64,000 bases of DNA from an uncultured delta proteobacterium (lineage in GTDB: Bacteria > Myxococcota > Myxococcia > Myxococcales > Myxococcaceae). This document shows, in pieces, positions 1 to 64,000 of the stretch (position 1 is the first letter of the stretch; each line of letters starts with the position of its first letter). The notes beneath the pieces were generated by a model that was not told the DNA's origin, did no database searches, and worked only from the letters and a program-made list of their open reading frames with translations. Position numbers and translations under genes: made by a program. The stretch is taken from assembly GCA_963796055.1 (NCBI GenBank), contig CAWCKH010000004.1:1888001-1952000 (forward strand). Reading direction: 5' to 3'.

Positions 1-383
1 CTGGCCATCCGACGCATGAACAGGACGTAGATGCCGAAGAAGATGAGGGTGGGCACCACCCACCCGAGCAGCGCCGCCACCCACGGGCTCTCGACGTCCC
101 CGGTGAACTTCACGTGGGCCTTCTCCAGCGCGTCGGCGATGTCCTTGTCCACCCGCAGGGTCCGGAAGTGCGTCTTCCCCTTGTCGATCGGCTCCTTGAG
201 CGTCCCCTCGAGCTGGTTCTCGCCGACCCGCACCTCGGCGACCTTCCCCTGCTCCAGCAGCTGGTGGAACTCGCTGTAGGGGATGACCGCCACCGTCTGG
301 GTGGTGCGCACCCAGTTCTGGATGGCCAGCACCGCCAGCACCGCGATCAGCGCGTAGCCGATGTTGAATCGGGTCTTGTTCAC
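1..383 (-). CDS. ftsH: ATP-dependent zinc metalloprotease FtsH, N-terminal part (runs off window start)
   Basis: Not in ORF track. Manual translation from GTG at 383: MNKTRFNIGYALIAVLAVLAIQNW...IPYSEFHQLLEQGKVAEVRVGENQLEGTLK...FRTLRVD...KFTGDVESPWVAALLGWVVPTLIFFGIYVLFMRRMA, i.e. TM1, FtsH extracellular domain, TM2. GTGA overlap with the terC stop. Confidence 0.85.
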   Translation of the reverse strand, partial: MNKTRFNIGYALIAVLAVLAIQNWVRTTQTVAVIPYSEFHQLLEQGKVAEVRVGENQLEGTLKEPIDKGKTHFRTLRVDKDIADALEKAHVKFTGDVESPWVAALLGWVVPTLIFFGIYVLFMRRMA

Positions 384-1339
384 GACGTCGCCGTCCTTTC
401 CTGAAGCGTCCGCCGCCGCCCGTTGGCCACCAGTGACGCGAGGATCGCGCCGCCGATCAAGATCCCTATCACCGCCAGCGATACGCCCACCGGGATCTTG
501 AAGATGTCCACGATGGCCATCTTGACCCCGACGAAGACCAGCACCAAGGCCAGCCCCAGCTTCAAATAACCGAACTTCTGCACCACGCCAGCCAGGAGGA
601 AGTACAGGGACCGGAGCCCCAGGATGGCGAAGATGTTGGAGGTGAAGACGATGAAGGGGTCCGTGCTCACCGCCAGGACCGCCGGGATCGAGTCCACCGC
701 GAAGATGAGGTCGGTGAACTCCACCGCCAGCAGGGCCAGGAACAGCGGGGTGACCATCCTCCTTCCCTCGACCCGGGTGAAGAAGTGCTCGGTGTCCTGG
801 ATGGGCGACACCGGCAGCACCCGGCGCGCCAGGCGGACCAGCACGTTGTTCTCCGGGTGCCCCTGCTCCCCGCGGGAGAGCAGCATCTTCACCCCGGTGA
901 TCACCAGGAAGACCCCGAAGACGTAGATCGTCCAGTGGAAGCGGGCGATCAGCGCGGTGCCGGCGAGGATGAACGCCGCCCGCATCGCCAGTGCGCCGAG
1001 GATGCCCCAGAACAGCACCCGATGCTGCTGGTGCGCCGGGACGCCGAACGCGCCGAAGAGGATGACCATGACGAAGATGTTGTCGACGCTCAGCGCCTTC
1101 TCCAGCAGGTACCCGGTGGTGAACTCGAGGCCCCGCTGGGCGCCGTAGAAGTGGAAGACGCCCAGGGCGAACAACGCCGACAGCGCGATCCACACCCCGC
1201 TCCACGCCGCCGCCTCGCGCAGCGAGACCACGTGCGCCTTCCGGTGGAACACCCCCAGATCCAGGGCCAGCATCAGGCCCACGAAGGCCAGGAAGCCCAC
1301 CCACAGTGGCCAGCTTCCCAGCGAGACGGCGGACAGCAT
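380..1339 (-). CDS. TerC/Alx family integral membrane protein
   Basis: Motifs EKALSVDNIFV, QHRVLFWGILGALAMRA, DLIFAVDSIPAVLA, FTSNIFAILGLRSLYF. Confidence 0.95.
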   Translation of the reverse strand: MLSAVSLGSWPLWVGFLAFVGLMLALDLGVFHRKAHVVSLREAAAWSGVWIALSALFALGVFHFYGAQRGLEFTTGYLLEKALSVDNIFVMVILFGAFGVPAHQQHRVLFWGILGALAMRAAFILAGTALIARFHWTIYVFGVFLVITGVKMLLSRGEQGHPENNVLVRLARRVLPVSPIQDTEHFFTRVEGRRMVTPLFLALLAVEFTDLIFAVDSIPAVLAVSTDPFIVFTSNIFAILGLRSLYFLLAGVVQKFGYLKLGLALVLVFVGVKMAIVDIFKIPVGVSLAVIGILIGGAILASLVANGRRRTLQERTATS

Positions 1340-1434
1340 CGGACAGGCTCCTCCCGGGCGGTCCCGGCGTTCACCGGGGGGGCAGCCGGTCCGTTCGATG
1401 TGCGGCAGGAAGAACCTTCGGACAACCAGATAAT

Positions 1435-1752
1435 TCAGGTAGGATGTATCGGTTTAGCCGATGGATGGCGAGGATGCCGGGCCCGCTCCCGCTGGCGCCG
1501 GGCGATGAGCCGCCGGAGCGAGGTCCGCATCCCGTGGCGGCGCATGAAGCGCTCCAGGCGCACCAGGGCCCCCCGCGCCCAGCGCACCTCCCGGCTGAGC
1601 ACCAGCAACCCGGTGCCCACCACCAGCCACCCCGGCCCGGGGAGGGGAATCAGGATGAAGCCGGCCACGACCAGCGCCCAGCCACCCACGAGGTTGGCCA
1701 GGCGCCGCAGCCGCGGAGCTCCTGGGTCACCAGCGGGCGTCGAGGGTCGCAT
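1435..1752 (-). CDS. PGPGW-domain small membrane protein
   Basis: Hydrophobic hairpin containing LIPLPGPGWLVV followed by LSREVRWA. Confidence 0.8.
   Translation of the reverse strand: MRPSTPAGDPGAPRLRRLANLVGGWALVVAGFILIPLPGPGWLVVGTGLLVLSREVRWARGALVRLERFMRRHGMRTSLRRLIARRQRERARHPRHPSAKPIHPT
1448..1462. promoter_or_regulatory. Candidate LysR (NhaR-type) binding site ATCGG-N5-CCGAT
   Basis: Perfect dyad with T-N11-A spacing in a locally AT-richer patch about 110 bp upstream of terC; LysR gene nearby. Confidence 0.55.
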
Positions 1753-1892
1753 CACGGGCTCTCACCGGCCAGCCGCCGGCCTGCCCGCCCATCGTGCGGA
1801 GGCGCCGGATGCGCTCGCGCATCGAGGGGTGGGTGGAGGATGCCCGGGAGCAGAACGGTCTGGAGCTGGTTCATGATGAAGGGCCACCGGTG

Positions 1893-2810
1893 ATGGACTG
1901 GCTCAACTACCACCACCTCTTCTACTTCTGGACCGTGGTCCGCGAGGGCGGTGTCTCGAAGGCGAGCAAGGTGCTGCGGCTCGCGCAGCCCACGGTCAGC
2001 GGGCAGATCAAGGCGCTGGAGAACGCCTTCGGCGAGAAGCTGTTCGAGCGCCAGGGCCGCTCCCTGGTGCTGACCGACGTGGGGCAGGTGGTCTTCCGCT
2101 ACGCCGACGAGATCTTCAGTCTCGGGCGCGAGCTGCAGGACACGCTGCGTGGCCGGCCGGTGGCCCGGCCCCGTCGGCTGGTGGTCGGCGTGTCCGACTC
2201 GGTGGAGAAGCGCGTGGCGCACCGGCTGCTCGCGCCGGCGCTCGAGGCCGAGGCGCCGGTGCAGCTGGTGGTCCAGGAGGCCCGGCCCGAGCGGCTGGTG
2301 GCCGAGCTCGCCGCCCACAGCCTCGACCTGGTCCTCTCCGACGCCCCGGCGCCCTCGCCGGTGCGGGCCTACAGCCACCTCCTGGGCGAGTGCGGCGTGG
2401 GACTGTTCGCCCGTCCGGCGCTGGCCCGGAGGCTCGCGCCCGGGTTCCCGAAGTCGATGGACGGCGCCCCGCTGCTGACCGCGGCCGACGGGGCGCCGCT
2501 GCAGCGCTCTCTGTCCCACTGGTTCGACTCCCGGGGGATCCGTCCACGGGTGGTGGGCGAGTTCCAGGACAGCGCGCTGATGGAATCGTTCGGCGAGGCG
2601 GGCGCCGGCGTCTTCCCCGCGCCCGAGGCGGTGGAGGCCGAGGTGCGTGCCGCGTTCGGGGTGGAGCGGGTGGGAACGCTCGATGGCGTGCGCGAGCGCT
2701 ACTGGGCGCTGACGGTGGAGCGGAAGCTGAAGCATCCGGCGGTGGTCGCCATCACCGAGACGGCGCGCGCCGAGCTGTTCGGGCGTCCACCGTCCCGCAC
2801 TGCCAGCTGA
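1893..2810 (+). CDS. nhaR: LysR-family transcriptional activator, NhaR-like
   Basis: MDWLNYHHLFYFWTVVREGGVSKA...LAQPTVSGQIKALE HTH; C-terminal ERKLKHPAVVAI typical of NhaR; start reassigned to ATG 1893. Confidence 0.9.
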   Translation: MDWLNYHHLFYFWTVVREGGVSKASKVLRLAQPTVSGQIKALENAFGEKLFERQGRSLVLTDVGQVVFRYADEIFSLGRELQDTLRGRPVARPRRLVVGVSDSVEKRVAHRLLAPALEAEAPVQLVVQEARPERLVAELAAHSLDLVLSDAPAPSPVRAYSHLLGECGVGLFARPALARRLAPGFPKSMDGAPLLTAADGAPLQRSLSHWFDSRGIRPRVVGEFQDSALMESFGEAGAGVFPAPEAVEAEVRAAFGVERVGTLDGVRERYWALTVERKLKHPAVVAITETARAELFGRPPSRTAS

Positions 2811-2819
2811 TACCCGGGG

Positions 2820-4046
2820 TCAGCGACGGGAGCGTGCCCCGATGGCGTCGGTCATCAGGAGCCCGAAGACGATGCCCGCGGCGGTGAGGACCATCTGCAG
2901 CCCGGTCTCGATGCTCGTCGCCACGTCCCGGTCCACCAGCTCGAGCAAGCTCCGGTAGCCCACGCTTCCCGGCACCAGCACCAGCACGCCGGGGATGGTG
3001 ACCAGCCACACCGGCCGGCTACGGAACCAGGCGTTGAGGTGCGCAGCGATGCCGATCACCACCGCGCCCACGAAGGCCCCCAGCGCCGGGCCGAGGTTGC
3101 GGGAGACCGCGTGGCTCACCGCCGCCGCGAGCAGGGCCGAGCCCACCACCGTGGGCGCCTCGCGCCGGGGCGCGCGAAGCACCACCACCACTGCCAGCCC
3201 GAGCGCGGCCGCCCCGACGAGGAACGACCACGCGGGGAGCTCGACCGGCGGGACCCGCGCCGGGCCGAAGGCGCGCGCCCCGAGCGAACCGCCGAGCAGG
3301 GCGCCGATGACCAGCGCCAGGAAGCTCACCCCCGCCGCGCCGATCCCCGCCAGGCCGGAGAGGAGATTCCGGGTCTGCAGCTCGCGGACCGCCTGGGTCA
3401 GGGTGAAGCCGGGGAGGAGGATGATGATGGCCCCCAGCGTGGCCACGCGCGGATCCAGTGGCCAGATCCGTGCGGACGCGGTCTGGGCGATGAATCCGGC
3501 GAGGAACGCCGAGACCAGCTCGGCGGCGAGGTCCAGCTCGCGGATCCGGCTGCGCGCCACGGCGATGGCCCCCACTGCGAGCCCGGCCACTGCCGCGGTG
3601 AGCGCCTCGGGGGCGTCCTCCTCGAAGAGCAGCACCGCCCCCGCGGCGGCGAGGCAGTAGGCGAAGAGGACGAGCGGCGCCCGGTAGGGAGGCTGGGAGC
3701 GGGCGATGGCGTCGATCCGGACGCTCGCCTCGCGCGGGCCGATGCGCCCCGTCTTCACCTCGCGGGCCACGGCGTCGAGCCGGACGATGCGGTCCAGGTC
3801 CACGGGCATCGGCGTGACCCGGAGCAGCACCAGCCGTTGCTGGCCCGGGATGCCGATGGCGAGCTGGAGCTGGGTGGGGAGGCTCGACACCTGGACGTCG
3901 GCCATCCCCAGCTGCGCCGCGAGCTCGCTCACCAGCCGCTCGGTATCCTCGGCGCCGTATCCGCAGGCCTGCGCGCCGCGTGCGGCGGAGAGCAGGAGCG
4001 CCAGGGCCGAGTCGGCGTCCTCGGCCACCGGAGAGGCGGCGAGCAC
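2820..4046 (-). CDS. ThrE-family (threonine/serine exporter) membrane protein
   Basis: C-terminal half of ORF 2820..5006; IIILLPGFTLTQAVREL and PGVLVLVPGSVGYR motifs, many TM helices; GTG 2 nt after the moaA stop. Confidence 0.85.
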   Translation of the reverse strand: MLAASPVAEDADSALALLLSAARGAQACGYGAEDTERLVSELAAQLGMADVQVSSLPTQLQLAIGIPGQQRLVLLRVTPMPVDLDRIVRLDAVAREVKTGRIGPREASVRIDAIARSQPPYRAPLVLFAYCLAAAGAVLLFEEDAPEALTAAVAGLAVGAIAVARSRIRELDLAAELVSAFLAGFIAQTASARIWPLDPRVATLGAIIILLPGFTLTQAVRELQTRNLLSGLAGIGAAGVSFLALVIGALLGGSLGARAFGPARVPPVELPAWSFLVGAAALGLAVVVVLRAPRREAPTVVGSALLAAAVSHAVSRNLGPALGAFVGAVVIGIAAHLNAWFRSRPVWLVTIPGVLVLVPGSVGYRSLLELVDRDVATSIETGLQMVLTAAGIVFGLLMTDAIGARSRR

Positions 4047-4048
4047 CC

Positions 4049-5116
4049 CTATCCCCCGCGGGTGTGCATCTCGAGCCGCGGGTCCTGCCGGAGCTCGGGG
4101 GCAGCGGCGAGCGCGCCCCGCTGCTCGACTGCCAGGCGCTCCTCGGCCCCGCGGTCGGTGCGGGCGCGCCATCCGACCCTGAGGAGGGAGGCGATCTCCG
4201 CGTCGCTGGCCCCGCTGCGGAGCGCCGCCCGGAGGTTGGCGCCCGAGCGGGCGTAGAGGCAGGTGTACCAGGTGCCGTCGGCGGTGAGCCGGCTGCGGTC
4301 GCAGGAACGGCAGAAGGGGGTGGTGGTGGAGGCGATGATCCCGAACACCGTGCCATCGCCGAGGCGGAAGCGCTCTGCCGGGTCCGAGCCCTGCGCACCC
4401 ACCGGCTCGACCGGGCCCTGCCCCGCGGCGATCAGGGCCAGGAGCTCCGCCCGGGACACCACCTGCTCGCGGGTCCACCGCGTCGCGCCGCCCACGTCCA
4501 TGTACTCGATGAAGCGGATCTCGGCCCCGATGCTCCGGGCGAAAGCCAGCAGATCCAGCACCTCGTCGTCGTTCGTGCCCCGCACCACCACGGTGTCGAG
4601 CTTGAGCGGGAAGCCCTCGGCCCGTGCCGCCTCGATGCCGGCCAGCACCCGGGCGTGGAGGTGGGCGCGGGTCAGGGCCTGGAAGCGCTCGGGGCGGAGC
4701 GTGTCCAGGCTGACCGTGAGCCGCCGGAGGCCGGCCTCCCGGAGCTCGCGCGCGCGCTCGGCGAGCAGCACGCCGTTGGTGGTCATCGCCAGGTCCAGGA
4801 TGCCGGGGCGTGCGGCGAGCTCGCGGACCAGGGTGGTGATCTCCGAGCGGAGCAGCGGCTCGCCCCCGGTCAGCCGCACCTTGTCCACCCCCAGGGTGCA
4901 GAAGATGCCGGTGATCCGGTCCAGCTCCTCGAAGGTCAACAGCTCCTTCTTCGGGAGCCAGACGTAATCCGGCTCGGGCATGCAGTAGGCGCACCGGAGG
5001 TTGCACCGGTCGGTGACGCTCAGCCGCAGGCTCCTGAGCGGGCGGCCCAGTGCGTCGCGGAGGCGGTCGGTCGAGGTCGTGGGTCCGGCAGCAGTCACGG
5101 CAGGAACGTCAGGCAT
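4049..5116 (-). CDS. moaA: GTP 3',8-cyclase (molybdenum cofactor biosynthesis)
   Basis: LRLSVTDRCNLRCAYCMP radical-SAM motif, RLTGGEPLLR, FCRSCDRSRLTADG, C-terminal GG. Confidence 0.95.
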   Translation of the reverse strand: MPDVPAVTAAGPTTSTDRLRDALGRPLRSLRLSVTDRCNLRCAYCMPEPDYVWLPKKELLTFEELDRITGIFCTLGVDKVRLTGGEPLLRSEITTLVRELAARPGILDLAMTTNGVLLAERARELREAGLRRLTVSLDTLRPERFQALTRAHLHARVLAGIEAARAEGFPLKLDTVVVRGTNDDEVLDLLAFARSIGAEIRFIEYMDVGGATRWTREQVVSRAELLALIAAGQGPVEPVGAQGSDPAERFRLGDGTVFGIIASTTTPFCRSCDRSRLTADGTWYTCLYARSGANLRAALRSGASDAEIASLLRVGWRARTDRGAEERLAVEQRGALAAAPELRQDPRLEMHTRGG

Positions 5117-5164
5117 AAGCCAGGAGCGCCGCCCGCGCCAGGGTACGCTCCCGGGGCACCCTGA

Positions 5165-6178
5165 TCACATGGTGAGGACGACCCGGAACTCCGCTTTCCC
5201 GCTCATCATGCGCGCGTACGCCTCGGTGGCCTTCTCCAGCGGGTACTTTTCGATCATCGGACGGACGCCGGTCATTTCAGCGAAGCACAAGGTGTCCTCC
5301 GAGTCGGTCGGGATGCCCGAATACCACCCCTGGATGCGCTTCCTGCCGAAGACCAATTGCGCGGAAGACACCTCGATCGGGTCTGCCGGGACTCCCACCA
5401 CCACGAGAGTGCCGTTTGCTCCCAACCCGCCAACCACTGACGACATCGCCTTTCCGCTCGGCGCGGTCGCAAGAATCACTCGCGCGCCGCCGAGCTTCTG
5501 CAGCTCGCCTGCGGGATCTGTTTCAGCACTGTCGATATAGAGATCTGCTCCAAGCTTTCTCGCGAGCGCAGCGTTGCCAGGTCCACGGCCGATTGCCGCG
5601 ACGCGATACCCGAATTTCTTCGCGAACTGCACTCCCAGGTGTCCGAGCCCTCCAATTCCCTGGACGGCGACGAGCTCGCTCGGCATCGCACCGCTGTGCC
5701 GGAGCGCATTGAACGTCGTGATTCCGGCGCACATCAGCGGCGCGGCTTCGGCGGCGTCCAGCGACCCGGGCATCCGGGCCAGAGCTTCCACCGGTGCGAC
5801 CATGAATTGCTGATAACCACCGTCATAGGTGATTCCGCAGACGATGCTGCTCACGCAATTGGCGAAATCGCCTCGTCTGCACTGAGGGCACGTTCCGTCC
5901 TGGCCACCATGCCAGCCAACACCAACCCGGTCTCCTTTCGCCCAGCCCGTCACCCCTCCTCCGAGCGCATCGATCACGCCCGCGACTTCGTGTCCGGGCA
6001 CGCGCGGATAGGAGATTCCTGGAACGAGGCCTTCCTTGGTGACCACGTCGCTGTGGCAGACGCCACAGGCTTGAACGCGAATCCGCACCTGCCCCGTCTG
6101 GGGCTCCGGGATTTCACGATCGACCACCTCGAAGTTCGCCCCCGGCTTAGGTACCTGCACCGCCTTCATTCTCGCCAT
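5165..6178 (-). CDS. Zinc-dependent alcohol dehydrogenase (AdhP/CAD-like)
   Basis: CGVCHSD, PGHEVAG, CAGITTFNAL, GIGGLGH. Confidence 0.92.
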   Translation of the reverse strand: MARMKAVQVPKPGANFEVVDREIPEPQTGQVRIRVQACGVCHSDVVTKEGLVPGISYPRVPGHEVAGVIDALGGGVTGWAKGDRVGVGWHGGQDGTCPQCRRGDFANCVSSIVCGITYDGGYQQFMVAPVEALARMPGSLDAAEAAPLMCAGITTFNALRHSGAMPSELVAVQGIGGLGHLGVQFAKKFGYRVAAIGRGPGNAALARKLGADLYIDSAETDPAGELQKLGGARVILATAPSGKAMSSVVGGLGANGTLVVVGVPADPIEVSSAQLVFGRKRIQGWYSGIPTDSEDTLCFAEMTGVRPMIEKYPLEKATEAYARMMSGKAEFRVVLTM

Positions 6179-6270
6179 GGTCGCTTCCCTCTTCAGACAG
6201 GCCCACGAGACTGCCTAGCGCGCTGGTTGGCAGCCGATGCCAGTCGTGCGCGGGGCAGGTACGCCGGCGT

Positions 6271-6843
6271 TCAGTAAGCGACGAGGGACGGCGACATCTC
6301 CGCTGGCTCACCGCGAGCGCGCGCCGCGGCGAGGTCCTCGAGCAGGGTTCCCCCGTCGCCAGGGGTGGGCCTGGAGAAGACGATCGCCCGGTACTCGCCC
6401 GGGGTGTCGACCGGCACCGCGAGAGTGACGCCCTGCGCGCCGCGGGTGCACGCCGGCGAACCGGGACAGCGGTGCACCACTCCCAGCGCGTTCCGGTACA
6501 CCCGCAGCTCGGCGCCCTCGAAGCGCAGGCGCCACAGGGTGTGAACCGGCGCGCTCCCGTCCGGCCGGAGGGTGCCCTCCACCGCCGCGGTGACCCGGAC
6601 CGGGAGGGGCCGGTCCGGGGCATGCCGCGTGGCGACCAGCGCTCCCACGGCGGCGACCACCGCGGCCAGGGCCAAGGCTCCCAGGCGACGGTTGCGCTGG
6701 CTGTGCTGGATGCGGACCCAGACCCCGCTCTCCCAGCCGGGCGTGGGGGTGTTGCGCCGCCGGTCCTGCGGGCCGTGTCCGGAGAGATGGGCCACCGCCT
6801 CGCGAGGCGACGGTGCTTCCGGTGCGACCACCCCCGCCGTCAC
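6271..6843 (-). CDS. Hypothetical single-TM protein (anti-sigma-like architecture); start uncertain
   Basis: [11 protein letters not shown], basic patch, one TM helix, then a predicted extracytoplasmic beta-rich domain with a C-x4-C pair. Confidence 0.55.
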
Positions 6844-6961
6844 GGTGTGGTGTCGGGCAGCGGACCGTCGTCTTCAGGTTGGCCCGGGACGTCGCCGGCT
6901 CCAATCGGCGGCCATCCCGGAGGGCGCGCGCAGCCCCGCGACTCTGCGCAGCGTCCGGGGG

Positions 6962-7009
6962 GCGACCGGCCGCCCTAGAGATCTCGGGCGGCCGGTCGCG
7001 CCGTTTTTT
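6962..7009 (+). terminator. Intrinsic terminator-like hairpin
   Basis: 14-bp perfect stem GCGACCGGCCGCCC / GGGCGGCCGGTCGC, 10-nt loop, followed by GCCGTTTTTT. Confidence 0.6.
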
Positions 7010-7048
7010 CGCTGCACGCCGCCGTCGGCACGGACATTGTGCCCGGTC

Positions 7049-8065
7049 ATGGAACAGCGACCGCTGGGGAAGTCTGGGCTGAACGTCTCCCGCATGGGCC
7101 TCGGCTGCATGGGGATGTCGGAGTTCTACGGACCGGCTGACGAGACCGAGTCCCGCGCCACCCTGGAGCTGGCAGTGGATCGAGGCGTCAGCTTCGTCGA
7201 CACCGCCGACTTCTACGGCGCGGGCAAGAACGAGGAGCTGCTCTCGGACATCCTGCGTCGGAGGCGGCAGGAGATCGTCCTCGCCACCAAGTTCGGGATC
7301 GTCCGGGATCCGGCCGCGCCGAACGACGCCACGCGCCGGAAGCTCAACGGCAAGCCGGACTACGTCCGGAGCGCCTGCGAGGCGAGCCTGCGCCGGCTGA
7401 AGGTCGAGGTGATCGACCTCTACTACCTGCACCGGGTGGACCCCTCGACGCCCATCGAGGAGACGGTGGGGGCCATGGCCCAGCTGGTGAAGGAGGGGAA
7501 GGTCCGGGCGCTGGGGCTGTCCGAGGCGCCGGCGGACGTCATCCGGCGTGCGGCCGCGGTGCACCCCATCGCCGCCCTGCAGAGCGAGTACTCGCTGTGG
7601 ACCCGCGACCCCGAGGACGGACCACTCCAGGCCTGCCGCGCGCTCGGCATCACCCTGGTGCCTTACAGCCCGCTGGGCCGCGGCTTCCTCACCGGGCAGA
7701 TCCGCACTCCTGCGGACTTCGGCGAGGACGACTTCCGGCGGAACAGCCCGCGCTTCCAGGGCGAGAACTTCGAGAAGAACCTGACCCTGGTGGAGAAGGT
7801 GGGCGCGCTGGCGCGGCAGAAGGGCTGCACGCCCGGACAGCTCGCGCTGGCGTGGGTGATGGCCCAGGGCGACGACGTGGTGCCGATTCCGGGGACCAAG
7901 CGGCGCAAGTACCTCGAGGAGAACCTGGGCGCGCTCGAGGTCCGGCTCACCGCGGGGGACCTGTCTGGCATCGAGGCGGTGTTCCCCAGGAGCGCCGTGT
8001 CGGGTGGCCGGTACGCCCCGGGCACGGTGGGTACTCAGCCCCTGGCGCAGCCACGGCCAACCTGA
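7049..8065 (+). CDS. Aldo/keto reductase (AKR13-like)
   Basis: [47 protein letters not shown] 7049. Confidence 0.95.
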
Positions 8066-8143
8066 GGCAGCTGCCAGCCATGCCTTGACCGCGCGGCCCC
8101 GGTGGCGTCGAGTTCGCGCTTCCGAGACACAGAGGAGGGTGCC

Positions 8144-8524
8144 GTGCTCGCCGATGCTCCGATGACGACGATTCTCCCGGTGGTGGATCTGGCCCGCGCC
8201 CGCGCGTTCTACGAGCAGAAGCTGGGGCTGAGCCGCGGCCGGGCCAAGCCCGATGGGAAGTACGAATACCCGGTGGGAAGCGGCGCGCTGGCGCTCTTCC
8301 AGCGCGGTGCCCCCACCCGGGCGGACCACACCGCGGTGAGCTTCGCGGTGCGCGACATCGGCGCGGCCATTCGCGAGCTCGAGTCCCGCGGGGTGGTGTT
8401 CCACGACTACGACCTGCCCGGTCTGAAGACGGTGGAGCACGTGTGCGTGCTCGGCTCGGAGAAGGCGGCGTGGTTCAGCGATCCCGAGGGCAACATCCTC
8501 TGCCTGCACGAGGACCTGGCCTGA
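8144..8524 (+). CDS. VOC/glyoxalase family protein
   Basis: [35 protein letters not shown] before GTG 8144. Confidence 0.88.
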
Positions 8525-9316
8525 ATGTCCGACGAGAACTGGGTGCTGACCACCCCGGCGCCTCCCGGCGTCCGTGAGGCGTACGGGCTGGCGCCCTCCC
8601 AGCACCTCTGGATCCGCCGGCCGCCGGGGAGCGGGCGGCTCCGGACCCTGGTGATGATCCACGGCGGATACTGGCGCGCGGCCTACGACGCAGCGCACGT
8701 GGGTCATCTCTGCGCCGACCTGGCGCGGCGCGGCTGGGCGACGGTGGCGCTCGAGTACCGCCGCATCGGGGAGCCGGGCGGAGCCTGGCCGGGGACGCTG
8801 GCCGACGTGAGCGCGGCCCTCGAGGCGCTGCCCGGGCTGGCCTCGAAGCATGGCCTGGATCCCGCCCGCTCCGTGTGGATGGGCCACTCCGCGGGCGGGC
8901 ACCTGGCGCTCTGGGCGGTGACGCGATCCAGCGCGCCCGGGTCGCTGAAGCGGCCGTCGTGGCGTCCGCGGCGGGTGGTCGGGCTCGCGCCGGTGTCGGA
9001 CCTGGTCGAGGCGGACACGCTGGCGCTGAGCGGGCACGTGACCCTCGAGCTGCTCGGTGGCACTGCCCGCGAGCAGCCCGCCCGCTACGCCGACGGCTCG
9101 CCCGCGGCGCACCTTCCGCTCGGGGTGCCGGTGGTGGTCGTCCACGGGACCAAGGACAACGTGGTCCCCCTGGCGATGAACCGGAGCTTCGTCGAGCGGG
9201 CGCGGAAGGCCGGGGACGACATCCGGCTGGTGATGCCGGAAGATGCGGACCACTTCGACGTCATCGACCCCACCTCGAAGGCGTGGGGGCAGGTGCTCGA
9301 GGCGCTCGGCCCCTAG
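8525..9316 (+). CDS. Alpha/beta hydrolase (HSL-like; candidate arylformamidase)
   Basis: HGGYW oxyanion motif, GHSAGG nucleophile, HGTKD and DHF triad residues. Confidence 0.85.
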
Positions 9317-9339
9317 CAAACCGTCGAAGAGGAAAGCCC

Positions 9340-9669
9340 ATGCGCCTGAGTGGAATTCCCTTCGGGGTGACGGACTGGTCCAAGGTCGAGCCTACCGAGC
9401 GCCCCGGTGACGCCGGGGTCGCGGTCTGGCGGACGCGGCACTTCGGCGACGTCCGCGTCCGGATGGTGGAGTACTCGCCCGGGTATGTGGCCGACCACTG
9501 GTGCGAGAAGGGGCACATCCTGCTCTGCCTCACGGGCGAGCTGAACACCGAGCTGGAGGACGGGCGGCGGTTCACGCTGAAGCCCGGGACGAGCTACCAG
9601 GTCGCGGACGGAGCGGAGCGACACCGGTCCTCCACCTCGTCCGGCGCGACGCTGTTCATCGTCGACTGA
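9340..9669 (+). CDS. DHCW-motif cupin-fold protein
   Basis: [23 protein letters not shown]...[15 protein letters not shown]. Confidence 0.9.
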
Positions 9670-9734
9670 CGCCCGAGATGGAAAAGCCGCACGGCGCATC
9701 GTGCAGGGCCCCCTGAAGACCAGCACCGAGACGC

Positions 9735-10472
9735 TCACAGTCCCCGGATGAACCCACCGTCCACGGCGATGGCCTGCCCGGTCACGTACCCGGCCTGCTC
9801 CGAGGCCAGGAAGGCCGCCACCGCGCCCAGCTCCTCGGGTCGTCCGAGCCGCCGGGCGGGGATGTGCGCGGCGAGCGTCTCCTCCGGGATGCCCAGCTCG
9901 GCGATGCGGTCGGTGGACGTGTAGCCCGGGAGCAGCGCGTTCACCGTCACCCCATCCTCGGCCACCTCGGGCGCCAGCGATTTCACCAGCCCCAGGAGGC
10001 CGGCGCGCAGGCCGCTGGACACCGTCAGCTCCGGGATGGGCTCCTTGGCCGCGGTCGAGGTGATGAGCAGCACGCGCCCCCACCGACGCTCCTGCATGGC
10101 GGGCAGCGCCGCGCGGATGGCGTCCACTGCGCTCATCCACAGGGACTGGAAGCCCACCTGCCACATCTCCTCGGTGATGTCGGCGAACCGCCCCTTCGGG
10201 GGCCCCCCGGTGTTGGTCACCAGGATGTCCAGACCGCCCAGCCGCTTGGTCGCAGTCTCCACCAGGGTGATCGCCGCGCCCGGGACGCGGAGGTCGCAGG
10301 GCAGCCCCGCCTGTGCGCCCAGCTCGCGCGCGGCGGCCTCGACCCGCGGCTTGTTCCGCGCGCAGATGGCCACCCGCGCCCCCTCCGCCACCAGCGCCGC
10401 GGCCACCGCCCGCCCGAGCCCCGAGGAGCCCCCGAGCACCAGTGCCCGTCGATCACGCAGTCCCAGGTCCAT
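9735..10472 (-). CDS. SDR-family oxidoreductase with atypical active site
   Basis: GGSSGLG, LDILVTNTGGP, GRPEE, YVTGQAIAVDGG; S-x3-R in place of YxxxK; ATGA overlap with kmo stop. Confidence 0.9.
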   Translation of the reverse strand: MDLGLRDRRALVLGGSSGLGRAVAAALVAEGARVAICARNKPRVEAAARELGAQAGLPCDLRVPGAAITLVETATKRLGGLDILVTNTGGPPKGRFADITEEMWQVGFQSLWMSAVDAIRAALPAMQERRWGRVLLITSTAAKEPIPELTVSSGLRAGLLGLVKSLAPEVAEDGVTVNALLPGYTSTDRIAELGIPEETLAAHIPARRLGRPEELGAVAAFLASEQAGYVTGQAIAVDGGFIRGL

Positions 10473-11839
10473 CAGAGCCTCTCGCGCAGGAAGGGAGTGA
10501 GCCGCGCGGCGACCAGCGCCCGTGCCCGCCCCAGGTCGACCTCGGCCGGCGAGGCCACGCCCTCGGCCAGCTCGGACACGATGCCCGAAGCGATACGACC
10601 GGCGTCGTAGGCCACCCGGTAGGGCGTCCGACTGAAGGTCACCATCGCGTAGCGGGAGACGAACTCGCCGGGCAGCTCGGCCAGGAGCCGCTTCTCGATG
10701 GCCTTCTCCAGCCGGAAGCGCGGGTCGGCGGTGCTGGCGCGCATCTCGACGAAGTTCTCCACCGCCATGTCGGCGATGGCGTCGGCGTTGGGCCTTCGCA
10801 GCCGCTCGAACCGGGCGAAGACCTCGCCCCGCGCGGCGCCCTCGGCCTCCAGCTCGTCCAGCACCACGCAGTCCTCGAAGCCGCAGTTCATGCCCTGGCC
10901 GAAGAAAGGGACGATGGCGTGGGCTGCGTCTCCGAGCAGCAGGGCTGTGTGGCCGGCGTGCCACGCCGAACACTTGACGGTGACCATCGACCCGGTCGGA
11001 TTGCCGGCGAACTGGGCCTCCAGGTCCGTGAGCATCGGCTCGATGTCCGCGAAGTACTCCCGGAAGAACGCCCGAACCGCCCCCGGAGCCTCCAGGGTGG
11101 CGAAGCTCGGGGAGCCCTCGAAGGCGAGGAACAGGGTGCAGGTGAAGCTCCCGTCCTCGTTGGGGAGGGCGATGAGCATGAAGTCGCCACGCGGCCAGAT
11201 GTGCAGCGCGTTCCGCTCCAGCCGCCACCCGCCTTCCGCGGCGGCGGGCAGGGTGAGCTCCTTGTAGCCGTGGTCGAGCAGCGTCTCGGTCGAGGTGCCG
11301 CCGCGGGCCTCCACCACTGCGCGGCGCACCGCCGAGCCCGCCCCGTCGGTGCCGTACACCACCGCGCCCTCGACGTGCTGGGTGTGCCCGCCGTCGACCT
11401 CGACCGTGAGCTCGCGGCGCGCGGGGTCGAGCGCCAGCACCCGCCGCCGGAACGACAGGCGCACCCGGCCGGTCTGCTCGGCGGCATCGAGCAGCATCCG
11501 GTTGAGCAGCCCGCGGGAGATGGAGTGGATGCACTGGCTGTCGTCCTTCCCGTACGCCTGGAAGGTGAGGCCCCCGTCGAGGCCATGGATCATCCGGCCC
11601 GGCATGGGGATGGCGTGGGCGAGCGCATCCTGCTCCAGACCGACATGGGCGAGGGCGTGGAGCCCGCGAACGCTGATTGCCAGATTGATGCTCCGGCCGG
11701 CGGAGATCTGCTCGCGCCGCATGTCCGGCCGCCGCTCGAAGAGCTCCACCGCCTTCCCCCGCCGGGCGAGGAAGAGCGCCAGGAGCGAGCCGACCAGGCC
11801 CGCACCGGCCAGGACCGTCCGCTCACCCCCCCTGGACAT
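10472..11839 (-). CDS. kmo: Kynurenine 3-monooxygenase
   Basis: GAGLVG, GRSINLAIS.RG, HGYKELT, NALHIWPRG, GDAAHAIVPFFGQGMNCGFED; cluster context. Confidence 0.93.
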   Translation of the reverse strand: MSRGGERTVLAGAGLVGSLLALFLARRGKAVELFERRPDMRREQISAGRSINLAISVRGLHALAHVGLEQDALAHAIPMPGRMIHGLDGGLTFQAYGKDDSQCIHSISRGLLNRMLLDAAEQTGRVRLSFRRRVLALDPARRELTVEVDGGHTQHVEGAVVYGTDGAGSAVRRAVVEARGGTSTETLLDHGYKELTLPAAAEGGWRLERNALHIWPRGDFMLIALPNEDGSFTCTLFLAFEGSPSFATLEAPGAVRAFFREYFADIEPMLTDLEAQFAGNPTGSMVTVKCSAWHAGHTALLLGDAAHAIVPFFGQGMNCGFEDCVVLDELEAEGAARGEVFARFERLRRPNADAIADMAVENFVEMRASTADPRFRLEKAIEKRLLAELPGEFVSRYAMVTFSRTPYRVAYDAGRIASGIVSELAEGVASPAEVDLGRARALVAARLTPFLRERL

Positions 11840-13091
11840 GGCCCCGGAGCACCTCGGCAAAGCGCACCACGTCGGCGAAGCCCGTGTAGAAGGGCGCGGG
11901 CGCGGCGCGGAGGATGTCCGGGGCGCGGAAGTCGCAGACCACTCCCGCCACCGCCAGGCGCTCCACCAGTCCGCGGGGGTCGTGGCCGATGCGCAGGGAC
12001 AGCTGCGCCCCGCGCTGGGCCGGGTCGTCAGGGGTGATGATCTCCACTCCCGGCATCCCCCGCACCAGCTGGTCCATGAGGCCGGTGAGCCGCTCGGACT
12101 TGCGCCCGAGCGCGGTCATCCCCACCGCGTCGAACAGCTCCATCGACGCCCGGAGCGCCGCCATGGAGAGGATCGGCGGATTCGACAGCTGCCATCCCTC
12201 GGCGCCCGGCATCCCCTGGAACCGCGGCCCCATCTCGAACCGGGTGGCCTCGTCGTGCCCCCACCAGCCCTCGAAGCGGGGCAGGTCCCGGCCGTCGTGG
12301 TGCCGCGCATGGACGAACACTCCACCGAGCGCGCCCGGTCCCCCGTTGAGGTACTTGTACGAGCACCACACGGCGAAGTCCGGTCCGTCGTCGTGCAGAT
12401 GGAAGACCAGGTTGCCCGCGCCGTGCGCGAGGTCGAAGCCGACCGTCGCCCCCACTGCGTGCCCCGCGCGGGTGACGGCCCCGACGTCGAAGGCCTGCCC
12501 GGTGAGGTAGTTCACGTTGCCGATCAGCACCAGCGCCAGCCGCTCGCCTTCCCGGGCGATGGCCTGGAGCAGATCCTCGGGCCGGAGCACGTCCTCTCCG
12601 GCCCGCGGCGCGAGCGGTACCAGCGCCTCTGCCGGATCGAATCCGTGGAAGCGGACCTGGCTGGCGAGCGCGTACCGGTCGGAGGGAAAGGCGCTGCCCT
12701 CGTGGAGGATGCGGTGACGCCCGGCGGTGGGCCGGTAGAAGGACACCAGCAGCAGATGCAGGTTGACGGTGAGGGTGTTCATCACCACCACCTCGTCGGG
12801 CTGGGCCCCGACGAGGCGCGCGGTGGGCGCGGTGAGGAAGCGGTGGTACGGAAGCCAGGGGGAGTCGCCTTCCAGGTGTCCCTCGACCCCGCGCCGGGCC
12901 CAGTCGTCCAGCACCTCCTCCACCCGTGCCCGCGCCGTCCGGGGCTGCAACCCGAGCGAGTTCCCGGTCAGGTACACCAGCGGCGCACCGTCCTGCCCTC
13001 TCGGGAGCAGGAAGGCGTCCCGCATCGGGCCCAGCGCATCACGTGCGTCGTGGTCCTCGGCGAGCCGCCGGCCTTCCTCGATGCTCAGCAT
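11823..13091 (-). CDS. kynU: Kynureninase
   Basis: YLTGNSLGLQP, MNTLTVNLHLL, DLAHGAGN, DFAVWCSYKYLNGGPG, GWWGH. Confidence 0.95.
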   Translation of the reverse strand: MLSIEEGRRLAEDHDARDALGPMRDAFLLPRGQDGAPLVYLTGNSLGLQPRTARARVEEVLDDWARRGVEGHLEGDSPWLPYHRFLTAPTARLVGAQPDEVVVMNTLTVNLHLLLVSFYRPTAGRHRILHEGSAFPSDRYALASQVRFHGFDPAEALVPLAPRAGEDVLRPEDLLQAIAREGERLALVLIGNVNYLTGQAFDVGAVTRAGHAVGATVGFDLAHGAGNLVFHLHDDGPDFAVWCSYKYLNGGPGALGGVFVHARHHDGRDLPRFEGWWGHDEATRFEMGPRFQGMPGAEGWQLSNPPILSMAALRASMELFDAVGMTALGRKSERLTGLMDQLVRGMPGVEIITPDDPAQRGAQLSLRIGHDPRGLVERLAVAGVVCDFRAPDILRAAPAPFYTGFADVVRFAEVLRGHVQGG

Positions 13092-14086
13092 GGCCGGCCC
13101 AGCCAGCGGAGCGCGTTTTCCCCCAGGAGCCGCGCCCGGGGGTTGGCGAGCTCGGGAACGGAGCGGATCAGCGCCCCCGGCTCGGGCTCGCCGAGCGGGA
13201 AGGGGTAGTCGCTCCCCAGCATCACCCGGTCCTCGCCGAAGAGCTTCACGATGAGCCGGAGCATGTCCGCATCGTGCACCAGGCTGTCCACCCAGAACCG
13301 CCCCAGGTAGGCCCGCGGGGGGACCGGGTTGTCCACCGCCACCAGATCGGGCCGGCAGTCGAACCCGTGCTGGATGCGACCCAGCGTCCCGGGAAAGGCG
13401 CCGCCGCCGTGGGCGAAGGCCACCCGGAGCGTGGGGAGCCGCTCCAGCACCCCGCCGAAGATGAGCGAGCAAATGGCCAGCGAGACCTCCGCGGGCATCC
13501 CCACCAGCCAGGGAAGCCAGTACTTCCGCATCCGCGCCTCGCCCATCATGTCCCAGGGATGGACGAAGACCGCGGCGCCCAGCTCGGCGGCGGCGACGAA
13601 CACCTCGAAGAGCGCCGGGTCGCTCAGGTTCCACTCGTTGACGTGGCTGCCGATCTGCACCCCGGCCAGGCCGAGGGACTTCACGCAGCGCTCCAGCTCG
13701 CGCACCGCCAGCGCGGGGGCCTGCATCGGCAAGGTCCCCAGACCCACGAAGCGCGCGGGCGCGCCGGCCACCACCGAGGCGAGGTGGTCGTTGAGGAACC
13801 GCGCCACCTCGGCGCCGTCCTCCGGCCTGGCCCAGTACGAGAACATCACCGGCACCGTCGAGAGCACCTGCACGTCCACCCCGGCGAGGTCGCAGTCGGC
13901 CAGCCGCGCGGCGGGCGCCCAGAGGTTCTCCTCCACCTCACGGAAGGGCTGTCCGTCGTCCCTCACCATCCGCGCGCGACAGGGCCCGGTGTGCTCGAGG
14001 CCGACGAAGCCGCCGTAGCCGAAGCGCTCCTTCCAGCGGGGCAGCTCGGGCGGAAGCAGGTGGGTGTGAACGTCGACGACCGGCAT
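13085..14086 (-). CDS. 2-amino-3-carboxymuconate-6-semialdehyde decarboxylase (ACMSD)
   Basis: DVHTH, VQVLSTVPVMFSYWA, FVHPWDM, YWLPWLVGMPAE, AHGGG, GSDYPFPLGE. Confidence 0.92.
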   Translation of the reverse strand: MPVVDVHTHLLPPELPRWKERFGYGGFVGLEHTGPCRARMVRDDGQPFREVEENLWAPAARLADCDLAGVDVQVLSTVPVMFSYWARPEDGAEVARFLNDHLASVVAGAPARFVGLGTLPMQAPALAVRELERCVKSLGLAGVQIGSHVNEWNLSDPALFEVFVAAAELGAAVFVHPWDMMGEARMRKYWLPWLVGMPAEVSLAICSLIFGGVLERLPTLRVAFAHGGGAFPGTLGRIQHGFDCRPDLVAVDNPVPPRAYLGRFWVDSLVHDADMLRLIVKLFGEDRVMLGSDYPFPLGEPEPGALIRSVPELANPRARLLGENALRWLGRPC

Positions 14087-14100
14087 TCGGCGTTTCGGTT

Positions 14101-14613
14101 TCAGGCGCGGGTGGCGCGCGTCCCGCACTTGCTGCAAGTTCTGGCCTTCTCGTCGCCGTAGAAGTGGTCGAACACCGGGGGCAGCTGCCGGACGATGTCG
14201 GTCAGGTGGATCGACTCTCGGTAGAGCTCGTTCCCGCATTTCTCGCAGACCCAGAGGAACGAGTCCTTCTCGTGCGGCAGCCGGCGGCGCTCGAGCACCA
14301 GCCCGATGGTGTTCGGAGGCCGCTGGGGCGAGTGGGGGACGTTGGGCGGAAGGAGGAAGATCTCCCCCTCCCGGATGGGAATGACTTCCCGCTGGCCGTC
14401 GACCAGGACGTGGAGGGCGATGTCCCCCTCGAGCTGGTAGAAGAACTCCTCGCCCTCGTTGACGTGGAAGTCGCGCCGCGCGTTCGGACCACCCACCACG
14501 GTGACCATGAACTCGCGGTCGGCCCAGATCTGCTGGTTGCCCACCGGGGGTTTCAGCAGATGCCGGTGCTCGTCGATCCACTTCTTGAAGTTGAGCGCTT
14601 GCAGCCTGGGCAT
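14101..14613 (-). CDS. nbaC: 3-hydroxyanthranilate 3,4-dioxygenase
   Basis: LKPPVGN, VGGPNARRDFH, EEFFYQ, PHSPQR, two CxxC motifs (CEKC, CSKC). Confidence 0.95.
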   Translation of the reverse strand: MPRLQALNFKKWIDEHRHLLKPPVGNQQIWADREFMVTVVGGPNARRDFHVNEGEEFFYQLEGDIALHVLVDGQREVIPIREGEIFLLPPNVPHSPQRPPNTIGLVLERRRLPHEKDSFLWVCEKCGNELYRESIHLTDIVRQLPPVFDHFYGDEKARTCSKCGTRATRA

Positions 14614-14615
14614 GT

Positions 14616-15035
14616 TCACTCCGGCATCGTGGCGATGCACTTCAGCTCGATGGCGATGGGCGTGGGGAGACGCGTCACCTCCACCGTGGTCCGGCACGGC
14701 TGGGCGTCCTTGAAGTACTCCGCCCAGAGCCGGTTGTAGACCGCGAAGTCGCTCTCCATGTCGGTGAGGAACACCGTCACGTCCACCAGGCGGTCCCAGG
14801 TGGTGCCTGCGTCCTCGAGGATGGCCCGAACGTTCTCGAACACGCTCTTGCACTGGATGGCGATGTCGTGATCGGTGACGTTGCCCTGCGCGTCCAGGGT
14901 CACCCCCGGGATGTCGTGGCTGCCGCGAACGCGCGGGCCGATCCCCGAGAGGAAGAGCAGATTGCCCACCCGGCGGGCATGGGGGAAGGCGCCCACCGGG
15001 GGCGCGGCGCGCTGCGAGGTCACTCGGTCCGGCAT
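14616..15035 (-). CDS. RidA-family protein, probable 2-aminomuconate deaminase
   Basis: PVGAFPHARRVGNLLFLSGIGPR, PCRTTVEV..LPTPIAIELK; cluster context. Confidence 0.85.
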   Translation of the reverse strand: MPDRVTSQRAAPPVGAFPHARRVGNLLFLSGIGPRVRGSHDIPGVTLDAQGNVTDHDIAIQCKSVFENVRAILEDAGTTWDRLVDVTVFLTDMESDFAVYNRLWAEYFKDAQPCRTTVEVTRLPTPIAIELKCIATMPE

Positions 15036-15041
15036 GGGCCT

Positions 15042-16493
15042 TCAACCTCCGTGCAGGTGGATGCAGATGTTCTGGGGCTCGGTGAAGAAGCGAAGCGCTT
15101 CCTGGCCGCCCTCGCGGCCCAGGCCCGAATCCTTCATCCCCCCGAAGGGGGTGCGCAGGTCGCGGAGCATCCAGGTGTTCACCCAGACGATGCCGCTCTG
15201 CAGCCCGGCGGCGAACCGGTGGGCGCGGGTCAGGTCGGCTGTCCACACCGAGGCGGCGAGGCCGTAGCGAACTCCGTTGGCGGCCTGGAGAACCTCCTCC
15301 TCGGAGTCGAACGGCATCAGGGCCGCCACCGGGCCGAAGATCTCCTCCTGGTTGGACCGGCACCCGGGGTCGAGCCCCTCGACCAGGGTGGGCTCCACGA
15401 ACCAGCCCTCGCGGCAGCGGCCACCGACCTCGGCCCGCCTGCCCCCGGTGAGGAACCGGCCGCCCTCCTCGCGGGCCAGAGCGAGGTAGCCGAGCACCTT
15501 GTCCAGGTGGGCCCGGCTGACCAGCGCCCCCTGCTCGGTCTCGGGCAGGAGCGGATCGCCGAGCTTGAGGGCCCGGGTGCGCTCCACCAGGGCGTCGCGC
15601 ACCCGGCCGTAGACGCTCCGCTCCACGAAGATGCGCGGACAGCAGAGGCAGATCTCACCCTGGTTGGAGAAGGACGAGCGCACGGTGGTGGCCACCGCCG
15701 ATTCCAGATCCGCGTCGGCGAAGATGACCACCGGGTTCTTTCCCCCCATCTCCAGCGAGAGCTTCTTGAACTGCGGTGCGGCGGTGCGGGCGATCTCCGC
15801 GCCGGTGCGTGTGCTGCCGGTGAAGGAGATGGCCTTCACCTCCGGATGGCGCGATAGGGCGTCGCCCACCTTGGGGCCCAGCCCCTGCACGATGTTCAGC
15901 ACCCCCGGCGGCAGCCCGGCCTCGAGCGCGATGCGTCCGAGCCAGTGGGCGGTGATCGGCGTCACCTCGGACGGCTTGGCCACCACCGTGTTGCCCACCG
16001 CGAGAGCGGGCGCCACCTTCCAGGTCAAGAGGTACAGCGGGAGGTTCCAGGGCGAGATGGTGCCCACCACCCCCAGCGGATGCCGCAGCGTGTAATTCAG
16101 CGCGTGCGAATCCATGGGATGGCACTCGCTGGAGAGCTGGGTGGCGGCGTCGGCGAAGAACTCGAAGTTCAGGATGGCTCGGGGGATGTCGACCTCGGTG
16201 GCCACCGAGACGGGCTTCCCGCTGTCCACCGACTCGGCGCGGGCCAGCTCGAGCAGCGCCAGGCGCAGACCCTCGGCCACCTTGCGTAGCAGGCGGCTCC
16301 GGACCGGGGCCGGCGTGGCGCTCCAGGCCGGAAATGCGCGCCGGGCGGCCTCGACCGCCTGGGCCACGTCCAGGGCGTCCGAATCGGGCAAGGTTCCCAG
16401 CGGTCCGCCGGTGGCGGGCTCCCAGTTGGGGAGCGTCGCCCCGGAAACCGCCGGAACCTCGCGACCGTCGATGACGTTGAGGACGCCGTCCAT
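15042..16493 (-). CDS. Aldehyde dehydrogenase, probable 2-aminomuconate-semialdehyde dehydrogenase
   Basis: ISPWNLPLYLLTWK, FTGST, LEMGGKNP, NQGEICLC, EEIFGPV; GGAGG RBS before ATG 16493. Confidence 0.88.
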   Translation of the reverse strand: MDGVLNVIDGREVPAVSGATLPNWEPATGGPLGTLPDSDALDVAQAVEAARRAFPAWSATPAPVRSRLLRKVAEGLRLALLELARAESVDSGKPVSVATEVDIPRAILNFEFFADAATQLSSECHPMDSHALNYTLRHPLGVVGTISPWNLPLYLLTWKVAPALAVGNTVVAKPSEVTPITAHWLGRIALEAGLPPGVLNIVQGLGPKVGDALSRHPEVKAISFTGSTRTGAEIARTAAPQFKKLSLEMGGKNPVVIFADADLESAVATTVRSSFSNQGEICLCCPRIFVERSVYGRVRDALVERTRALKLGDPLLPETEQGALVSRAHLDKVLGYLALAREEGGRFLTGGRRAEVGGRCREGWFVEPTLVEGLDPGCRSNQEEIFGPVAALMPFDSEEEVLQAANGVRYGLAASVWTADLTRAHRFAAGLQSGIVWVNTWMLRDLRTPFGGMKDSGLGREGGQEALRFFTEPQNICIHLHGG

Positions 16494-16569
16494 GAAGCCT
16501 CCGCCTCTCCTAGTATGCGCCACCCGGGCCGGCGCCGGGGGACCGGGCGGTGGGCGGAGGAACGTGAGA

Positions 16570-17340
16570 ATGGACATCGAGCGCCTGGCGGGTCATCTGG
16601 ACGACGCGCGGCGGCACGGCCGGGAGGTGGAGCGGCTGACGCTCGAGGCCCCGGACCTGGACCTCGCCCAGGCCTACCAGGTGATGGACGCGGGCATCGC
16701 CCTGCGCATGGCCCGCGGCGAGCGGGTCATCGGGATGAAGATGGGGCTCACCTCGGAGGCCAAGCGCCGCCAGATGTCGCTCGATGCGCCGATCTACGGC
16801 GTGCTGACCGACGCCATGGTGGTCCAGGGCACCTTCCATCTCCGGGGCACCTTGCATCCGAAGATCGAGCCCGAGGTCGCCTTCCGCTTCGCCCGCGGCC
16901 TCGCCGGGACGCCGGACCGGTCGGCTGTGCTCTCGGCGTGCACCGCGGTGGGCCCGGCCTTGGAGATCCTCGACTCGCGCTACCGCGACTTCAAGTACTT
17001 CAGCCTCCCGGACGTGGTGGCGGACAATGCGTCGTCCTCGCACGTCGTGCTCCCCGAGCGCTGGGTGGAGATCGAGGGTCGGGACACCTCGCGGGTGGAG
17101 CTGGTGATGTTCGTCGACGGGACGCCCCGACAGCGGGCGACGGGGGCGGCCATCTCCGGGGACCCGGTGCTGTCGGTGGTGCAGCTGTGCGCGCTGCTGA
17201 CCGCACGGGGCCGCTCGGTCCCGGCCGGGAGCGTGGTGCTGGCCGGGGCGGCCACCGTCGCCGAGCCGCTCGTGGCCGGGATGGAGGTCCGGCTGGACGC
17301 GGGGTGGCTGGGGAGCACGTCGGTGCGGGTCGAGCCGTGA
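16570..17340 (+). CDS. 4-oxalocrotonate decarboxylase / 2-keto-4-pentenoate hydratase family
   Basis: KMGLTSEAK, HPKIEPEVAF, EILDSRY, DVVADNASS. Confidence 0.88.
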   Translation: MDIERLAGHLDDARRHGREVERLTLEAPDLDLAQAYQVMDAGIALRMARGERVIGMKMGLTSEAKRRQMSLDAPIYGVLTDAMVVQGTFHLRGTLHPKIEPEVAFRFARGLAGTPDRSAVLSACTAVGPALEILDSRYRDFKYFSLPDVVADNASSSHVVLPERWVEIEGRDTSRVELVMFVDGTPRQRATGAAISGDPVLSVVQLCALLTARGRSVPAGSVVLAGAATVAEPLVAGMEVRLDAGWLGSTSVRVEP

Positions 17341-17723
17341 CCCGCCGCCGCCGCACCCTGGCGGTGGTCTCGGCCACGGTGGGCACCGCGCTGCTCGCCG
17401 GGTCGTTCGTGCTCATGTCCCGTGCGGAGGCGCCGCCCTGGGCGATGCTCGCCTGGGGTGCGGTGGCCCTGGTGGCCGTGGCGGCGTTCCTCGCCCGCTT
17501 CCGGGTCGATCGGGTGCACGAGGCGCTGTTCCTCGCCTCGCTGGTCGCGCTCGGGCAGACCTTGGCGCTGCACGCGGTGCTGATGGTCCTGCTCGGAGCG
17601 CGGCTTCCCCCGGCGCCGACGGTGCTCCGGCACCTGGTTGCCTTCGGGTTGCTGGACGCGCTCACCCTGGTGGCGGCGACGCTCGCCGGGCACTGGTTCC
17701 CGCAGCGGCCGCCGAGCCGCTAG
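17337..17723 (+). CDS. Hypothetical membrane protein (about 4 TM)
   Basis: GTGA overlap with upstream gene; four hydrophobic segments. Confidence 0.6.
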   Translation: MTRRRRTLAVVSATVGTALLAGSFVLMSRAEAPPWAMLAWGAVALVAVAAFLARFRVDRVHEALFLASLVALGQTLALHAVLMVLLGARLPPAPTVLRHLVAFGLLDALTLVAATLAGHWFPQRPPSR

Positions 17724-18634
17724 GAGCCGCGCGGCTGCTGCTGGGCCGCATCGAGGGTGAGCAGATCCTGCTCGAGCTGGCGGCGGCCGGTGACGTCGCT
17801 GAAGAAGACGTACAGCCCGCGCGCCGAGGGGACCGCGGTCACGCCGTACCAGCTCCCGCCGTTTGGCGCCCGGTCCTCGACGACGCGCAGGTACCCATCG
17901 GCGAGCGCCTCCTCGAAGGCCCGATGGAACGCCGTCCCCTGCAGCTCGGGGAACACCTCCCACAGCTCACGGCCGATGACCTCGGAGCGGGTGCGCTCCA
18001 GCATCCGCTCGGCGGCGGGGTTCCAGTGGGTGATGCGCCACTCCCGGTCCAGACCGCAGCACCCCTCGGGATTGGCCCGGAGCCAGCGATCCAGATCGGC
18101 GCGGGCGATGAGGGCGGCGGTCTCGGCCTCGACCTGGGTGGTGATGTCCGCGACGTAGGAGAGGATCATCGGAGGCTGTCCGGGTCGCCCGCCGATGGCG
18201 ATCCGCGTCCACTCGCAATGGCGAATGTCACCGGACCGGGTCCGGTTCCGGTTGCGGTGCACGAGGTGCCGATCGTGACCGGAGCGCAGGCGGTCGAGGA
18301 CCGCATCGACGAAGGGAAGGTCCGACTCGTGGACCAGCTCGAGCCCGTCGATGTGGCTGCCGAGCACCTCCGCCGCGGTCCAGCCGAACAATCGCTCGGC
18401 GGCGCCGGCCCACAGCCGGATCGTCCCCGCCGTATCCGTCTCGATCACCGCGACCGGCAGCGCCTCGAGATGTTCGAGGAGCGGATTGCCCTCGGGGGAC
18501 ATCTGGCTGAGGCGCGCGGGGGCCATTGCTGATCGCGCGGGATAATCGGTGGGGGGGCTGTCATCGGCCTGGACCGAACTGCGGGCGGCGTCCGTATCGA
18601 ACATCTCAGAGCTTTTCGGCTTTCTCACGAACAT
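17720..18634 (-). CDS. Tandem PAS-domain protein with no output domain
   Basis: Two PAS folds (GTIRLWAGAAERLFGW; WRITHWNPAAERML...IGRELWEVFP), each ending DIT/DVT; start uncertain. Confidence 0.8.
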   Translation of the reverse strand: MFVRKPKSSEMFDTDAARSSVQADDSPPTDYPARSAMAPARLSQMSPEGNPLLEHLEALPVAVIETDTAGTIRLWAGAAERLFGWTAAEVLGSHIDGLELVHESDLPFVDAVLDRLRSGHDRHLVHRNRNRTRSGDIRHCEWTRIAIGGRPGQPPMILSYVADITTQVEAETAALIARADLDRWLRANPEGCCGLDREWRITHWNPAAERMLERTRSEVIGRELWEVFPELQGTAFHRAFEEALADGYLRVVEDRAPNGGSWYGVTAVPSARGLYVFFSDVTGRRQLEQDLLTLDAAQQQPRGS

Positions 18635-18646
18635 GGAAAACTCCAG

Positions 18647-19715
18647 CTAGAACGCTCGGAGGTACTGCACCGGGACGCGCCGCGCCTCGGGGCGCCCCAG
18701 CTCCTCGGCGGCGTGCAGGGCCCAGTACGGGTCCCGCAGCATCGCGCGGGCGAGCATGACGAGATTCTGCGTCCCCGGCGCGGACGATCCCGTCGGCCTG
18801 GGCGGGGGTGTTGATGAGCCCCACCGCCGCGGTGGGCACCCGGGCCTCGGCGCGAATGCGTCGTGCGAAGGGGACCTGGTAGCCGGGCACCGCCTCGATG
18901 CGCGCGTAGGGCACGAGGCCGCCCGAGCTGCAGTCGACGAGGTCCACGCCCTCGGCGCCGAGCCGCCGCGCCAGCTCCACGCTCTCGTCCAGCGTCCAGC
19001 CGCCTTCCACCCAGTCGGTGCACGACAGCCGCGCGAGCAGCGGCAGCCGCTCCGGCCATTCGGCGCGGACCGCCCGGGTGATCTCCAGCGCCAGGCGGGT
19101 CCGCTGCTCGAAGCCGCCTCCGTAGCCGTCCTCTCGCCGGTTGGACAGCGGAGAGAGGAACTCGTGCACCAGGTACCCGTGGGCGAAGTGCAGCTCGACC
19201 AGGCGGAAACCCGCGGCCAGCGACCGGCGGGCCGCCGCGGCGAATGCCCGGATCACCTCGCCGATGTCCTCGAGCGACATCGCCCGCGGCACGACCGTGC
19301 GCTCGGAGAAGGGAATCGCGCTGGGGGCGATCGGCTGCCACCCGCCTTCCTCTGGCGGCACACCGGTGCCACCCTCCCAGGGCACGCGGGTGCTCGCCTT
19401 GCGTCCGGCGTGGGCCAGCTGCACGCCGGGCACCGCGCCGTGCGCGTCGAGGAAGCGAACGATGCGCGAGAGCGGCTCGAGGTGAGCGTCCTTCCACAGC
19501 CCCAGGTCCGCGGCGGTGATGCGACCGCGCGCCTCGACCGCGGTGGCCTCGGCGACGACCAGGCCGGCCCCACCCACCGCACGCGACCCGAGGTGGACCA
19601 GGTGCCAGTCGTTGGCGAAGCCATCGTCCGCGCTGTACTCGCACATCGGCGAGACACCGACGCGGTTGGAGAGGGTGACGGAGCGGAGGGTCAGCGGCTC
19701 GAAGAGGTGGGCCAC
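18647..19715 (-). CDS. NADH:flavin oxidoreductase (old yellow enzyme, YqjM/NamA-like) with +1 frameshift at ~18765
   Basis: SPMCEYS, QLAHAGRKAS, HFAHGYLVHEFLSP, PGYQVPFA; removing one base restores DLVMLARAMLRDPYWALHAA...PVQYLRAF*. Confidence 0.9.
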
Positions 19716-19742
19716 CGCCAGGACGTAATCCCGGCGCTCGGC

Positions 19743-20705
19743 TCAGGCCACCCGGTCCGGGGCGGGCCTGCCCGAGAGGACCGCGTCGACGTTGTCCAGC
19801 GCCCGGAATCCCATCGCTTCCCGGGTCTCGATGGTCGCGCTGCCCATGTGTGGCAGGAGGAAGGTGTTCTCCAGCCCGCGGTAGCCGGGATGGAGCGCCG
19901 GCTCGCCCTGGAACACGTCCAGCCCGGCGGCCCCCACCTGACCCGAACGCAGGGCCGAGATCAGCGCCTCGTCGTCCACCAGGTCCCCCCGGGCGGTGTT
20001 CACCACGATGGCCCCGCGGGGAAGCAGCGCCAGCCGGTGCGCGTCGAGCAGATGCCGCGTCTCCGGCGTCGACGGCGCATGCAGCGAGAGCAGCTCGCTC
20101 AGCGGCAGCAGCTCCTCCACGGTGGGGTGGAAGACGGCGCCCTCCTCGCGCTCGGGCGGCAGCCGCCGCTGGTCGGTGTAGTGGATCTCCACCCCGAAGC
20201 CCCGGGCACGCCGGGCCATGGCCTGACCGATGCGACCCATCCCCACGATGCCCAGGCGCTTGCCGCTCAGCTGACGCCCCATGAGCTGCGTGGGCGCCCA
20301 CCCGGTCCAGCCGCCCGAGCGCAGCAACGCCTGTCCCTCGTACGCGCGCCGCGCCGCCCCGAGCAGCAGGAGCAGCGCGATCTCCGCGGTGGCGTCGGTC
20401 AGCACCTCGGGGGTGTTGGTCACCACCAGTCCCCGGGCCCGCGCCGTGTCCAGGTCGAGATGCTCGGTGCCTACCCCGAAGCTGGCCACGATGCGGATCC
20501 GCGCCGGGAGTCTCAGCAGGACGCCGGCGTTCATCCGGTCCGCCACGGTGCACACCACCGCGTCCACGTCCTGGCTCCGGGCGACGAGCTCGTCGGCGAC
20601 CAGGGGCCGGTCCTCGGGATTGGCGATCAGCCGGTAGTCGCGGGCCGCGCGGCGCTCGACCGCCTCGGGCAACCTCCGGGTGAAGAGGACCGCGTGCTCA
20701 GTCAT
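19743..20705 (-). CDS. D-2-hydroxyacid dehydrogenase (glyoxylate/hydroxypyruvate reductase-like)
   Basis: VTNTPEVLTDATAE, GMGRIG, NTARG, GLDVF..EP, LPHMGSAT. Confidence 0.92.
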   Translation of the reverse strand: MTEHAVLFTRRLPEAVERRAARDYRLIANPEDRPLVADELVARSQDVDAVVCTVADRMNAGVLLRLPARIRIVASFGVGTEHLDLDTARARGLVVTNTPEVLTDATAEIALLLLLGAARRAYEGQALLRSGGWTGWAPTQLMGRQLSGKRLGIVGMGRIGQAMARRARGFGVEIHYTDQRRLPPEREEGAVFHPTVEELLPLSELLSLHAPSTPETRHLLDAHRLALLPRGAIVVNTARGDLVDDEALISALRSGQVGAAGLDVFQGEPALHPGYRGLENTFLLPHMGSATIETREAMGFRALDNVDAVLSGRPAPDRVA

Positions 20706-21690
20706 TCACGTTCACGACCACCCGCCCGCGCACCTGTCCATCGACGATGCGCGGGGCGAACTCCACCAGCTTGGACATCGGCACCTCCTGGGTCACCTCG
20801 TCGAGGTGCAGCTTTCCCAGGTTGTCCACCAGCAGCTTCCAGGCGCGCGTCCGCTCCTCGGCCGGTGTCAGGTCCGAGTCGCAGCCGAGGAGCGCCACGT
20901 TGCGGAGGATGAAGGGGAACACGGTCCCCGGGAAGTCCGAGCCTCCGGCCAGCCCGCACGCGGCGACCGCGCCACGGTAGGCGGTCTGGCTGCAGAGGGT
21001 GACCAGCGTCTGCCCGCCCACCGTGTCCACGCCACCGCCCCACCGTTCGGAGGCCAGCGCCGGGCCCTTCTGGGCGAGCACGTCCCGGCCGATGATGTCC
21101 GTGGCGCCGAGCTTCCGGAGGTAGTCCGCCTCGGAGGTCCGGCCGGTCGAGGCGACCACCTTCCTCCCCAGCGCCGCGAGGAGCGCCACGGCGATCGAGC
21201 CCACGCCGCCTGCGGCGCCGGTCACCACGAACTCGCGGTCGGATGCCAGCGTGCCGTGGTCCTGCAGCGCCAGCACGCAGAGGGCGGCGGTGAAGCCCGC
21301 GGTGCCGATGGCCATCGAGGTGCGCGCGTCGAGCCCCCGCGGAATCGGCAGCACCATCGCTTCCTTCACCCGGGCGCGCTGGGAGAAGCCGCCCCACCAG
21401 CTCACGCCCAGGCCGTTCCCCGTCACCAGCACCGGGTCGCCGGGGCGGAACCTCGCCCCGGTGCTCGAGCGCACCCGGCCGGCGAGGTCGATGCCGGGCA
21501 CCATCGGCCACTTGCGGATGACCTTGCCGCGACCGGTGAGCGCCAGGCCGTCCTTGTAGTTGAGCGAGCTGTAGGCCACGTCGATGGTGACCTCGCCGGG
21601 CGGCAGCGCCGCCTCCTCGAGCGCCGCGCGCTTGACCTGCGTGCGCCCGTCCGCCTGCTCGGCGACCAGAGCCGTGAAGTTATCTGCCAT
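20698..21690 (-). CDS. YhdH/AcuI-family MDR oxidoreductase
   Basis: YSSLNYKDGLA, PGIDLAG, GTAGFTAAL, TGAAGGVGS, PFILRNV, RGRVVV. Confidence 0.9.
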   Translation of the reverse strand: MADNFTALVAEQADGRTQVKRAALEEAALPPGEVTIDVAYSSLNYKDGLALTGRGKVIRKWPMVPGIDLAGRVRSSTGARFRPGDPVLVTGNGLGVSWWGGFSQRARVKEAMVLPIPRGLDARTSMAIGTAGFTAALCVLALQDHGTLASDREFVVTGAAGGVGSIAVALLAALGRKVVASTGRTSEADYLRKLGATDIIGRDVLAQKGPALASERWGGGVDTVGGQTLVTLCSQTAYRGAVAACGLAGGSDFPGTVFPFILRNVALLGCDSDLTPAEERTRAWKLLVDNLGKLHLDEVTQEVPMSKLVEFAPRIVDGQVRGRVVVNVND

Positions 21691-21909
21691 AGCGCCGGTG
21701 ACCATCGATCCGGCAGAGACGAAACTCCAGTCGGAGTCCGGAAAAACTTGCTCTCTCCCGCTCGACCCCCGGGCTGCTCGCCCTCGCAGGAAGGGCCCGC
21801 GGAGCTTGGCCCGCCGTTCGCAAGGCGGACGACTCAGGGCGGCGTGGGGGTCGTGGGGCGTGGCGAGACGTGGACGGTCGCTTGCAGAGCGGTTGCTGAC
21901 CTCAGTTGG

Positions 21910-22887
21910 TCAGCGAGCAGGCACTGTCCACGTCTCCGTCCACGCGTTGGAAACGGGGCGTTCGGGGGTGACCCAGTCGCGGTCACCGTCCTGCTCGGGA
22001 AAGGTGACTGGCCGTCCGTCGAAGGTCTCGCGGCGCCCCGGATAGACGAACGTCCGCCAGGCGTAGCCGATGAGCGATCGCTGCTCGAGCGCCGGATGCA
22101 GCCCCGGCCGGATGTGCGCCGCGTGGGCCTCGGGCAGCAAGCTCCAGTGCAGGCCCGGCTCCAGGTGGTGCATGCCGTGGTAGCCGTTGTTGAGGGTCAG
22201 GAAGTTGAGCAGGGGGCTGGTGAAGTTCCGGGAGTGGTTGACCGGGTGCTCGGGGTCGCAGCCGTCGTGCCAGAAGAAGTTGATTCCCACGATGCCCAGG
22301 TTGGCCACCAGCTCCGGCACCAGCACGAAGCAGAGCGCCTTGCGCCAGTCGAGTGCGAGGACCGCGAGCTTGACGCCCCAGACGAGGACGATCTCCAGTC
22401 GGCGCTGGCGCCGCCAGTCCTCGGTGCCCTTGAGCGCGGCGTAGCGACGGTTGCCGCGGACGATGGCCGGGGAGACGGCGAAGGGGAAGGCGAGGAGGTT
22501 GAGCAGGTTCCAGCGGAAGCGCACCTTCGAGGTGCGCATCACGTCCTCGCGGGCCTGCAGGAAGCGGTGGTGCGAAAGGTTGTGCCCCGGGATGTAGTCG
22601 GTGATCGGGAATCCGTAGGACAGGCTGACCCACACCTGGAAGGCCGAGTTCATCCAGCGCCGGCGGAAGACCGGGCAGTGCACCGTGTTGTGCGCGACCA
22701 CCGCTGACAGCCATGACGTGTACGCCAGGACGCCCATCGCGACGAGCCAGGCCACCCCCGGGGGGGCCGCCACCCAGGCCAACACGGTGAGCGAGGCATG
22801 GGTCGTCAGCAGGAGCAGTGTCCGGCGATCGGCGGCAAATCTGAGGATTCCCGGGCGGTCGACCCGGACTGGCAGCGAAGACTCCAC
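21910..22887 (-). CDS. Membrane fatty acid desaturase family protein
   Basis: His boxes HNTVH, HNLSHH, NNGYHGMHH. Confidence 0.88.
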   Translation of the reverse strand: MESSLPVRVDRPGILRFAADRRTLLLLTTHASLTVLAWVAAPPGVAWLVAMGVLAYTSWLSAVVAHNTVHCPVFRRRWMNSAFQVWVSLSYGFPITDYIPGHNLSHHRFLQAREDVMRTSKVRFRWNLLNLLAFPFAVSPAIVRGNRRYAALKGTEDWRRQRRLEIVLVWGVKLAVLALDWRKALCFVLVPELVANLGIVGINFFWHDGCDPEHPVNHSRNFTSPLLNFLTLNNGYHGMHHLEPGLHWSLLPEAHAAHIRPGLHPALEQRSLIGYAWRTFVYPGRRETFDGRPVTFPEQDGDRDWVTPERPVSNAWTETWTVPAR

Positions 22888-22948
22888 GCCGCTGCACCAA
22901 AGCAGGGGCTTCCCGCGAATGTCGAGTCTTTTACAACCGGAGGTGCGG

Positions 22949-23488
22949 TCAGGGCTGGTCGTACTTCAGGAACGACACCACCCGGTCCGAGCCCAGCCGT
23001 TCGGCGCCCCCGAGGAACGCCAGCTCGACGAGGAAGGTGAAGCCGACCACCGTCCCCCCGGCCCGGCGGATCAGCTTCTCGGTGGCTAGGGCGGTGCCCC
23101 CGGTGGCCAGCAGGTCGTCCACCACCAGGACCCGGGCGTTCCGCACCAGGGCGTCGGTGTGGAGCTCCAGCGCGTCCTCGCCGTACTCCAGCCCGTAGGC
23201 CTCGCGGTGGGCCTTGCGAGGCAGCTTTCCGGGCTTCCGGACCGGCACGAAGCCACGACGCAGCGTGGCAGCTAGGGCCCCGCCGAGGATGAAGCCCCGG
23301 GCCTCGATTCCCACCACCTCGGTGACCTCCAGGGTCGCCACCCGCGCAGCGAGCGCGCAGACGACCCCGTGGAAGAGCAGCGGGTCGGCGAGCACCGGCG
23401 TGAGGTCCTTGAAGACGATGCCGGGCCTGGGAAAATCCGGCACGTCACGGATACGGGCTGCGACGGCCTCGAGCAGAGGAGGGCTCAT
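22949..23488 (-). CDS. apt: Adenine phosphoribosyltransferase
   Basis: PDFPRPGIVFKD, EARGF, VRKPGKLP, VVDDLLATGGT. Confidence 0.96.
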   Translation of the reverse strand: MSPPLLEAVAARIRDVPDFPRPGIVFKDLTPVLADPLLFHGVVCALAARVATLEVTEVVGIEARGFILGGALAATLRRGFVPVRKPGKLPRKAHREAYGLEYGEDALELHTDALVRNARVLVVDDLLATGGTALATEKLIRRAGGTVVGFTFLVELAFLGGAERLGSDRVVSFLKYDQP

Positions 23489-23538
23489 GGACTGCCGGGC
23501 AGCATATGCCGCCCCCGGGGTGGTATAGGCGTCGCGCC

Positions 23539-24558
23539 ATGACCGAACCGGCCTCCAGGCGCGGGCGCCCCACGCTCGTGAAGGAACCTCTGCCGCTCGA
23601 CCACAAGCTCCTGGTCCGCATGCACGACCTGATGGTCGAGTCCCGGGTACTCGAGGAGCGGTTGATCCAGATGTACCGCCAGGGCCACGGGTACTTCTGG
23701 ATCGGCGGCCCGGGGGAGGAGGCGTTCAACGTCGCCCTGGGCCTGCTGATGAAGAAGGGCCAGGGCCCGGCCCACGACTACCTGCACGCGCACTACCGCC
23801 AGAGCGCCACCATGATGGCCCTGGGCGAGGACCCCATTGGCGCGCTCCGGCAGATGAAGAGCACCGCGAGCGATCCGTACTCGGGGGGCCGCAACTTCGC
23901 CGGCCACTTCAGCAGGCGCGAGTGGAACATCGTCCCGGTGTCGAGCCCGATCGAGGTGCAGTACGCGATGGCCCCTGGCACCGCGCTGGCCCAGAAGCGG
24001 CACGGGGGCGACGGCATCACCATCGTCACCGGCGGCGACGCCGGCACGGCCGAGGGCGACTTTGCCAGCTGCCTGGTGTGGAGCACCCGGCCGGGGAACG
24101 AGCTCCCGCTGCTGATCGTCGTCACCCACAACCAGTGGGGCATCTCCACCTCGGCGGCGACCCAGCAGGGCTGCAAGACCATCGCCGACCGCGGCAAGGC
24201 GTTCGGGATGCAGACCAAGACCATCGACGGGAACGACCCCATCGTCAGCTACCTCGAGCTGCAGAAGGCGATGGGCTACGTCCGGACGGAGCGGAGGCCG
24301 TACCTGCTCGAGGCCAACGTCTCGCGCCTCTATGGCCACTCCAGCGCCTCCGGGGCGAACTTCGTGACCGTGGAGCAGGACTGCATCGCCGAGTTTGAGA
24401 AGAAGCTCGAGGCCCACGGCATCCTCACCCGTGCGGAGATGGAGAAGGTCCGCGCGCGCTGGACCGAGGAGATCGCCGCCAAGGCCCGGCAGGTCCGCGA
24501 CGAGCCGCTCCCCGAGCCCTCCACCATCTGGAAGCACGTCTACGCGGAGGATCGCTGA
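23539..24558 (+). CDS. 2-oxoacid dehydrogenase E1 alpha subunit
   Basis: TPP motif GDAGTAEGDF...HNQWGIS, RLYGHSS. Confidence 0.9.
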   Translation: MTEPASRRGRPTLVKEPLPLDHKLLVRMHDLMVESRVLEERLIQMYRQGHGYFWIGGPGEEAFNVALGLLMKKGQGPAHDYLHAHYRQSATMMALGEDPIGALRQMKSTASDPYSGGRNFAGHFSRREWNIVPVSSPIEVQYAMAPGTALAQKRHGGDGITIVTGGDAGTAEGDFASCLVWSTRPGNELPLLIVVTHNQWGISTSAATQQGCKTIADRGKAFGMQTKTIDGNDPIVSYLELQKAMGYVRTERRPYLLEANVSRLYGHSSASGANFVTVEQDCIAEFEKKLEAHGILTRAEMEKVRARWTEEIAAKARQVRDEPLPEPSTIWKHVYAEDR

Positions 24559-25613
24559 TGGCCAGCATGGCGCAGGCCATCCGTCTGGCGCTGCACTACG
24601 CCGAGGAGCACCTGGGGGTGACCGACGTCTTCGGCGAGGACGTGGGCCCGCCGCTGGGGGGCGTGTTCACCGCGACGCAGGGGCTGAAGACCGCCTGGAA
24701 CAGCCCGCTGGACGAGCGGGGGATCATCGGTTGCGCCATCGGCCTGGCGCTCGCCGGGCAGCGTCCGGTCGCGGAGATCCAGTTCTGCGACTACATCTAC
24801 AACACCATCGACCTGCTCAAGATTGCCGGCAACACCTGCTGGGCGAGCGCCGGCGACTGGAACGTGCCGATGGTGGTCCGAACCCCGGTGGGCTCGGGGA
24901 TCCGCGGGAGCATCTACCACTCGCACAGCTTCGACGCGACGATGACCCACATCCCGGGGTGGAAGGTGGTGATGCCTTCCACGCCGCTGGACGCCTACGG
25001 GCTGCTGCTCTCCGCCTGCCAGGACCAGAATCCGGTGATGGTGCTGGAGCCGAAGGCGCTGCTCCGGATGAAGGGCGAGGAGCCCATCCCCGGTGAGCCC
25101 GGCGACGACCGGGTGCTCTCCAAGATGATCGACGCCCCGCTGGGCGACCGCTCGCAGTGGAAACCGCAGTGGCCGGAGGTTCAGCCGTACACGGTGCCCA
25201 TCGGGAAGGGAAAGCTGGTCCTCGCCGGCACCGACCTCACCGTGGTCAGCTACGGGCGCACCCTGCCGCTCTCGGTCAAGGCGGCCCAGACGCTCTCCAG
25301 CGAGGGCATCTCCGCCGAGGTGATCGACCTGCGATCGCTCTGGCCCTACGACTGGGAGATGATCCGCGAATCGGTCAAGAAGACCGGCCGGGTGCTGTTC
25401 GTCAACGAGGACACCGAGGTGACCAACTTCGGCGAGCACCTCCTCCGCCGAACGGCGGAGGAGCTGTTCTACGAGCTGCTCGCCCCTCCGCGGCTGCTGG
25501 CCGGGAAGTTCGTGCCCGGCATCGGCCTGGCCGACCCGCTGGAGATGGCGTCGGTGCCGCAGCTGGGCGACATCACCGAGGCGATGCGCGCGCTAGGGCG
25601 CGAGCAGCCCTGA
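24558..25613 (+). CDS. 2-oxoacid dehydrogenase E1 beta subunit
   Basis: FGEDVG..GGVF, EIQFCDY, YHSHS, EVIDLRSL; TGATG coupling to alpha. Confidence 0.9.
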   Translation: MASMAQAIRLALHYAEEHLGVTDVFGEDVGPPLGGVFTATQGLKTAWNSPLDERGIIGCAIGLALAGQRPVAEIQFCDYIYNTIDLLKIAGNTCWASAGDWNVPMVVRTPVGSGIRGSIYHSHSFDATMTHIPGWKVVMPSTPLDAYGLLLSACQDQNPVMVLEPKALLRMKGEEPIPGEPGDDRVLSKMIDAPLGDRSQWKPQWPEVQPYTVPIGKGKLVLAGTDLTVVSYGRTLPLSVKAAQTLSSEGISAEVIDLRSLWPYDWEMIRESVKKTGRVLFVNEDTEVTNFGEHLLRRTAEELFYELLAPPRLLAGKFVPGIGLADPLEMASVPQLGDITEAMRALGREQP

Positions 25614-25634
25614 AGCTGGTCCGGTCGATCGGGC

Positions 25635-26003
25635 TCAGATCTGGGAGTGCAGCCCGATCATGTTGCCCTCGGTGTCGTAGACCAAGGAGATGAAGCCGTA
25701 CTCGCCGATGGACATCTTCGGCTTCTCCACCCGGCCCCCGAGCTTTTTCGCCCGACCTTCCTGGACCGCACAGTCCTCGCACGTGAAGTAGACCAGGACG
25801 CTGTTCTTGCCCGAGGGGAAGCCTTCGTACTTGCACAGCGCGCCTCCGGAGCCTTTCCCTTCTCGCTCCATCGGGAACATCCAGTACTCGAGCTTGGGGT
25901 TGGGCATCTGTTCGAGCTTGAACCCGAAGACCCCCTCGTAGAACGCCTTCGCCCGCGTCATGTCCTGCACGTAGATCTCGAACCAACCCACTGGATTGCC
26001 CAT
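25635..26003 (-). CDS. VOC family protein
   Basis: NPVGWFEIYV.DM.RAKAFY...DTEGNMIGLHS; GGAG RBS. Confidence 0.9.
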   Translation of the reverse strand: MGNPVGWFEIYVQDMTRAKAFYEGVFGFKLEQMPNPKLEYWMFPMEREGKGSGGALCKYEGFPSGKNSVLVYFTCEDCAVQEGRAKKLGGRVEKPKMSIGEYGFISLVYDTEGNMIGLHSQI

Positions 26004-26251
26004 GTCGTTCTCCTGCTTGTTCGGCCTCACTTGCTGGCGTCCGGTTCCAACCCCTTACGTCGGCGACTTCTCGAACCCCGACGCAGGAATGGTGGATGCG
26101 GGGACCTATCCCGATTTCTCGGTCGCTGGAATCTACGATTCGCCGACCTCGCCGTATCCGGGGCCAAGGCTCGAGCGGATGCTCGGCCGCCGGAGACGGA
26201 ACCGGTGTGGCCTGCTGGACTCTGGCACGCTGGTGCTTGCCTTCGCGATCC

Positions 26252-26656
26252 TCAGGCGCCGAGGGTCTTCCGGATCTCGTCCGGGACCCGGACCTTCTCC
26301 TGTCTCTCGTAGTTGATGAGCACCACCACCGCGCGGCCCCGGGCGACGACGCGCGCCGGGTCACCCGCGTGCCAGATCTCGTGCGCCAGGACGAGGCTGG
26401 TGTTCCCCACCCGCTCGGCCCGCATTCCCACCGTGATGCGCGCCGGATACTCCACCGGCTCCAGGTAGTCGTTCTCGATCCGGGCGAGGATCGGTCCCAC
26501 CGGCTCCCCGGGCACGGTGGCCATCCCGAGCCTCCGGAACAGGGCGATGCGTGCCGTCTCCGCCCAGGCGATGTAGCGGATGTTGTTCACGTGCCCGAGC
26601 GCGTCCATTTCGCCCCAGGCCACGTCCAGCGTCACCTCGATGGTCCACTCGCCCAT
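26252..26656 (-). CDS. Acyl-CoA thioesterase (4HBT/hotdog fold)
   Basis: WGEMDALGHVNNIRY..ETARI. Confidence 0.9.
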   Translation of the reverse strand: MGEWTIEVTLDVAWGEMDALGHVNNIRYIAWAETARIALFRRLGMATVPGEPVGPILARIENDYLEPVEYPARITVGMRAERVGNTSLVLAHEIWHAGDPARVVARGRAVVVLINYERQEKVRVPDEIRKTLGA

Positions 26657-26765
26657 GGGGGCCTCCCGTCGCCCGCCCGTCACCCGGGCGGCCCGGCGCT
26701 CCTGCCGGACGTTTCTGTCGCTGCCGCCGCCTCGGCGCAATCCCCCGGAGCGCTCGCAAGAAACG

Positions 26766-26794
26766 TTGCACCGGCGAACCGGGAAAGACAGGAT
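26766..26794 (+). promoter_or_regulatory. Candidate sigma70-type promoter TTGCAC-N17-CAGGAT
   Basis: 17-nt spacer; lies directly before the hairpin/SD/sORF unit. Confidence 0.4.
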
Positions 26795-26830
26795 GGGGCT
26801 CGCCCTGCGGGGCGAAAAGGAGGTGATGCC

Positions 26831-26875
26831 TTGACCCAGAAAACTCAAGGCGTCGCCTCTCTGGGCGCGGCGTAG
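26831..26875 (+). CDS. Putative 14-aa small peptide MTQKTQGVASLGAA (or structured sRNA)
   Basis: AAGGAGGTGAT at 26817-26827 then TTG...TAG in an otherwise empty ~350-bp intergenic gap. Confidence 0.4.
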   Translation: MTQKTQGVASLGAA

Positions 26876-27013
26876 AGCAAGCAGGGCCGCGCGCACGAGA
26901 GCGGCGCACAGGCTTCAAGCCCGCCCCCTGGTGGCTGGAGGCGCAGTGTCTGGCCACCGGGGAGGCGGGTTCTTGCTGTCCGCCGTCCGCGCTCACTTCT
27001 GGGCATCCTCTCG

Positions 27014-28438
27014 CTAGACCGCCACCCGCTTCCACGCACCGCGCCGGAACACGGCCCCGCTCGCCACCGCGAGGAGGCTGAAGGCCGCCAGGCAGGCGAT
27101 GAAGGCCCCGGTGGTCCCGAGCCCGGCATGGACCGCGAGGACCCAGGCCAGCGGCAGCTCGAAGGCCCAGAAGCAGAGCCCGTTCAGCCAGGTGGGGGCC
27201 CAGGTCGCCCCGGCGCCGTTCAGCGACTGGGTGAAGGTCATCCCGTACGCGTAGAAGGCGAATCCGGCGGAGATGATGCGGAGCCCGCGGACGCCGTGGC
27301 CGAGCACCACCGGGTCGGTGGTGAAGATGTCCACGATCTGTGGAGCGACGGCGATGAACAGCAGGCCCACCGTCCCGAGGAAGACCGCGCCCACGTGGCC
27401 GGCCATCCATGCGGCGCGCTCGGCCCGGTCGGGCTTCTTCGCTCCCAGGTTCTGCCCCACCAGCGTGGCCGCGGCGTTCGCCAGTCCGAAGGAGGGGAGC
27501 AGGGCGAAGAGGATCAGCCGGATGGCGATGGTGTAGCCGGCGACCGCCTGGCTGCCGAACCGGGAGATGATCCGGACCAGGAAGATCCAGCTGGTCATCC
27601 CCACCACGGTCTGGAGCGTGCCCGCGCCCGAGAGCCGCAGGACGGAGAGCATCGTCCTCGCCTCGAGCCGCACGTGCCGCATCCGTACCGTCAGCCGCCC
27701 GTCCCCACGCGTCAGCCGGTACAGCTGGTAGAGCACGCCGGTGGTTCGCCCGATGGAGGTGGCCAGGGCGGCGCCCACCACGCCCATCCTCGGAAAGGGG
27801 CCGACGCCGAACACCAGGCACGGGCCGAGGACGACGTTGATGCCGTTGGCGAGCCACAGCACCCGCATCGCCGTGGCCGCATCCCCCGCGCCCCGGAAGA
27901 TGGCGTTGATCAGGAACAGCAGGCAGACCGAGACGTTGGCCCCCAGCATCAGCCGGGTGAAGTTCACGCCGTGCTCCAGCACCCAGGGCGAGGCGCCCAT
28001 CGCCCGCAGCAACGTGGGGGCGAGCACCGCCCCCGCAGCGGACAGCGGGATGCCGAAGAGCAGACCCAGGGCGATGGCCTGCACCGCCGTGCGCGCGGCC
28101 GCCTCCTGGTCCTTTTCCCCCATCCGCCGGGCGACCAGCGACATGGCGCCGATGGAGAGCCCGAAGGCCAGGGCGTAGACCATGGTCTCCATCGTCTCGG
28201 TGAGGCCCACCGTCGCCTGGGCCTCGGGACCCAGCCGCCCGACGAAGAAGATGTCGGTGACCGCGAACACCGACTCCATCACCATCTCCAGCACCATCGG
28301 GACCGCGAGGACGAAGATGGCCCGCCCCAGCGGCAACTCGGTCAGGTCGAGGTGGGTGCCGCGCAGCGCCTCCCGGATCTCGCCCCAGAGCGAGCCATCG
28401 CGGACGGGGCGAGCGTCGGTGTCGGGTACGGCGTCCAT
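27014..28438 (-). CDS. MATE family efflux transporter
   Basis: LAVPMVLEM, RGAGDA, LVGQNLGAKKPDRA; about 12 TM. Confidence 0.93.
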   Translation of the reverse strand: MDAVPDTDARPVRDGSLWGEIREALRGTHLDLTELPLGRAIFVLAVPMVLEMVMESVFAVTDIFFVGRLGPEAQATVGLTETMETMVYALAFGLSIGAMSLVARRMGEKDQEAAARTAVQAIALGLLFGIPLSAAGAVLAPTLLRAMGASPWVLEHGVNFTRLMLGANVSVCLLFLINAIFRGAGDAATAMRVLWLANGINVVLGPCLVFGVGPFPRMGVVGAALATSIGRTTGVLYQLYRLTRGDGRLTVRMRHVRLEARTMLSVLRLSGAGTLQTVVGMTSWIFLVRIISRFGSQAVAGYTIAIRLILFALLPSFGLANAAATLVGQNLGAKKPDRAERAAWMAGHVGAVFLGTVGLLFIAVAPQIVDIFTTDPVVLGHGVRGLRIISAGFAFYAYGMTFTQSLNGAGATWAPTWLNGLCFWAFELPLAWVLAVHAGLGTTGAFIACLAAFSLLAVASGAVFRRGAWKRVAV

Positions 28439-28522
28439 CGTGACTCCGGAGGAGGCGTGTGGCTCTGGACTGCCGCGGGGGTCAAGCCGATCTGCGAGAG
28501 GCTCGTCCCCGGTCGCGAAGCG

Positions 28523-29029
28523 CTACAGCGGAGTCAGACGTCCATAGGACCGGTTCTGATACACCAGCGCCCGGTCGGTGTCACCCGGGTGAACGGCTGT
28601 GACCTCGGCCAGGACCAGCAAGTGATCTCCGCGTTCCTGCCGCTCGACGATGCGGGCGCTGAACGCACCGGTGGTGCCGGCGAGCAGAGGCGTGCCGTGC
28701 GCGTCCAGGGTCCAGGGGAAGCGCTCCCACGCGTCCCCCCGGTCCCGGTGGTGGCGGGCAAAGGCGTGGCTGAGGTCGGCCTGGCTCTCCGAGAGGAGAT
28801 TCACCGCCAGGTGGTCCGCGTCCTCGATCAGGTCATCCGCCCCCGAGTCCCGCCCCACGCCCAGGGCGAGCAGTGGCGGCTCGAGCGAGAGCATCATGAA
28901 CGCCGTGGCGGTGAAGCCGTCCACCTCCGGCGCCTCCGGGGTGATGGCGGAGGGCCGCCGGCGCGCGGTCACCACGGTGACCGTGGCCGCCCAGGTGCGT
29001 GCGAGGGAGAGAAGGGCTTCCTTGTCCAC
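28523..29029 (-). CDS. Flavin reductase family protein
   Basis: VTVVT, GFTATAF..LSLEPPL, AVNLL, GDH. Confidence 0.88.
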   Translation of the reverse strand: MDKEALLSLARTWAATVTVVTARRRPSAITPEAPEVDGFTATAFMMLSLEPPLLALGVGRDSGADDLIEDADHLAVNLLSESQADLSHAFARHHRDRGDAWERFPWTLDAHGTPLLAGTTGAFSARIVERQERGDHLLVLAEVTAVHPGDTDRALVYQNRSYGRLTPL

Positions 29030-29096
29030 CTGGCGTCAGCTTCTAGCCGCCCACGTGGAGCTTGACGAGCGGTCCGCGAAGCGCTCTTCCAGTCCC

Positions 29097-29951
29097 ATGC
29101 GGCTCGCGAGCTGGATTCATCGGGGACGGGAAGGTTTTGGACAGGTGGTCGAGGGCGGGGTGGTGGACGCGGTGCCCCGCCTCGACGGGCGCTACCCCAC
29201 CTTGAGGGCGGCGCTGGCCTCGGGGGCGCTGGGCGAAGTGCGCCGGGCGACCGAGGGTGCCTCGGCCGATCACGGGCTGGAGGAGATCACCTGGCTGCCG
29301 CCCATCCCCCATCCGGAGAAGATCCTCTGCGTGGGCATCAACTACGTCGCCCACCGCGAGGAGACGGGCCGCAGCGAGACGGAGTTCCCCACGCTCTTCA
29401 CCCGCTTCGCCAACACCCAGGTGGGCCACGAGCAGCCGCTGGTCCGGCCCCGGGTCTCGACCGAGCTGGACTACGAGGCCGAGCTCGCGGTCATCGTCGG
29501 CAAGCCTGCGCGCCACGTGCGACGCGAGGACGCGCTGTCGTTCGTCGCTGGCTACTCCTGTTACCAGGACGCGACATTGCGGGACTGGCAGCGGCACACC
29601 AGCCAGTTCACCCCGGGGAAGAACTTCATCGGCACCGGGGGGTTCGGCCCGTGGATGGTGACCGCCGACGAGATTCCGGATCCCTCCCGGCTGACCGTGG
29701 TGGGCCGACTGAACAAGACCGAGATGCAGCGCGCCTCCACCGATCTGCTCATCTTCGACATCCCCGCGCTCATCGCGTACATCACCACCTTCACCGAGCT
29801 GGTCCCCGGGGACGTCATCTCCACCGGGACCCCGGGCGGGGTCGGCTCGAAGCGGCAGCCCCCGGTGTGGCTGAAGCCGGGCGACGTGTTCGAGGTGGAG
29901 ATCTCCAGCGTCGGCGTGCTCCGGAACACCGTCGTCGACGAGCCACGCTGA
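29097..29951 (+). CDS. Fumarylacetoacetate hydrolase family protein
   Basis: KILCVGINY, LDYEAELAV, GKNF, PGDVISTGTPGGVG. Confidence 0.93.
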   Translation: MRLASWIHRGREGFGQVVEGGVVDAVPRLDGRYPTLRAALASGALGEVRRATEGASADHGLEEITWLPPIPHPEKILCVGINYVAHREETGRSETEFPTLFTRFANTQVGHEQPLVRPRVSTELDYEAELAVIVGKPARHVRREDALSFVAGYSCYQDATLRDWQRHTSQFTPGKNFIGTGGFGPWMVTADEIPDPSRLTVVGRLNKTEMQRASTDLLIFDIPALIAYITTFTELVPGDVISTGTPGGVGSKRQPPVWLKPGDVFEVEISSVGVLRNTVVDEPR

Positions 29952-30105
29952 GCTGCGCGCCTGTGGAGGCGCGGGAGTTGCGAGCCCGGGTGGTGCGCGA
30001 CCTGCCTGTTGCGCCGCGACGCTCGGCTGACCCCCCCTGTGGACTCGCAACCCCCCGTGTCGTGGTGTGTTCCGGACGGATCGGGGGTTGCAAGGTTTCC
30101 GCGGC

Positions 30106-30864
30106 GTGAACAGCCGGATCGTCCTCCTCGGGACCGCCCAGGACTTCTTCCTCCAGCTGCTGGAGATGCTGGTGCCGGGCGGTGCCCGGGACCACGCGCT
30201 CGAGGCGGAGGAGGTGGGCCAGCCCGCCCCGCCACCCGAGGCCGCCCCGTTCGAGGTCTGGTTCGCGTACCGCGGAACCGACGGGCTCGACGAGATCCGC
30301 CGCCTCCGTCGCATCGGGGCCTACCCGGCCGTGGTGCTGATCGACCTCGCGGAGGAGCCGGAGGACGCCCTGGACATTGCCGGCCGGCTGCTGGTGGACG
30401 ATCCCCGCCTTCAGTGCGTCCTGGTGGCCCCCAACGCCGACGAGGTCTGGGACCTCGCCGCGGATGCCCTCGGCCACCGGGACCAGGTGGTGGTGCTCAA
30501 GCGTCCCTTCGACGGCGTGGAGGTCCGCGAGCTGGCCCACGTGCTGGTCCAGCGCTGGACCGAGATGGACCGGGTGCTGTCGCGCGCGGCCCGTCTGGTC
30601 CCTGGCGAGACCGCCATCGTCAAGGCCGGCCCCACACCCACCCTGACCCCTTCCGCCGGGGTGGAGGTGCTCCGGGACGCGTTCCGGGCCATCCACGGCC
30701 TGGTGGCCGCGCTGAGCGCGCGCTGCGAGCTGCTCGAGCCGGAGGCCCGGGCCGAGGCGCTGCAGCGGGTCAGCGCGGTCTCGGAGGCGGTGGACCACCT
30801 CCGCCGCGTCGAGCACCTGGTGGAGCCGAAGCCGGCCCCGGCCAAGCCTGCCGACGACGTCTGA
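30106..30864 (+). CDS. Degenerate receiver-like domain protein
   Basis: FEVWFAYRG.DGL...AVVLIDL...DPRLQCVLV...LKRPFDGVEVRELA resembles a receiver variant; start uncertain (30067 or 30106). Confidence 0.6.
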   Translation: MNSRIVLLGTAQDFFLQLLEMLVPGGARDHALEAEEVGQPAPPPEAAPFEVWFAYRGTDGLDEIRRLRRIGAYPAVVLIDLAEEPEDALDIAGRLLVDDPRLQCVLVAPNADEVWDLAADALGHRDQVVVLKRPFDGVEVRELAHVLVQRWTEMDRVLSRAARLVPGETAIVKAGPTPTLTPSAGVEVLRDAFRAIHGLVAALSARCELLEPEARAEALQRVSAVSEAVDHLRRVEHLVEPKPAPAKPADDV

Positions 30865-30873
30865 GGTGGCGGC

Positions 30874-31473
30874 TCACCACATGTAGCCGATGTACCCCTG
30901 CACGGTGATGCCGTTGAACTTGAAGTCCGTGATCGCCTGGTTCGGGTCCGTGGCGCTGGTCGCGGTGAAACCGGGGTTGAGCCAGAGATACTTCGCGTCG
31001 GCGCCGATCAGGAACTGGCCGAGGTAGAAGTCCACGCCGAACCCGCCCACGGCCTCGAAGGCCGCCTTGGTCTGATCTGCGCCCACGCCCTTGAGGGTGC
31101 TGATCGCCACGCCCGCTCCGCCCTCGAGGTAGGGGGCGACGAAGCCCAGCGGCAGCCGGAGCCGCCCGATGAGCAGGATCGGCCAGGCCTTGAAGTCGTA
31201 GTCGCTGGTGCCGGTGGTCAGGTACCCCACGTTGAGCTGCAGCCCGAAGATGCCCCAGTACCCGCCGAGCGCGCCGTCCACCTCGTACTTGGTCGGCCAC
31301 GTCTGCACCGACTCCCCGATCGCCGTGAACGGGTTGTTCGCGGTGGGGAAGTACGGCCCGAACTTCAGGGCAAAGTACGTGTTGTGTTCCTGGGCGGAGG
31401 CGACGGACGGCATGAGCGAGGCCGTGCTGACCCCCATCGTCACCAGGACCGCAAAGAGCGACTTCGAGTTCAT
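30874..31473 (-). CDS. Outer membrane beta-barrel protein
   Basis: Signal peptide (ASA-QE), alternating strands, PYLEGGAG, C-terminal YIGYMW. Confidence 0.8.
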   Translation of the reverse strand: MNSKSLFAVLVTMGVSTASLMPSVASAQEHNTYFALKFGPYFPTANNPFTAIGESVQTWPTKYEVDGALGGYWGIFGLQLNVGYLTTGTSDYDFKAWPILLIGRLRLPLGFVAPYLEGGAGVAISTLKGVGADQTKAAFEAVGGFGVDFYLGQFLIGADAKYLWLNPGFTATSATDPNQAITDFKFNGITVQGYIGYMW

Positions 31474-31652
31474 CGATGACCCCTTCGGATGGTTCCGGCC
31501 GGGGCTCGCTTTCGCGCAGGGCCCCCCGGCTCGCAAGGAAAACCATCGTTGGTGGTCACGGCAACCGGTGGGCTGGCCGGAGCCACGGCGGCAGCGCGCT
31601 CACCGTGCAGGAATGCGCGAGGATTTGCGTGGGGTTAATTCCCGGACTCTCC

Positions 31653-36280
<4,628 letters not shown>

Positions 36281-36288
<8 letters not shown>

Positions 36289-36598
36289 GGGCGACACCTT
36301 CTTCCGGGCGGCCCGCACGCTGCATCGTGCGCTCGCGGGCAAGCCGGTGGTGCGCTTCGAGACGGTGCTGCCCCAGCTGTCGCGGGTGGACGACGACGCC
36401 CCCATCGCCGGGCGCACCGTGGAGCGGGTGCGCAGCGTGTTCAAGAGCGAGGTCTGCTTCGCCGAGCGGGTGCACCCCTTCACCCCGGGGCTGCGGCGGA
36501 CGACGCACCGGGGCGACCCCTCGGCGCGGCTGTGGGTCTACGGGCGAGACCGGCCCAGCGTCCACGCGAGCGAGGCTTTCCGCAGTCAGTCGCCCTGA
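36281..36598 (+). pseudogene. nei: Internally deleted Fpg/Nei DNA glycosylase (mini-Nei)
   Basis: MPEGDT N-terminus joined directly to FKSEVCF...VHPF and GLRRTT...LWVYGR; middle domain and zinc finger absent; overlaps the lhr end. Confidence 0.8.
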
Positions 36599-36652
36599 CC
36601 GCATCGGCTCCAGAAAGAACCACGCACAAGCACAAAGGGACGATTTGCGTCC

Positions 36653-36998
36653 GCGCGGGTTCCCAGGTTGCACTCGCGAACCCGAATCGGCCGGTCGCCA
36701 GGGGAGGGGGGTCCGGGCACCCGCCGGGGCGTCCGAATTTGGTTCGCAGCTTCAACGTGGGAACCCGCGCGCCGCCAGCGCGCGCCCCGAGCCCCGGGGG
36801 CGAGCGACTGGGGAGGCTGGACACCGGGTCTCGCACCGGACGGCTGCTGCGCTGGTTCCCAGGTTGAACAAGGGAACCCGAACCGGACGCTCTGGCGAGA
36901 CCGCACCCCCCCTCGCCCCCGAGCGTCCGGAAAAGGTTCGCATCGACGAGGGAACCCGAACTGGCGGGATTTGGTAACGCTCGTCAAATGCGAACCCG
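36653..36998. repeat. Cluster of five alternating-orientation palindromic repeats (REP/BIME-like)
   Basis: 36653-36693(+), 36730-36770(-), 36849-36889(+), ~36921-36958(-), ~36973-36998(+, degenerate); core GGTTCCC-N~9-12-G(C/G)GAACC-N4-5-CGG(A/C)CG; hand alignment to unit 1: unit 2 32/41, unit 3 34/41. Confidence 0.8.
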
Positions 36999-37302
36999 GG
37001 CGGGCGGCGTCACCGGAACGGCGCGCGAATTCCCGAGGCAGCCGGTGCCGGAGCCATCCGAATTCGTCGAGGGTCCGGGCACGTCGCCGGCACGAGCTTG
37101 CGCCGGACTTTCTCCGCCGCGGCGCTCGTCACCTCGATCCCCCTCTTGCTCCCCGGCATCCCCGCGCGCGGTCGCCGTCCCTTCACCGTGACAACCTGCC
37201 GCGGCGGTGATCCGGGCCAGGCAGGTCTCGGCAGGGTGACCGCGCCACCGGTCTCTTGCGTCCGCCCCGGGCAGTCTTCTCCATCGGTGGCTCGAACCGT
37301 TC

Positions 37303-38697
37303 TCAGGGTCCCCGCAGCGCGGTGGGCGGCTCGAACAGCGCCTTCCGCTTGGCGGCGATGGCGCCGTGCATCGAGGCATGCCACTGCGCCGGTGGCAGCT
37401 CGTTCACCAGCTTCTCCGCCCGGGCCAAGGTCACCCGCGCGGCGTGCGAGTCCCCCACCCGCGCCTCGGCCTCGGCCCGGACGAGCAGGACCTGGAGCGT
37501 CCGGGGGCCGTAGACCAGCGACGAGGCGCGCCGGGCCTCCTCCAGCGCCTTCCACGGCTCGCGCATCGCGAGGTACGCCACCGCCAGCCGGGCGGGCGGG
37601 TTGTAGTCCTTCGGGAAGTCTCGGGCGCTCTGCTCGAGCACCGGGATGGCCCGCTCGGGCTCGCCCAGCGCGAGATAGGCCGAGAGCCGGTGCGAATCGA
37701 AGACCGCGCGGGCCTCGGGGGTGGTGGCCCGTGCCGCCTCCTGCTCGAGGAACGCCGTCCACCGGAGCGCGGTGGCGTGGGCGCCGGCGAGGTCACCCCG
37801 GGCGCGGCGGGCGACCTCCTCGGTCTCGAAGAGGCTCGAACGGTCGTCGGGCATGAGCACCACCGACAGGTCCCGGGCCAGGATCGCCACCCGGTCCTCC
37901 AGAGCCCCCAGCGCCGCCCTTCGCCGTGGGTCGTCCTCCTCCAGCTCGAGCGCGCAGGAGAGCCCGGTGGCCACCAGGGTGGCGAGCGCGGTGCCCGGCG
38001 CGACGTGCGACAGCTCCTCGCCAGCGAGCTGGACGCAGCCGGCCGGGTTGCCATCCTGCGCCAGCCGCTGCACCAGTCCCTGGACGGCCTGCCCACGGTC
38101 GAGCGAGCGCGGCGCCGACGCCGCCAGCGCCTCGCGGTAGGCCTCGGTGGCCGCGGCGTGGTCTCCGGTGGCGTCGGCGGCGCTCGCCCGGGCCAGCGCC
38201 GCCTGGGCAGGGGTGCCGGGAGCGGCGGGGGTCAGCGCCAGCGCGGTCGCGCGGAGGCGGGCCGCGAGCTCCACCACCGTGGCGCTCCCCACCCAGCGGC
38301 GGAAGGCCTGCCCGGTGCGCGGGTCGATCACCATCAAGGTGGGCAGCGCCTCGGTCGGGAACTGCTCCACGAAGGCTCGGTTGAGCGGCTTCTCGGTATC
38401 CACCTCCAGCCAGACGTACCGGTCCGCGACGGGAGAGAGCACGCCGTCGGGAAAGACGTACGACTTCATGCTCACGCAGCTGTGGCACCAGGGCGCCCAG
38501 GCGTCGACGAACAGCGGCTTGCCCTCGGCCCGGGCCCGGGCCAGCGCGCCCGGGAAGTCGTCGGAGATGAACCGGATGCCGCTGCCCGGCTCGCCGCCCA
38601 CTCCCCCGTGCGCGCACGATGCCAGCGCCAGACCGAGGAGGAGGAGAGCGAGAGCCGGGAGTCGCGGCGCCGAGATGGAGAAGGCCCGGCGCCGCAT
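37303..38697 (-). CDS. Thioredoxin-domain/TPR-like lipoprotein
   Basis: Lipobox LALASC, WAPWCHSC, ALPT cis-Pro loop, helical repeat C-terminus. Confidence 0.8.
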   Translation of the reverse strand: MRRRAFSISAPRLPALALLLLGLALASCAHGGVGGEPGSGIRFISDDFPGALARARAEGKPLFVDAWAPWCHSCVSMKSYVFPDGVLSPVADRYVWLEVDTEKPLNRAFVEQFPTEALPTLMVIDPRTGQAFRRWVGSATVVELAARLRATALALTPAAPGTPAQAALARASAADATGDHAAATEAYREALAASAPRSLDRGQAVQGLVQRLAQDGNPAGCVQLAGEELSHVAPGTALATLVATGLSCALELEEDDPRRRAALGALEDRVAILARDLSVVLMPDDRSSLFETEEVARRARGDLAGAHATALRWTAFLEQEAARATTPEARAVFDSHRLSAYLALGEPERAIPVLEQSARDFPKDYNPPARLAVAYLAMREPWKALEEARRASSLVYGPRTLQVLLVRAEAEARVGDSHAARVTLARAEKLVNELPPAQWHASMHGAIAAKRKALFEPPTALRGP

Positions 38698-38699
38698 CG

Positions 38700-39155
38700 T
38701 CAATGCTCTCCGGCTCTTCCGGAGCTCGGCCCCGGACCGTCCGAGGTGCCCTGGGGAATGTCGGTCATCCCGGGTGGCATCCCGGTGGGCATCATCTTCT
38801 GGTCGACCTTGGGCATGGGCGGGATCCGGGAGTTGGAGAGCGGGAACCGGGTCTCGACGTCGGCGATGACGAAGAACATCAGCACCAGCAGGAACACGAA
38901 GGAGGTGACGAAGACGATGCGGTCGACGCCCTCTCCGTGCCAGAGGTGCATGAAGATCAGCACCACCAGGGTCACCTTGACGGTGGAGATGCAGAGCGCC
39001 GCCGCCAGATGCCCTCCGGGCGACATGTGCAGCTGGGAGAAGCCGAAGGTGGCGAAGGTCAGCCCGCAGAGGATGAGCCAGTTGAGGACCAGCCTGCCGG
39101 GGCCCGTCTCGTGCTTGGGGTGTGCCGCCGCGGCGGCTGGAGTGGTCGAGGCCAT
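38700..39155 (-). CDS. Cytochrome c oxidase subunit IV family
   Basis: Three TM helices, KVTLVVLIFMHL; operon position. Confidence 0.85.
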   Translation of the reverse strand: MASTTPAAAAAHPKHETGPGRLVLNWLILCGLTFATFGFSQLHMSPGGHLAAALCISTVKVTLVVLIFMHLWHGEGVDRIVFVTSFVFLLVLMFFVIADVETRFPLSNSRIPPMPKVDQKMMPTGMPPGMTDIPQGTSDGPGPSSGRAGEH

Positions 39156-39159
39156 GGGG

Positions 39160-39831
39160 TCAGACCAGGTAGAGCAGCGGGTAGAGGAAGATCCAGACCA
39201 GGTCCACCAGGTGCCAGTAGAGCCCGGCGTTCTCCACCGGGGCGTAGTAGGTCGGTGAGAACTCCTTCCTCCAGCAGCGGATGGCGACCCAGGTGAGCAG
39301 GCTCATCCCCACGATCACGTGCAGGGCGTGCAGCCCGGTGGAGAAGAAGTAGACCACGTAGAACATCGGCCCGCCGGGGGCGGTGACCTCCGAGAAGCTG
39401 AAGAACTTCCCGGGCAGGGCGCCCTCGTGGAACTTCTCGGTGTACTCGACGGCCTTGATCCCGAGGAATCCGGCCCCCATCGCCACCGAGGCCATCAGGA
39501 GCCAGAAGGCGTTGCGGTTCTTGCCGTGCTCGGCGTTGTAGTGCGCGAGCGCGACGGTGAGGCTGGAGGTCAAGAGAAGCAGCGTGTTCGCCGTCCCCAG
39601 GATGACGCTGAGGTGGCGCGCCGACTGCTCGAACGCCTCTGGGAAATAGCTCCGGAAGACGAAGTAGCCGACGAAGATGCCCGCGAAGAGGAGCACCTCG
39701 GTCCCCAGGAACAGCCACATCCCGAAGCGCAGCGCGCTCTGGTGGTTCTCGATGGTGTCGTAGTGATGCGGAAGTGGAGGCGGCTCCTGCCACCCCTCCG
39801 AAGTCATCTTCCGCGCCGCGCTAGCTTGCAT
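39160..39831 (-). CDS. coxC: Cytochrome c oxidase subunit III
   Basis: GMWLFLGTEVLLF, TGLHALHV, LYWHLVDLVWIFLYPLLYL. Confidence 0.95.
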   Translation of the reverse strand: MQASAARKMTSEGWQEPPPLPHHYDTIENHQSALRFGMWLFLGTEVLLFAGIFVGYFVFRSYFPEAFEQSARHLSVILGTANTLLLLTSSLTVALAHYNAEHGKNRNAFWLLMASVAMGAGFLGIKAVEYTEKFHEGALPGKFFSFSEVTAPGGPMFYVVYFFSTGLHALHVIVGMSLLTWVAIRCWRKEFSPTYYAPVENAGLYWHLVDLVWIFLYPLLYLV

Positions 39832-41482
39832 GACCCACCTTGGCGAGCTCCTCCGGGACGTCGTGGTACTCGTGAGGTCCCCGGGTGAAGACCGGGACCG
39901 AGTCGAAGTTCTCGGTGGGAGGCGGCGAGGGCACGTCCCACTCGTAGCCGCGGCTGCCCCACGGGTTCCGTCCGGCCACCTCGCCGTACTTCAGGGCGAT
40001 GGCCAGGTAGATGGCGATGATGATGAACCCGAAGGCGAGCAGCGAGGCGCCGGCGGTGGAGGCCACGTTCAGCGCGGTGAAGCGCTCCGGGTACTCGTAG
40101 TACCGCCGCGGCATCCCCGCGTTCCCCAGGAGGAACTGGGGGATGAAGGTGGCGTTGAAGCCGAGGACGATGAGCCCGGCGGCGAGCAGCGCCCAGCTCT
40201 CCGGGTACTTCCGCCCGAACATCTTCGGGAACCAGTAGTGGAGCCCGGCGAGGAACCCCATGATCACCGCCCCCACCATGATGAAGTGGAAGTGGGCGAC
40301 GACGAAGTAGGTGTCCTGCCAGTGCACGTCGAGCGAGACGGTGGCCAGCGCGACGCCGGTCATCCCGCCGAACACCAGGAAGAAGAGGAAGCCGCAGATG
40401 TAGGCGAAGGGGGCGGTGAAGGCGATCGAGCCCTTGTACAGGGTGGCCACCCAGTTGAAGACCTTGATCGCGGTGAACACCCCCACCAGCATCGAGATGG
40501 CGGCGAAGGCCCCGGCGTCGAAGGCGCTCTGGCCCGAGGTGAAGAGGTGATGGCCCCAGGCGAAGAAGCCCACGAAGGCGATGCCCAGTGAGCTCATGGC
40601 GATCATCTTGTAGCCGAAGATGTTCTTCCGGGCGTAGGCGCAGATGGTCTCGCTGATCACGCCCATCGCCGGCAGCACCATGATGTACACCGCCGGGTGG
40701 CTGTAGAACCAGAACAGGTGCTGGAAGAGGATCGGGTCACCTCCGCGGGCGGGGTCGAAGAAGCCGAAGCCGAAGGTGTGCTCGGCGGCGACCAGCAGGG
40801 TGGTGAGCCCCAGCACCGGAGTGGCCAGCACCTGGATGATGCTGGTGGCGTAGATGGCCCAGACGAAGAGGGGCATCTTGAACCAGGTCACGCCCGGGGC
40901 GCGCAGGGTGTGGATGGTGACGATGAAGTTCAGCCCGGTGAGGATCGAGCTGAATCCAATGACGAACACCCCCAGCATCACCGGGGCGATGTTGGTGGTG
41001 GTGGTGGTGCTGTACGGCGCGTAGAAGGTCCAGCCGGTGTCCGCGCCCCCGGTGATCAGCCCCCAGAGCATCAGCGCCGAGCCCGCGAGGTAGACGTAGT
41101 ACGAGGTCAGGTTCCACTTGGGGAACGCCACGTCCTTCGCCCCGAGCATGATCGGAAGGAAGAAGTTTCCGAACACGCCCGGGATGGCGGGGATCATGAA
41201 CATGAAGATCATGATCAGCCCGTGGAGGGTGAACATCCGGTTGTAGGTCAGCGCCTCGATGATCGTCGGCCCCGGGGTGAGCAGCTCGAGCCGGATGACC
41301 ATGGCGAAGATGCCGCCCAGGAAGAGGGCGATCAGCGTCCCCACCAGGTACATGATGGCGATGCGCTTGTGGTCGTGGGTGAGCAGCCAGGAGCGGATGG
41401 TGGTGCCGTCGTTGAGGTAGCTCTTCTTGGGGAGCTCCGCGCCCGCGGGCGACTGAGCAGCGGTGGTGATCGGCGCGGTCAT
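39821..41482 (-). CDS. coxA: Cytochrome c oxidase subunit I, A2 type
   Basis: DHKRI, GWTFY, WFYSHPAVY, WGHH, VAHFH, GMPRRY. Confidence 0.97.
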   Translation of the reverse strand: MTAPITTAAQSPAGAELPKKSYLNDGTTIRSWLLTHDHKRIAIMYLVGTLIALFLGGIFAMVIRLELLTPGPTIIEALTYNRMFTLHGLIMIFMFMIPAIPGVFGNFFLPIMLGAKDVAFPKWNLTSYYVYLAGSALMLWGLITGGADTGWTFYAPYSTTTTTNIAPVMLGVFVIGFSSILTGLNFIVTIHTLRAPGVTWFKMPLFVWAIYATSIIQVLATPVLGLTTLLVAAEHTFGFGFFDPARGGDPILFQHLFWFYSHPAVYIMVLPAMGVISETICAYARKNIFGYKMIAMSSLGIAFVGFFAWGHHLFTSGQSAFDAGAFAAISMLVGVFTAIKVFNWVATLYKGSIAFTAPFAYICGFLFFLVFGGMTGVALATVSLDVHWQDTYFVVAHFHFIMVGAVIMGFLAGLHYWFPKMFGRKYPESWALLAAGLIVLGFNATFIPQFLLGNAGMPRRYYEYPERFTALNVASTAGASLLAFGFIIIAIYLAIALKYGEVAGRNPWGSRGYEWDVPSPPPTENFDSVPVFTRGPHEYHDVPEELAKVGHAS

Positions 41483-42507
41483 TCCTCACCTCCGATGGCC
41501 TGCACGGTGCGGTCGGACCGGAGGCTCTTGATGAACTCCACGATGGCAGCCGTCTCGGCGCCGCTGAGCTTCCCCTGGTAGTTGGGCATGATCGGCTGGT
41601 ACCCGGCGACGACCTTCACCGTGGGCTCCATCATCGACTCGGTGAGGTAGGCCTCGTCGGCGATGATCTCCCGGCCGTCGGCCAGCTTTATTTGTTGTTG
41701 GTAGAGGTCCACCCAGCTGGGGCCGTTGGCGGGCTCGGGGCTGTCCACGTTGTGGCAGCGGAGGCAGCCCTTGAACATGGCCACCTGCTTGCCCCACTGG
41801 GTCAGGCTGCCCTGGGGCGTGACCTGAGTCTCGTCCGCCAGCACGTCCTGGCGGGCCACCAGGCCGCGCTGCTGCTCCTTGATCCACTCGTCGAAGGCCT
41901 CGGGGGCCATCACCACGACCTCGCCCCACATCTTGCTGTGCTGGGCGCCACAGTACTCGGTACAGAGAATCTGGTACCGCCCCGTCTTGGTGGCGGTGAA
42001 CCAGGTCTCGGTGTAGCGGCCCGGCAGCGCGTCCATCTTCACCCGGAAGGCGGGGACGAAGAACGAGTGGTTGACGTCGCGGGAGGTGATCAGCAACCGC
42101 ACCGGGCGGTTGGCCGGGACGTGGAGCACGCCGATGGCGTTCGGTCCCTCGGGGTAGGCGAACTTCCACATCCACTGCTTGGCCATCACGTAGACGTCCA
42201 TCGCCTCCGCAGGGGGCGAGGAGAGCTTCACGAAGTCGCGGAAGCCGATGGCGAACCACACCAGGAAGAACGCCAGCGGCACGCTGATCGCCAGCACCTC
42301 GAACATCGGGGTGGGGGAAACGAACGGCGTGGCCTCGTTCTCGCGCCGCCGCCGGTACTTCCAGAAGAAGGCGATGGCGGTGAGCCCCACCGCCAGGCTG
42401 GAGACCATCGTGACGGTGATCACGAAGTAGTGGAGATTGTCGACGTCCTGGGCGAACGTCGAGGCCTGCTCGGGCAGGAACAGCAGGCGCCTCATGAGCT
42501 CGTTCAT
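41479..42507 (-). CDS. coxB: Cytochrome c oxidase subunit II with C-terminal cytochrome c (caa3)
   Basis: DVNHSF, CTEYCGAQHSKM CuA site, CLRCH heme motif. Confidence 0.95.
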   Translation of the reverse strand: MNELMRRLLFLPEQASTFAQDVDNLHYFVITVTMVSSLAVGLTAIAFFWKYRRRRENEATPFVSPTPMFEVLAISVPLAFFLVWFAIGFRDFVKLSSPPAEAMDVYVMAKQWMWKFAYPEGPNAIGVLHVPANRPVRLLITSRDVNHSFFVPAFRVKMDALPGRYTETWFTATKTGRYQILCTEYCGAQHSKMWGEVVVMAPEAFDEWIKEQQRGLVARQDVLADETQVTPQGSLTQWGKQVAMFKGCLRCHNVDSPEPANGPSWVDLYQQQIKLADGREIIADEAYLTESMMEPTVKVVAGYQPIMPNYQGKLSGAETAAIVEFIKSLRSDRTVQAIGGEE

Positions 42508-43322
42508 GCCGCCGCACCCCGTCGCTTCTTCAGCTTCAAGTCCTGCCTCCAGAGCACGGTCAGTAAGGCCACCAGCGCGGCGAAGACCAGCAGGGCCCCG
42601 ATGCGGATGAACGCCAGCACGTAGGGGGTATAGCTGCGCTTCGCCGGGTCGTACTTGAAGCAGGTGAGCAGCACGCGATCGAAGGCGGTGCCCACCTTCC
42701 CCTTGCCGGCCTCGACCAGGGCCAGCTTCATGTCTTGCGCCGGGTACTCGATGCCGTACAGGTACCGCGACAGCCGACCGTCCTCGGAGAGGACGAAGGC
42801 GACCGAGGCATGCGCGAACTGCTTGCTCGGCGGGTCATACCGGTACTTGAAGCCGGTGGCCCTGGCGAGCGCCTGGATCACCGGCTCGGAGGCGGTGGCG
42901 AACCGCCACTCCGGCGTGGTGGGGGAGACGCCCAGCGCCTGCATGTGGCCCCGCTTCGACTCGGCGGCGTCGCGCGAAGTCTCCGCCGGATCGATGCTCA
43001 CCACCACCGCCCGGTAGTCCTGGCCGAGCTTCATCCCCGAGTCCCGGAGCGTCCGGGTCAGGCTGGAGAGGGTCAGGCTGCAGAGCTGCGGGCAGCGGTA
43101 GTAGACCAGCGCCAGCACCACCGGCTTGCCGCGGTGGAGCTCGTCCGCCAGCCGGAAGGGCCGGCCCTCGGAGTCGACCAGCCGGCCGTCCTCGGGCACC
43201 CGGTCGCCGAGCTGCTCGATGACGTCCACCCCCTGCATCGGGGCAGGCACGTTCAGCTGGGCTCCCGCGGCGAGCGGCAGGAGCGCGCCCAGGGCGAGGG
43301 CGATGGTGCCCGGGCGCCTCAC
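42504..43322 (-). CDS. SCO family protein
   Basis: YYRCPQLC, SIDP, FAH, SRYLYGIEY, C-terminal TM. Confidence 0.9.
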   Translation of the reverse strand: MRRPGTIALALGALLPLAAGAQLNVPAPMQGVDVIEQLGDRVPEDGRLVDSEGRPFRLADELHRGKPVVLALVYYRCPQLCSLTLSSLTRTLRDSGMKLGQDYRAVVVSIDPAETSRDAAESKRGHMQALGVSPTTPEWRFATASEPVIQALARATGFKYRYDPPSKQFAHASVAFVLSEDGRLSRYLYGIEYPAQDMKLALVEAGKGKVGTAFDRVLLTCFKYDPAKRSYTPYVLAFIRIGALLVFAALVALLTVLWRQDLKLKKRRGAAA

Positions 43323-43732
43323 TTCCGGGGGCCGCCCTTCCTGGCCTGTTCGGAGAGGTACATCTTCATCGCCTCGTCGATGGGGATGTGGGCGACGCCG
43401 GCCTCGCGGTCCACCCAGCCGTAGCTGCGCAGCCGCTCGATCTGCTGGAGCCGCTTCTGCGCCGCCCGCTGGTCCAGGGCGAAGACCCGCTGGTTCACGA
43501 TGCCCACCTCGTACTCGTCCACCTGCCTGGGCACCGGCGGCGGGCCGGCAGGCTGCATCGCGGCGCGGGTGGAGTTCAGGATGTGCGTCGACCAGACGGT
43601 GGCCACGGCGAAGATGATGATCGAGCCCACGCCAACGCCGATGATCGACTTCCAGTTCATCTGCTGCTGGGCATGCGCCACCTCGGCGGCGCCGTGGCCG
43701 GCCGGATCATGGGTCTGGGCGGTGGTGCTCAT
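43319..43732 (-). CDS. ActG-like small membrane subunit of ACIII
   Basis: One TM, YGWVDREAGVAHIPIDEAM; position between actF and SCO. Confidence 0.7.
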   Translation of the reverse strand: MSTTAQTHDPAGHGAAEVAHAQQQMNWKSIIGVGVGSIIIFAVATVWSTHILNSTRAAMQPAGPPPVPRQVDEYEVGIVNQRVFALDQRAAQKRLQQIERLRSYGWVDREAGVAHIPIDEAMKMYLSEQARKGGPRK

Positions 43733-44946
43733 GCCTGCTGGTACCTCAGCGAGTCGGCCAGGTACGGGTCCTTGACCGGGAGGGTGAAGTGGCCCGCGGC
43801 GCGCCAGCGGGCGAAAGCGATGGCCACCCCGCCTACCCCGATGATCGAGGTCACGTGCGTCCAGTGGAGGAAGAACCCCTGCGGATGGAGCGCCGGGATC
43901 ACCAGCCAGAGGAGGTCCACCCAGTGCACGAAGAGGATCCACACCGCGACGAAGGCCAGACCGCGAGGGTTGAACTTCAGGCTCCGGGAGAGCAGAGCGA
44001 AGAAGGGAATGACGAAGTGGGTGATGATCAGGAAGATGCCCACGCCCTGCCAGCCGCCCCGCATCCGCACCACGTACCAGGCCGACTCCTCGGGGATGTT
44101 GGCGATCCAGATGAGCATGAACTGGTCGAAGGCGATGTAGGTCCAGAAGGCGGTGAAGGCCAGCATCAGCTTGCCCAGGTTGTGGGTGTGGTGCCGGGTC
44201 ACCAGCCCACCGAACAGCCGCGGCTCGTTCCGGGTCCGGACGGTGATGACGGTCAGGAGCGCGATGGAGGCCAGGAAGCTGCCAGCGAAGTAGTAGGCGC
44301 CGAAGATGGTGGAGTACCAGAAGGGATCCACCGACATCAGCCAGTCGAAACCAGCGAAGGTGATGGACAGCCCGAGGAAGGGCAGCGCGCCCGAGCCGTA
44401 GCGCCGCATGCGTCGGGTGGGCTCCAGCCCGCCCTCCTGGTCCTGCCGGAGCGACCAGCCGCGGAGCAGCTGGTTCACCACCACCCAGATGGCGAAGTAG
44501 ACCACCGCCCGGACGAGGAATCCGGGCACGTTCAGCCAGGCGGCCTTGTGGGTGAGCAGCTCCAGCTGCTCGTGGCTCATCTTGTTCGAGGGACTCACCC
44601 AGGGGAACAGCACCGGCATCCCCAGGGCAATCGGCAGGAACAGCAGGACGAAGATGGGGATCGCCGCGCCCATCGACTCGAACACCCGCCGCAGCACCGT
44701 CATCCACCGCGCGGCGGAGGCGTGGAAGATGGCGTTCCAGATGCTCGCCGCGATGGCGATCCCCAGCCAATAGGCGAAGGCGACGAGGTAGCCGGCGAGG
44801 ATGATTGACCGGTCCTCGCCCTCCATGCCGTAGCCGATGGCGGTCAGGACCAGCCCGGCGACGCCGAGCCCGGCGGCGATGGTGAAGGTCCTCCCCCCGG
44901 GCTTGAGCCGGTCCTGGGTGATGGTGGTGGGACCTACCTCGACCAT
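43729..44946 (-). CDS. actF: Alternative complex III subunit F
   Basis: DWLMSVDPFWYSTIFG, LGKLMLAF, QFMLIWIANIPEE. Confidence 0.9.
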   Translation of the reverse strand: MVEVGPTTITQDRLKPGGRTFTIAAGLGVAGLVLTAIGYGMEGEDRSIILAGYLVAFAYWLGIAIAASIWNAIFHASAARWMTVLRRVFESMGAAIPIFVLLFLPIALGMPVLFPWVSPSNKMSHEQLELLTHKAAWLNVPGFLVRAVVYFAIWVVVNQLLRGWSLRQDQEGGLEPTRRMRRYGSGALPFLGLSITFAGFDWLMSVDPFWYSTIFGAYYFAGSFLASIALLTVITVRTRNEPRLFGGLVTRHHTHNLGKLMLAFTAFWTYIAFDQFMLIWIANIPEESAWYVVRMRGGWQGVGIFLIITHFVIPFFALLSRSLKFNPRGLAFVAVWILFVHWVDLLWLVIPALHPQGFFLHWTHVTSIIGVGGVAIAFARWRAAGHFTLPVKDPYLADSLRYQQA

Positions 44947-45536
44947 GTCTGCCCCTCCCGGAGGCGGCGCTGCACATCCGCCGGCAGCGAGTTCACCGGC
45001 GCGTTCTGGCTGAGCTGCAACGCCTGCACGTAGGCCACCACCGCCCAGCGCTCGTCGGTGGGGATCTCCCCGGAGAACGAGGGCATGAGCCCGTAGCCCT
45101 CGGTGATGGCCTGGTAGAAGAAGCCTGGCGGCCGGAACCCGAGCGCCACCAGCGAGGGTGGCAACCGGGTGGCCATGTTGTCCGCCACCATGCTGTCCCC
45201 GTTCCCCACCAGTCCGTGGCAGTTGGAGCACACCACCTCGTAGCGGTGGCGGCCGCGGGCCAGCAGCTCGGGGGTCACCGGGATGGGGATGTGGGTGACC
45301 AGCTGGCCGTCGACCATCCCGGTGCTGATGCCGGGAGCGCCCACCACCGCCTCGCGGGAGATGGTCCCCTGGGGAGGCGTCCGCATCCCGCGCCCGTCGG
45401 CGTAGAGGCCGTTGGCGCTGTAGGGCAGGATCTTGTCCTGCACCTCCATGCGCTGCAGAACGTCGCTGGCCCGAGTTCCGGCGCAGCTGCACCCGGAGAG
45501 GACGCCGAGGCCGAGGAGGAAGAGAACCGGCCTCAT
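44934..45536 (-). CDS. actE: Alternative complex III subunit E (monoheme cytochrome c lipoprotein)
   Basis: Lipobox LSGC, CSNCH, GYGLMP, RWAVVAYVQALQ. Confidence 0.9.
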   Translation of the reverse strand: MRPVLFLLGLGVLSGCSCAGTRASDVLQRMEVQDKILPYSANGLYADGRGMRTPPQGTISREAVVGAPGISTGMVDGQLVTHIPIPVTPELLARGRHRYEVVCSNCHGLVGNGDSMVADNMATRLPPSLVALGFRPPGFFYQAITEGYGLMPSFSGEIPTDERWAVVAYVQALQLSQNAPVNSLPADVQRRLREGQTWSR

Positions 45537-46096
45537 TCCACCGCCTCCTGCACGTCGAGCACTTCCACCGCACCCAGCTGGGTGAGGACCGCGCTGACGT
45601 CCTTGACCTCGCCGCGCGGTGGGAGCGCCACGCTCATCCAGAACCCGTCGTTCACCGCGCTCCGGAACTGCTCGGACTCGAACACCGCGTGGTACGGCTG
45701 GGGGAGCCGCATCAGGATGAGCAGCCCGAAGAAGATGCTCAGCGACGCGAGCAGCACCGTGGTCTCGAAGGTGATGGGGATGAACGAGGGAGGTGCGTGG
45801 GGCGGCCGTCCTCCGACGTTGATCGGCCAGTTCACCGCGTTCATGTAGACCATCATGAGGTAGCCGCCGAAGGTTCCGGTGAGCCCGCCGGCGAGGGCGA
45901 TCCGCGGCACCCGGCTGCGTCCGAGTCCCAGGGCCTCGTCCCCGCCGTGCAGCGGATAGGGCGAGTGGGTGTCGATGGTCTCGAAGCCCTTCTCCCGGAC
46001 CTTGTAGCAGGCTTCCACCAGCGCCTCGCCGCTCGGAAAACGCCCGAGGACGAAGGTCTTGCCGACTGGAGCAGCGTGTTCCGCGGCGTGTTCCAT
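45533..46096 (-). CDS. actD: Alternative complex III subunit D (DUF3341)
   Basis: SPYPLHG, INVGGRP, FIPITFETTVL. Confidence 0.9.
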   Translation of the reverse strand: MEHAAEHAAPVGKTFVLGRFPSGEALVEACYKVREKGFETIDTHSPYPLHGGDEALGLGRSRVPRIALAGGLTGTFGGYLMMVYMNAVNWPINVGGRPPHAPPSFIPITFETTVLLASLSIFFGLLILMRLPQPYHAVFESEQFRSAVNDGFWMSVALPPRGEVKDVSAVLTQLGAVEVLDVQEAVE

Positions 46097-46100
46097 TCGA

Positions 46101-47510
46101 TCAGGCTCCGGTGACCACCGTGACCGGGGCGGGGCGGTGCTGGAGCTCCTCGTTGAGCTCCTTCACCTCGCTCACCGCGACCGCGGGAATGAACTTGAGG
46201 AAGAGGAGGAAGCAGGTGCTGAAGAAGCCGATGGTCCCCAGGAAGAGGGTGATGTCCACCCAGGTCGGGTAGTACATGTCCCAGGCGGCGGGCAGGAAAT
46301 CGCGGGTCAGCGAGGTGACGACGATGACGAACCGCTCACACCACATCCCGACGTTTACCAGGATGCTGGCGATGAACATCACCGGGATCGAGGTGCGCGC
46401 CGCCTTGAACCAGAAGATCTGGGGGACGAGCACGTTGCAGAACAGCATCAAGTAATACACGCCGCGGTACGGCCCGGTCGCCCGGTTGAAGAACACGAAC
46501 CACTCGAACTGGTTCCCCGAGTACCAGGCGATGAAGTGCTCCATCAGGTACCCGTAGGAGACCAGCATCCCCGTGGCGAGGATGATCTTGTTCATGTTTT
46601 CCAGGTGCCTCATGGTGATGACGTGCTTCAGGCCCAGGAAGTGCCGCGCCGGGACCATCCAGGACATCACCATGGCGAAGCCGGAGAAGACCGCGCCGGC
46701 CACGAAGTACGGCGGGAAGACGGTGGTGTGCCAGCCGGGGATCAGGCCCACCGCGAAGTCGAAGGAGACGATGGTGTGCACGCTCACCACCAGCGGGGTG
46801 GAGAGCCCCGCCAGCAGGAGGTAGCCGACCTTGTAGTTGTGCCAGTGGCGGCCCGACCCACGCCAGCCGAGGGCGAAGATGCCGTAGACCTTCCGCTGGA
46901 CGAGGCCCTTGCTCGCGTCGCGGAGCGAGGCCAGGTCGGGGATGAGGCCCAGGTACCAGAAGAGCACCGAGACGGTGAAGTAGGTCGACACCGCGAATAC
47001 GTCCCAGACGAGTGGGCTCTTGAACTGCGGCCACATGTTGAGCGTGCTCGGGTAGGGGAACATGAAGTAGGCGAACCACGGCCGCCCGGTGTGGAGCAGG
47101 GGGAACAGCCCTGCGCACATCACCGCGAAGATGGTCATCGCCTCGCTGAAGCGGTTGATGGCGGTGCGCCACCTCTGCTGGAAGAGGAAAAGGATGGCGC
47201 TGATCAGCGTCCCGGCGTGGCCGATGCCGATCCACCACACGAAGTTGGTGATCCCGAAGCCCCAGCCCACCGGGATGTTGTTGCCCCAGGTCCCGATCCC
47301 CACGGCCAGGGTGACGGTGATCGCCAGGAGCATCGCCCCGAGGCCGGCCAGGGCGATGAGGAAGGCGAGTAGCCATCCCTTGTCCGGTCGGGCCCAGACG
47401 TGGGCCAGGAGGTTGCCGGTCAGGGTGGTGTTGTCCTGCTTCCCCACCAGCAAGGGCGCGGAGTCCAGCGGGTCGGCGGCGACGGCCGCCGCGGCGTGTT
47501 CGGCGGCCAT
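46101..47510 (-). CDS. actC: Alternative complex III subunit C (NrfD family)
   Basis: NFVWWIGIGHAGTLISA, HTGRPW, SPLVWD, SVHTIVSFDF, GWHTT; own ATG at 47510 overlapping the actB TGA. Confidence 0.93.
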   Translation of the reverse strand: MAAEHAAAAVAADPLDSAPLLVGKQDNTTLTGNLLAHVWARPDKGWLLAFLIALAGLGAMLLAITVTLAVGIGTWGNNIPVGWGFGITNFVWWIGIGHAGTLISAILFLFQQRWRTAINRFSEAMTIFAVMCAGLFPLLHTGRPWFAYFMFPYPSTLNMWPQFKSPLVWDVFAVSTYFTVSVLFWYLGLIPDLASLRDASKGLVQRKVYGIFALGWRGSGRHWHNYKVGYLLLAGLSTPLVVSVHTIVSFDFAVGLIPGWHTTVFPPYFVAGAVFSGFAMVMSWMVPARHFLGLKHVITMRHLENMNKIILATGMLVSYGYLMEHFIAWYSGNQFEWFVFFNRATGPYRGVYYLMLFCNVLVPQIFWFKAARTSIPVMFIASILVNVGMWCERFVIVVTSLTRDFLPAAWDMYYPTWVDITLFLGTIGFFSTCFLLFLKFIPAVAVSEVKELNEELQHRPAPVTVVTGA

Positions 47511-50500
47511 CAGCCGAGCTCCGGGTTGGGGTTCTTGATCTTGGTCAGGTACACGGTTCGAGGCCGGGTGTTCAGCTCGTGGAGCACGTCGAAGCGCCGC
47601 GGATCGGCGTGCCGCCGGCTGACCTGGGATCTCGGGGTCATGGAGCGAGCCGAAGGTCAGCGCGTTGGTGGGGCAAACCTGCTGGCAGGCGGTCTTCAGC
47701 TCGGTGTCGCCGATGGTCCGGTTCTCGAGACGGGCGGCGATCCGGGTGCGCTCGATGCGCTGCACGCAGTACGTGCACTTCTCCATCACCCCTCGGGCGC
47801 GGACGGTCACGTCCGGGTTCATCAGCATCTTCTCCACCTGGCTCTTGTCCTGTGTCCAGTGGAGGTAGTTGAAGTGCCGGACCTTGTAGGGGCAGTTGTT
47901 CGAGCAGTACCGGGTGCCGATGCACCGGTTGTAGACCATGTCGTTGAGGCCCTCGTCCGAGTGGACGGTGGCGTTGACCGGGCACACATACTCGCAGGGG
48001 GCGGTCTCGCAGTGCTGGCAGAACATGGGCTGGTTCACCATCTGCGGTGACTCGGCCGGCCCGGAGTAGTACCGGTCCATGCGGATCCACTGCATCTCGC
48101 GCCCGTGCCCCACCTGGGTCTTGCCCACCACCGGGATGTTGTTCTCCGCCTGGCAAGCCACCACGCAGGCGCTGCACCCGGTGCAGCGGCTCATGTCCAC
48201 CGACATCGCCCACTTGTACGGCTGCTTCGAGTAGTCGATCGCCGGCTGGACCGAGGGGAGCACCCTGCCCGGCAGCTCCCTGCCGCCGGGCTGTTTCACC
48301 GGGGGCCGGAGCTCGGCCGCCTCGGGGTGCTGCAGGAACTCCTCCAGGGTCTGCATCAGCGCGATGGGGCGGCCCTCGGTGACGTTGTGCACCTGGGTGG
48401 TGCTGATCGGGTAGCGGCGGCCGAGCTTCTTCACCTCCAGCCCGGGGACGAACCAGGGGCTGGCGGCGGAGCGAAGCGGGTACACGTCATGGCCCACCAC
48501 CACCGGCTCGTCGGCGTCCTTCACCCCCAGGGTCTGCTGCTTGCGGCCGTAGCCGAGCGACACCGTGACCGCCTCGTCGGAGTGGCCAGGCTGTACCCAG
48601 GCCGGGACCTGGACCGAGCGCCCGGAGACGGTGAGCTGAAGCAGATCGCCGTTCTCGATCTCCAGCTGCCTGGCCAGGCCCGGGCCGATCTGGGCCACGT
48701 TGTCCCAGGTGACCTTGGTGATCGGGTCGGGCAGCTCCTGGAGCCAGCTGTTCAGCGCGTACCGGCCGTCGAGGAGCTTGTAGTCGTGGACCAGGTCCAG
48801 CTCCAGGCCGCCCGGGGCCGGGCGGGCCTGCCCGGCGGCGGCGCGCACCCGGTCCGCCTGCAGAGCGGGGGTGACCGGAGCGCTGGCCGTGCCCGGGACC
48901 ACGCCGGTCGCCAGCCAGACCTCCCACTCGCTGTCGAAGTCACCCTTGGCCCGCGAGGCGTGCAATGACTTCAGCCGGTCGTAGGGCTTGGTCTCGTCGG
49001 TGAGGAAGGCCGAGAGGAGCTCCGCCTCGGAGACGCCCCCGAACAGCGGCTGGATGAGCGGCTGGACGATGGACAGCGTGCCCTCTCGGCTGCGGGCATC
49101 GCCCCAGCTCTCGAAGGGGTGCGCCGCGGGGAGGAACCAGTTCACCACCCGCGAGGTCTCGTCGTCGTGGAGCCCGAGGTAGACGGCGTTGGGCACCTTG
49201 CGGAGGAGGCCCACCAGGTCCACGTCGCCCGGGCTGGTGAACACCGGGTTCCAGGCGGTGATGACCAGGGTGTCCACCTTGCCGGCCCGCAGCTCGTCGA
49301 CCAGCGGCTGCCAGCTGGAGCGTCCGGTGGCGGTGTCCAGCACCGCCGGCTCGGTGAAGGTGACGGTGGTGCCCACCCCTCCGAGCGTGGCGTTGATCGC
49401 CTGGGCCACCGCGTGGGTGAGCACGGTCTGTCGCTCGCCGGGGATGACCAGCGCCGCGCCGCGCTTGCCGGCGAGGTCCCTGGCCACCGCGGTGATGAAC
49501 TTCGCCCGCTCTCCGCTCACGGCGGCCGGGCTGCGGAAGCCGGAGAGCGCAGGGACGGTCTTTCCCAGCTCGGCGGCCAGGGCCAGGGCGAAGGCCTCGA
49601 TGTCGGCGCTGCGCAGCCGCAGCCGATGGTCGGCCATGCCGCCGGTGATGCTGAACCGGGTCTCGACCACGTAGAGCCGGTTCAGCCCCGCCGGGTGCTG
49701 CGGCTCGCGGCGGTTGGCGTAGCCGAGGTTCTGGTCGATGGTGTCGGGGCGGGCCTCGAGGAAGTCGGCGTCGAGCGAGACGATGACGTCGGCCTTCTCG
49801 ATGAGGTAGTGGGGCTCGAGGGCCTTGCCGAAGGCGAGCGCGGTGCCGTCGTACACCGCGTCGCGCGGGGTCGCGCTCCAGGCGTGGAACTTTGCCCTGG
49901 GGAAGCGCTGGGTGATGGCCTCGCGGAGCGACCCGGTCAGGGGCGAGCTGGTCGGTCCGGAGAGGAAGCGGAGACCGGCGCCGCCATCCTTCTCCCATGC
50001 GCCGGAGCGGACGCGCATCGCCTCGCGGAACCCACGCCAGCTGCGCCCGGCGCCGCGCTCCTTGAGCACCCGGGCGCGGAACGGATCATAGAGGGTGGCC
50101 AGCTCGGCCTGCGCCTGTGGACCGGTGGCTCCCCGGGAGACGGGGTGGCTGGGGTTGCCCTCCACCTTCACCGGCCGGCCCTCCCAGCTGGTGGCCAGGA
50201 CCCCCAGGGCGAGCCCGTCCTGCACCAGGGCGGTGGCAAAGTGGAGTGGGTTTCCGGGGACCAGCCCGTCCGGCGCCTTGGTGTAGGCGAGGATCTTCTC
50301 CACCGGCTTCTCGGTGCAGGCGGTGAGGCCCGCCAGCGCCACCGAGGCGCCCATCAGCTGGAGGAAGTCACGCCGGGCGAAGCCCTTGGGCACGTCGAAG
50401 GCGCCGGGGGGGAACTCCTGATCGGCGTGCGGGAGCGCGGCCTCGCCATGGAGCTGCTCCTCCATGCTGCGCCAGTAGGTGCGGCCATAGCCGTGCTCGG

Positions 50501-50612
50501 AGCCGGGCTGGCGGCCGAGGGCGAAGCTGGCCTCGTCCGGGATGTCGACCGCGTCGGGCTCGACAGAGGCGCTCGTGCCGAGCACCGGGAGCGGGAACCG
50601 GGGAGTGGTCAT
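47510..50612 (-). CDS. actB: Alternative complex III subunit B (molybdopterin-like + Fe-S) with +1 frameshift at ~47630
   Basis: YWRS, TAT motif RRDFLQL, GRPVKVEGNP.HP, CTGCSACVVAC, CQHCETAPCEYVCP, CIGTRYCSNNCPY, CTYC; true end SQVSRR...ELNTRPRTVYLTKIKNPNPELG* lies in the shifted frame. Confidence 0.92.
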
Positions 50613-51262
50613 CGGTGACATGCGTCGCAGGAGATCCGCGTGTGGACGTTGTACTGCTGGGCCAGCTGGGTCCCGAGCCTCTGCCGGTCCACGGCAGGGT
50701 CCGGCTTCCAGGTCATGCTGGTCATGAACTCCACGGGCCGGAGCTGTGGCTCGGGGTTGCGGTGGCAGTCCACGCACCAGCCCATGGAGAGCGGCGCCTT
50801 CTGGTCGAGGACCGCCATCTGATCGACCCGGCCGTGGCAGGTCACACAGCCCACGCCCTTGTTCACGTGGATCGCGTGGTTGAAGTAGACGTAATCGGGG
50901 AGGTTGTGGACCGAGTTCCAGGGGATGGGTCGGTCCTTGAAGTAGTACTCCCGCACCAGCCCGAGCAGCGGGCTCTTGTTCCACACCTGCGCGTGGCAGC
51001 TCATGCAGATGGTGGTGGAGGGCAGGCCGGGGTAGGGGCTCTTCTCCACCGTGTAGTGGCAGTAGCGGCAGTCGATCCCCTCGTCACCGACGTGGTGGCG
51101 GTGGTCGAACTCGATGGGCTGGACGACCGCGCGGTCCTGCTTGGTGCCCCAGGTGGAGCGGACGACGATCATCAGTCCGGCAATCGCAACCGCGGGAAGC
51201 GCCAGGAGCAGCACGCCCGTGAGGCGTGAGACCGTATTCGTCCAGCGTGGGAAAAGGGGCAT
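50609..51262 (-). CDS. actA: Alternative complex III subunit A (pentaheme cytochrome c)
   Basis: N-terminal TM and five CxxCH motifs (CRYCH, CMSCH, CVTCH, CVDCH, CDACH). Confidence 0.93.
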   Translation of the reverse strand: MPLFPRWTNTVSRLTGVLLLALPAVAIAGLMIVVRSTWGTKQDRAVVQPIEFDHRHHVGDEGIDCRYCHYTVEKSPYPGLPSTTICMSCHAQVWNKSPLLGLVREYYFKDRPIPWNSVHNLPDYVYFNHAIHVNKGVGCVTCHGRVDQMAVLDQKAPLSMGWCVDCHRNPEPQLRPVEFMTSMTWKPDPAVDRQRLGTQLAQQYNVHTRISCDACHR

Positions 51263-51494
51263 CTCGTGGCCTGACGATCGGGGGGAGAGCGCAGAATCTG
51301 CGGGGCGCGTTCTACGGAACGGCAGGCCAACCTTCAATGTCTAAGTCGCGGTGATCCCTCGTTCGGCGTCATCGACGCCTGTAGCTCGAGTTAGGTCAAG
51401 GCGGCCGCAGGCGAGGTCCGGGTGAGGGTGTCGTCAAGCGGGCTGCAGTCGGGAGGTCCAGGCGGCCGCAGGCGCGGGGCGGGCAGCCTCAGGT

Positions 51495-52292
51495 TCACCG
51501 GGGAGGAACGAGCCGGTCGGCATTTCCGGAGAAGACGGCCTGCTCCTCCGCGGCACCCAGGCCGAGCCCGCGCACGTGCCCGACCACGTCGGCGAAAGGA
51601 ATGCCCAGGCTCGGCAGGTCCGAGCCGAAGAGGATCTTATCCGTCATCCCGGCGAGCTCGCCGGGTCCCAGCGGGACCGGATGGAACAGCACCGGGGTCA
51701 GGTCGCCGTGGAGCGAGCGGTGGCGGTGAAGCACGGCGAGTGCCTCGCGCACCGACGGGGCAGCGAGGTGGGCGAGCACGATGCGCGCCTCGGGCCAGGC
51801 GGTCGCCACCCGCTCGAGCGTGGCCAGCTCCTCGGGCTCGGTGGGCCCCACCGGCGAGTGGCCGAGGTGCACCACCACCGGAATTCCGCGCTCCGACACC
51901 CGGGCCCACAGGGGCACCAGCCGCTCGTCGTCGAGCGAGAAGTGACCCACCGCGCAGTGGAGCTTGAACAGTCGAAGGCCGAGCCCGAGCGCCTCGTCCG
52001 CCACCCGGGCCACGTCGTCGCCGGGGTGCACGGTGGCCCCGGGCTCGACGAGCGCATCGCCGCCCCAGGTCTCGGCCATCCAGCGGTTGAGCGCCTCGGC
52101 AGCGCCCGGGCGACGGACGTAGGGGAGCGACCAGCAGCGGGCGACGCCGGCCTCGCGGAGCGCGGCGTGGGCGACCTCGGGCTCCGGGGCGTAGGGGAAC
52201 GACTCGGGCGGGAGGGCCTGGGTGAAGTAAGCGCGGATGGCGCGGCCGAGCCGGTCGGGGAGGAGGTGGGTGTGGGCATCGACGATGCGCAC
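51495..52292 (-). CDS. Amidohydrolase_2 family protein
   Basis: DAHTH, FKLH, VVVH, LAH, LFGSDLP. Confidence 0.85.
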   Translation of the reverse strand: MRIVDAHTHLLPDRLGRAIRAYFTQALPPESFPYAPEPEVAHAALREAGVARCWSLPYVRRPGAAEALNRWMAETWGGDALVEPGATVHPGDDVARVADEALGLGLRLFKLHCAVGHFSLDDERLVPLWARVSERGIPVVVHLGHSPVGPTEPEELATLERVATAWPEARIVLAHLAAPSVREALAVLHRHRSLHGDLTPVLFHPVPLGPGELAGMTDKILFGSDLPSLGIPFADVVGHVRGLGLGAAEEQAVFSGNADRLVPPR

Positions 52293-52357
52293 GGCGCCGG
52301 ATGTAACCCCGGGGCCACCCGCCGTGGCCAGCTCCGGTCAAGCCGCTCGGCCGCCGT

Positions 52358-53971
52358 TCACCGGTCCACGGGGTGAGCAGCCCCGGGGATCATCCGTTTC
52401 AGGCCCTCCAGCGTGTCCGCCTCGCTGGCCGGCTTGTCGGTCCGCCAGCGGGCAATGCGGGGAAAGCGCACCGCGACCCCGGACTTGTGTCGTGTGGACC
52501 GGGCAATCCCCTCGAAGTGCAGCTCGAAGACCTGGCTCGGCTCGACCGCCCGCACTGGCCCGAAGCGCTGCAGGGTGTGCGAGCGCACCCACCCGTCGAG
52601 CGTGCGGATCTCCGCGTCGCTCAGCCCGGAGTACGCCTTGGCCACCGGAACCAGCGTCCCCTCGTTCCAGACCGCGAAGGTGTAGTCGGTGAAGAGGTTG
52701 GCCCGGCGCCCATTGCCGGGGTGGGCGTAGAGCAGCACCGCGTCCACCTGGAAGGGGTCGATCTTCCACTTCCACCAGTCCCCGCGGCGGCGGCCGGTGC
52801 GGTACGGCGAGTCGAGGCGCTTGAGCATCAGCCCCTCCACCTTCCGCTCGCGGGCCTCGCGGCGGCGCCCGGCGAGCGCCTCCCAGCTCGGCTCGGCGAG
52901 CACCTCGGAGACGAAGAAGCGGCGGTGCCGTCCGGCGAGCAACGCCTCGAGCCGCGCGCGGCGCTCGGACAGGGGCAGCTCGCGCAGGTCCCGCCCCTCC
53001 TCCTCGAGCAGGTCGTAGGCCATGAAGGCCGCCGGCGCCCGGGCGAGAATCTTCGGGGTCAAGGTCTGCCGCCCGATGCGCGTCTGGAGCAGGGCGAACG
53101 GCAGTGGACGGTCCTCGCCGTAGGCCAGCACCTCGCCGTCGAGCACCGTGCCCTCGGGGAGGGTCTGGCCGGCCTCGACCACCTCGGGGAAGCGCTCGGT
53201 GATCAGCTCCTCGCCCCGCGACCAGAGGAACACCTTGCCCGCGCGCCGGATGAGCTGGCCGCGGATGCCGTCCCACTTCCACTCGGCCTGCCAGGCGGTG
53301 CGGTCGCCCAGCGACTCCGGCACCTCCTCGAGCGGCGAGGCGAGAAAGAAGGGGTAGGGCCGCGAGGCGTCGTCGGTGACGTGCTCGCGGGCGAGGATAC
53401 GCTCCAGGAACTCGGCCGTCGGCGTCCAGTCGCCCATCGTCCGCTGGGCGAGGAGCGCCGGGGGGAGCCCCGCCACCTCGGCCAGCGCGCGCAGGACGAG
53501 GGTGGCCGAGACCCCGACCCGGAGCTCCCCGGTCAGCAGCTTGTTGAGGAGGAACAGCTCGCGCCGGTCGAGCGTGCTCCACCAGCCGGTCACCCGGGCC
53601 CGCTGCTCCTCGGGGTCGAGCCCGCGCAGGGGAAGGATGCGCTGCTCCATCCACTCCGACAGCGGGGTCTCGTCGGGATGGGTGACCCGCGTGCCGTCTT
53701 CGAGCAGCAGCGCGATGCACTCGGCCAGGTCGCCCACCACCGCGTAGCTCTCGCCGAAGAGCCAGTCCGGCGTCCCGGTGAGCTCGAGCGTCCACCCCAC
53801 CAGCGCCCGCGTCCCCAGGAGCCGCTTCGGCCGCCGCCCGGTGAGGAACCACAGCGCCCAGGCCGCGTCGCGGGGAGGCGCCTCGCGGAAGTACCGGGCC
53901 ATCGCGTCCACCTTGGCCAGGGTGGAGGTGGTCGAGTCGAGCGCCTCGTACAGGTCGGCGAAGCGCTTCAC
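52358..53971 (-). CDS. ATP-dependent DNA ligase (ligase-associated DNA damage response type)
   Basis: PYPFFLA, EWKWDGIR, LDGE, EGLMLK, WWKWK, HKSGVAVRFPRI; GTG 53971. Confidence 0.93.
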   Translation of the reverse strand: MKRFADLYEALDSTTSTLAKVDAMARYFREAPPRDAAWALWFLTGRRPKRLLGTRALVGWTLELTGTPDWLFGESYAVVGDLAECIALLLEDGTRVTHPDETPLSEWMEQRILPLRGLDPEEQRARVTGWWSTLDRRELFLLNKLLTGELRVGVSATLVLRALAEVAGLPPALLAQRTMGDWTPTAEFLERILAREHVTDDASRPYPFFLASPLEEVPESLGDRTAWQAEWKWDGIRGQLIRRAGKVFLWSRGEELITERFPEVVEAGQTLPEGTVLDGEVLAYGEDRPLPFALLQTRIGRQTLTPKILARAPAAFMAYDLLEEEGRDLRELPLSERRARLEALLAGRHRRFFVSEVLAEPSWEALAGRRREARERKVEGLMLKRLDSPYRTGRRRGDWWKWKIDPFQVDAVLLYAHPGNGRRANLFTDYTFAVWNEGTLVPVAKAYSGLSDAEIRTLDGWVRSHTLQRFGPVRAVEPSQVFELHFEGIARSTRHKSGVAVRFPRIARWRTDKPASEADTLEGLKRMIPGAAHPVDR

Positions 53972-56259
53972 GGGGAAAAGACCAGCGGCCGGCCCACCGC
54001 GGGCGCGTGCAGCCGGGTGCGTTGCCCGTCCAGGTCGCCCTCCAGCCAGTCCCGCTGCTGGTCGGTACGGTGGGGGCTGCCGACGTGGCTCGAGGTGCCC
54101 AGCGGCAGCACCAGGGTGGTGCCCTCGGGGTCCGCGAGGTCGACCACCAGGCGCATGCTCTGCCCGAACTGCGGCGTGGCCACGCGGACGCATCGATCGC
54201 ATCCGGAGAGCGGCGGCGCGGGCGGGTTGAAGATCCAGCCGAGGACGCCCCCGGAGCGGCCGAAGGGGTGCTTCACCGCCAGCCGGTTCTCCTCGCCCCA
54301 GGCGGGTCCATCGAGCCGGACGTCGCCCACCGCGGCGCCGAGGACCGCGTCGCGATCGCCGAGGCCCGCCTTCCTCCATGACTCTGCCGGGGCGCGGACG
54401 CCGGCGAGCAAGGTCGGGTCGCTGTTGTACCAGCCGAGCTGCGCGGGGGTGAGGGTGGAGCCCTTCAGGGCGGCGGCGGCGATCGCCTCGTAGGCACGCC
54501 TTCTCACCTCCTCGGCGGCCCGGAACAGGCGCGAGTCGGCGCTGGCCCGGCCGTCCCAGCCGGCCAGGGCCTTCGCCAGCTCCGGGCGGAGCAAGGGGGC
54601 GAGCCGCTCCACCACCTCGCGATGGACGATGCCCACGGTGTCCAGCTGCATCGCCCGGATGGAGCGCACATCGTGCCCTTCGCCCGCGACCAGGGCGCTG
54701 ATGCGACGGGCCCGGGTCGGCGATGCCCAGGAGGAGGGCCAGCGGAGGCCGCTGGCCGTGCCGATGAGGCGCTGGTTGGCGGTGACCACCCGGCCGGAGG
54801 ATGGGTCGAGCACCCGCGGCATCTGCGCCGGCGGCAGGTAGCCGGACCAGTCCTTCCCGGTGCCCACCCCGTCGCGCGGCAGGCGTCCGTCGTCACCCGG
54901 GGCACGGAGCGGAAGAACTCCGGCCGCCCGCCAGCCGATGTGTCCATCCACGTCCGCGTAGAGAACGTTCTGGCCCGGACCGAGGAAGTCGTCGGCGGCG
55001 GCGTTGAAGCTCGCCCAGTCGGTGGCGAGATTCAGCTTCCGGACCGGCAGCCGGAGCGTCGAGGCGTCGAGCGCCGCCCAGTGCAGCGCGAGGCCCGGGC
55101 GCACCATGGGCCCGTGCCGGCCAATCGAGACCTCGAGCGTCTCGGTGGGCCCGCCCTTCACCTCGATCCGCTCCACCCGCCGGTCCACGGCGGGCTCGCG
55201 GTAGAGGTCCTGGACGTCGGTTCCGGTGTTGGTGAAGCCGATGGCCAGCCGGTCGTTCTGGAAGACCACCACCCCGGGCAGTCCGGGCAGGCTCACGCCC
55301 TGCACCCACCGCTGCACCCTGCCGTCGGTCCCGAGCAGCTCGATGCGCAGCGGGTACCAGGTGCCCGGCGCGGTGAACCCGAGGTGCATGTCGTCCGCCA
55401 GGATGGGCTTGCCGCGTGCGGTGTGGGCGCCGGAGATGACCCAGCCGTTGCTGCCCACCTCGGGTGGAGTCGCCCACCCGGACGGTTGCAGCGGCACGCC
55501 CAGCACCTCCAGCGGCTTGGGCCGGGGAGGGAGCGAGACCGGCGCGGGTGACGGCGCCCCGCGGGTGAGCAGGGCCGCGGTGCTCGGTGCCGGTCGGGGC
55601 TCGGCATCGGGGATGACCAGCACGTCGTCGGTGCTGACGTCGGGAAGCAGGAAGCTGCGGCGCTCGGAGGGGAGCGCAGCCAGCGCCTCGGCCGTCAGCT
55701 CGTTCTCCCAGCTCTCCGAGAGCTGCTGGTGCATGAGGAGCAGGACCCGGATGGAGTCGGCCGCGGTCCAGGGCCGAGGCTCGAGCGCGAGGAGCTGGAA
55801 CTCGAGTCCCCAGTGCCCCGGGCGCGCGCCGATGAAGGCGTTGATGCCGTCGGCGAGCGCCTGGGCATCCTCCCGCTCCTCGGGCGGGAGGCGTCGCACC
55901 GCCTCCTCGGCCAGCGGGGCAAATCCGTAGACGCGCTGCCGACGGTCGAGCGGGAGCGCGGCAGAGCCCACCAGGGCCGAGACCTCGCCCCCCGCGACGC
56001 GCCGGGCGAGCTCCATCTGGAACAGCCGATCGCGTGCCTGGAGAAAGCCCTCGACCCGGAGGGCGTCGGCCACCGAGCAGGCCCTCACCGTCGGAATGCC
56101 CCGGGCGTCGAAGGTGACCTCCACCCGCGCCCCGAGGCCGGGAATCCGCGGGGTGCTCCCGTCCGGCAGCTGCCCGCGGACGTCGATGATGGCGACCACC
56201 GCGGCGATGACCAGCAGCGCCAGGACCAGGACGCCGGTGCGTCGGGCCCAGGTCCTCAT
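53968..56259 (-). CDS. Penicillin acylase family Ntn-hydrolase
   Basis: N-terminal anchor, DRLFQMEL.RR, GSNGW catalytic Ser, DMHL, NVLYADVDGHIG, TANQ. Confidence 0.9.
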   Translation of the reverse strand: MRTWARRTGVLVLALLVIAAVVAIIDVRGQLPDGSTPRIPGLGARVEVTFDARGIPTVRACSVADALRVEGFLQARDRLFQMELARRVAGGEVSALVGSAALPLDRRQRVYGFAPLAEEAVRRLPPEEREDAQALADGINAFIGARPGHWGLEFQLLALEPRPWTAADSIRVLLLMHQQLSESWENELTAEALAALPSERRSFLLPDVSTDDVLVIPDAEPRPAPSTAALLTRGAPSPAPVSLPPRPKPLEVLGVPLQPSGWATPPEVGSNGWVISGAHTARGKPILADDMHLGFTAPGTWYPLRIELLGTDGRVQRWVQGVSLPGLPGVVVFQNDRLAIGFTNTGTDVQDLYREPAVDRRVERIEVKGGPTETLEVSIGRHGPMVRPGLALHWAALDASTLRLPVRKLNLATDWASFNAAADDFLGPGQNVLYADVDGHIGWRAAGVLPLRAPGDDGRLPRDGVGTGKDWSGYLPPAQMPRVLDPSSGRVVTANQRLIGTASGLRWPSSWASPTRARRISALVAGEGHDVRSIRAMQLDTVGIVHREVVERLAPLLRPELAKALAGWDGRASADSRLFRAAEEVRRRAYEAIAAAALKGSTLTPAQLGWYNSDPTLLAGVRAPAESWRKAGLGDRDAVLGAAVGDVRLDGPAWGEENRLAVKHPFGRSGGVLGWIFNPPAPPLSGCDRCVRVATPQFGQSMRLVVDLADPEGTTLVLPLGTSSHVGSPHRTDQQRDWLEGDLDGQRTRLHAPAVGRPLVFSP

Positions 56260-57275
56260 CGGCCGTTCTCCCCGCTCACCGCCTCCTCCTGGTCCCGCCC
56301 GTAGGGGGTCTCCAGCGCCTCGGCCTCCAGGCCCAGCTCGCGCAGCCGGTGGGCGAGCGGTACCGCGTACCCGTGCGTGACCAGCACCCGGCGGGCGCCG
56401 GTCTCGCGGATGGTGTCAAGCAGCGCCGGCCAGTCGGCGTGGTCGGAGAGGGCGAAACCGCGGTCCACGCTGCGGCGCCGCCGCTCGCCGCGCACCCGCA
56501 TGAAGCCGCTCACCAGGGCGACCGCGGCGTCGCCGAAGCGCCGCATCCACCGCGTGCCCCGGGCGGTGATGGGCGCGAGCACCAGCTCGCCGGCGAAGTC
56601 CTTCCCCTTGGCGGTGTCCGCCACCGGGGTCCACGGGAGCAGCCGCACCCCGGCCTCACGGTAGACGTCGCACATCCCGGCGATGGCCCCATGGGCGAAG
56701 ACCCGCCGGTCGGTGCGGCGCGCGAGCTCGGCCAGGAGCCGCTGGGACTTCCCCAGCACGTGACAGAACACCAGCGAGGCCCGGCCCGCCTCACGGTTCG
56801 TCTCCCACCAGCCCAGCAGATCCTCGATGACCGAGTCGGGGGGTTCCCAGCGAAAGACGGGGAGCCCGAAGGTGGCCTCGGTGAGGAAGACGTCGGCGCG
56901 CAGCGCCTCGAACGGGGCGCAGGTCGGATCCGGCGCGCGCTTGTAGTCGCCGCTCACCACCCAGACCTCGCCATCCGCCTCGATGCGGAGCTGCGCCGAG
57001 CCGAGCACGTGCCCGGCGGGATGGAACGAGAGCTGGACGTCTCCCACGCTGTGCCGCTCGCCGTAGTGCCAGGCCTCGATGACGGTTCCGGGGAGCCGGT
57101 GTCGCACGATGGGCAATCCAGGCTCGGCGCACAGGTAGGCGGCGCTCCCTTCGCGGGCGTGGTCGGCGTGGGCGTGGGTCAGCACCGCGCGCGGCACCGG
57201 CGCCCACGGGTCGACGTGAAATCCTCCCCGGGCGCAGTACAGCCCCTGCGGGGTCATGGTGAGGAGCTCGGCCAT
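56256..57275 (-). CDS. Ligase-associated DNA damage response exonuclease (MBL/beta-CASP)
   Basis: GLYC..GGFHVDPW, THAHADHA, AGHVLGSAQ, SGDYK, TEATFGLP, LSDHADW, VTHG. Confidence 0.92.
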   Translation of the reverse strand: MAELLTMTPQGLYCARGGFHVDPWAPVPRAVLTHAHADHAREGSAAYLCAEPGLPIVRHRLPGTVIEAWHYGERHSVGDVQLSFHPAGHVLGSAQLRIEADGEVWVVSGDYKRAPDPTCAPFEALRADVFLTEATFGLPVFRWEPPDSVIEDLLGWWETNREAGRASLVFCHVLGKSQRLLAELARRTDRRVFAHGAIAGMCDVYREAGVRLLPWTPVADTAKGKDFAGELVLAPITARGTRWMRRFGDAAVALVSGFMRVRGERRRRSVDRGFALSDHADWPALLDTIRETGARRVLVTHGYAVPLAHRLRELGLEAEALETPYGRDQEEAVSGENGR

Positions 57276-57294
57276 CGCCAGGGACCGAGGCGTT

Positions 57295-58437
57295 CTAGCC
57301 GGGTGGGGCAGCGGTGCGCACGGGCCCCCTCGCCCGCGGAGGCGAGAACTCGACGACCACCAGCAGCAGCCCCAGCACGCCCCAGGGTCGGAAGGCCAGG
57401 AGGCGCTCGGTCGCGGTCCGGTCGAGAAGCCCCGAGGTGAGCAGGCTGGTGAGCACCACCGCCGCGAGCACGGCGCGCGAGAAGCCGTCGCCGGCGCGGG
57501 AGTCGGCGACCAGGCGGCGCACCGCGGGCAGGGCGAGGACGAAGTTGGCACGCCAGGCGAGCGGCGAGGACATCGCCACCGCCAGGGTGCTCATCCGGAA
57601 GGTGGCTCCGGCGTCGTCCCGCACCACCAGCACCAGCGCGGCGAAGAACAGCGCCGCCGAGAGCTGGGCCAGCCAGAGCGCGTCGGGGCTCGGCGGTGTC
57701 CCGAGCCAGCCGGCGACGTCGAGGATGAGGGTGGGGAGGCCCTGGGGGTTCGGCCCGGTCACCCAGGCGACGGTGCTCCGCTCCACCAGACCCCGCCAGG
57801 CGGCGAGCTCGGCGGCGAACGCTTGCGGGCCCACCCGGGCGGCGAACAGCGCGCAGGCGAGCAGCACCACCCCCCCGGCGGCGGCGATCGCCCGCAAGCG
57901 CCGGCGAGCGACGAAGAACAGCCCGGCGATGACGGCCGGGGGCTTGGTGAGCACCGCCAGCCCCAGCGCCACCCCGCCGCCGTCGCGGGTCTGGACCGCC
58001 GCCGCAGCCAGCACCAGCAGCCCGAGGAGCCACAGGTCCACCTGCCCGTAGAAGAGGACGGTGGAGATCGGACCGGCCAGGGCCAGCGCCGCCCAGCTCC
58101 CGTCGGTGTTCCGGGAGCCGGGATCGACGCGGGGAAGCCGCGCCAGGGCGAGCAGGAGGAAGAGCACCGAGCCCAGGTTCCACAGCACCGCGCCCACCGA
58201 GCGGGAGAGCAGCGCCCAGGGGGCCAGGAGCAGCGCCGCCGGCGGGGCGTACTTGAAGGGCATGGGCCCGTCCGCTGCCTGGTACAGCGAGGTGCCGGCG
58301 AGCCAGCGCGCGCCCGCGGTGCGGAAGACGGTGAAGTCGATGCATCGCCGAGGGTTGAGCGCGAACGCGAGCCCGAGGCCGAGGAAGAGCAGGCCCACCG
58401 CCCAGCGCAGCCGCTCGCCCCTGGCCGCGGTGCTCAT
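57295..58437 (-). CDS. Glycosyltransferase family 87 (DUF2029) membrane protein
   Basis: DFTVF, PFKYAPP, YGQVD, K in TM, SPLAW; multi-TM. Confidence 0.8.
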   Translation of the reverse strand: MSTAARGERLRWAVGLLFLGLGLAFALNPRRCIDFTVFRTAGARWLAGTSLYQAADGPMPFKYAPPAALLLAPWALLSRSVGAVLWNLGSVLFLLLALARLPRVDPGSRNTDGSWAALALAGPISTVLFYGQVDLWLLGLLVLAAAAVQTRDGGGVALGLAVLTKPPAVIAGLFFVARRRLRAIAAAGGVVLLACALFAARVGPQAFAAELAAWRGLVERSTVAWVTGPNPQGLPTLILDVAGWLGTPPSPDALWLAQLSAALFFAALVLVVRDDAGATFRMSTLAVAMSSPLAWRANFVLALPAVRRLVADSRAGDGFSRAVLAAVVLTSLLTSGLLDRTATERLLAFRPWGVLGLLLVVVEFSPPRARGPVRTAAPPG

Positions 58438-58554
58438 CGGTGCCTCGCGCGACCGCCGGAGTTGGCCTGGCTGCCCACCGCCTGCTTGCTATCGCGGATC
58501 GGCGCTCCCCGCCCACGGAGATCCGCCCGGCCGCGTGCTAGCGTCCCCGGCACC

Positions 58555-59019
58555 GTGATCTGGTGGATGTGGCTCGTGGTCGGCGTGGGTCTGCTCATCT
58601 TCGAGCTCGTCACCCCTGGCGGGTTCTTCGCGGTGTTCTTCGGCGTCGCCGCGGTCCTCGTCGGTCTGCTGACCGCGGTGCACCTGGCGGGTCCCGACTG
58701 GCTGCAGTGGCTGCTGTTCAGCGCCTTCTCGGTGGCGGGGGTGTTCCTCCTCCGGAGGCCGGTGATGCAGCGGCTCGGCGTCGCTCCGCCCGCGCTCCCG
58801 GGCGAGGAGATGCGAGGAGAGTGGGCCCTGGTCACCGAGGAGGTTCGTCCCGGTGAGGTGGGGAAGGTGGAGCTGCGCGGGACCTCCTGGAGCGCCCGCG
58901 CGAACCGGACCGTGCATGTGGGTGAGCGTCTGCCGGTGGATCGCATCGAGGGATTGACGGTGTGGCTCGGCGGAACCGAGAGCCGCGGCGGCTGGACGCC
59001 CGGCGGAGGAAGCACATGA
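58555..59019 (+). CDS. NfeD family protein
   Basis: W-rich TM N-terminus, GKVELRGTSWSA OB-fold; upstream of SPFH gene. Confidence 0.88.
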   Translation: MIWWMWLVVGVGLLIFELVTPGGFFAVFFGVAAVLVGLLTAVHLAGPDWLQWLLFSAFSVAGVFLLRRPVMQRLGVAPPALPGEEMRGEWALVTEEVRPGEVGKVELRGTSWSARANRTVHVGERLPVDRIEGLTVWLGGTESRGGWTPGGGST

Positions 59020-59969
59020 CGGAAGCATTGCTGGTCGTTGTTGTCTTCGTGGCCATCCTGGTGGTGGTCATCCTGTTCAAGACTGCGGTGATCGTGCAGG
59101 CGCAGAACGCCTACGTGGTGGAGCGTTTCGGCCGCTTCAGCGGGGTGCTCGAGGCCGGCTTCCACATCCTGGTGCCCTTCGCCGATGCCATCCGGTACCG
59201 CCACACCTTGAAGGAGCAGGCGATCGACATCCCCGAGCAGATCTGCATCACCAAGGACAACGTGCAGGTGGGGGTGGACGGCATTCTCTACATGAAGGTG
59301 ATGGACCCCCGCCGGGCCTCCTACGGCATCACCAACTACCTCTTCGCCATCATCCAGCTGGCCCAGACCAACCTGCGCAGCGAGGTGGGGAAGATCGACC
59401 TCGACAAGACCTTCGAGGAGCGCACCCACATCAACGGGCAGGTGGTGAGCGAAGTCGACAAGGCCTCCGAGGCGTGGGGGGTGAAGGTCCTCCGCTACGA
59501 AATCAAGAACATCACCCCGCCCCGCGACATCATCGCCGCGATGGAGAAGCAGATGCGCGCCGAGCGGGAGAAGCGCGCCACGGTGCTCCAGTCCGAGGGC
59601 GAGCGCGACGCGGCGATCAACTCCGCCGAGGGCCAGAAGCAGCTGGTCATCAAGCAGTCCGAGGCCAAGAAGCAGCAGCAGATCAACGAGGCCGAGGGTC
59701 AGGCCTCGGCCATCCTCGCCGTGGCGCGCGCCACCGCCGAGGGCATCCGGGCGGTGGCCGAGTCCATCAACTCCAGCGGCGGCTTCGAGGCGGTGCAGCT
59801 GCGGGTGGCCGAGCAGTACATCAACGAGTTCGGCAAGCTGGCCAAGTCGGCCAACACCCTGGTGGTCCCCTCGAACCTCAGCGACGTGGGGGCGATGATC
59901 GGCCTGGCGATGAGCGCCATCCGCCCCAAGGTGGAACCGTCGAAGGGTCCGCTCGCCCCCCCGCGTTGA
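59016..59969 (+). CDS. SPFH/stomatin-like (paraslipin) protein
   Basis: VVERFG, ITKDNV, LAQTNLRSEVG, QMRAEREKRA. Confidence 0.93.
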   Translation: MTEALLVVVVFVAILVVVILFKTAVIVQAQNAYVVERFGRFSGVLEAGFHILVPFADAIRYRHTLKEQAIDIPEQICITKDNVQVGVDGILYMKVMDPRRASYGITNYLFAIIQLAQTNLRSEVGKIDLDKTFEERTHINGQVVSEVDKASEAWGVKVLRYEIKNITPPRDIIAAMEKQMRAEREKRATVLQSEGERDAAINSAEGQKQLVIKQSEAKKQQQINEAEGQASAILAVARATAEGIRAVAESINSSGGFEAVQLRVAEQYINEFGKLAKSANTLVVPSNLSDVGAMIGLAMSAIRPKVEPSKGPLAPPR

Positions 59970-59973
59970 CGTT

Positions 59974-60321
59974 TCAGCCGCAGCGTGCGGCGACGGCGAG
60001 CACGGCGGCCACCAGCGACGGACCGCCGAGGACCACCAGGGCCACCCAGGCCAGGCGGCGTCTGCGCCGGACACCGACCGGATCCGGAGTGTCCGCCTCG
60101 TCGGGCACCGCGGTGGGGGCAGGCCGGAGCAGGTGGAGCGCGGCCGCCTCCTGCCCCTCCGGGACGAGCAGCCGGACCTCGACGTAGGGGCCGAGCATCC
60201 CGAGCAGCGACCGGTGGTGCCCACCCTGGATGACGCAGGGAACGCCGTGCGCCTCCAGGACGCCCTTGTAGGTCGCCGCCTCCTCGACCGAGCCGCAGCT
60301 CAGCAGCGGGACCAGGCTCAC
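59974..60321 (-). CDS. DUF2007-like protein with C-terminal TM
   Basis: EAATYKGVLEAHGVPC...VRLLVPE..AAA. Confidence 0.65.
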   Translation of the reverse strand: MSLVPLLSCGSVEEAATYKGVLEAHGVPCVIQGGHHRSLLGMLGPYVEVRLLVPEGQEAAALHLLRPAPTAVPDEADTPDPVGVRRRRRLAWVALVVLGGPSLVAAVLAVAARCG

Positions 60322-60392
60322 CGGGTGCTCTCCTCCAAGGAGCAGCGTGTATAACGCCCGTCCTTCGAGCCTCGGAACGGAGCGGCATCAGC

Positions 60393-61655
60393 GTGCCTCA
60401 TGGACCCGTGGTGGTGGTGGGAGCTGGGCTGGCCGGACTGGCCTGCGCCCGGGCGCTCGTCCAGGCGGGGGTGGCCGTTCAGGTGCTGGAAGCGAGCGAT
60501 CGCCCGGGTGGGCGCGTGCGCACCGAGCAGGTGGACGGGTTCCGCATCAATCGCGGCTTCCAGGTCCTCCTGACGGCGTACCCCGAGGCCCGTCGGGTGC
60601 TGGATCTGAAAGCGCTCCAGCTCCGCCGCTTCGCCCCCGGGGCGCAGGTCTTCCGCGGGGGAAAGCTCCACACGCTGTCCGACCCATTCCGGCGCCCGCT
60701 GGACGTCGCCCGCACCGCGGTCGCGCCGCTCGGCTCCTTCTGGGACAAGGTCCGCGTTCTGCGCCTCCGCGCCCATGCAGGCTCCGGCTCGCTGGAGGAG
60801 CTCTTCGCCCGGCCGCACGAGTCCACCCACGACCGGCTCCGCCGGCTCGAGTTCAGCCAGGAGTTCGTGGACGGCTTCCTCCGTCCGTTCCTCGGCGCGG
60901 TGTTCCTGGAGCACGAGCTCGCCACCTCCAGCCGGAAGCTCGAGTTCGTCACCCGGATGGTCGCCCATGGCGAGGTGGCGGTCCCGGCGATGGGCATGGA
61001 GGAGGTCCCGGCCCAGCTCGCCCGCGGCCTCCCGCCGGGCACGCTGCGCACCGGTACACCGGTGGCCCGGGTCCACCCCCAGGCGGTGGAGCTGGAGTCG
61101 GGCGGCCGGATCGACGCCGCGGCGGTGGTGGTCGCCACCGACGGGGTGACCGCGTCCCGGCTGGTCCCGGCCTTCACCGCGCCGCACACGGTGGGCGTGA
61201 CCGCGTTCTCCTTCGAGGCGGCCGAGCCTCCGGCGCGGGGACCGTGGTTGCTGCTCGACGGTGATGGCCATGGCCCGGTGAACCACGCCGCGGTCATGAC
61301 CGAGGTCGCGCCGGAGTACGCCCCGCCGGGCAAGGCGCTGGTGTCGGCGTCGGTGCTGGGTGCACACCCCGACGTCGCCGCGCTCGAGCTCCGGGTGCGG
61401 GCCCAGCTCAGGACCTGGTTCGGGGCAGCCGTGGACGGCTGGCGGCTGCTCCGCGCCGAGGTGGTGCACGAGGCGCTCCCCGCCGAGCCCCCCTCGGCGC
61501 TCGAGCCCGCGCAGCGACCGGTCCGCACCCCGACCGGGATCACCGTCTGCGGCGACCACCGCGACAACGCCAGCATCGACGGCGCGCTCACCTCGGGACG
61601 GCGGGCGGCCGAGTCGGTCCTGTCGCATCTCGGCGTCTCGCCCCGTTCCGGCTGA
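60393..61655 (+). CDS. FAD-dependent oxidoreductase (amine oxidase family)
   Basis: VVGAGLAGL, EASDRPGGRV, RGFQV, CGDH..ASIDGAL.SGRRAA. Confidence 0.88.
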   Translation: MPHGPVVVVGAGLAGLACARALVQAGVAVQVLEASDRPGGRVRTEQVDGFRINRGFQVLLTAYPEARRVLDLKALQLRRFAPGAQVFRGGKLHTLSDPFRRPLDVARTAVAPLGSFWDKVRVLRLRAHAGSGSLEELFARPHESTHDRLRRLEFSQEFVDGFLRPFLGAVFLEHELATSSRKLEFVTRMVAHGEVAVPAMGMEEVPAQLARGLPPGTLRTGTPVARVHPQAVELESGGRIDAAAVVVATDGVTASRLVPAFTAPHTVGVTAFSFEAAEPPARGPWLLLDGDGHGPVNHAAVMTEVAPEYAPPGKALVSASVLGAHPDVAALELRVRAQLRTWFGAAVDGWRLLRAEVVHEALPAEPPSALEPAQRPVRTPTGITVCGDHRDNASIDGALTSGRRAAESVLSHLGVSPRSG

Positions 61656-61692
61656 CCCGCGGGGCGCCCGAGGTGCTAAGCGGGGCGGCCCG

Positions 61693-63360
61693 ATGCGCGT
61701 CGCCCTCGTCCTTCCCTGTCTGCTCGGTGCCTCGCTCTCCACCGCCGCGCCGCTCCCCGGCCTGCCGGAGCTCCGGGCCTCGCTCGAGCAGTTCGTTCCC
61801 ACCCCGATCGCGGTGGATCTCTCCCGGCTGCCCAACTCCGAGCGCCGGGCGCTGGCCCGACTGGTCGAGGCAGCCCGCCTGATGGACCCGCTGTTCCTCC
61901 GCCAGGTGTGGGCCGGAAACGAGGCGCAGCTGGCGGCTCTGGCCAGGGACTCCACGCCGCTCGGGCAGGCGCGGCTGCGCTTCTTCCTCCTCAACTCCGG
62001 GCCCTGGGATCGGCTGGCGCACGACGCGCCGTTCCTCCCCGGCGTCCCGGCGAAGCCACCCCAGGCGAGCTTCTACCCGGCGGACGCCACCAAGGAGGAG
62101 GTGTCGCGCTGGATGTCCACCCTGACTCCCGACGAGCGGGCGCGCGCCGGTGGCTTCTTCACCACCATCCGCCGGATGCCGAGCGGCGGCCTCACCGCGG
62201 TCCCGTACAGCGTGGAGTACCAGGGTGAGCTGGCGCTGGCGGCCGCTCGTCTCCGCGAGGCCGCGGCGGCCACCAGCCAGCCGTCGCTGCGGACCTTCCT
62301 CGAGAAGCGCGCCGCGGCCCTGCTCGGCAACGACTACGTCGACTCCGACCTGGCGTGGATGCAGCTCGAGGCGACGATCGATCCCACCTTCGGCCCGTAC
62401 GAGACGTACGAGGACGAGTGGTTCGGTCAGAAGGCGGCCTTCGAGGCGTACATCACCGTGGTCGACGCCGCCGAGACCGAGAAGCTGAAGCGGTTCTCCG
62501 GCCAGCTCCAGGCGCTGGAGAACGCGCTGCCGATGGACGACCGGTACAAGAATCCGAAGATCGGCGGGCTGGCGCCCATCCGGGTGGTCAACAGCGTCTT
62601 CGCCTCGGGTCACGCCAACCACGGTGTGCAGACCGCGGCCTACAACCTTCCCAACGACGAGAGCACCGTCGCCGCGCACGGCAGCAAGCGAATCATGCTC
62701 AAGAACATCGACCGGGCGAAGTTCGACCGCACCCTGGTCCCGATCGCCAGGGTGGCCATCGCCCCGGCGCTGTTGAAGTCGGTGGAGTTCGATCCCTTCT
62801 TCACCCAGATCCTGATGCACGAGCTGATGCACGGCATCGGTCCGCAGCGGATCACGGTCAACGGCCGCGAGACCACGCCGCGGGCGGAGCTCCAGGAAAC
62901 CTACGCTGCGATCGAGGAGTGCAAGGCCGACGTGGTGGGCATCTGGGCGATGCAGCGGCTGGTCGACCAGCGGCAGCTCCCGCCGCAGATGGGACGGGGG
63001 CTCGGGCCCACGGTGCTCGCCGGGATGTTCCGCTCGATCCGATTCGGGCTCACCGAGGCGCACGGCCTGGGCACCGCGGTACAGCTGAACTGGCTCCTCG
63101 ACGCCGGGGCGTACAAGGTCTCCGCGGACGGGCGCTTCACGCTGGTCCCGGAGAAGGTGGGCCCGGCGTTCGAGTCGCTGGCGCGCGAGCTCCTCACCAT
63201 CGAGGCCACCGGGGACAGGGCGCGGGCCAAGGCGCTCCTCGACCGGCTGGCGGTGAATCGGCCCGAGACCCGGCGGGTCCTCTCCCGGCTGCGGAAGGTC
63301 CCGGTCGACATTGCCCCGCGGTACGTGACCGCGGAGAAGCTCGAGGCGGAGTTCCACTAG
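61693..63360 (+). CDS. Secreted M49 (DPP III-like) zinc peptidase, HEXXH type
   Basis: Signal peptide, GPWDRL, GPYETYED, AYNLPNDE, HELMHG, EECKAD. Confidence 0.82.
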   Translation: MRVALVLPCLLGASLSTAAPLPGLPELRASLEQFVPTPIAVDLSRLPNSERRALARLVEAARLMDPLFLRQVWAGNEAQLAALARDSTPLGQARLRFFLLNSGPWDRLAHDAPFLPGVPAKPPQASFYPADATKEEVSRWMSTLTPDERARAGGFFTTIRRMPSGGLTAVPYSVEYQGELALAAARLREAAAATSQPSLRTFLEKRAAALLGNDYVDSDLAWMQLEATIDPTFGPYETYEDEWFGQKAAFEAYITVVDAAETEKLKRFSGQLQALENALPMDDRYKNPKIGGLAPIRVVNSVFASGHANHGVQTAAYNLPNDESTVAAHGSKRIMLKNIDRAKFDRTLVPIARVAIAPALLKSVEFDPFFTQILMHELMHGIGPQRITVNGRETTPRAELQETYAAIEECKADVVGIWAMQRLVDQRQLPPQMGRGLGPTVLAGMFRSIRFGLTEAHGLGTAVQLNWLLDAGAYKVSADGRFTLVPEKVGPAFESLARELLTIEATGDRARAKALLDRLAVNRPETRRVLSRLRKVPVDIAPRYVTAEKLEAEFH

Positions 63361-63422
63361 CTCCAGTTCAAGGGTTGCGAGGCCGAGTTCCCCTGTGGTG
63401 CGCGCCTTGATACGAGGGTGTC

Positions 63423-64000
63423 ATGGGCAAGGCTGTCGCCGCCCTCTTGCTGGTCGTGACGGGCGCCGTGCGTGCTGCCCCGGCTCCGGATCCTCCACCC
63501 TCGCGTCCGCGCCGCTCGGTGGTGGTCCTCTACTCCATCTCCCAGGAGGTGGCGGGCCTCCACGAGCTGAGCGTCGCGGTGAACGAGGGGATCCGCAAAG
63601 GCTCGCCGGTCCCGGTGGACGTGTACGGCGAGTACACGGGGCTGGACCGCTTCTCCGGCGAGGCGTACGCCGATGCGCTGCAGGTGATGCTGCGGGAGAA
63701 GTACCGGTCCCGGAAGGTCGACCTCCTGGTCCTGATCGGCCCCACCGCCCTCGACTTCGTGCTGTCGAAGAACGCGTTCCCCGGCGTGCCGATCGTCAGC
63801 TGTTACGTCGCCGGTCGTCTGGTGGAGGACGCCCGCCGAACCCGCGCCGAGCTGACCGGGGCGCTGCCGGCGCAGAACGCCCCGCGGACGATCGCACTGA
63901 TGCTCCGGCTCTACCCCGAGACCCGGCGCATTCAGGTGGTGCTGGGGGCCAGCGCCCACGAGCGCGGCCAGGCCGAGCAGGGCAAGATCCTCTTCGCGCC
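63423..64000 (+). CDS. N-terminal extracytoplasmic sensor domain, probably of a histidine kinase (runs off window end)
   Basis: Not in ORF track. Open frame MGKAVAALLLVV...SVVVLYS...VYGEYTGLDRF...EKYRSRKVDLLV...FPGVPIV to the window end. Confidence 0.65.
   Translation, partial: MGKAVAALLLVVTGAVRAAPAPDPPPSRPRRSVVVLYSISQEVAGLHELSVAVNEGIRKGSPVPVDVYGEYTGLDRFSGEAYADALQVMLREKYRSRKVDLLVLIGPTALDFVLSKNAFPGVPIVSCYVAGRLVEDARRTRAELTGALPAQNAPRTIALMLRLYPETRRIQVVLGASAHERGQAEQGKILFA

What the first reader, a model, noticed from the sequence alone, without database searches (positions are those of the whole stretch)
9735..10472. Atypical SDR coupled to kmo: candidate for the orphan reductase step to 2-oxoadipate
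Seen: last gene of the ALDH-RidA-HAO-ACMSD-kynU-kmo operon, ATGA-overlapped, with LTVSSGLRAG where YxxxK normally lies. Established: the other six genes account for every step from kynurenine to 4-oxalocrotonate, and the NAD(P)H-dependent reduction of 2-aminomuconate/oxalocrotonate to 2-oxoadipate in the animal-type route has, to my knowledge, no firmly assigned gene. Inference: this SDR is that C=C or imine reductase.
Basis: partly seen in the sequence, partly recalled or inferred. Interest (0 to 1): 0.7.

Follow-up and report, generated by a model that had tools for sequence, protein, structure and literature searches.

The report
Atypical reductase tied to tryptophan breakdown
A short-chain reductase that lacks the usual catalytic tyrosine and lysine sits at the end of the tryptophan (kynurenine) breakdown operon in many predatory bacteria, which makes it a good but unproven candidate for a missing reduction step after 2-aminomuconate.

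Summary
The gene is real: window 9735-10472 (-), 245 aa, last in the operon ALDH-RidA-HAO-ACMSD-kynU-kmo-SDR. It has Ser-x3-Arg where SDRs have Tyr-x3-Lys. The start overlaps the kmo stop by 1 nt (TGATG), not by ATGA.

It belongs to a known but functionally uncharacterised Ser/Ser/Arg SDR subgroup (solved 1o5i, 2z1n, 3lf1, 5va8).

Linkage holds. A supported 58-row clade has 52 genes in kynurenine catabolic clusters, across Myxococcota and Bdellovibrionota, in three gene orders. The SDR always lies at the 3' end of the ALDH-RidA-HAO(-ACMSD) unit. A second, distant Ser/Arg SDR was recruited independently into two other such clusters.

No 4-hydroxy-2-oxovalerate aldolase was found in about 91 SDR-bearing Myxococcota genomes. 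One of 43 SDR-bearing Bdellovibrionota genomes has it.

Evidence against:
- Nearly all clusters also carry a 4-oxalocrotonate decarboxylase.
- Identical operons without the SDR exist in sister genera.
- The sister SDR clade sits beside a branched-chain aminotransferase in genomes without ACMSD.

A June 2026 preprint assigns the animal step to ASPDH, with a different product.

Best reading (about 0.4): NADPH-dependent reduction of 2-oxohex-3-enedioate to 2-oxoadipate. This is not proven.

The parts
9735..10472 (-). Atypical SDR (245 aa). The tetrad positions are L111/S139/S152/R156 in place of N/S/Y/K. It has the Gly-rich motif G14-x3-G18-x-G20, R39 after strand 2, and N87-T-G-G-P91. It is the last gene of the operon.
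9687..9706 (-). Terminator-like hairpin followed by a T run, 29 nt after the SDR stop.
   Evidence: 1 found against 0.1 expected in shuffles; a consensus match only
10472..11839 (-). Kynurenine 3-monooxygenase (ATG at 11839; the ORF is open to 11860). Its stop shares one base with the SDR start.
11823..13091 (-). Kynureninase.
   Evidence: (TIGR01814, 403 bits against cut-off 246)
13085..14086 (-). ACMS decarboxylase (ACMSD).
14101..14613 (-). 3-hydroxyanthranilate 3,4-dioxygenase (HAO).
   Evidence: (TIGR03037, 265 bits against cut-off 146)
14616..15035 (-). RidA-family protein, probably 2-aminomuconate deaminase.
   Evidence: best PDB hit 6izh, 2-aminomuconate deaminase, 5.1e-22
15042..16493 (-). 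2-aminomuconate-6-semialdehyde dehydrogenase (ALDH). An alternative start lies at 16577.
16570..17340 (+). Divergently transcribed gene resembling 4-oxalocrotonate decarboxylase (FAH family). The start is approximate.
   Evidence: TIGR03218, 195 bits, below cut-off 350; 8ih6_F 4-OD 1.4e-46; NahK 1.9e-40; hydratases 1e-25 or weaker

Best explanation
The gene encodes an NADPH-dependent reductase of the Ser/Ser/Arg SDR subgroup that works in the lower kynurenine pathway, after 2-aminomuconate deaminase. The most likely reaction is conjugate (C=C) reduction of the 2-oxo-3-enoate made by the deaminase: 2-oxohex-3-enedioate (4-oxalocrotonate) to 2-oxoadipate. This would give these bacteria a reductive branch beside, or instead of, the decarboxylase branch. 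The same enzyme might also accept the C5 2-oxo-enoate made by the decarboxylase. Shown here: the gene, its active-site substitutions, its family, its clade-specific linkage to the pathway genes, and that the canonical aldolase and acylating dehydrogenase were not found. Inferred: the cofactor (from R39 and the NADPH complex of a relative, which is recalled), the substrate, the product, and roles for R156 and R189 in binding a 2-oxo-acid carboxylate or enolate.
For: (1) Linkage in Myxococcota. kmo lies directly upstream in 29 of 29 short loci, and 11 of 12 longer loci of orthologues at 57% identity or more are kyn-linked: 10 show the full operon and L125, cut by its contig end, shows kynU-kmo-SDR. 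(2) Linkage in Bdellovibrionota. In 36 of 40 fetched loci the SDR is the 3' gene of ALDH-RidA-HAO(-ACMSD)(-kynU-kmo), in three gene orders. (3) Phylogeny. The linked genes form one clade: 58 rows, SH-aLRT 94, 52 linked, inside a 100-supported clade of 66. The 74 other family members (excluding the 8-row sister clade and the two SDR' rows) are unlinked. (4) Genome co-occurrence with HAO. 43 of 47 SDR-positive Bdellovibrionota genomes have HAO, against 19 of 254 SDR-negative ones. About 90 of 91 SDR-positive Myxococcota genomes have it. (5) Independent recruitment. A distant SDR of the same Ser/Arg type (P0002, 33-36% identical) sits between TDO and ALDH in two clusters, and no decarboxylase-like gene was found in either genome. 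(6) Two genomes of the orthologous clade (G445, G549) also have no decarboxylase-like gene, so the SDR does not depend on the decarboxylase. (7) Missing canonical route. The window's genome (98.5% complete) gave no DmpG (best 75 bits against 286), no DmpF and no HpaI-type aldolase. DmpG was found in 0 of about 91 SDR-positive Myxococcota genomes, while all 18 genomes with both HAO and DmpG lack the SDR. (8) RidA accompanies the SDR in the linked clusters, which places the SDR after deamination. (9) S139, R156 and R189 are invariant and S152 is nearly so (141 of 142) across 142 family members. R189 replaces Met of a classical paralogue.
Against: No activity was measured, and no member of this SDR subgroup has a known substrate as far as I know (recalled). 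A 4-oxalocrotonate decarboxylase orthologue is present in 43 of 48 SDR-positive clusters and would compete for the same substrate. The identical operon lacks the SDR in genus g6 (0 of 7 genomes), most of family f5 and single genomes of g3 and g25, and no orthologue occurs elsewhere in those genomes. In Bdellovibrionota, 19 of 62 HAO-positive genomes lack both the SDR and DmpG. One 100%-complete genome (G188) has neither the SDR nor a decarboxylase. The sister clade (Steroidobacterales, 59-64% identical, same residues at most clade-specific positions) is translationally coupled to a branched-chain aminotransferase. The two such genomes tested have HAO-kynU-kmo but no true ACMSD, so their substrate cannot be 2-aminomuconate-derived. 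I could not show that the genome has a glutaryl-CoA dehydrogenase to take 2-oxoadipate further (inconclusive).
Confidence: 0.4

Rival explanations
1. The SDR acts after the decarboxylase. It reduces the C5 product (2-hydroxypenta-2,4-dienoate / 2-oxopent-4-enoate) to 2-oxopentanoate and so replaces the hydratase/aldolase branch.
For: 43 of 48 SDR-positive clusters carry one decarboxylase orthologue, and none has a second FAH-family gene beside it. Tandem decarboxylase+hydratase pairs were seen only in SDR-negative clusters or genomes (L232, L236, L245; G418, G409, G535). DmpG and DmpF were not found in the window's genome. The sister clade is coupled to a branched-chain aminotransferase, which takes aliphatic monocarboxylic 2-oxo acids (established knowledge of that family).
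Against: The SDR persists in G445 and G549, and the second SDR type in G448 and G513, where no decarboxylase-like gene was found in the whole genome. Clusters with a decarboxylase but no SDR and no hydratase also exist (L139, L247-L249). The window's genome has an isolated second FAH-family gene that could be a hydratase.
Confidence: 0.15
2. The SDR reduces 2-aminomuconate itself, as a bacterial analogue of the animal ASPDH reductase.
For: The preprint 10.64898/2026.06.05.730449 shows that an NAD(P)H-dependent reduction of 2-aminomuconate exists in animals. The SDR is always encoded with the enzymes that make 2-aminomuconate.
Against: In eukaryotes the reductase and the deaminase are mutually exclusive (preprint discussion). 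Here the RidA-type deaminase is in the same operon as the SDR. The protein matches only SDR-type NAD(P)-binding families in Pfam and no ASPDH domain.
Confidence: 0.1
3. The SDR is an accessory or damage-control enzyme, for example reducing reactive by-products of 3-hydroxykynurenine or 3-hydroxyanthranilate or a general 2-oxo acid. It would not be a step in the carbon flow of the pathway.
For: The gene is dispensable in otherwise identical operons and in 19 of 62 HAO-positive Bdellovibrionota genomes. The sister clade occurs in genomes that have only HAO-kynU-kmo and no ACMSD. Neighbourhoods across the wider family are heterogeneous.
Against: The SDR always sits at the 3' end of the ALDH-RidA-HAO(-ACMSD) unit, even when kmo and kynU are on the other strand. 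A second SDR of the same type was recruited to the same clusters. No dedicated enzyme for the next step was found in these clusters.
Confidence: 0.3
4. The SDR is a catalytically inactive or purely regulatory protein.
For: It lacks the catalytic Tyr, Lys and Asn of SDRs.
Against: The cofactor motifs, S139 and R156 (142 of 142), S152 (141 of 142) and the PGxxxT Thr are conserved across 142 sequences, which indicates selection on an active site. A relative was crystallised with NADPH (3lf2 listed; the details are recalled).
Confidence: 0.05

Closest known systems
Ser/Ser(Thr)/Arg SDR subgroup: TM1169 (1o5i), APE0912 (2z1n), P. aeruginosa Q9HYA2 (3lf1/3lf2), Burkholderia SDRs (5va8, 5idx, 5vps). 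CDD calls it 'BKR_like_SDR_like' (that name is recalled).
   Same: Full-length similarity: 1o5i 5.7e-53, 5va8 4e-46, 2z1n 5.8e-46, 3lf1 2.3e-29. The printed alignments show the same S-x3-R at the YxxxK position. It has the same length and the same Gly-rich and NxGGP motifs.
   Different: None of these has an assigned substrate as far as I know (recalled). Their gene neighbourhoods were not examined here. The window's protein belongs to a distinct clade, 58 of the 142 sequences sampled, that is tied to kynurenine clusters.
Human ASPDH as 2-aminomuconate reductase (bioRxiv 10.64898/2026.06.05.730449).
   Same: An NAD(P)H-dependent reductive step directly after 2-aminomuconate in tryptophan catabolism. 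It was also found by co-evolution with HAO and ACMSD.
   Different: It has an unrelated fold (aspartate dehydrogenase family). It acts on the enamine and yields L-2-aminohex-3-enedioate, not 2-oxoadipate. It is mutually exclusive with the RidA-type deaminase, whereas here the deaminase and the SDR share an operon.
Bacterial amn/nba and Burkholderia-type lower pathway: deaminase, 4-oxalocrotonate decarboxylase, 2-oxopent-4-enoate hydratase, 4-hydroxy-2-oxovalerate aldolase, acylating acetaldehyde dehydrogenase.
   Same: The deaminase and decarboxylase orthologues are present. In the same phylum, genome G143 has DmpG, a decarboxylase and HAO side by side.
   Different: In the window's genome the aldolase and the acylating dehydrogenase were not found, no hydratase is clustered, and an SDR is present instead.
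BacG/YwfH of bacilysin biosynthesis, an SDR that reduces a C=C conjugated to a 2-oxo acid. It works with the cupin BacB and the aminotransferase BacF (the chemistry is recalled).
   Same: It is an SDR scaffold (3u49, 4.1e-30) and a precedent for the proposed chemistry. The sister clade has the same gene logic, cupin-SDR-aminotransferase.
   Different: Only generic SDR similarity. This is an analogy of chemistry and gene order, not orthology, and BacG's active-site residues were not examined here.

Membership tests
Short-chain dehydrogenase/reductase (SDR) superfamily | Rossmann-type SDR domain over the Pfam cut-off | tested here: met
   PF13561 scores 180.7 bits (cut-off 27) and PF00106 scores 141.6 bits (cut-off 26.6).
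Short-chain dehydrogenase/reductase (SDR) superfamily | Gly-rich cofactor motif (TGxxxGxG) and NNAG-type motif | tested here: met
   G14-x3-G18-x-G20 and N87-T-G89-G90-P91 are present. G18, G20, N87, G89, G90 and P91 are invariant in the 142 sequences.
Classical SDR (catalytic tetrad Asn-Ser-Tyr-Lys) | Tyr-x3-Lys with an upstream Ser and Asn | tested here: not met
   The positions hold L111, S139, S152 and R156. In the alignment to a classical paralogue of the same genome, S152 pairs with Y, R156 with K and L111 with N.
Ser/Ser/Arg atypical SDR subgroup (1o5i, 2z1n, 3lf1, 5va8) | Ser (or Thr) at the Tyr position and Arg at the Lys position, with the catalytic Ser kept | tested here: met
   In 142 sequences, S139 is present in 142, S at the Tyr position in 141 and R at the Lys position in 142. 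The same residues appear in the printed alignments to 1o5i, 5va8 and 2z1n.
Ser/Ser/Arg atypical SDR subgroup | NADPH binding | not testable with these tools
   R39 after strand 2 is conserved. The NADPH complex 3lf2 of a relative is listed, but its details are recalled.
2-aminomuconate reductase (ASPDH/AMR family) | Homology to aspartate dehydrogenase | tested here: not met
   Only SDR-type NAD(P)-binding Pfam families match (adh_short_C2, adh_short, SDR, KR, NAD_binding_10).
2-oxohex-3-enedioate (4-oxalocrotonate) reductase, an activity without an assigned gene family | NAD(P)H-dependent formation of 2-oxoadipate | not testable with these tools
   This needs an enzyme assay. A full-text search for 'oxalocrotonate reductase' found one review that names the activity without a gene.
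2-oxohex-3-enedioate (4-oxalocrotonate) reductase, an activity without an assigned gene family | Conserved linkage to the genes that make the substrate | tested here: met
   52 of 58 clade members are linked, as are 36 of 40 Bdellovibrionota loci and 29 of 29 short Myxococcota loci.
Canonical meta-cleavage lower pathway (Dmp/Amn type) | Deaminase and 4-oxalocrotonate decarboxylase | tested here: met
Canonical meta-cleavage lower pathway (Dmp/Amn type) | 2-oxopent-4-enoate hydratase | tested here: inconclusive
   One isolated FAH-family paralogue lies at G000:C4:86957-87712. It scores 108-122 bits against the dmpE, dmpH and HpaH models, all below cut-off.
Canonical meta-cleavage lower pathway (Dmp/Amn type) | 4-hydroxy-2-oxovalerate aldolase and acylating acetaldehyde dehydrogenase | tested here: not met
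   TIGR03217 scores at best 75 bits against 286. TIGR03215 and PF03328 give no match. The genome is 98.5% complete.

The most novel reading that the evidence does not exclude
The Ser/Ser/Arg SDRs are ene-reductases for 2-oxo-3-enoic acids, and this clade is the missing 2-oxohex-3-enedioate reductase. It would give predatory Myxococcota and Bdellovibrionota a deaminase-plus-reductase route from tryptophan to 2-oxoadipate. That would be a third solution, beside the bacterial decarboxylase/aldolase route and the animal ASPDH route, and the first function for a structurally solved but orphan SDR subgroup.
Probability: 0.35. Interest if true: 0.75.

Novelty: new variant of a known kind. Interest (0 to 1): 0.6.

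Why it matters
What happens to tryptophan carbon after 2-aminomuconate is the least settled part of the kynurenine pathway. Animals appear to use ASPDH, according to a 2026 preprint. Fungi and some bacteria use a deaminase, and the enzyme that takes 2-oxohex-3-enedioate on to 2-oxoadipate has no gene. This clade is a well-defined candidate. It is linked to the pathway in two phyla, and a second SDR of the same type was recruited independently. The test is simple: an NADPH assay on an intermediate that can be made enzymatically. A positive result would also assign a first function to an SDR subgroup that has several crystal structures and an unexplained active site.

Tried and rejected
1. Clean complementarity between the SDR and the aldolase. 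It holds in the Myxococcota sample: DmpG is found in 0 of about 91 SDR-positive genomes, and the SDR in 0 of 18 genomes with both HAO and DmpG. It fails in Bdellovibrionota, where DmpG is found in 1 of 62 HAO-positive genomes whether or not the SDR is present.

2. A downstream glutaryl-CoA dehydrogenase. Twelve acyl-CoA dehydrogenase ORFs of the window's genome were scanned. None reached the cut-off of the only glutaryl-CoA dehydrogenase model that appeared (NF045552; best 326 bits against 470). The result is inconclusive.

3. The convergent alpha/beta hydrolase (8525-9316) as a eukaryote-type kynurenine formamidase. PDB hits give no support (carboxylesterases; the TAL-effector hits look like composition artefacts, which is my reading). 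The genome has two cyclase-family genes that could be KynB.

4. Genes flanking the SDR in clusters without a decarboxylase, and downstream of the SDR in three other Bdellovibrionota clusters (L227, L231, L196, L202, L215). They are unrelated and mostly convergent, and include no 2-oxoadipate or glutaryl-CoA genes.

5. Neighbourhoods of 32 more distant family members. These are heterogeneous, with scattered cupins, one RidA, two ACMSD-family decarboxylases and an aminotransferase. No family-wide theme emerged.

6. The small cupin beside the sister-clade SDR as an HAO relative. Only weak generic cupin similarity was found (2e-07 over 75 residues, pairwise). The best PDB hits are small cupins, including KdgF.

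7. Earlier notes of this scan. None were found.

8. Literature on this operon in Myxococcus or Bdellovibrio. None of the 15 listed papers contained either genus name.

Not attempted: structure prediction, complex prediction and RNA read mapping. The fold is not in doubt, and these would not identify the substrate.
Full report
THE GENE
Window 9735-10472 (minus strand) is an uninterrupted 245-codon frame. Its codon-position GC is 0.76/0.54/0.93 in a 71% GC window. It matches Pfam adh_short_C2 at 4.5e-53. The kmo stop and the SDR start share one base (CTC TGA TGG on the coding strand), so the overlap is TGATG rather than ATGA. A terminator-like hairpin follows the stop at 9706-9687.

THE OPERON
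Upstream on the same strand, tightly packed or overlapping, lie six genes (start sites):
- kmo (PDB KMO 5fn0, 7.6e-106)
- kynureninase (TIGR01814, over cut-off)
- ACMSD (4igm, 2.3e-131)
- HAO (TIGR03037, over cut-off)
- a RidA protein whose best solved relative is 2-aminomuconate deaminase (6izh, 5.1e-22)
- 2-aminomuconate-semialdehyde dehydrogenase (4u3w, 3.4e-142)

It resembles solved 4-oxalocrotonate decarboxylases (8ih6_F 1.4e-46; NahK 1.9e-40) much more than the related hydratases (1e-25 or weaker).

THE ACTIVE SITE
Against a classical SDR paralogue from the same genome, the catalytic Asn, Ser, Tyr and Lys align with L111, S139, S152 and R156. This is a family trait, not a lesion. The best solved relatives show the same S-x3-R in the printed alignments: 1o5i at 5.7e-53, 5va8, 2z1n, and also 3lf1 (Q9HYA2).

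In 142 relatives collected here, S139 and R156 are invariant and the Tyr position is Ser in 141. The cofactor glycines, N87-x-G-G-P91, the PGxxxT threonine (T187) and an extra arginine (R189, Met in the classical paralogue) are invariant or nearly so. I recall that this subgroup has been described as atypical for Q9HYA2 and has no assigned substrate. The held library gave no paper on it beyond two passing citations.

LINKAGE IN MYXOCOCCOTA
The window's genome is a 5.5-Mb member of Myxococcota. Results from a sample of 401 genomes of the phylum:
- Orthologues of 57% identity or more occur in about 91 genomes. 88 of 171 genomes of the window's family gave a match, and one of those is a 48% paralogue.
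- kmo lies directly upstream in 29 of 29 short loci.
- Of 12 longer loci, 10 show the whole operon and L125, cut by its contig end, shows kynU-kmo-SDR, so 11 are kyn-linked. One (G081) is unlinked.

LINKAGE IN BDELLOVIBRIONOTA
In a sample of 301 genomes, 47 have an orthologue of 49-67% identity. Of 40 loci fetched, 36 place the SDR as the last gene of the lower-pathway unit, in three orders:
- ALDH-RidA-HAO-ACMSD-kynU-kmo-SDR
- ALDH-RidA-HAO-ACMSD-SDR, with kmo, kynU and the decarboxylase on the other strand
- ALDH-RidA-HAO-SDR

Two of the four exceptions are on short contigs or at contig ends. The SDR therefore follows the ALDH-RidA-HAO block, not kmo as such.

PHYLOGENY
A maximum-likelihood tree of the 142 sequences puts the linked genes in one clade of 58 rows (SH-aLRT 94), of which 52 are linked. 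That clade sits inside a 100-supported clade of 66 rows. The remaining 8 rows form a sister clade from Steroidobacterales and one Xanthobacteraceae. None of the 74 remaining family members (excluding the two SDR' rows described below) is linked.

GENOME-LEVEL CO-OCCURRENCE WITH HAO
In Bdellovibrionota, 43 of 47 SDR-positive genomes have HAO, against 19 of 254 without the SDR. These genomes are related to one another, so the counts overstate independence.

A SECOND RECRUITMENT
Two Bdellovibrionota genomes without the orthologue (G448, G513) carry TDO-SDR'-ALDH-RidA-HAO operons. In G448 the operon continues ACMSD-KynB-kynU-kmo. In G513 the 6.4-kb contig shows an EamA transporter after HAO and then ends. 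SDR' is only 33-36% identical to the window's protein and branches far away, but it has the same Ser/Arg site (SNTTR). No decarboxylase-like gene was found anywhere in those two genomes.

WHAT THE PATHWAY LACKS
The window's genome (98.5% complete) gave no 4-hydroxy-2-oxovalerate aldolase (best 75 bits against a cut-off of 286). It also gave no acylating acetaldehyde dehydrogenase and no HpaI-type aldolase. It has one isolated, ambiguous second FAH-family gene.

In the Myxococcota sample, the aldolase was found in none of the roughly 91 SDR-bearing genomes. All 18 genomes with both HAO and the aldolase lack the SDR. In G143, the aldolase, the decarboxylase and HAO are adjacent.

RESULTS AGAINST A SIMPLE 'MISSING STEP' READING
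- The same operon without the SDR occurs in genus g6 (HAO in 7 of 7 genomes, SDR in 0 of 7). It also occurs in most of family f5 and in single genomes of g3 and g25, with no orthologue elsewhere in those genomes and no aldolase.
- In Bdellovibrionota, 19 of 62 HAO-positive genomes lack the SDR, and the aldolase was found in only 1 of the 62. Some of the SDR-less genomes have a tandem hydratase+decarboxylase pair (L232, L236, L245; G418, G409, G535). Others have one decarboxylase alone (L247-L249).
- One 100%-complete genome (G188) has neither the SDR nor a decarboxylase.
- The sister clade is 59-64% identical and shares most clade-specific residues. It lies in a cluster of AhpD-like protein, small cupin, SDR, branched-chain aminotransferase, TonB receptor, cyclase-family protein and Na+ symporter. 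The SDR and the aminotransferase overlap by 4 nt.
- Two genomes of the sister clade have HAO-x-kynU-kmo but no true ACMSD. There the enzyme cannot be working on 2-aminomuconate products.

WEIGHING THE MECHANISMS
Four combinations occur: decarboxylase with SDR, decarboxylase alone, SDR alone (G445, G549, and SDR' in G448, G513), and neither. The two genes thus assort independently. This fits two alternative exits from the same intermediate, 2-oxohex-3-enedioate, better than a fixed sequence of decarboxylase then SDR.

The constant presence of the deaminase argues that the SDR acts after deamination, not on 2-aminomuconate as the animal ASPDH does. In eukaryotes the deaminase and the reductase exclude each other (preprint 10.64898/2026.06.05.730449; abstract, introduction, discussion and searched passages read).

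No further dedicated genes flank the SDR. This suggests the product is a common metabolite, and 2-oxoadipate would fit.

Loss of the Tyr/Lys pair argues against ordinary carbonyl/alcohol chemistry. An Arg at the Lys position plus an invariant lid Arg would suit a 2-oxo-acid enolate and a carboxylate. This is inference. The precedent of an SDR reducing a C=C conjugated to a 2-oxo acid (BacG, with the cupin BacB and an aminotransferase) is recalled, not tested. It matches the gene logic of the sister clade.

I therefore commit to NADPH-dependent reduction of 2-oxohex-3-enedioate to 2-oxoadipate at about 0.4. Activity on the C5 enoate is a possible side or alternative activity (0.15), an accessory role gets 0.3, direct 2-aminomuconate reduction 0.1 and an inactive or purely regulatory protein 0.05. 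That the enzyme works somewhere in the lower kynurenine pathway I hold at about 0.75.

NOVELTY
The protein is a new member of a structurally known SDR subgroup. The clade-specific coupling to tryptophan catabolism and the proposed function are new as far as the held library shows:
- A search for 'oxalocrotonate reductase' found one review that names the activity without a gene.
- A search combining 2-aminomuconate, 2-oxoadipate and reductase found four papers. The two I read in passages assign no bacterial gene to this step.
- PMC7842363 (passages read) notes an SDR syntenic with the fungal 3-hydroxyanthranilate cluster and leaves the reduction to 2-oxoadipate open.

Supplements of that preprint could not be seen.

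Noticed in passing
window 13085-14086 (-): The ACMSD is far closer to the human enzyme (4igm/2wm1, 2.3e-131) than to the Pseudomonas fluorescens enzyme (2hbv, 6.8e-70).
   Followed up: no
window 17720-21705 (-): Beyond the decarboxylase lie a PAS-domain protein, an Old Yellow Enzyme-type flavin oxidoreductase (NamA-like, 337 bits, below cut-off), a D-2-hydroxyacid dehydrogenase and an acrylyl-CoA reductase family protein (TIGR02823, 401 bits, over cut-off). The OYE is another possible ene-reductase. These genes were not among the queries used to compare related clusters, so their conservation near the operon was not examined.
   Followed up: partly
window 6572-9316 (+): An aldo/keto reductase, a glyoxalase-fold protein and an alpha/beta hydrolase converge on the SDR. 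The hydrolase (45-50% identical) recurs next to the operon in many Myxococcaceae, with or without the SDR. Its role is unknown, and there is no support for a formamidase.
   Followed up: partly
L003-L008, L012 (Steroidobacterales contigs), around the SDR match: A conserved cluster: AhpD/CMD-like protein, small KdgF/BacB-like cupin, sister-clade SDR, branched-chain aminotransferase (NF009897, 343 bits, over cut-off), TonB receptor, cyclase-family protein (not the arylformamidase equivalog) and SNF-type Na+ symporter, with a divergent Amidohydro_3 gene. Its function is unknown.
   Followed up: partly
L240 5485-14222 (-); L242 954-5292 (+): In L240 a single nine-gene operon covers tryptophan to 2-oxohex-3-enedioate: TDO, SDR', ALDH, RidA, HAO, ACMSD, KynB, kynU, kmo. 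L242 shows TDO, SDR', ALDH, RidA, HAO and then an EamA transporter before the contig ends. No decarboxylase-like gene was found in either genome.
   Followed up: partly
L236 1187-2764 (-); L245 12814-14415 (+): A 525-533 aa fusion of an Asparaginase_II domain with a cyclase (KynB-type) domain follows kynU in two Bdellovibrionota clusters. GMP synthase lies beside both clusters, and IMP dehydrogenase was seen beside one (L245).
   Followed up: no
tree: The SDR tree does not follow the species tree. The Myxococcaceae sequences nest among Bdellovibrionota sequences, and the window's own sequence groups apart from the other Myxococcaceae. This suggests transfer of the gene or the operon between the two predatory phyla. 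It was not tested with a rooted analysis.
   Followed up: no
window 23506-25613 (+): E1 alpha and beta subunits of a 2-oxo-acid dehydrogenase lie here, below the cut-offs of the pyruvate dehydrogenase models (174 and 187 bits). The substrate is unknown.
   Followed up: no
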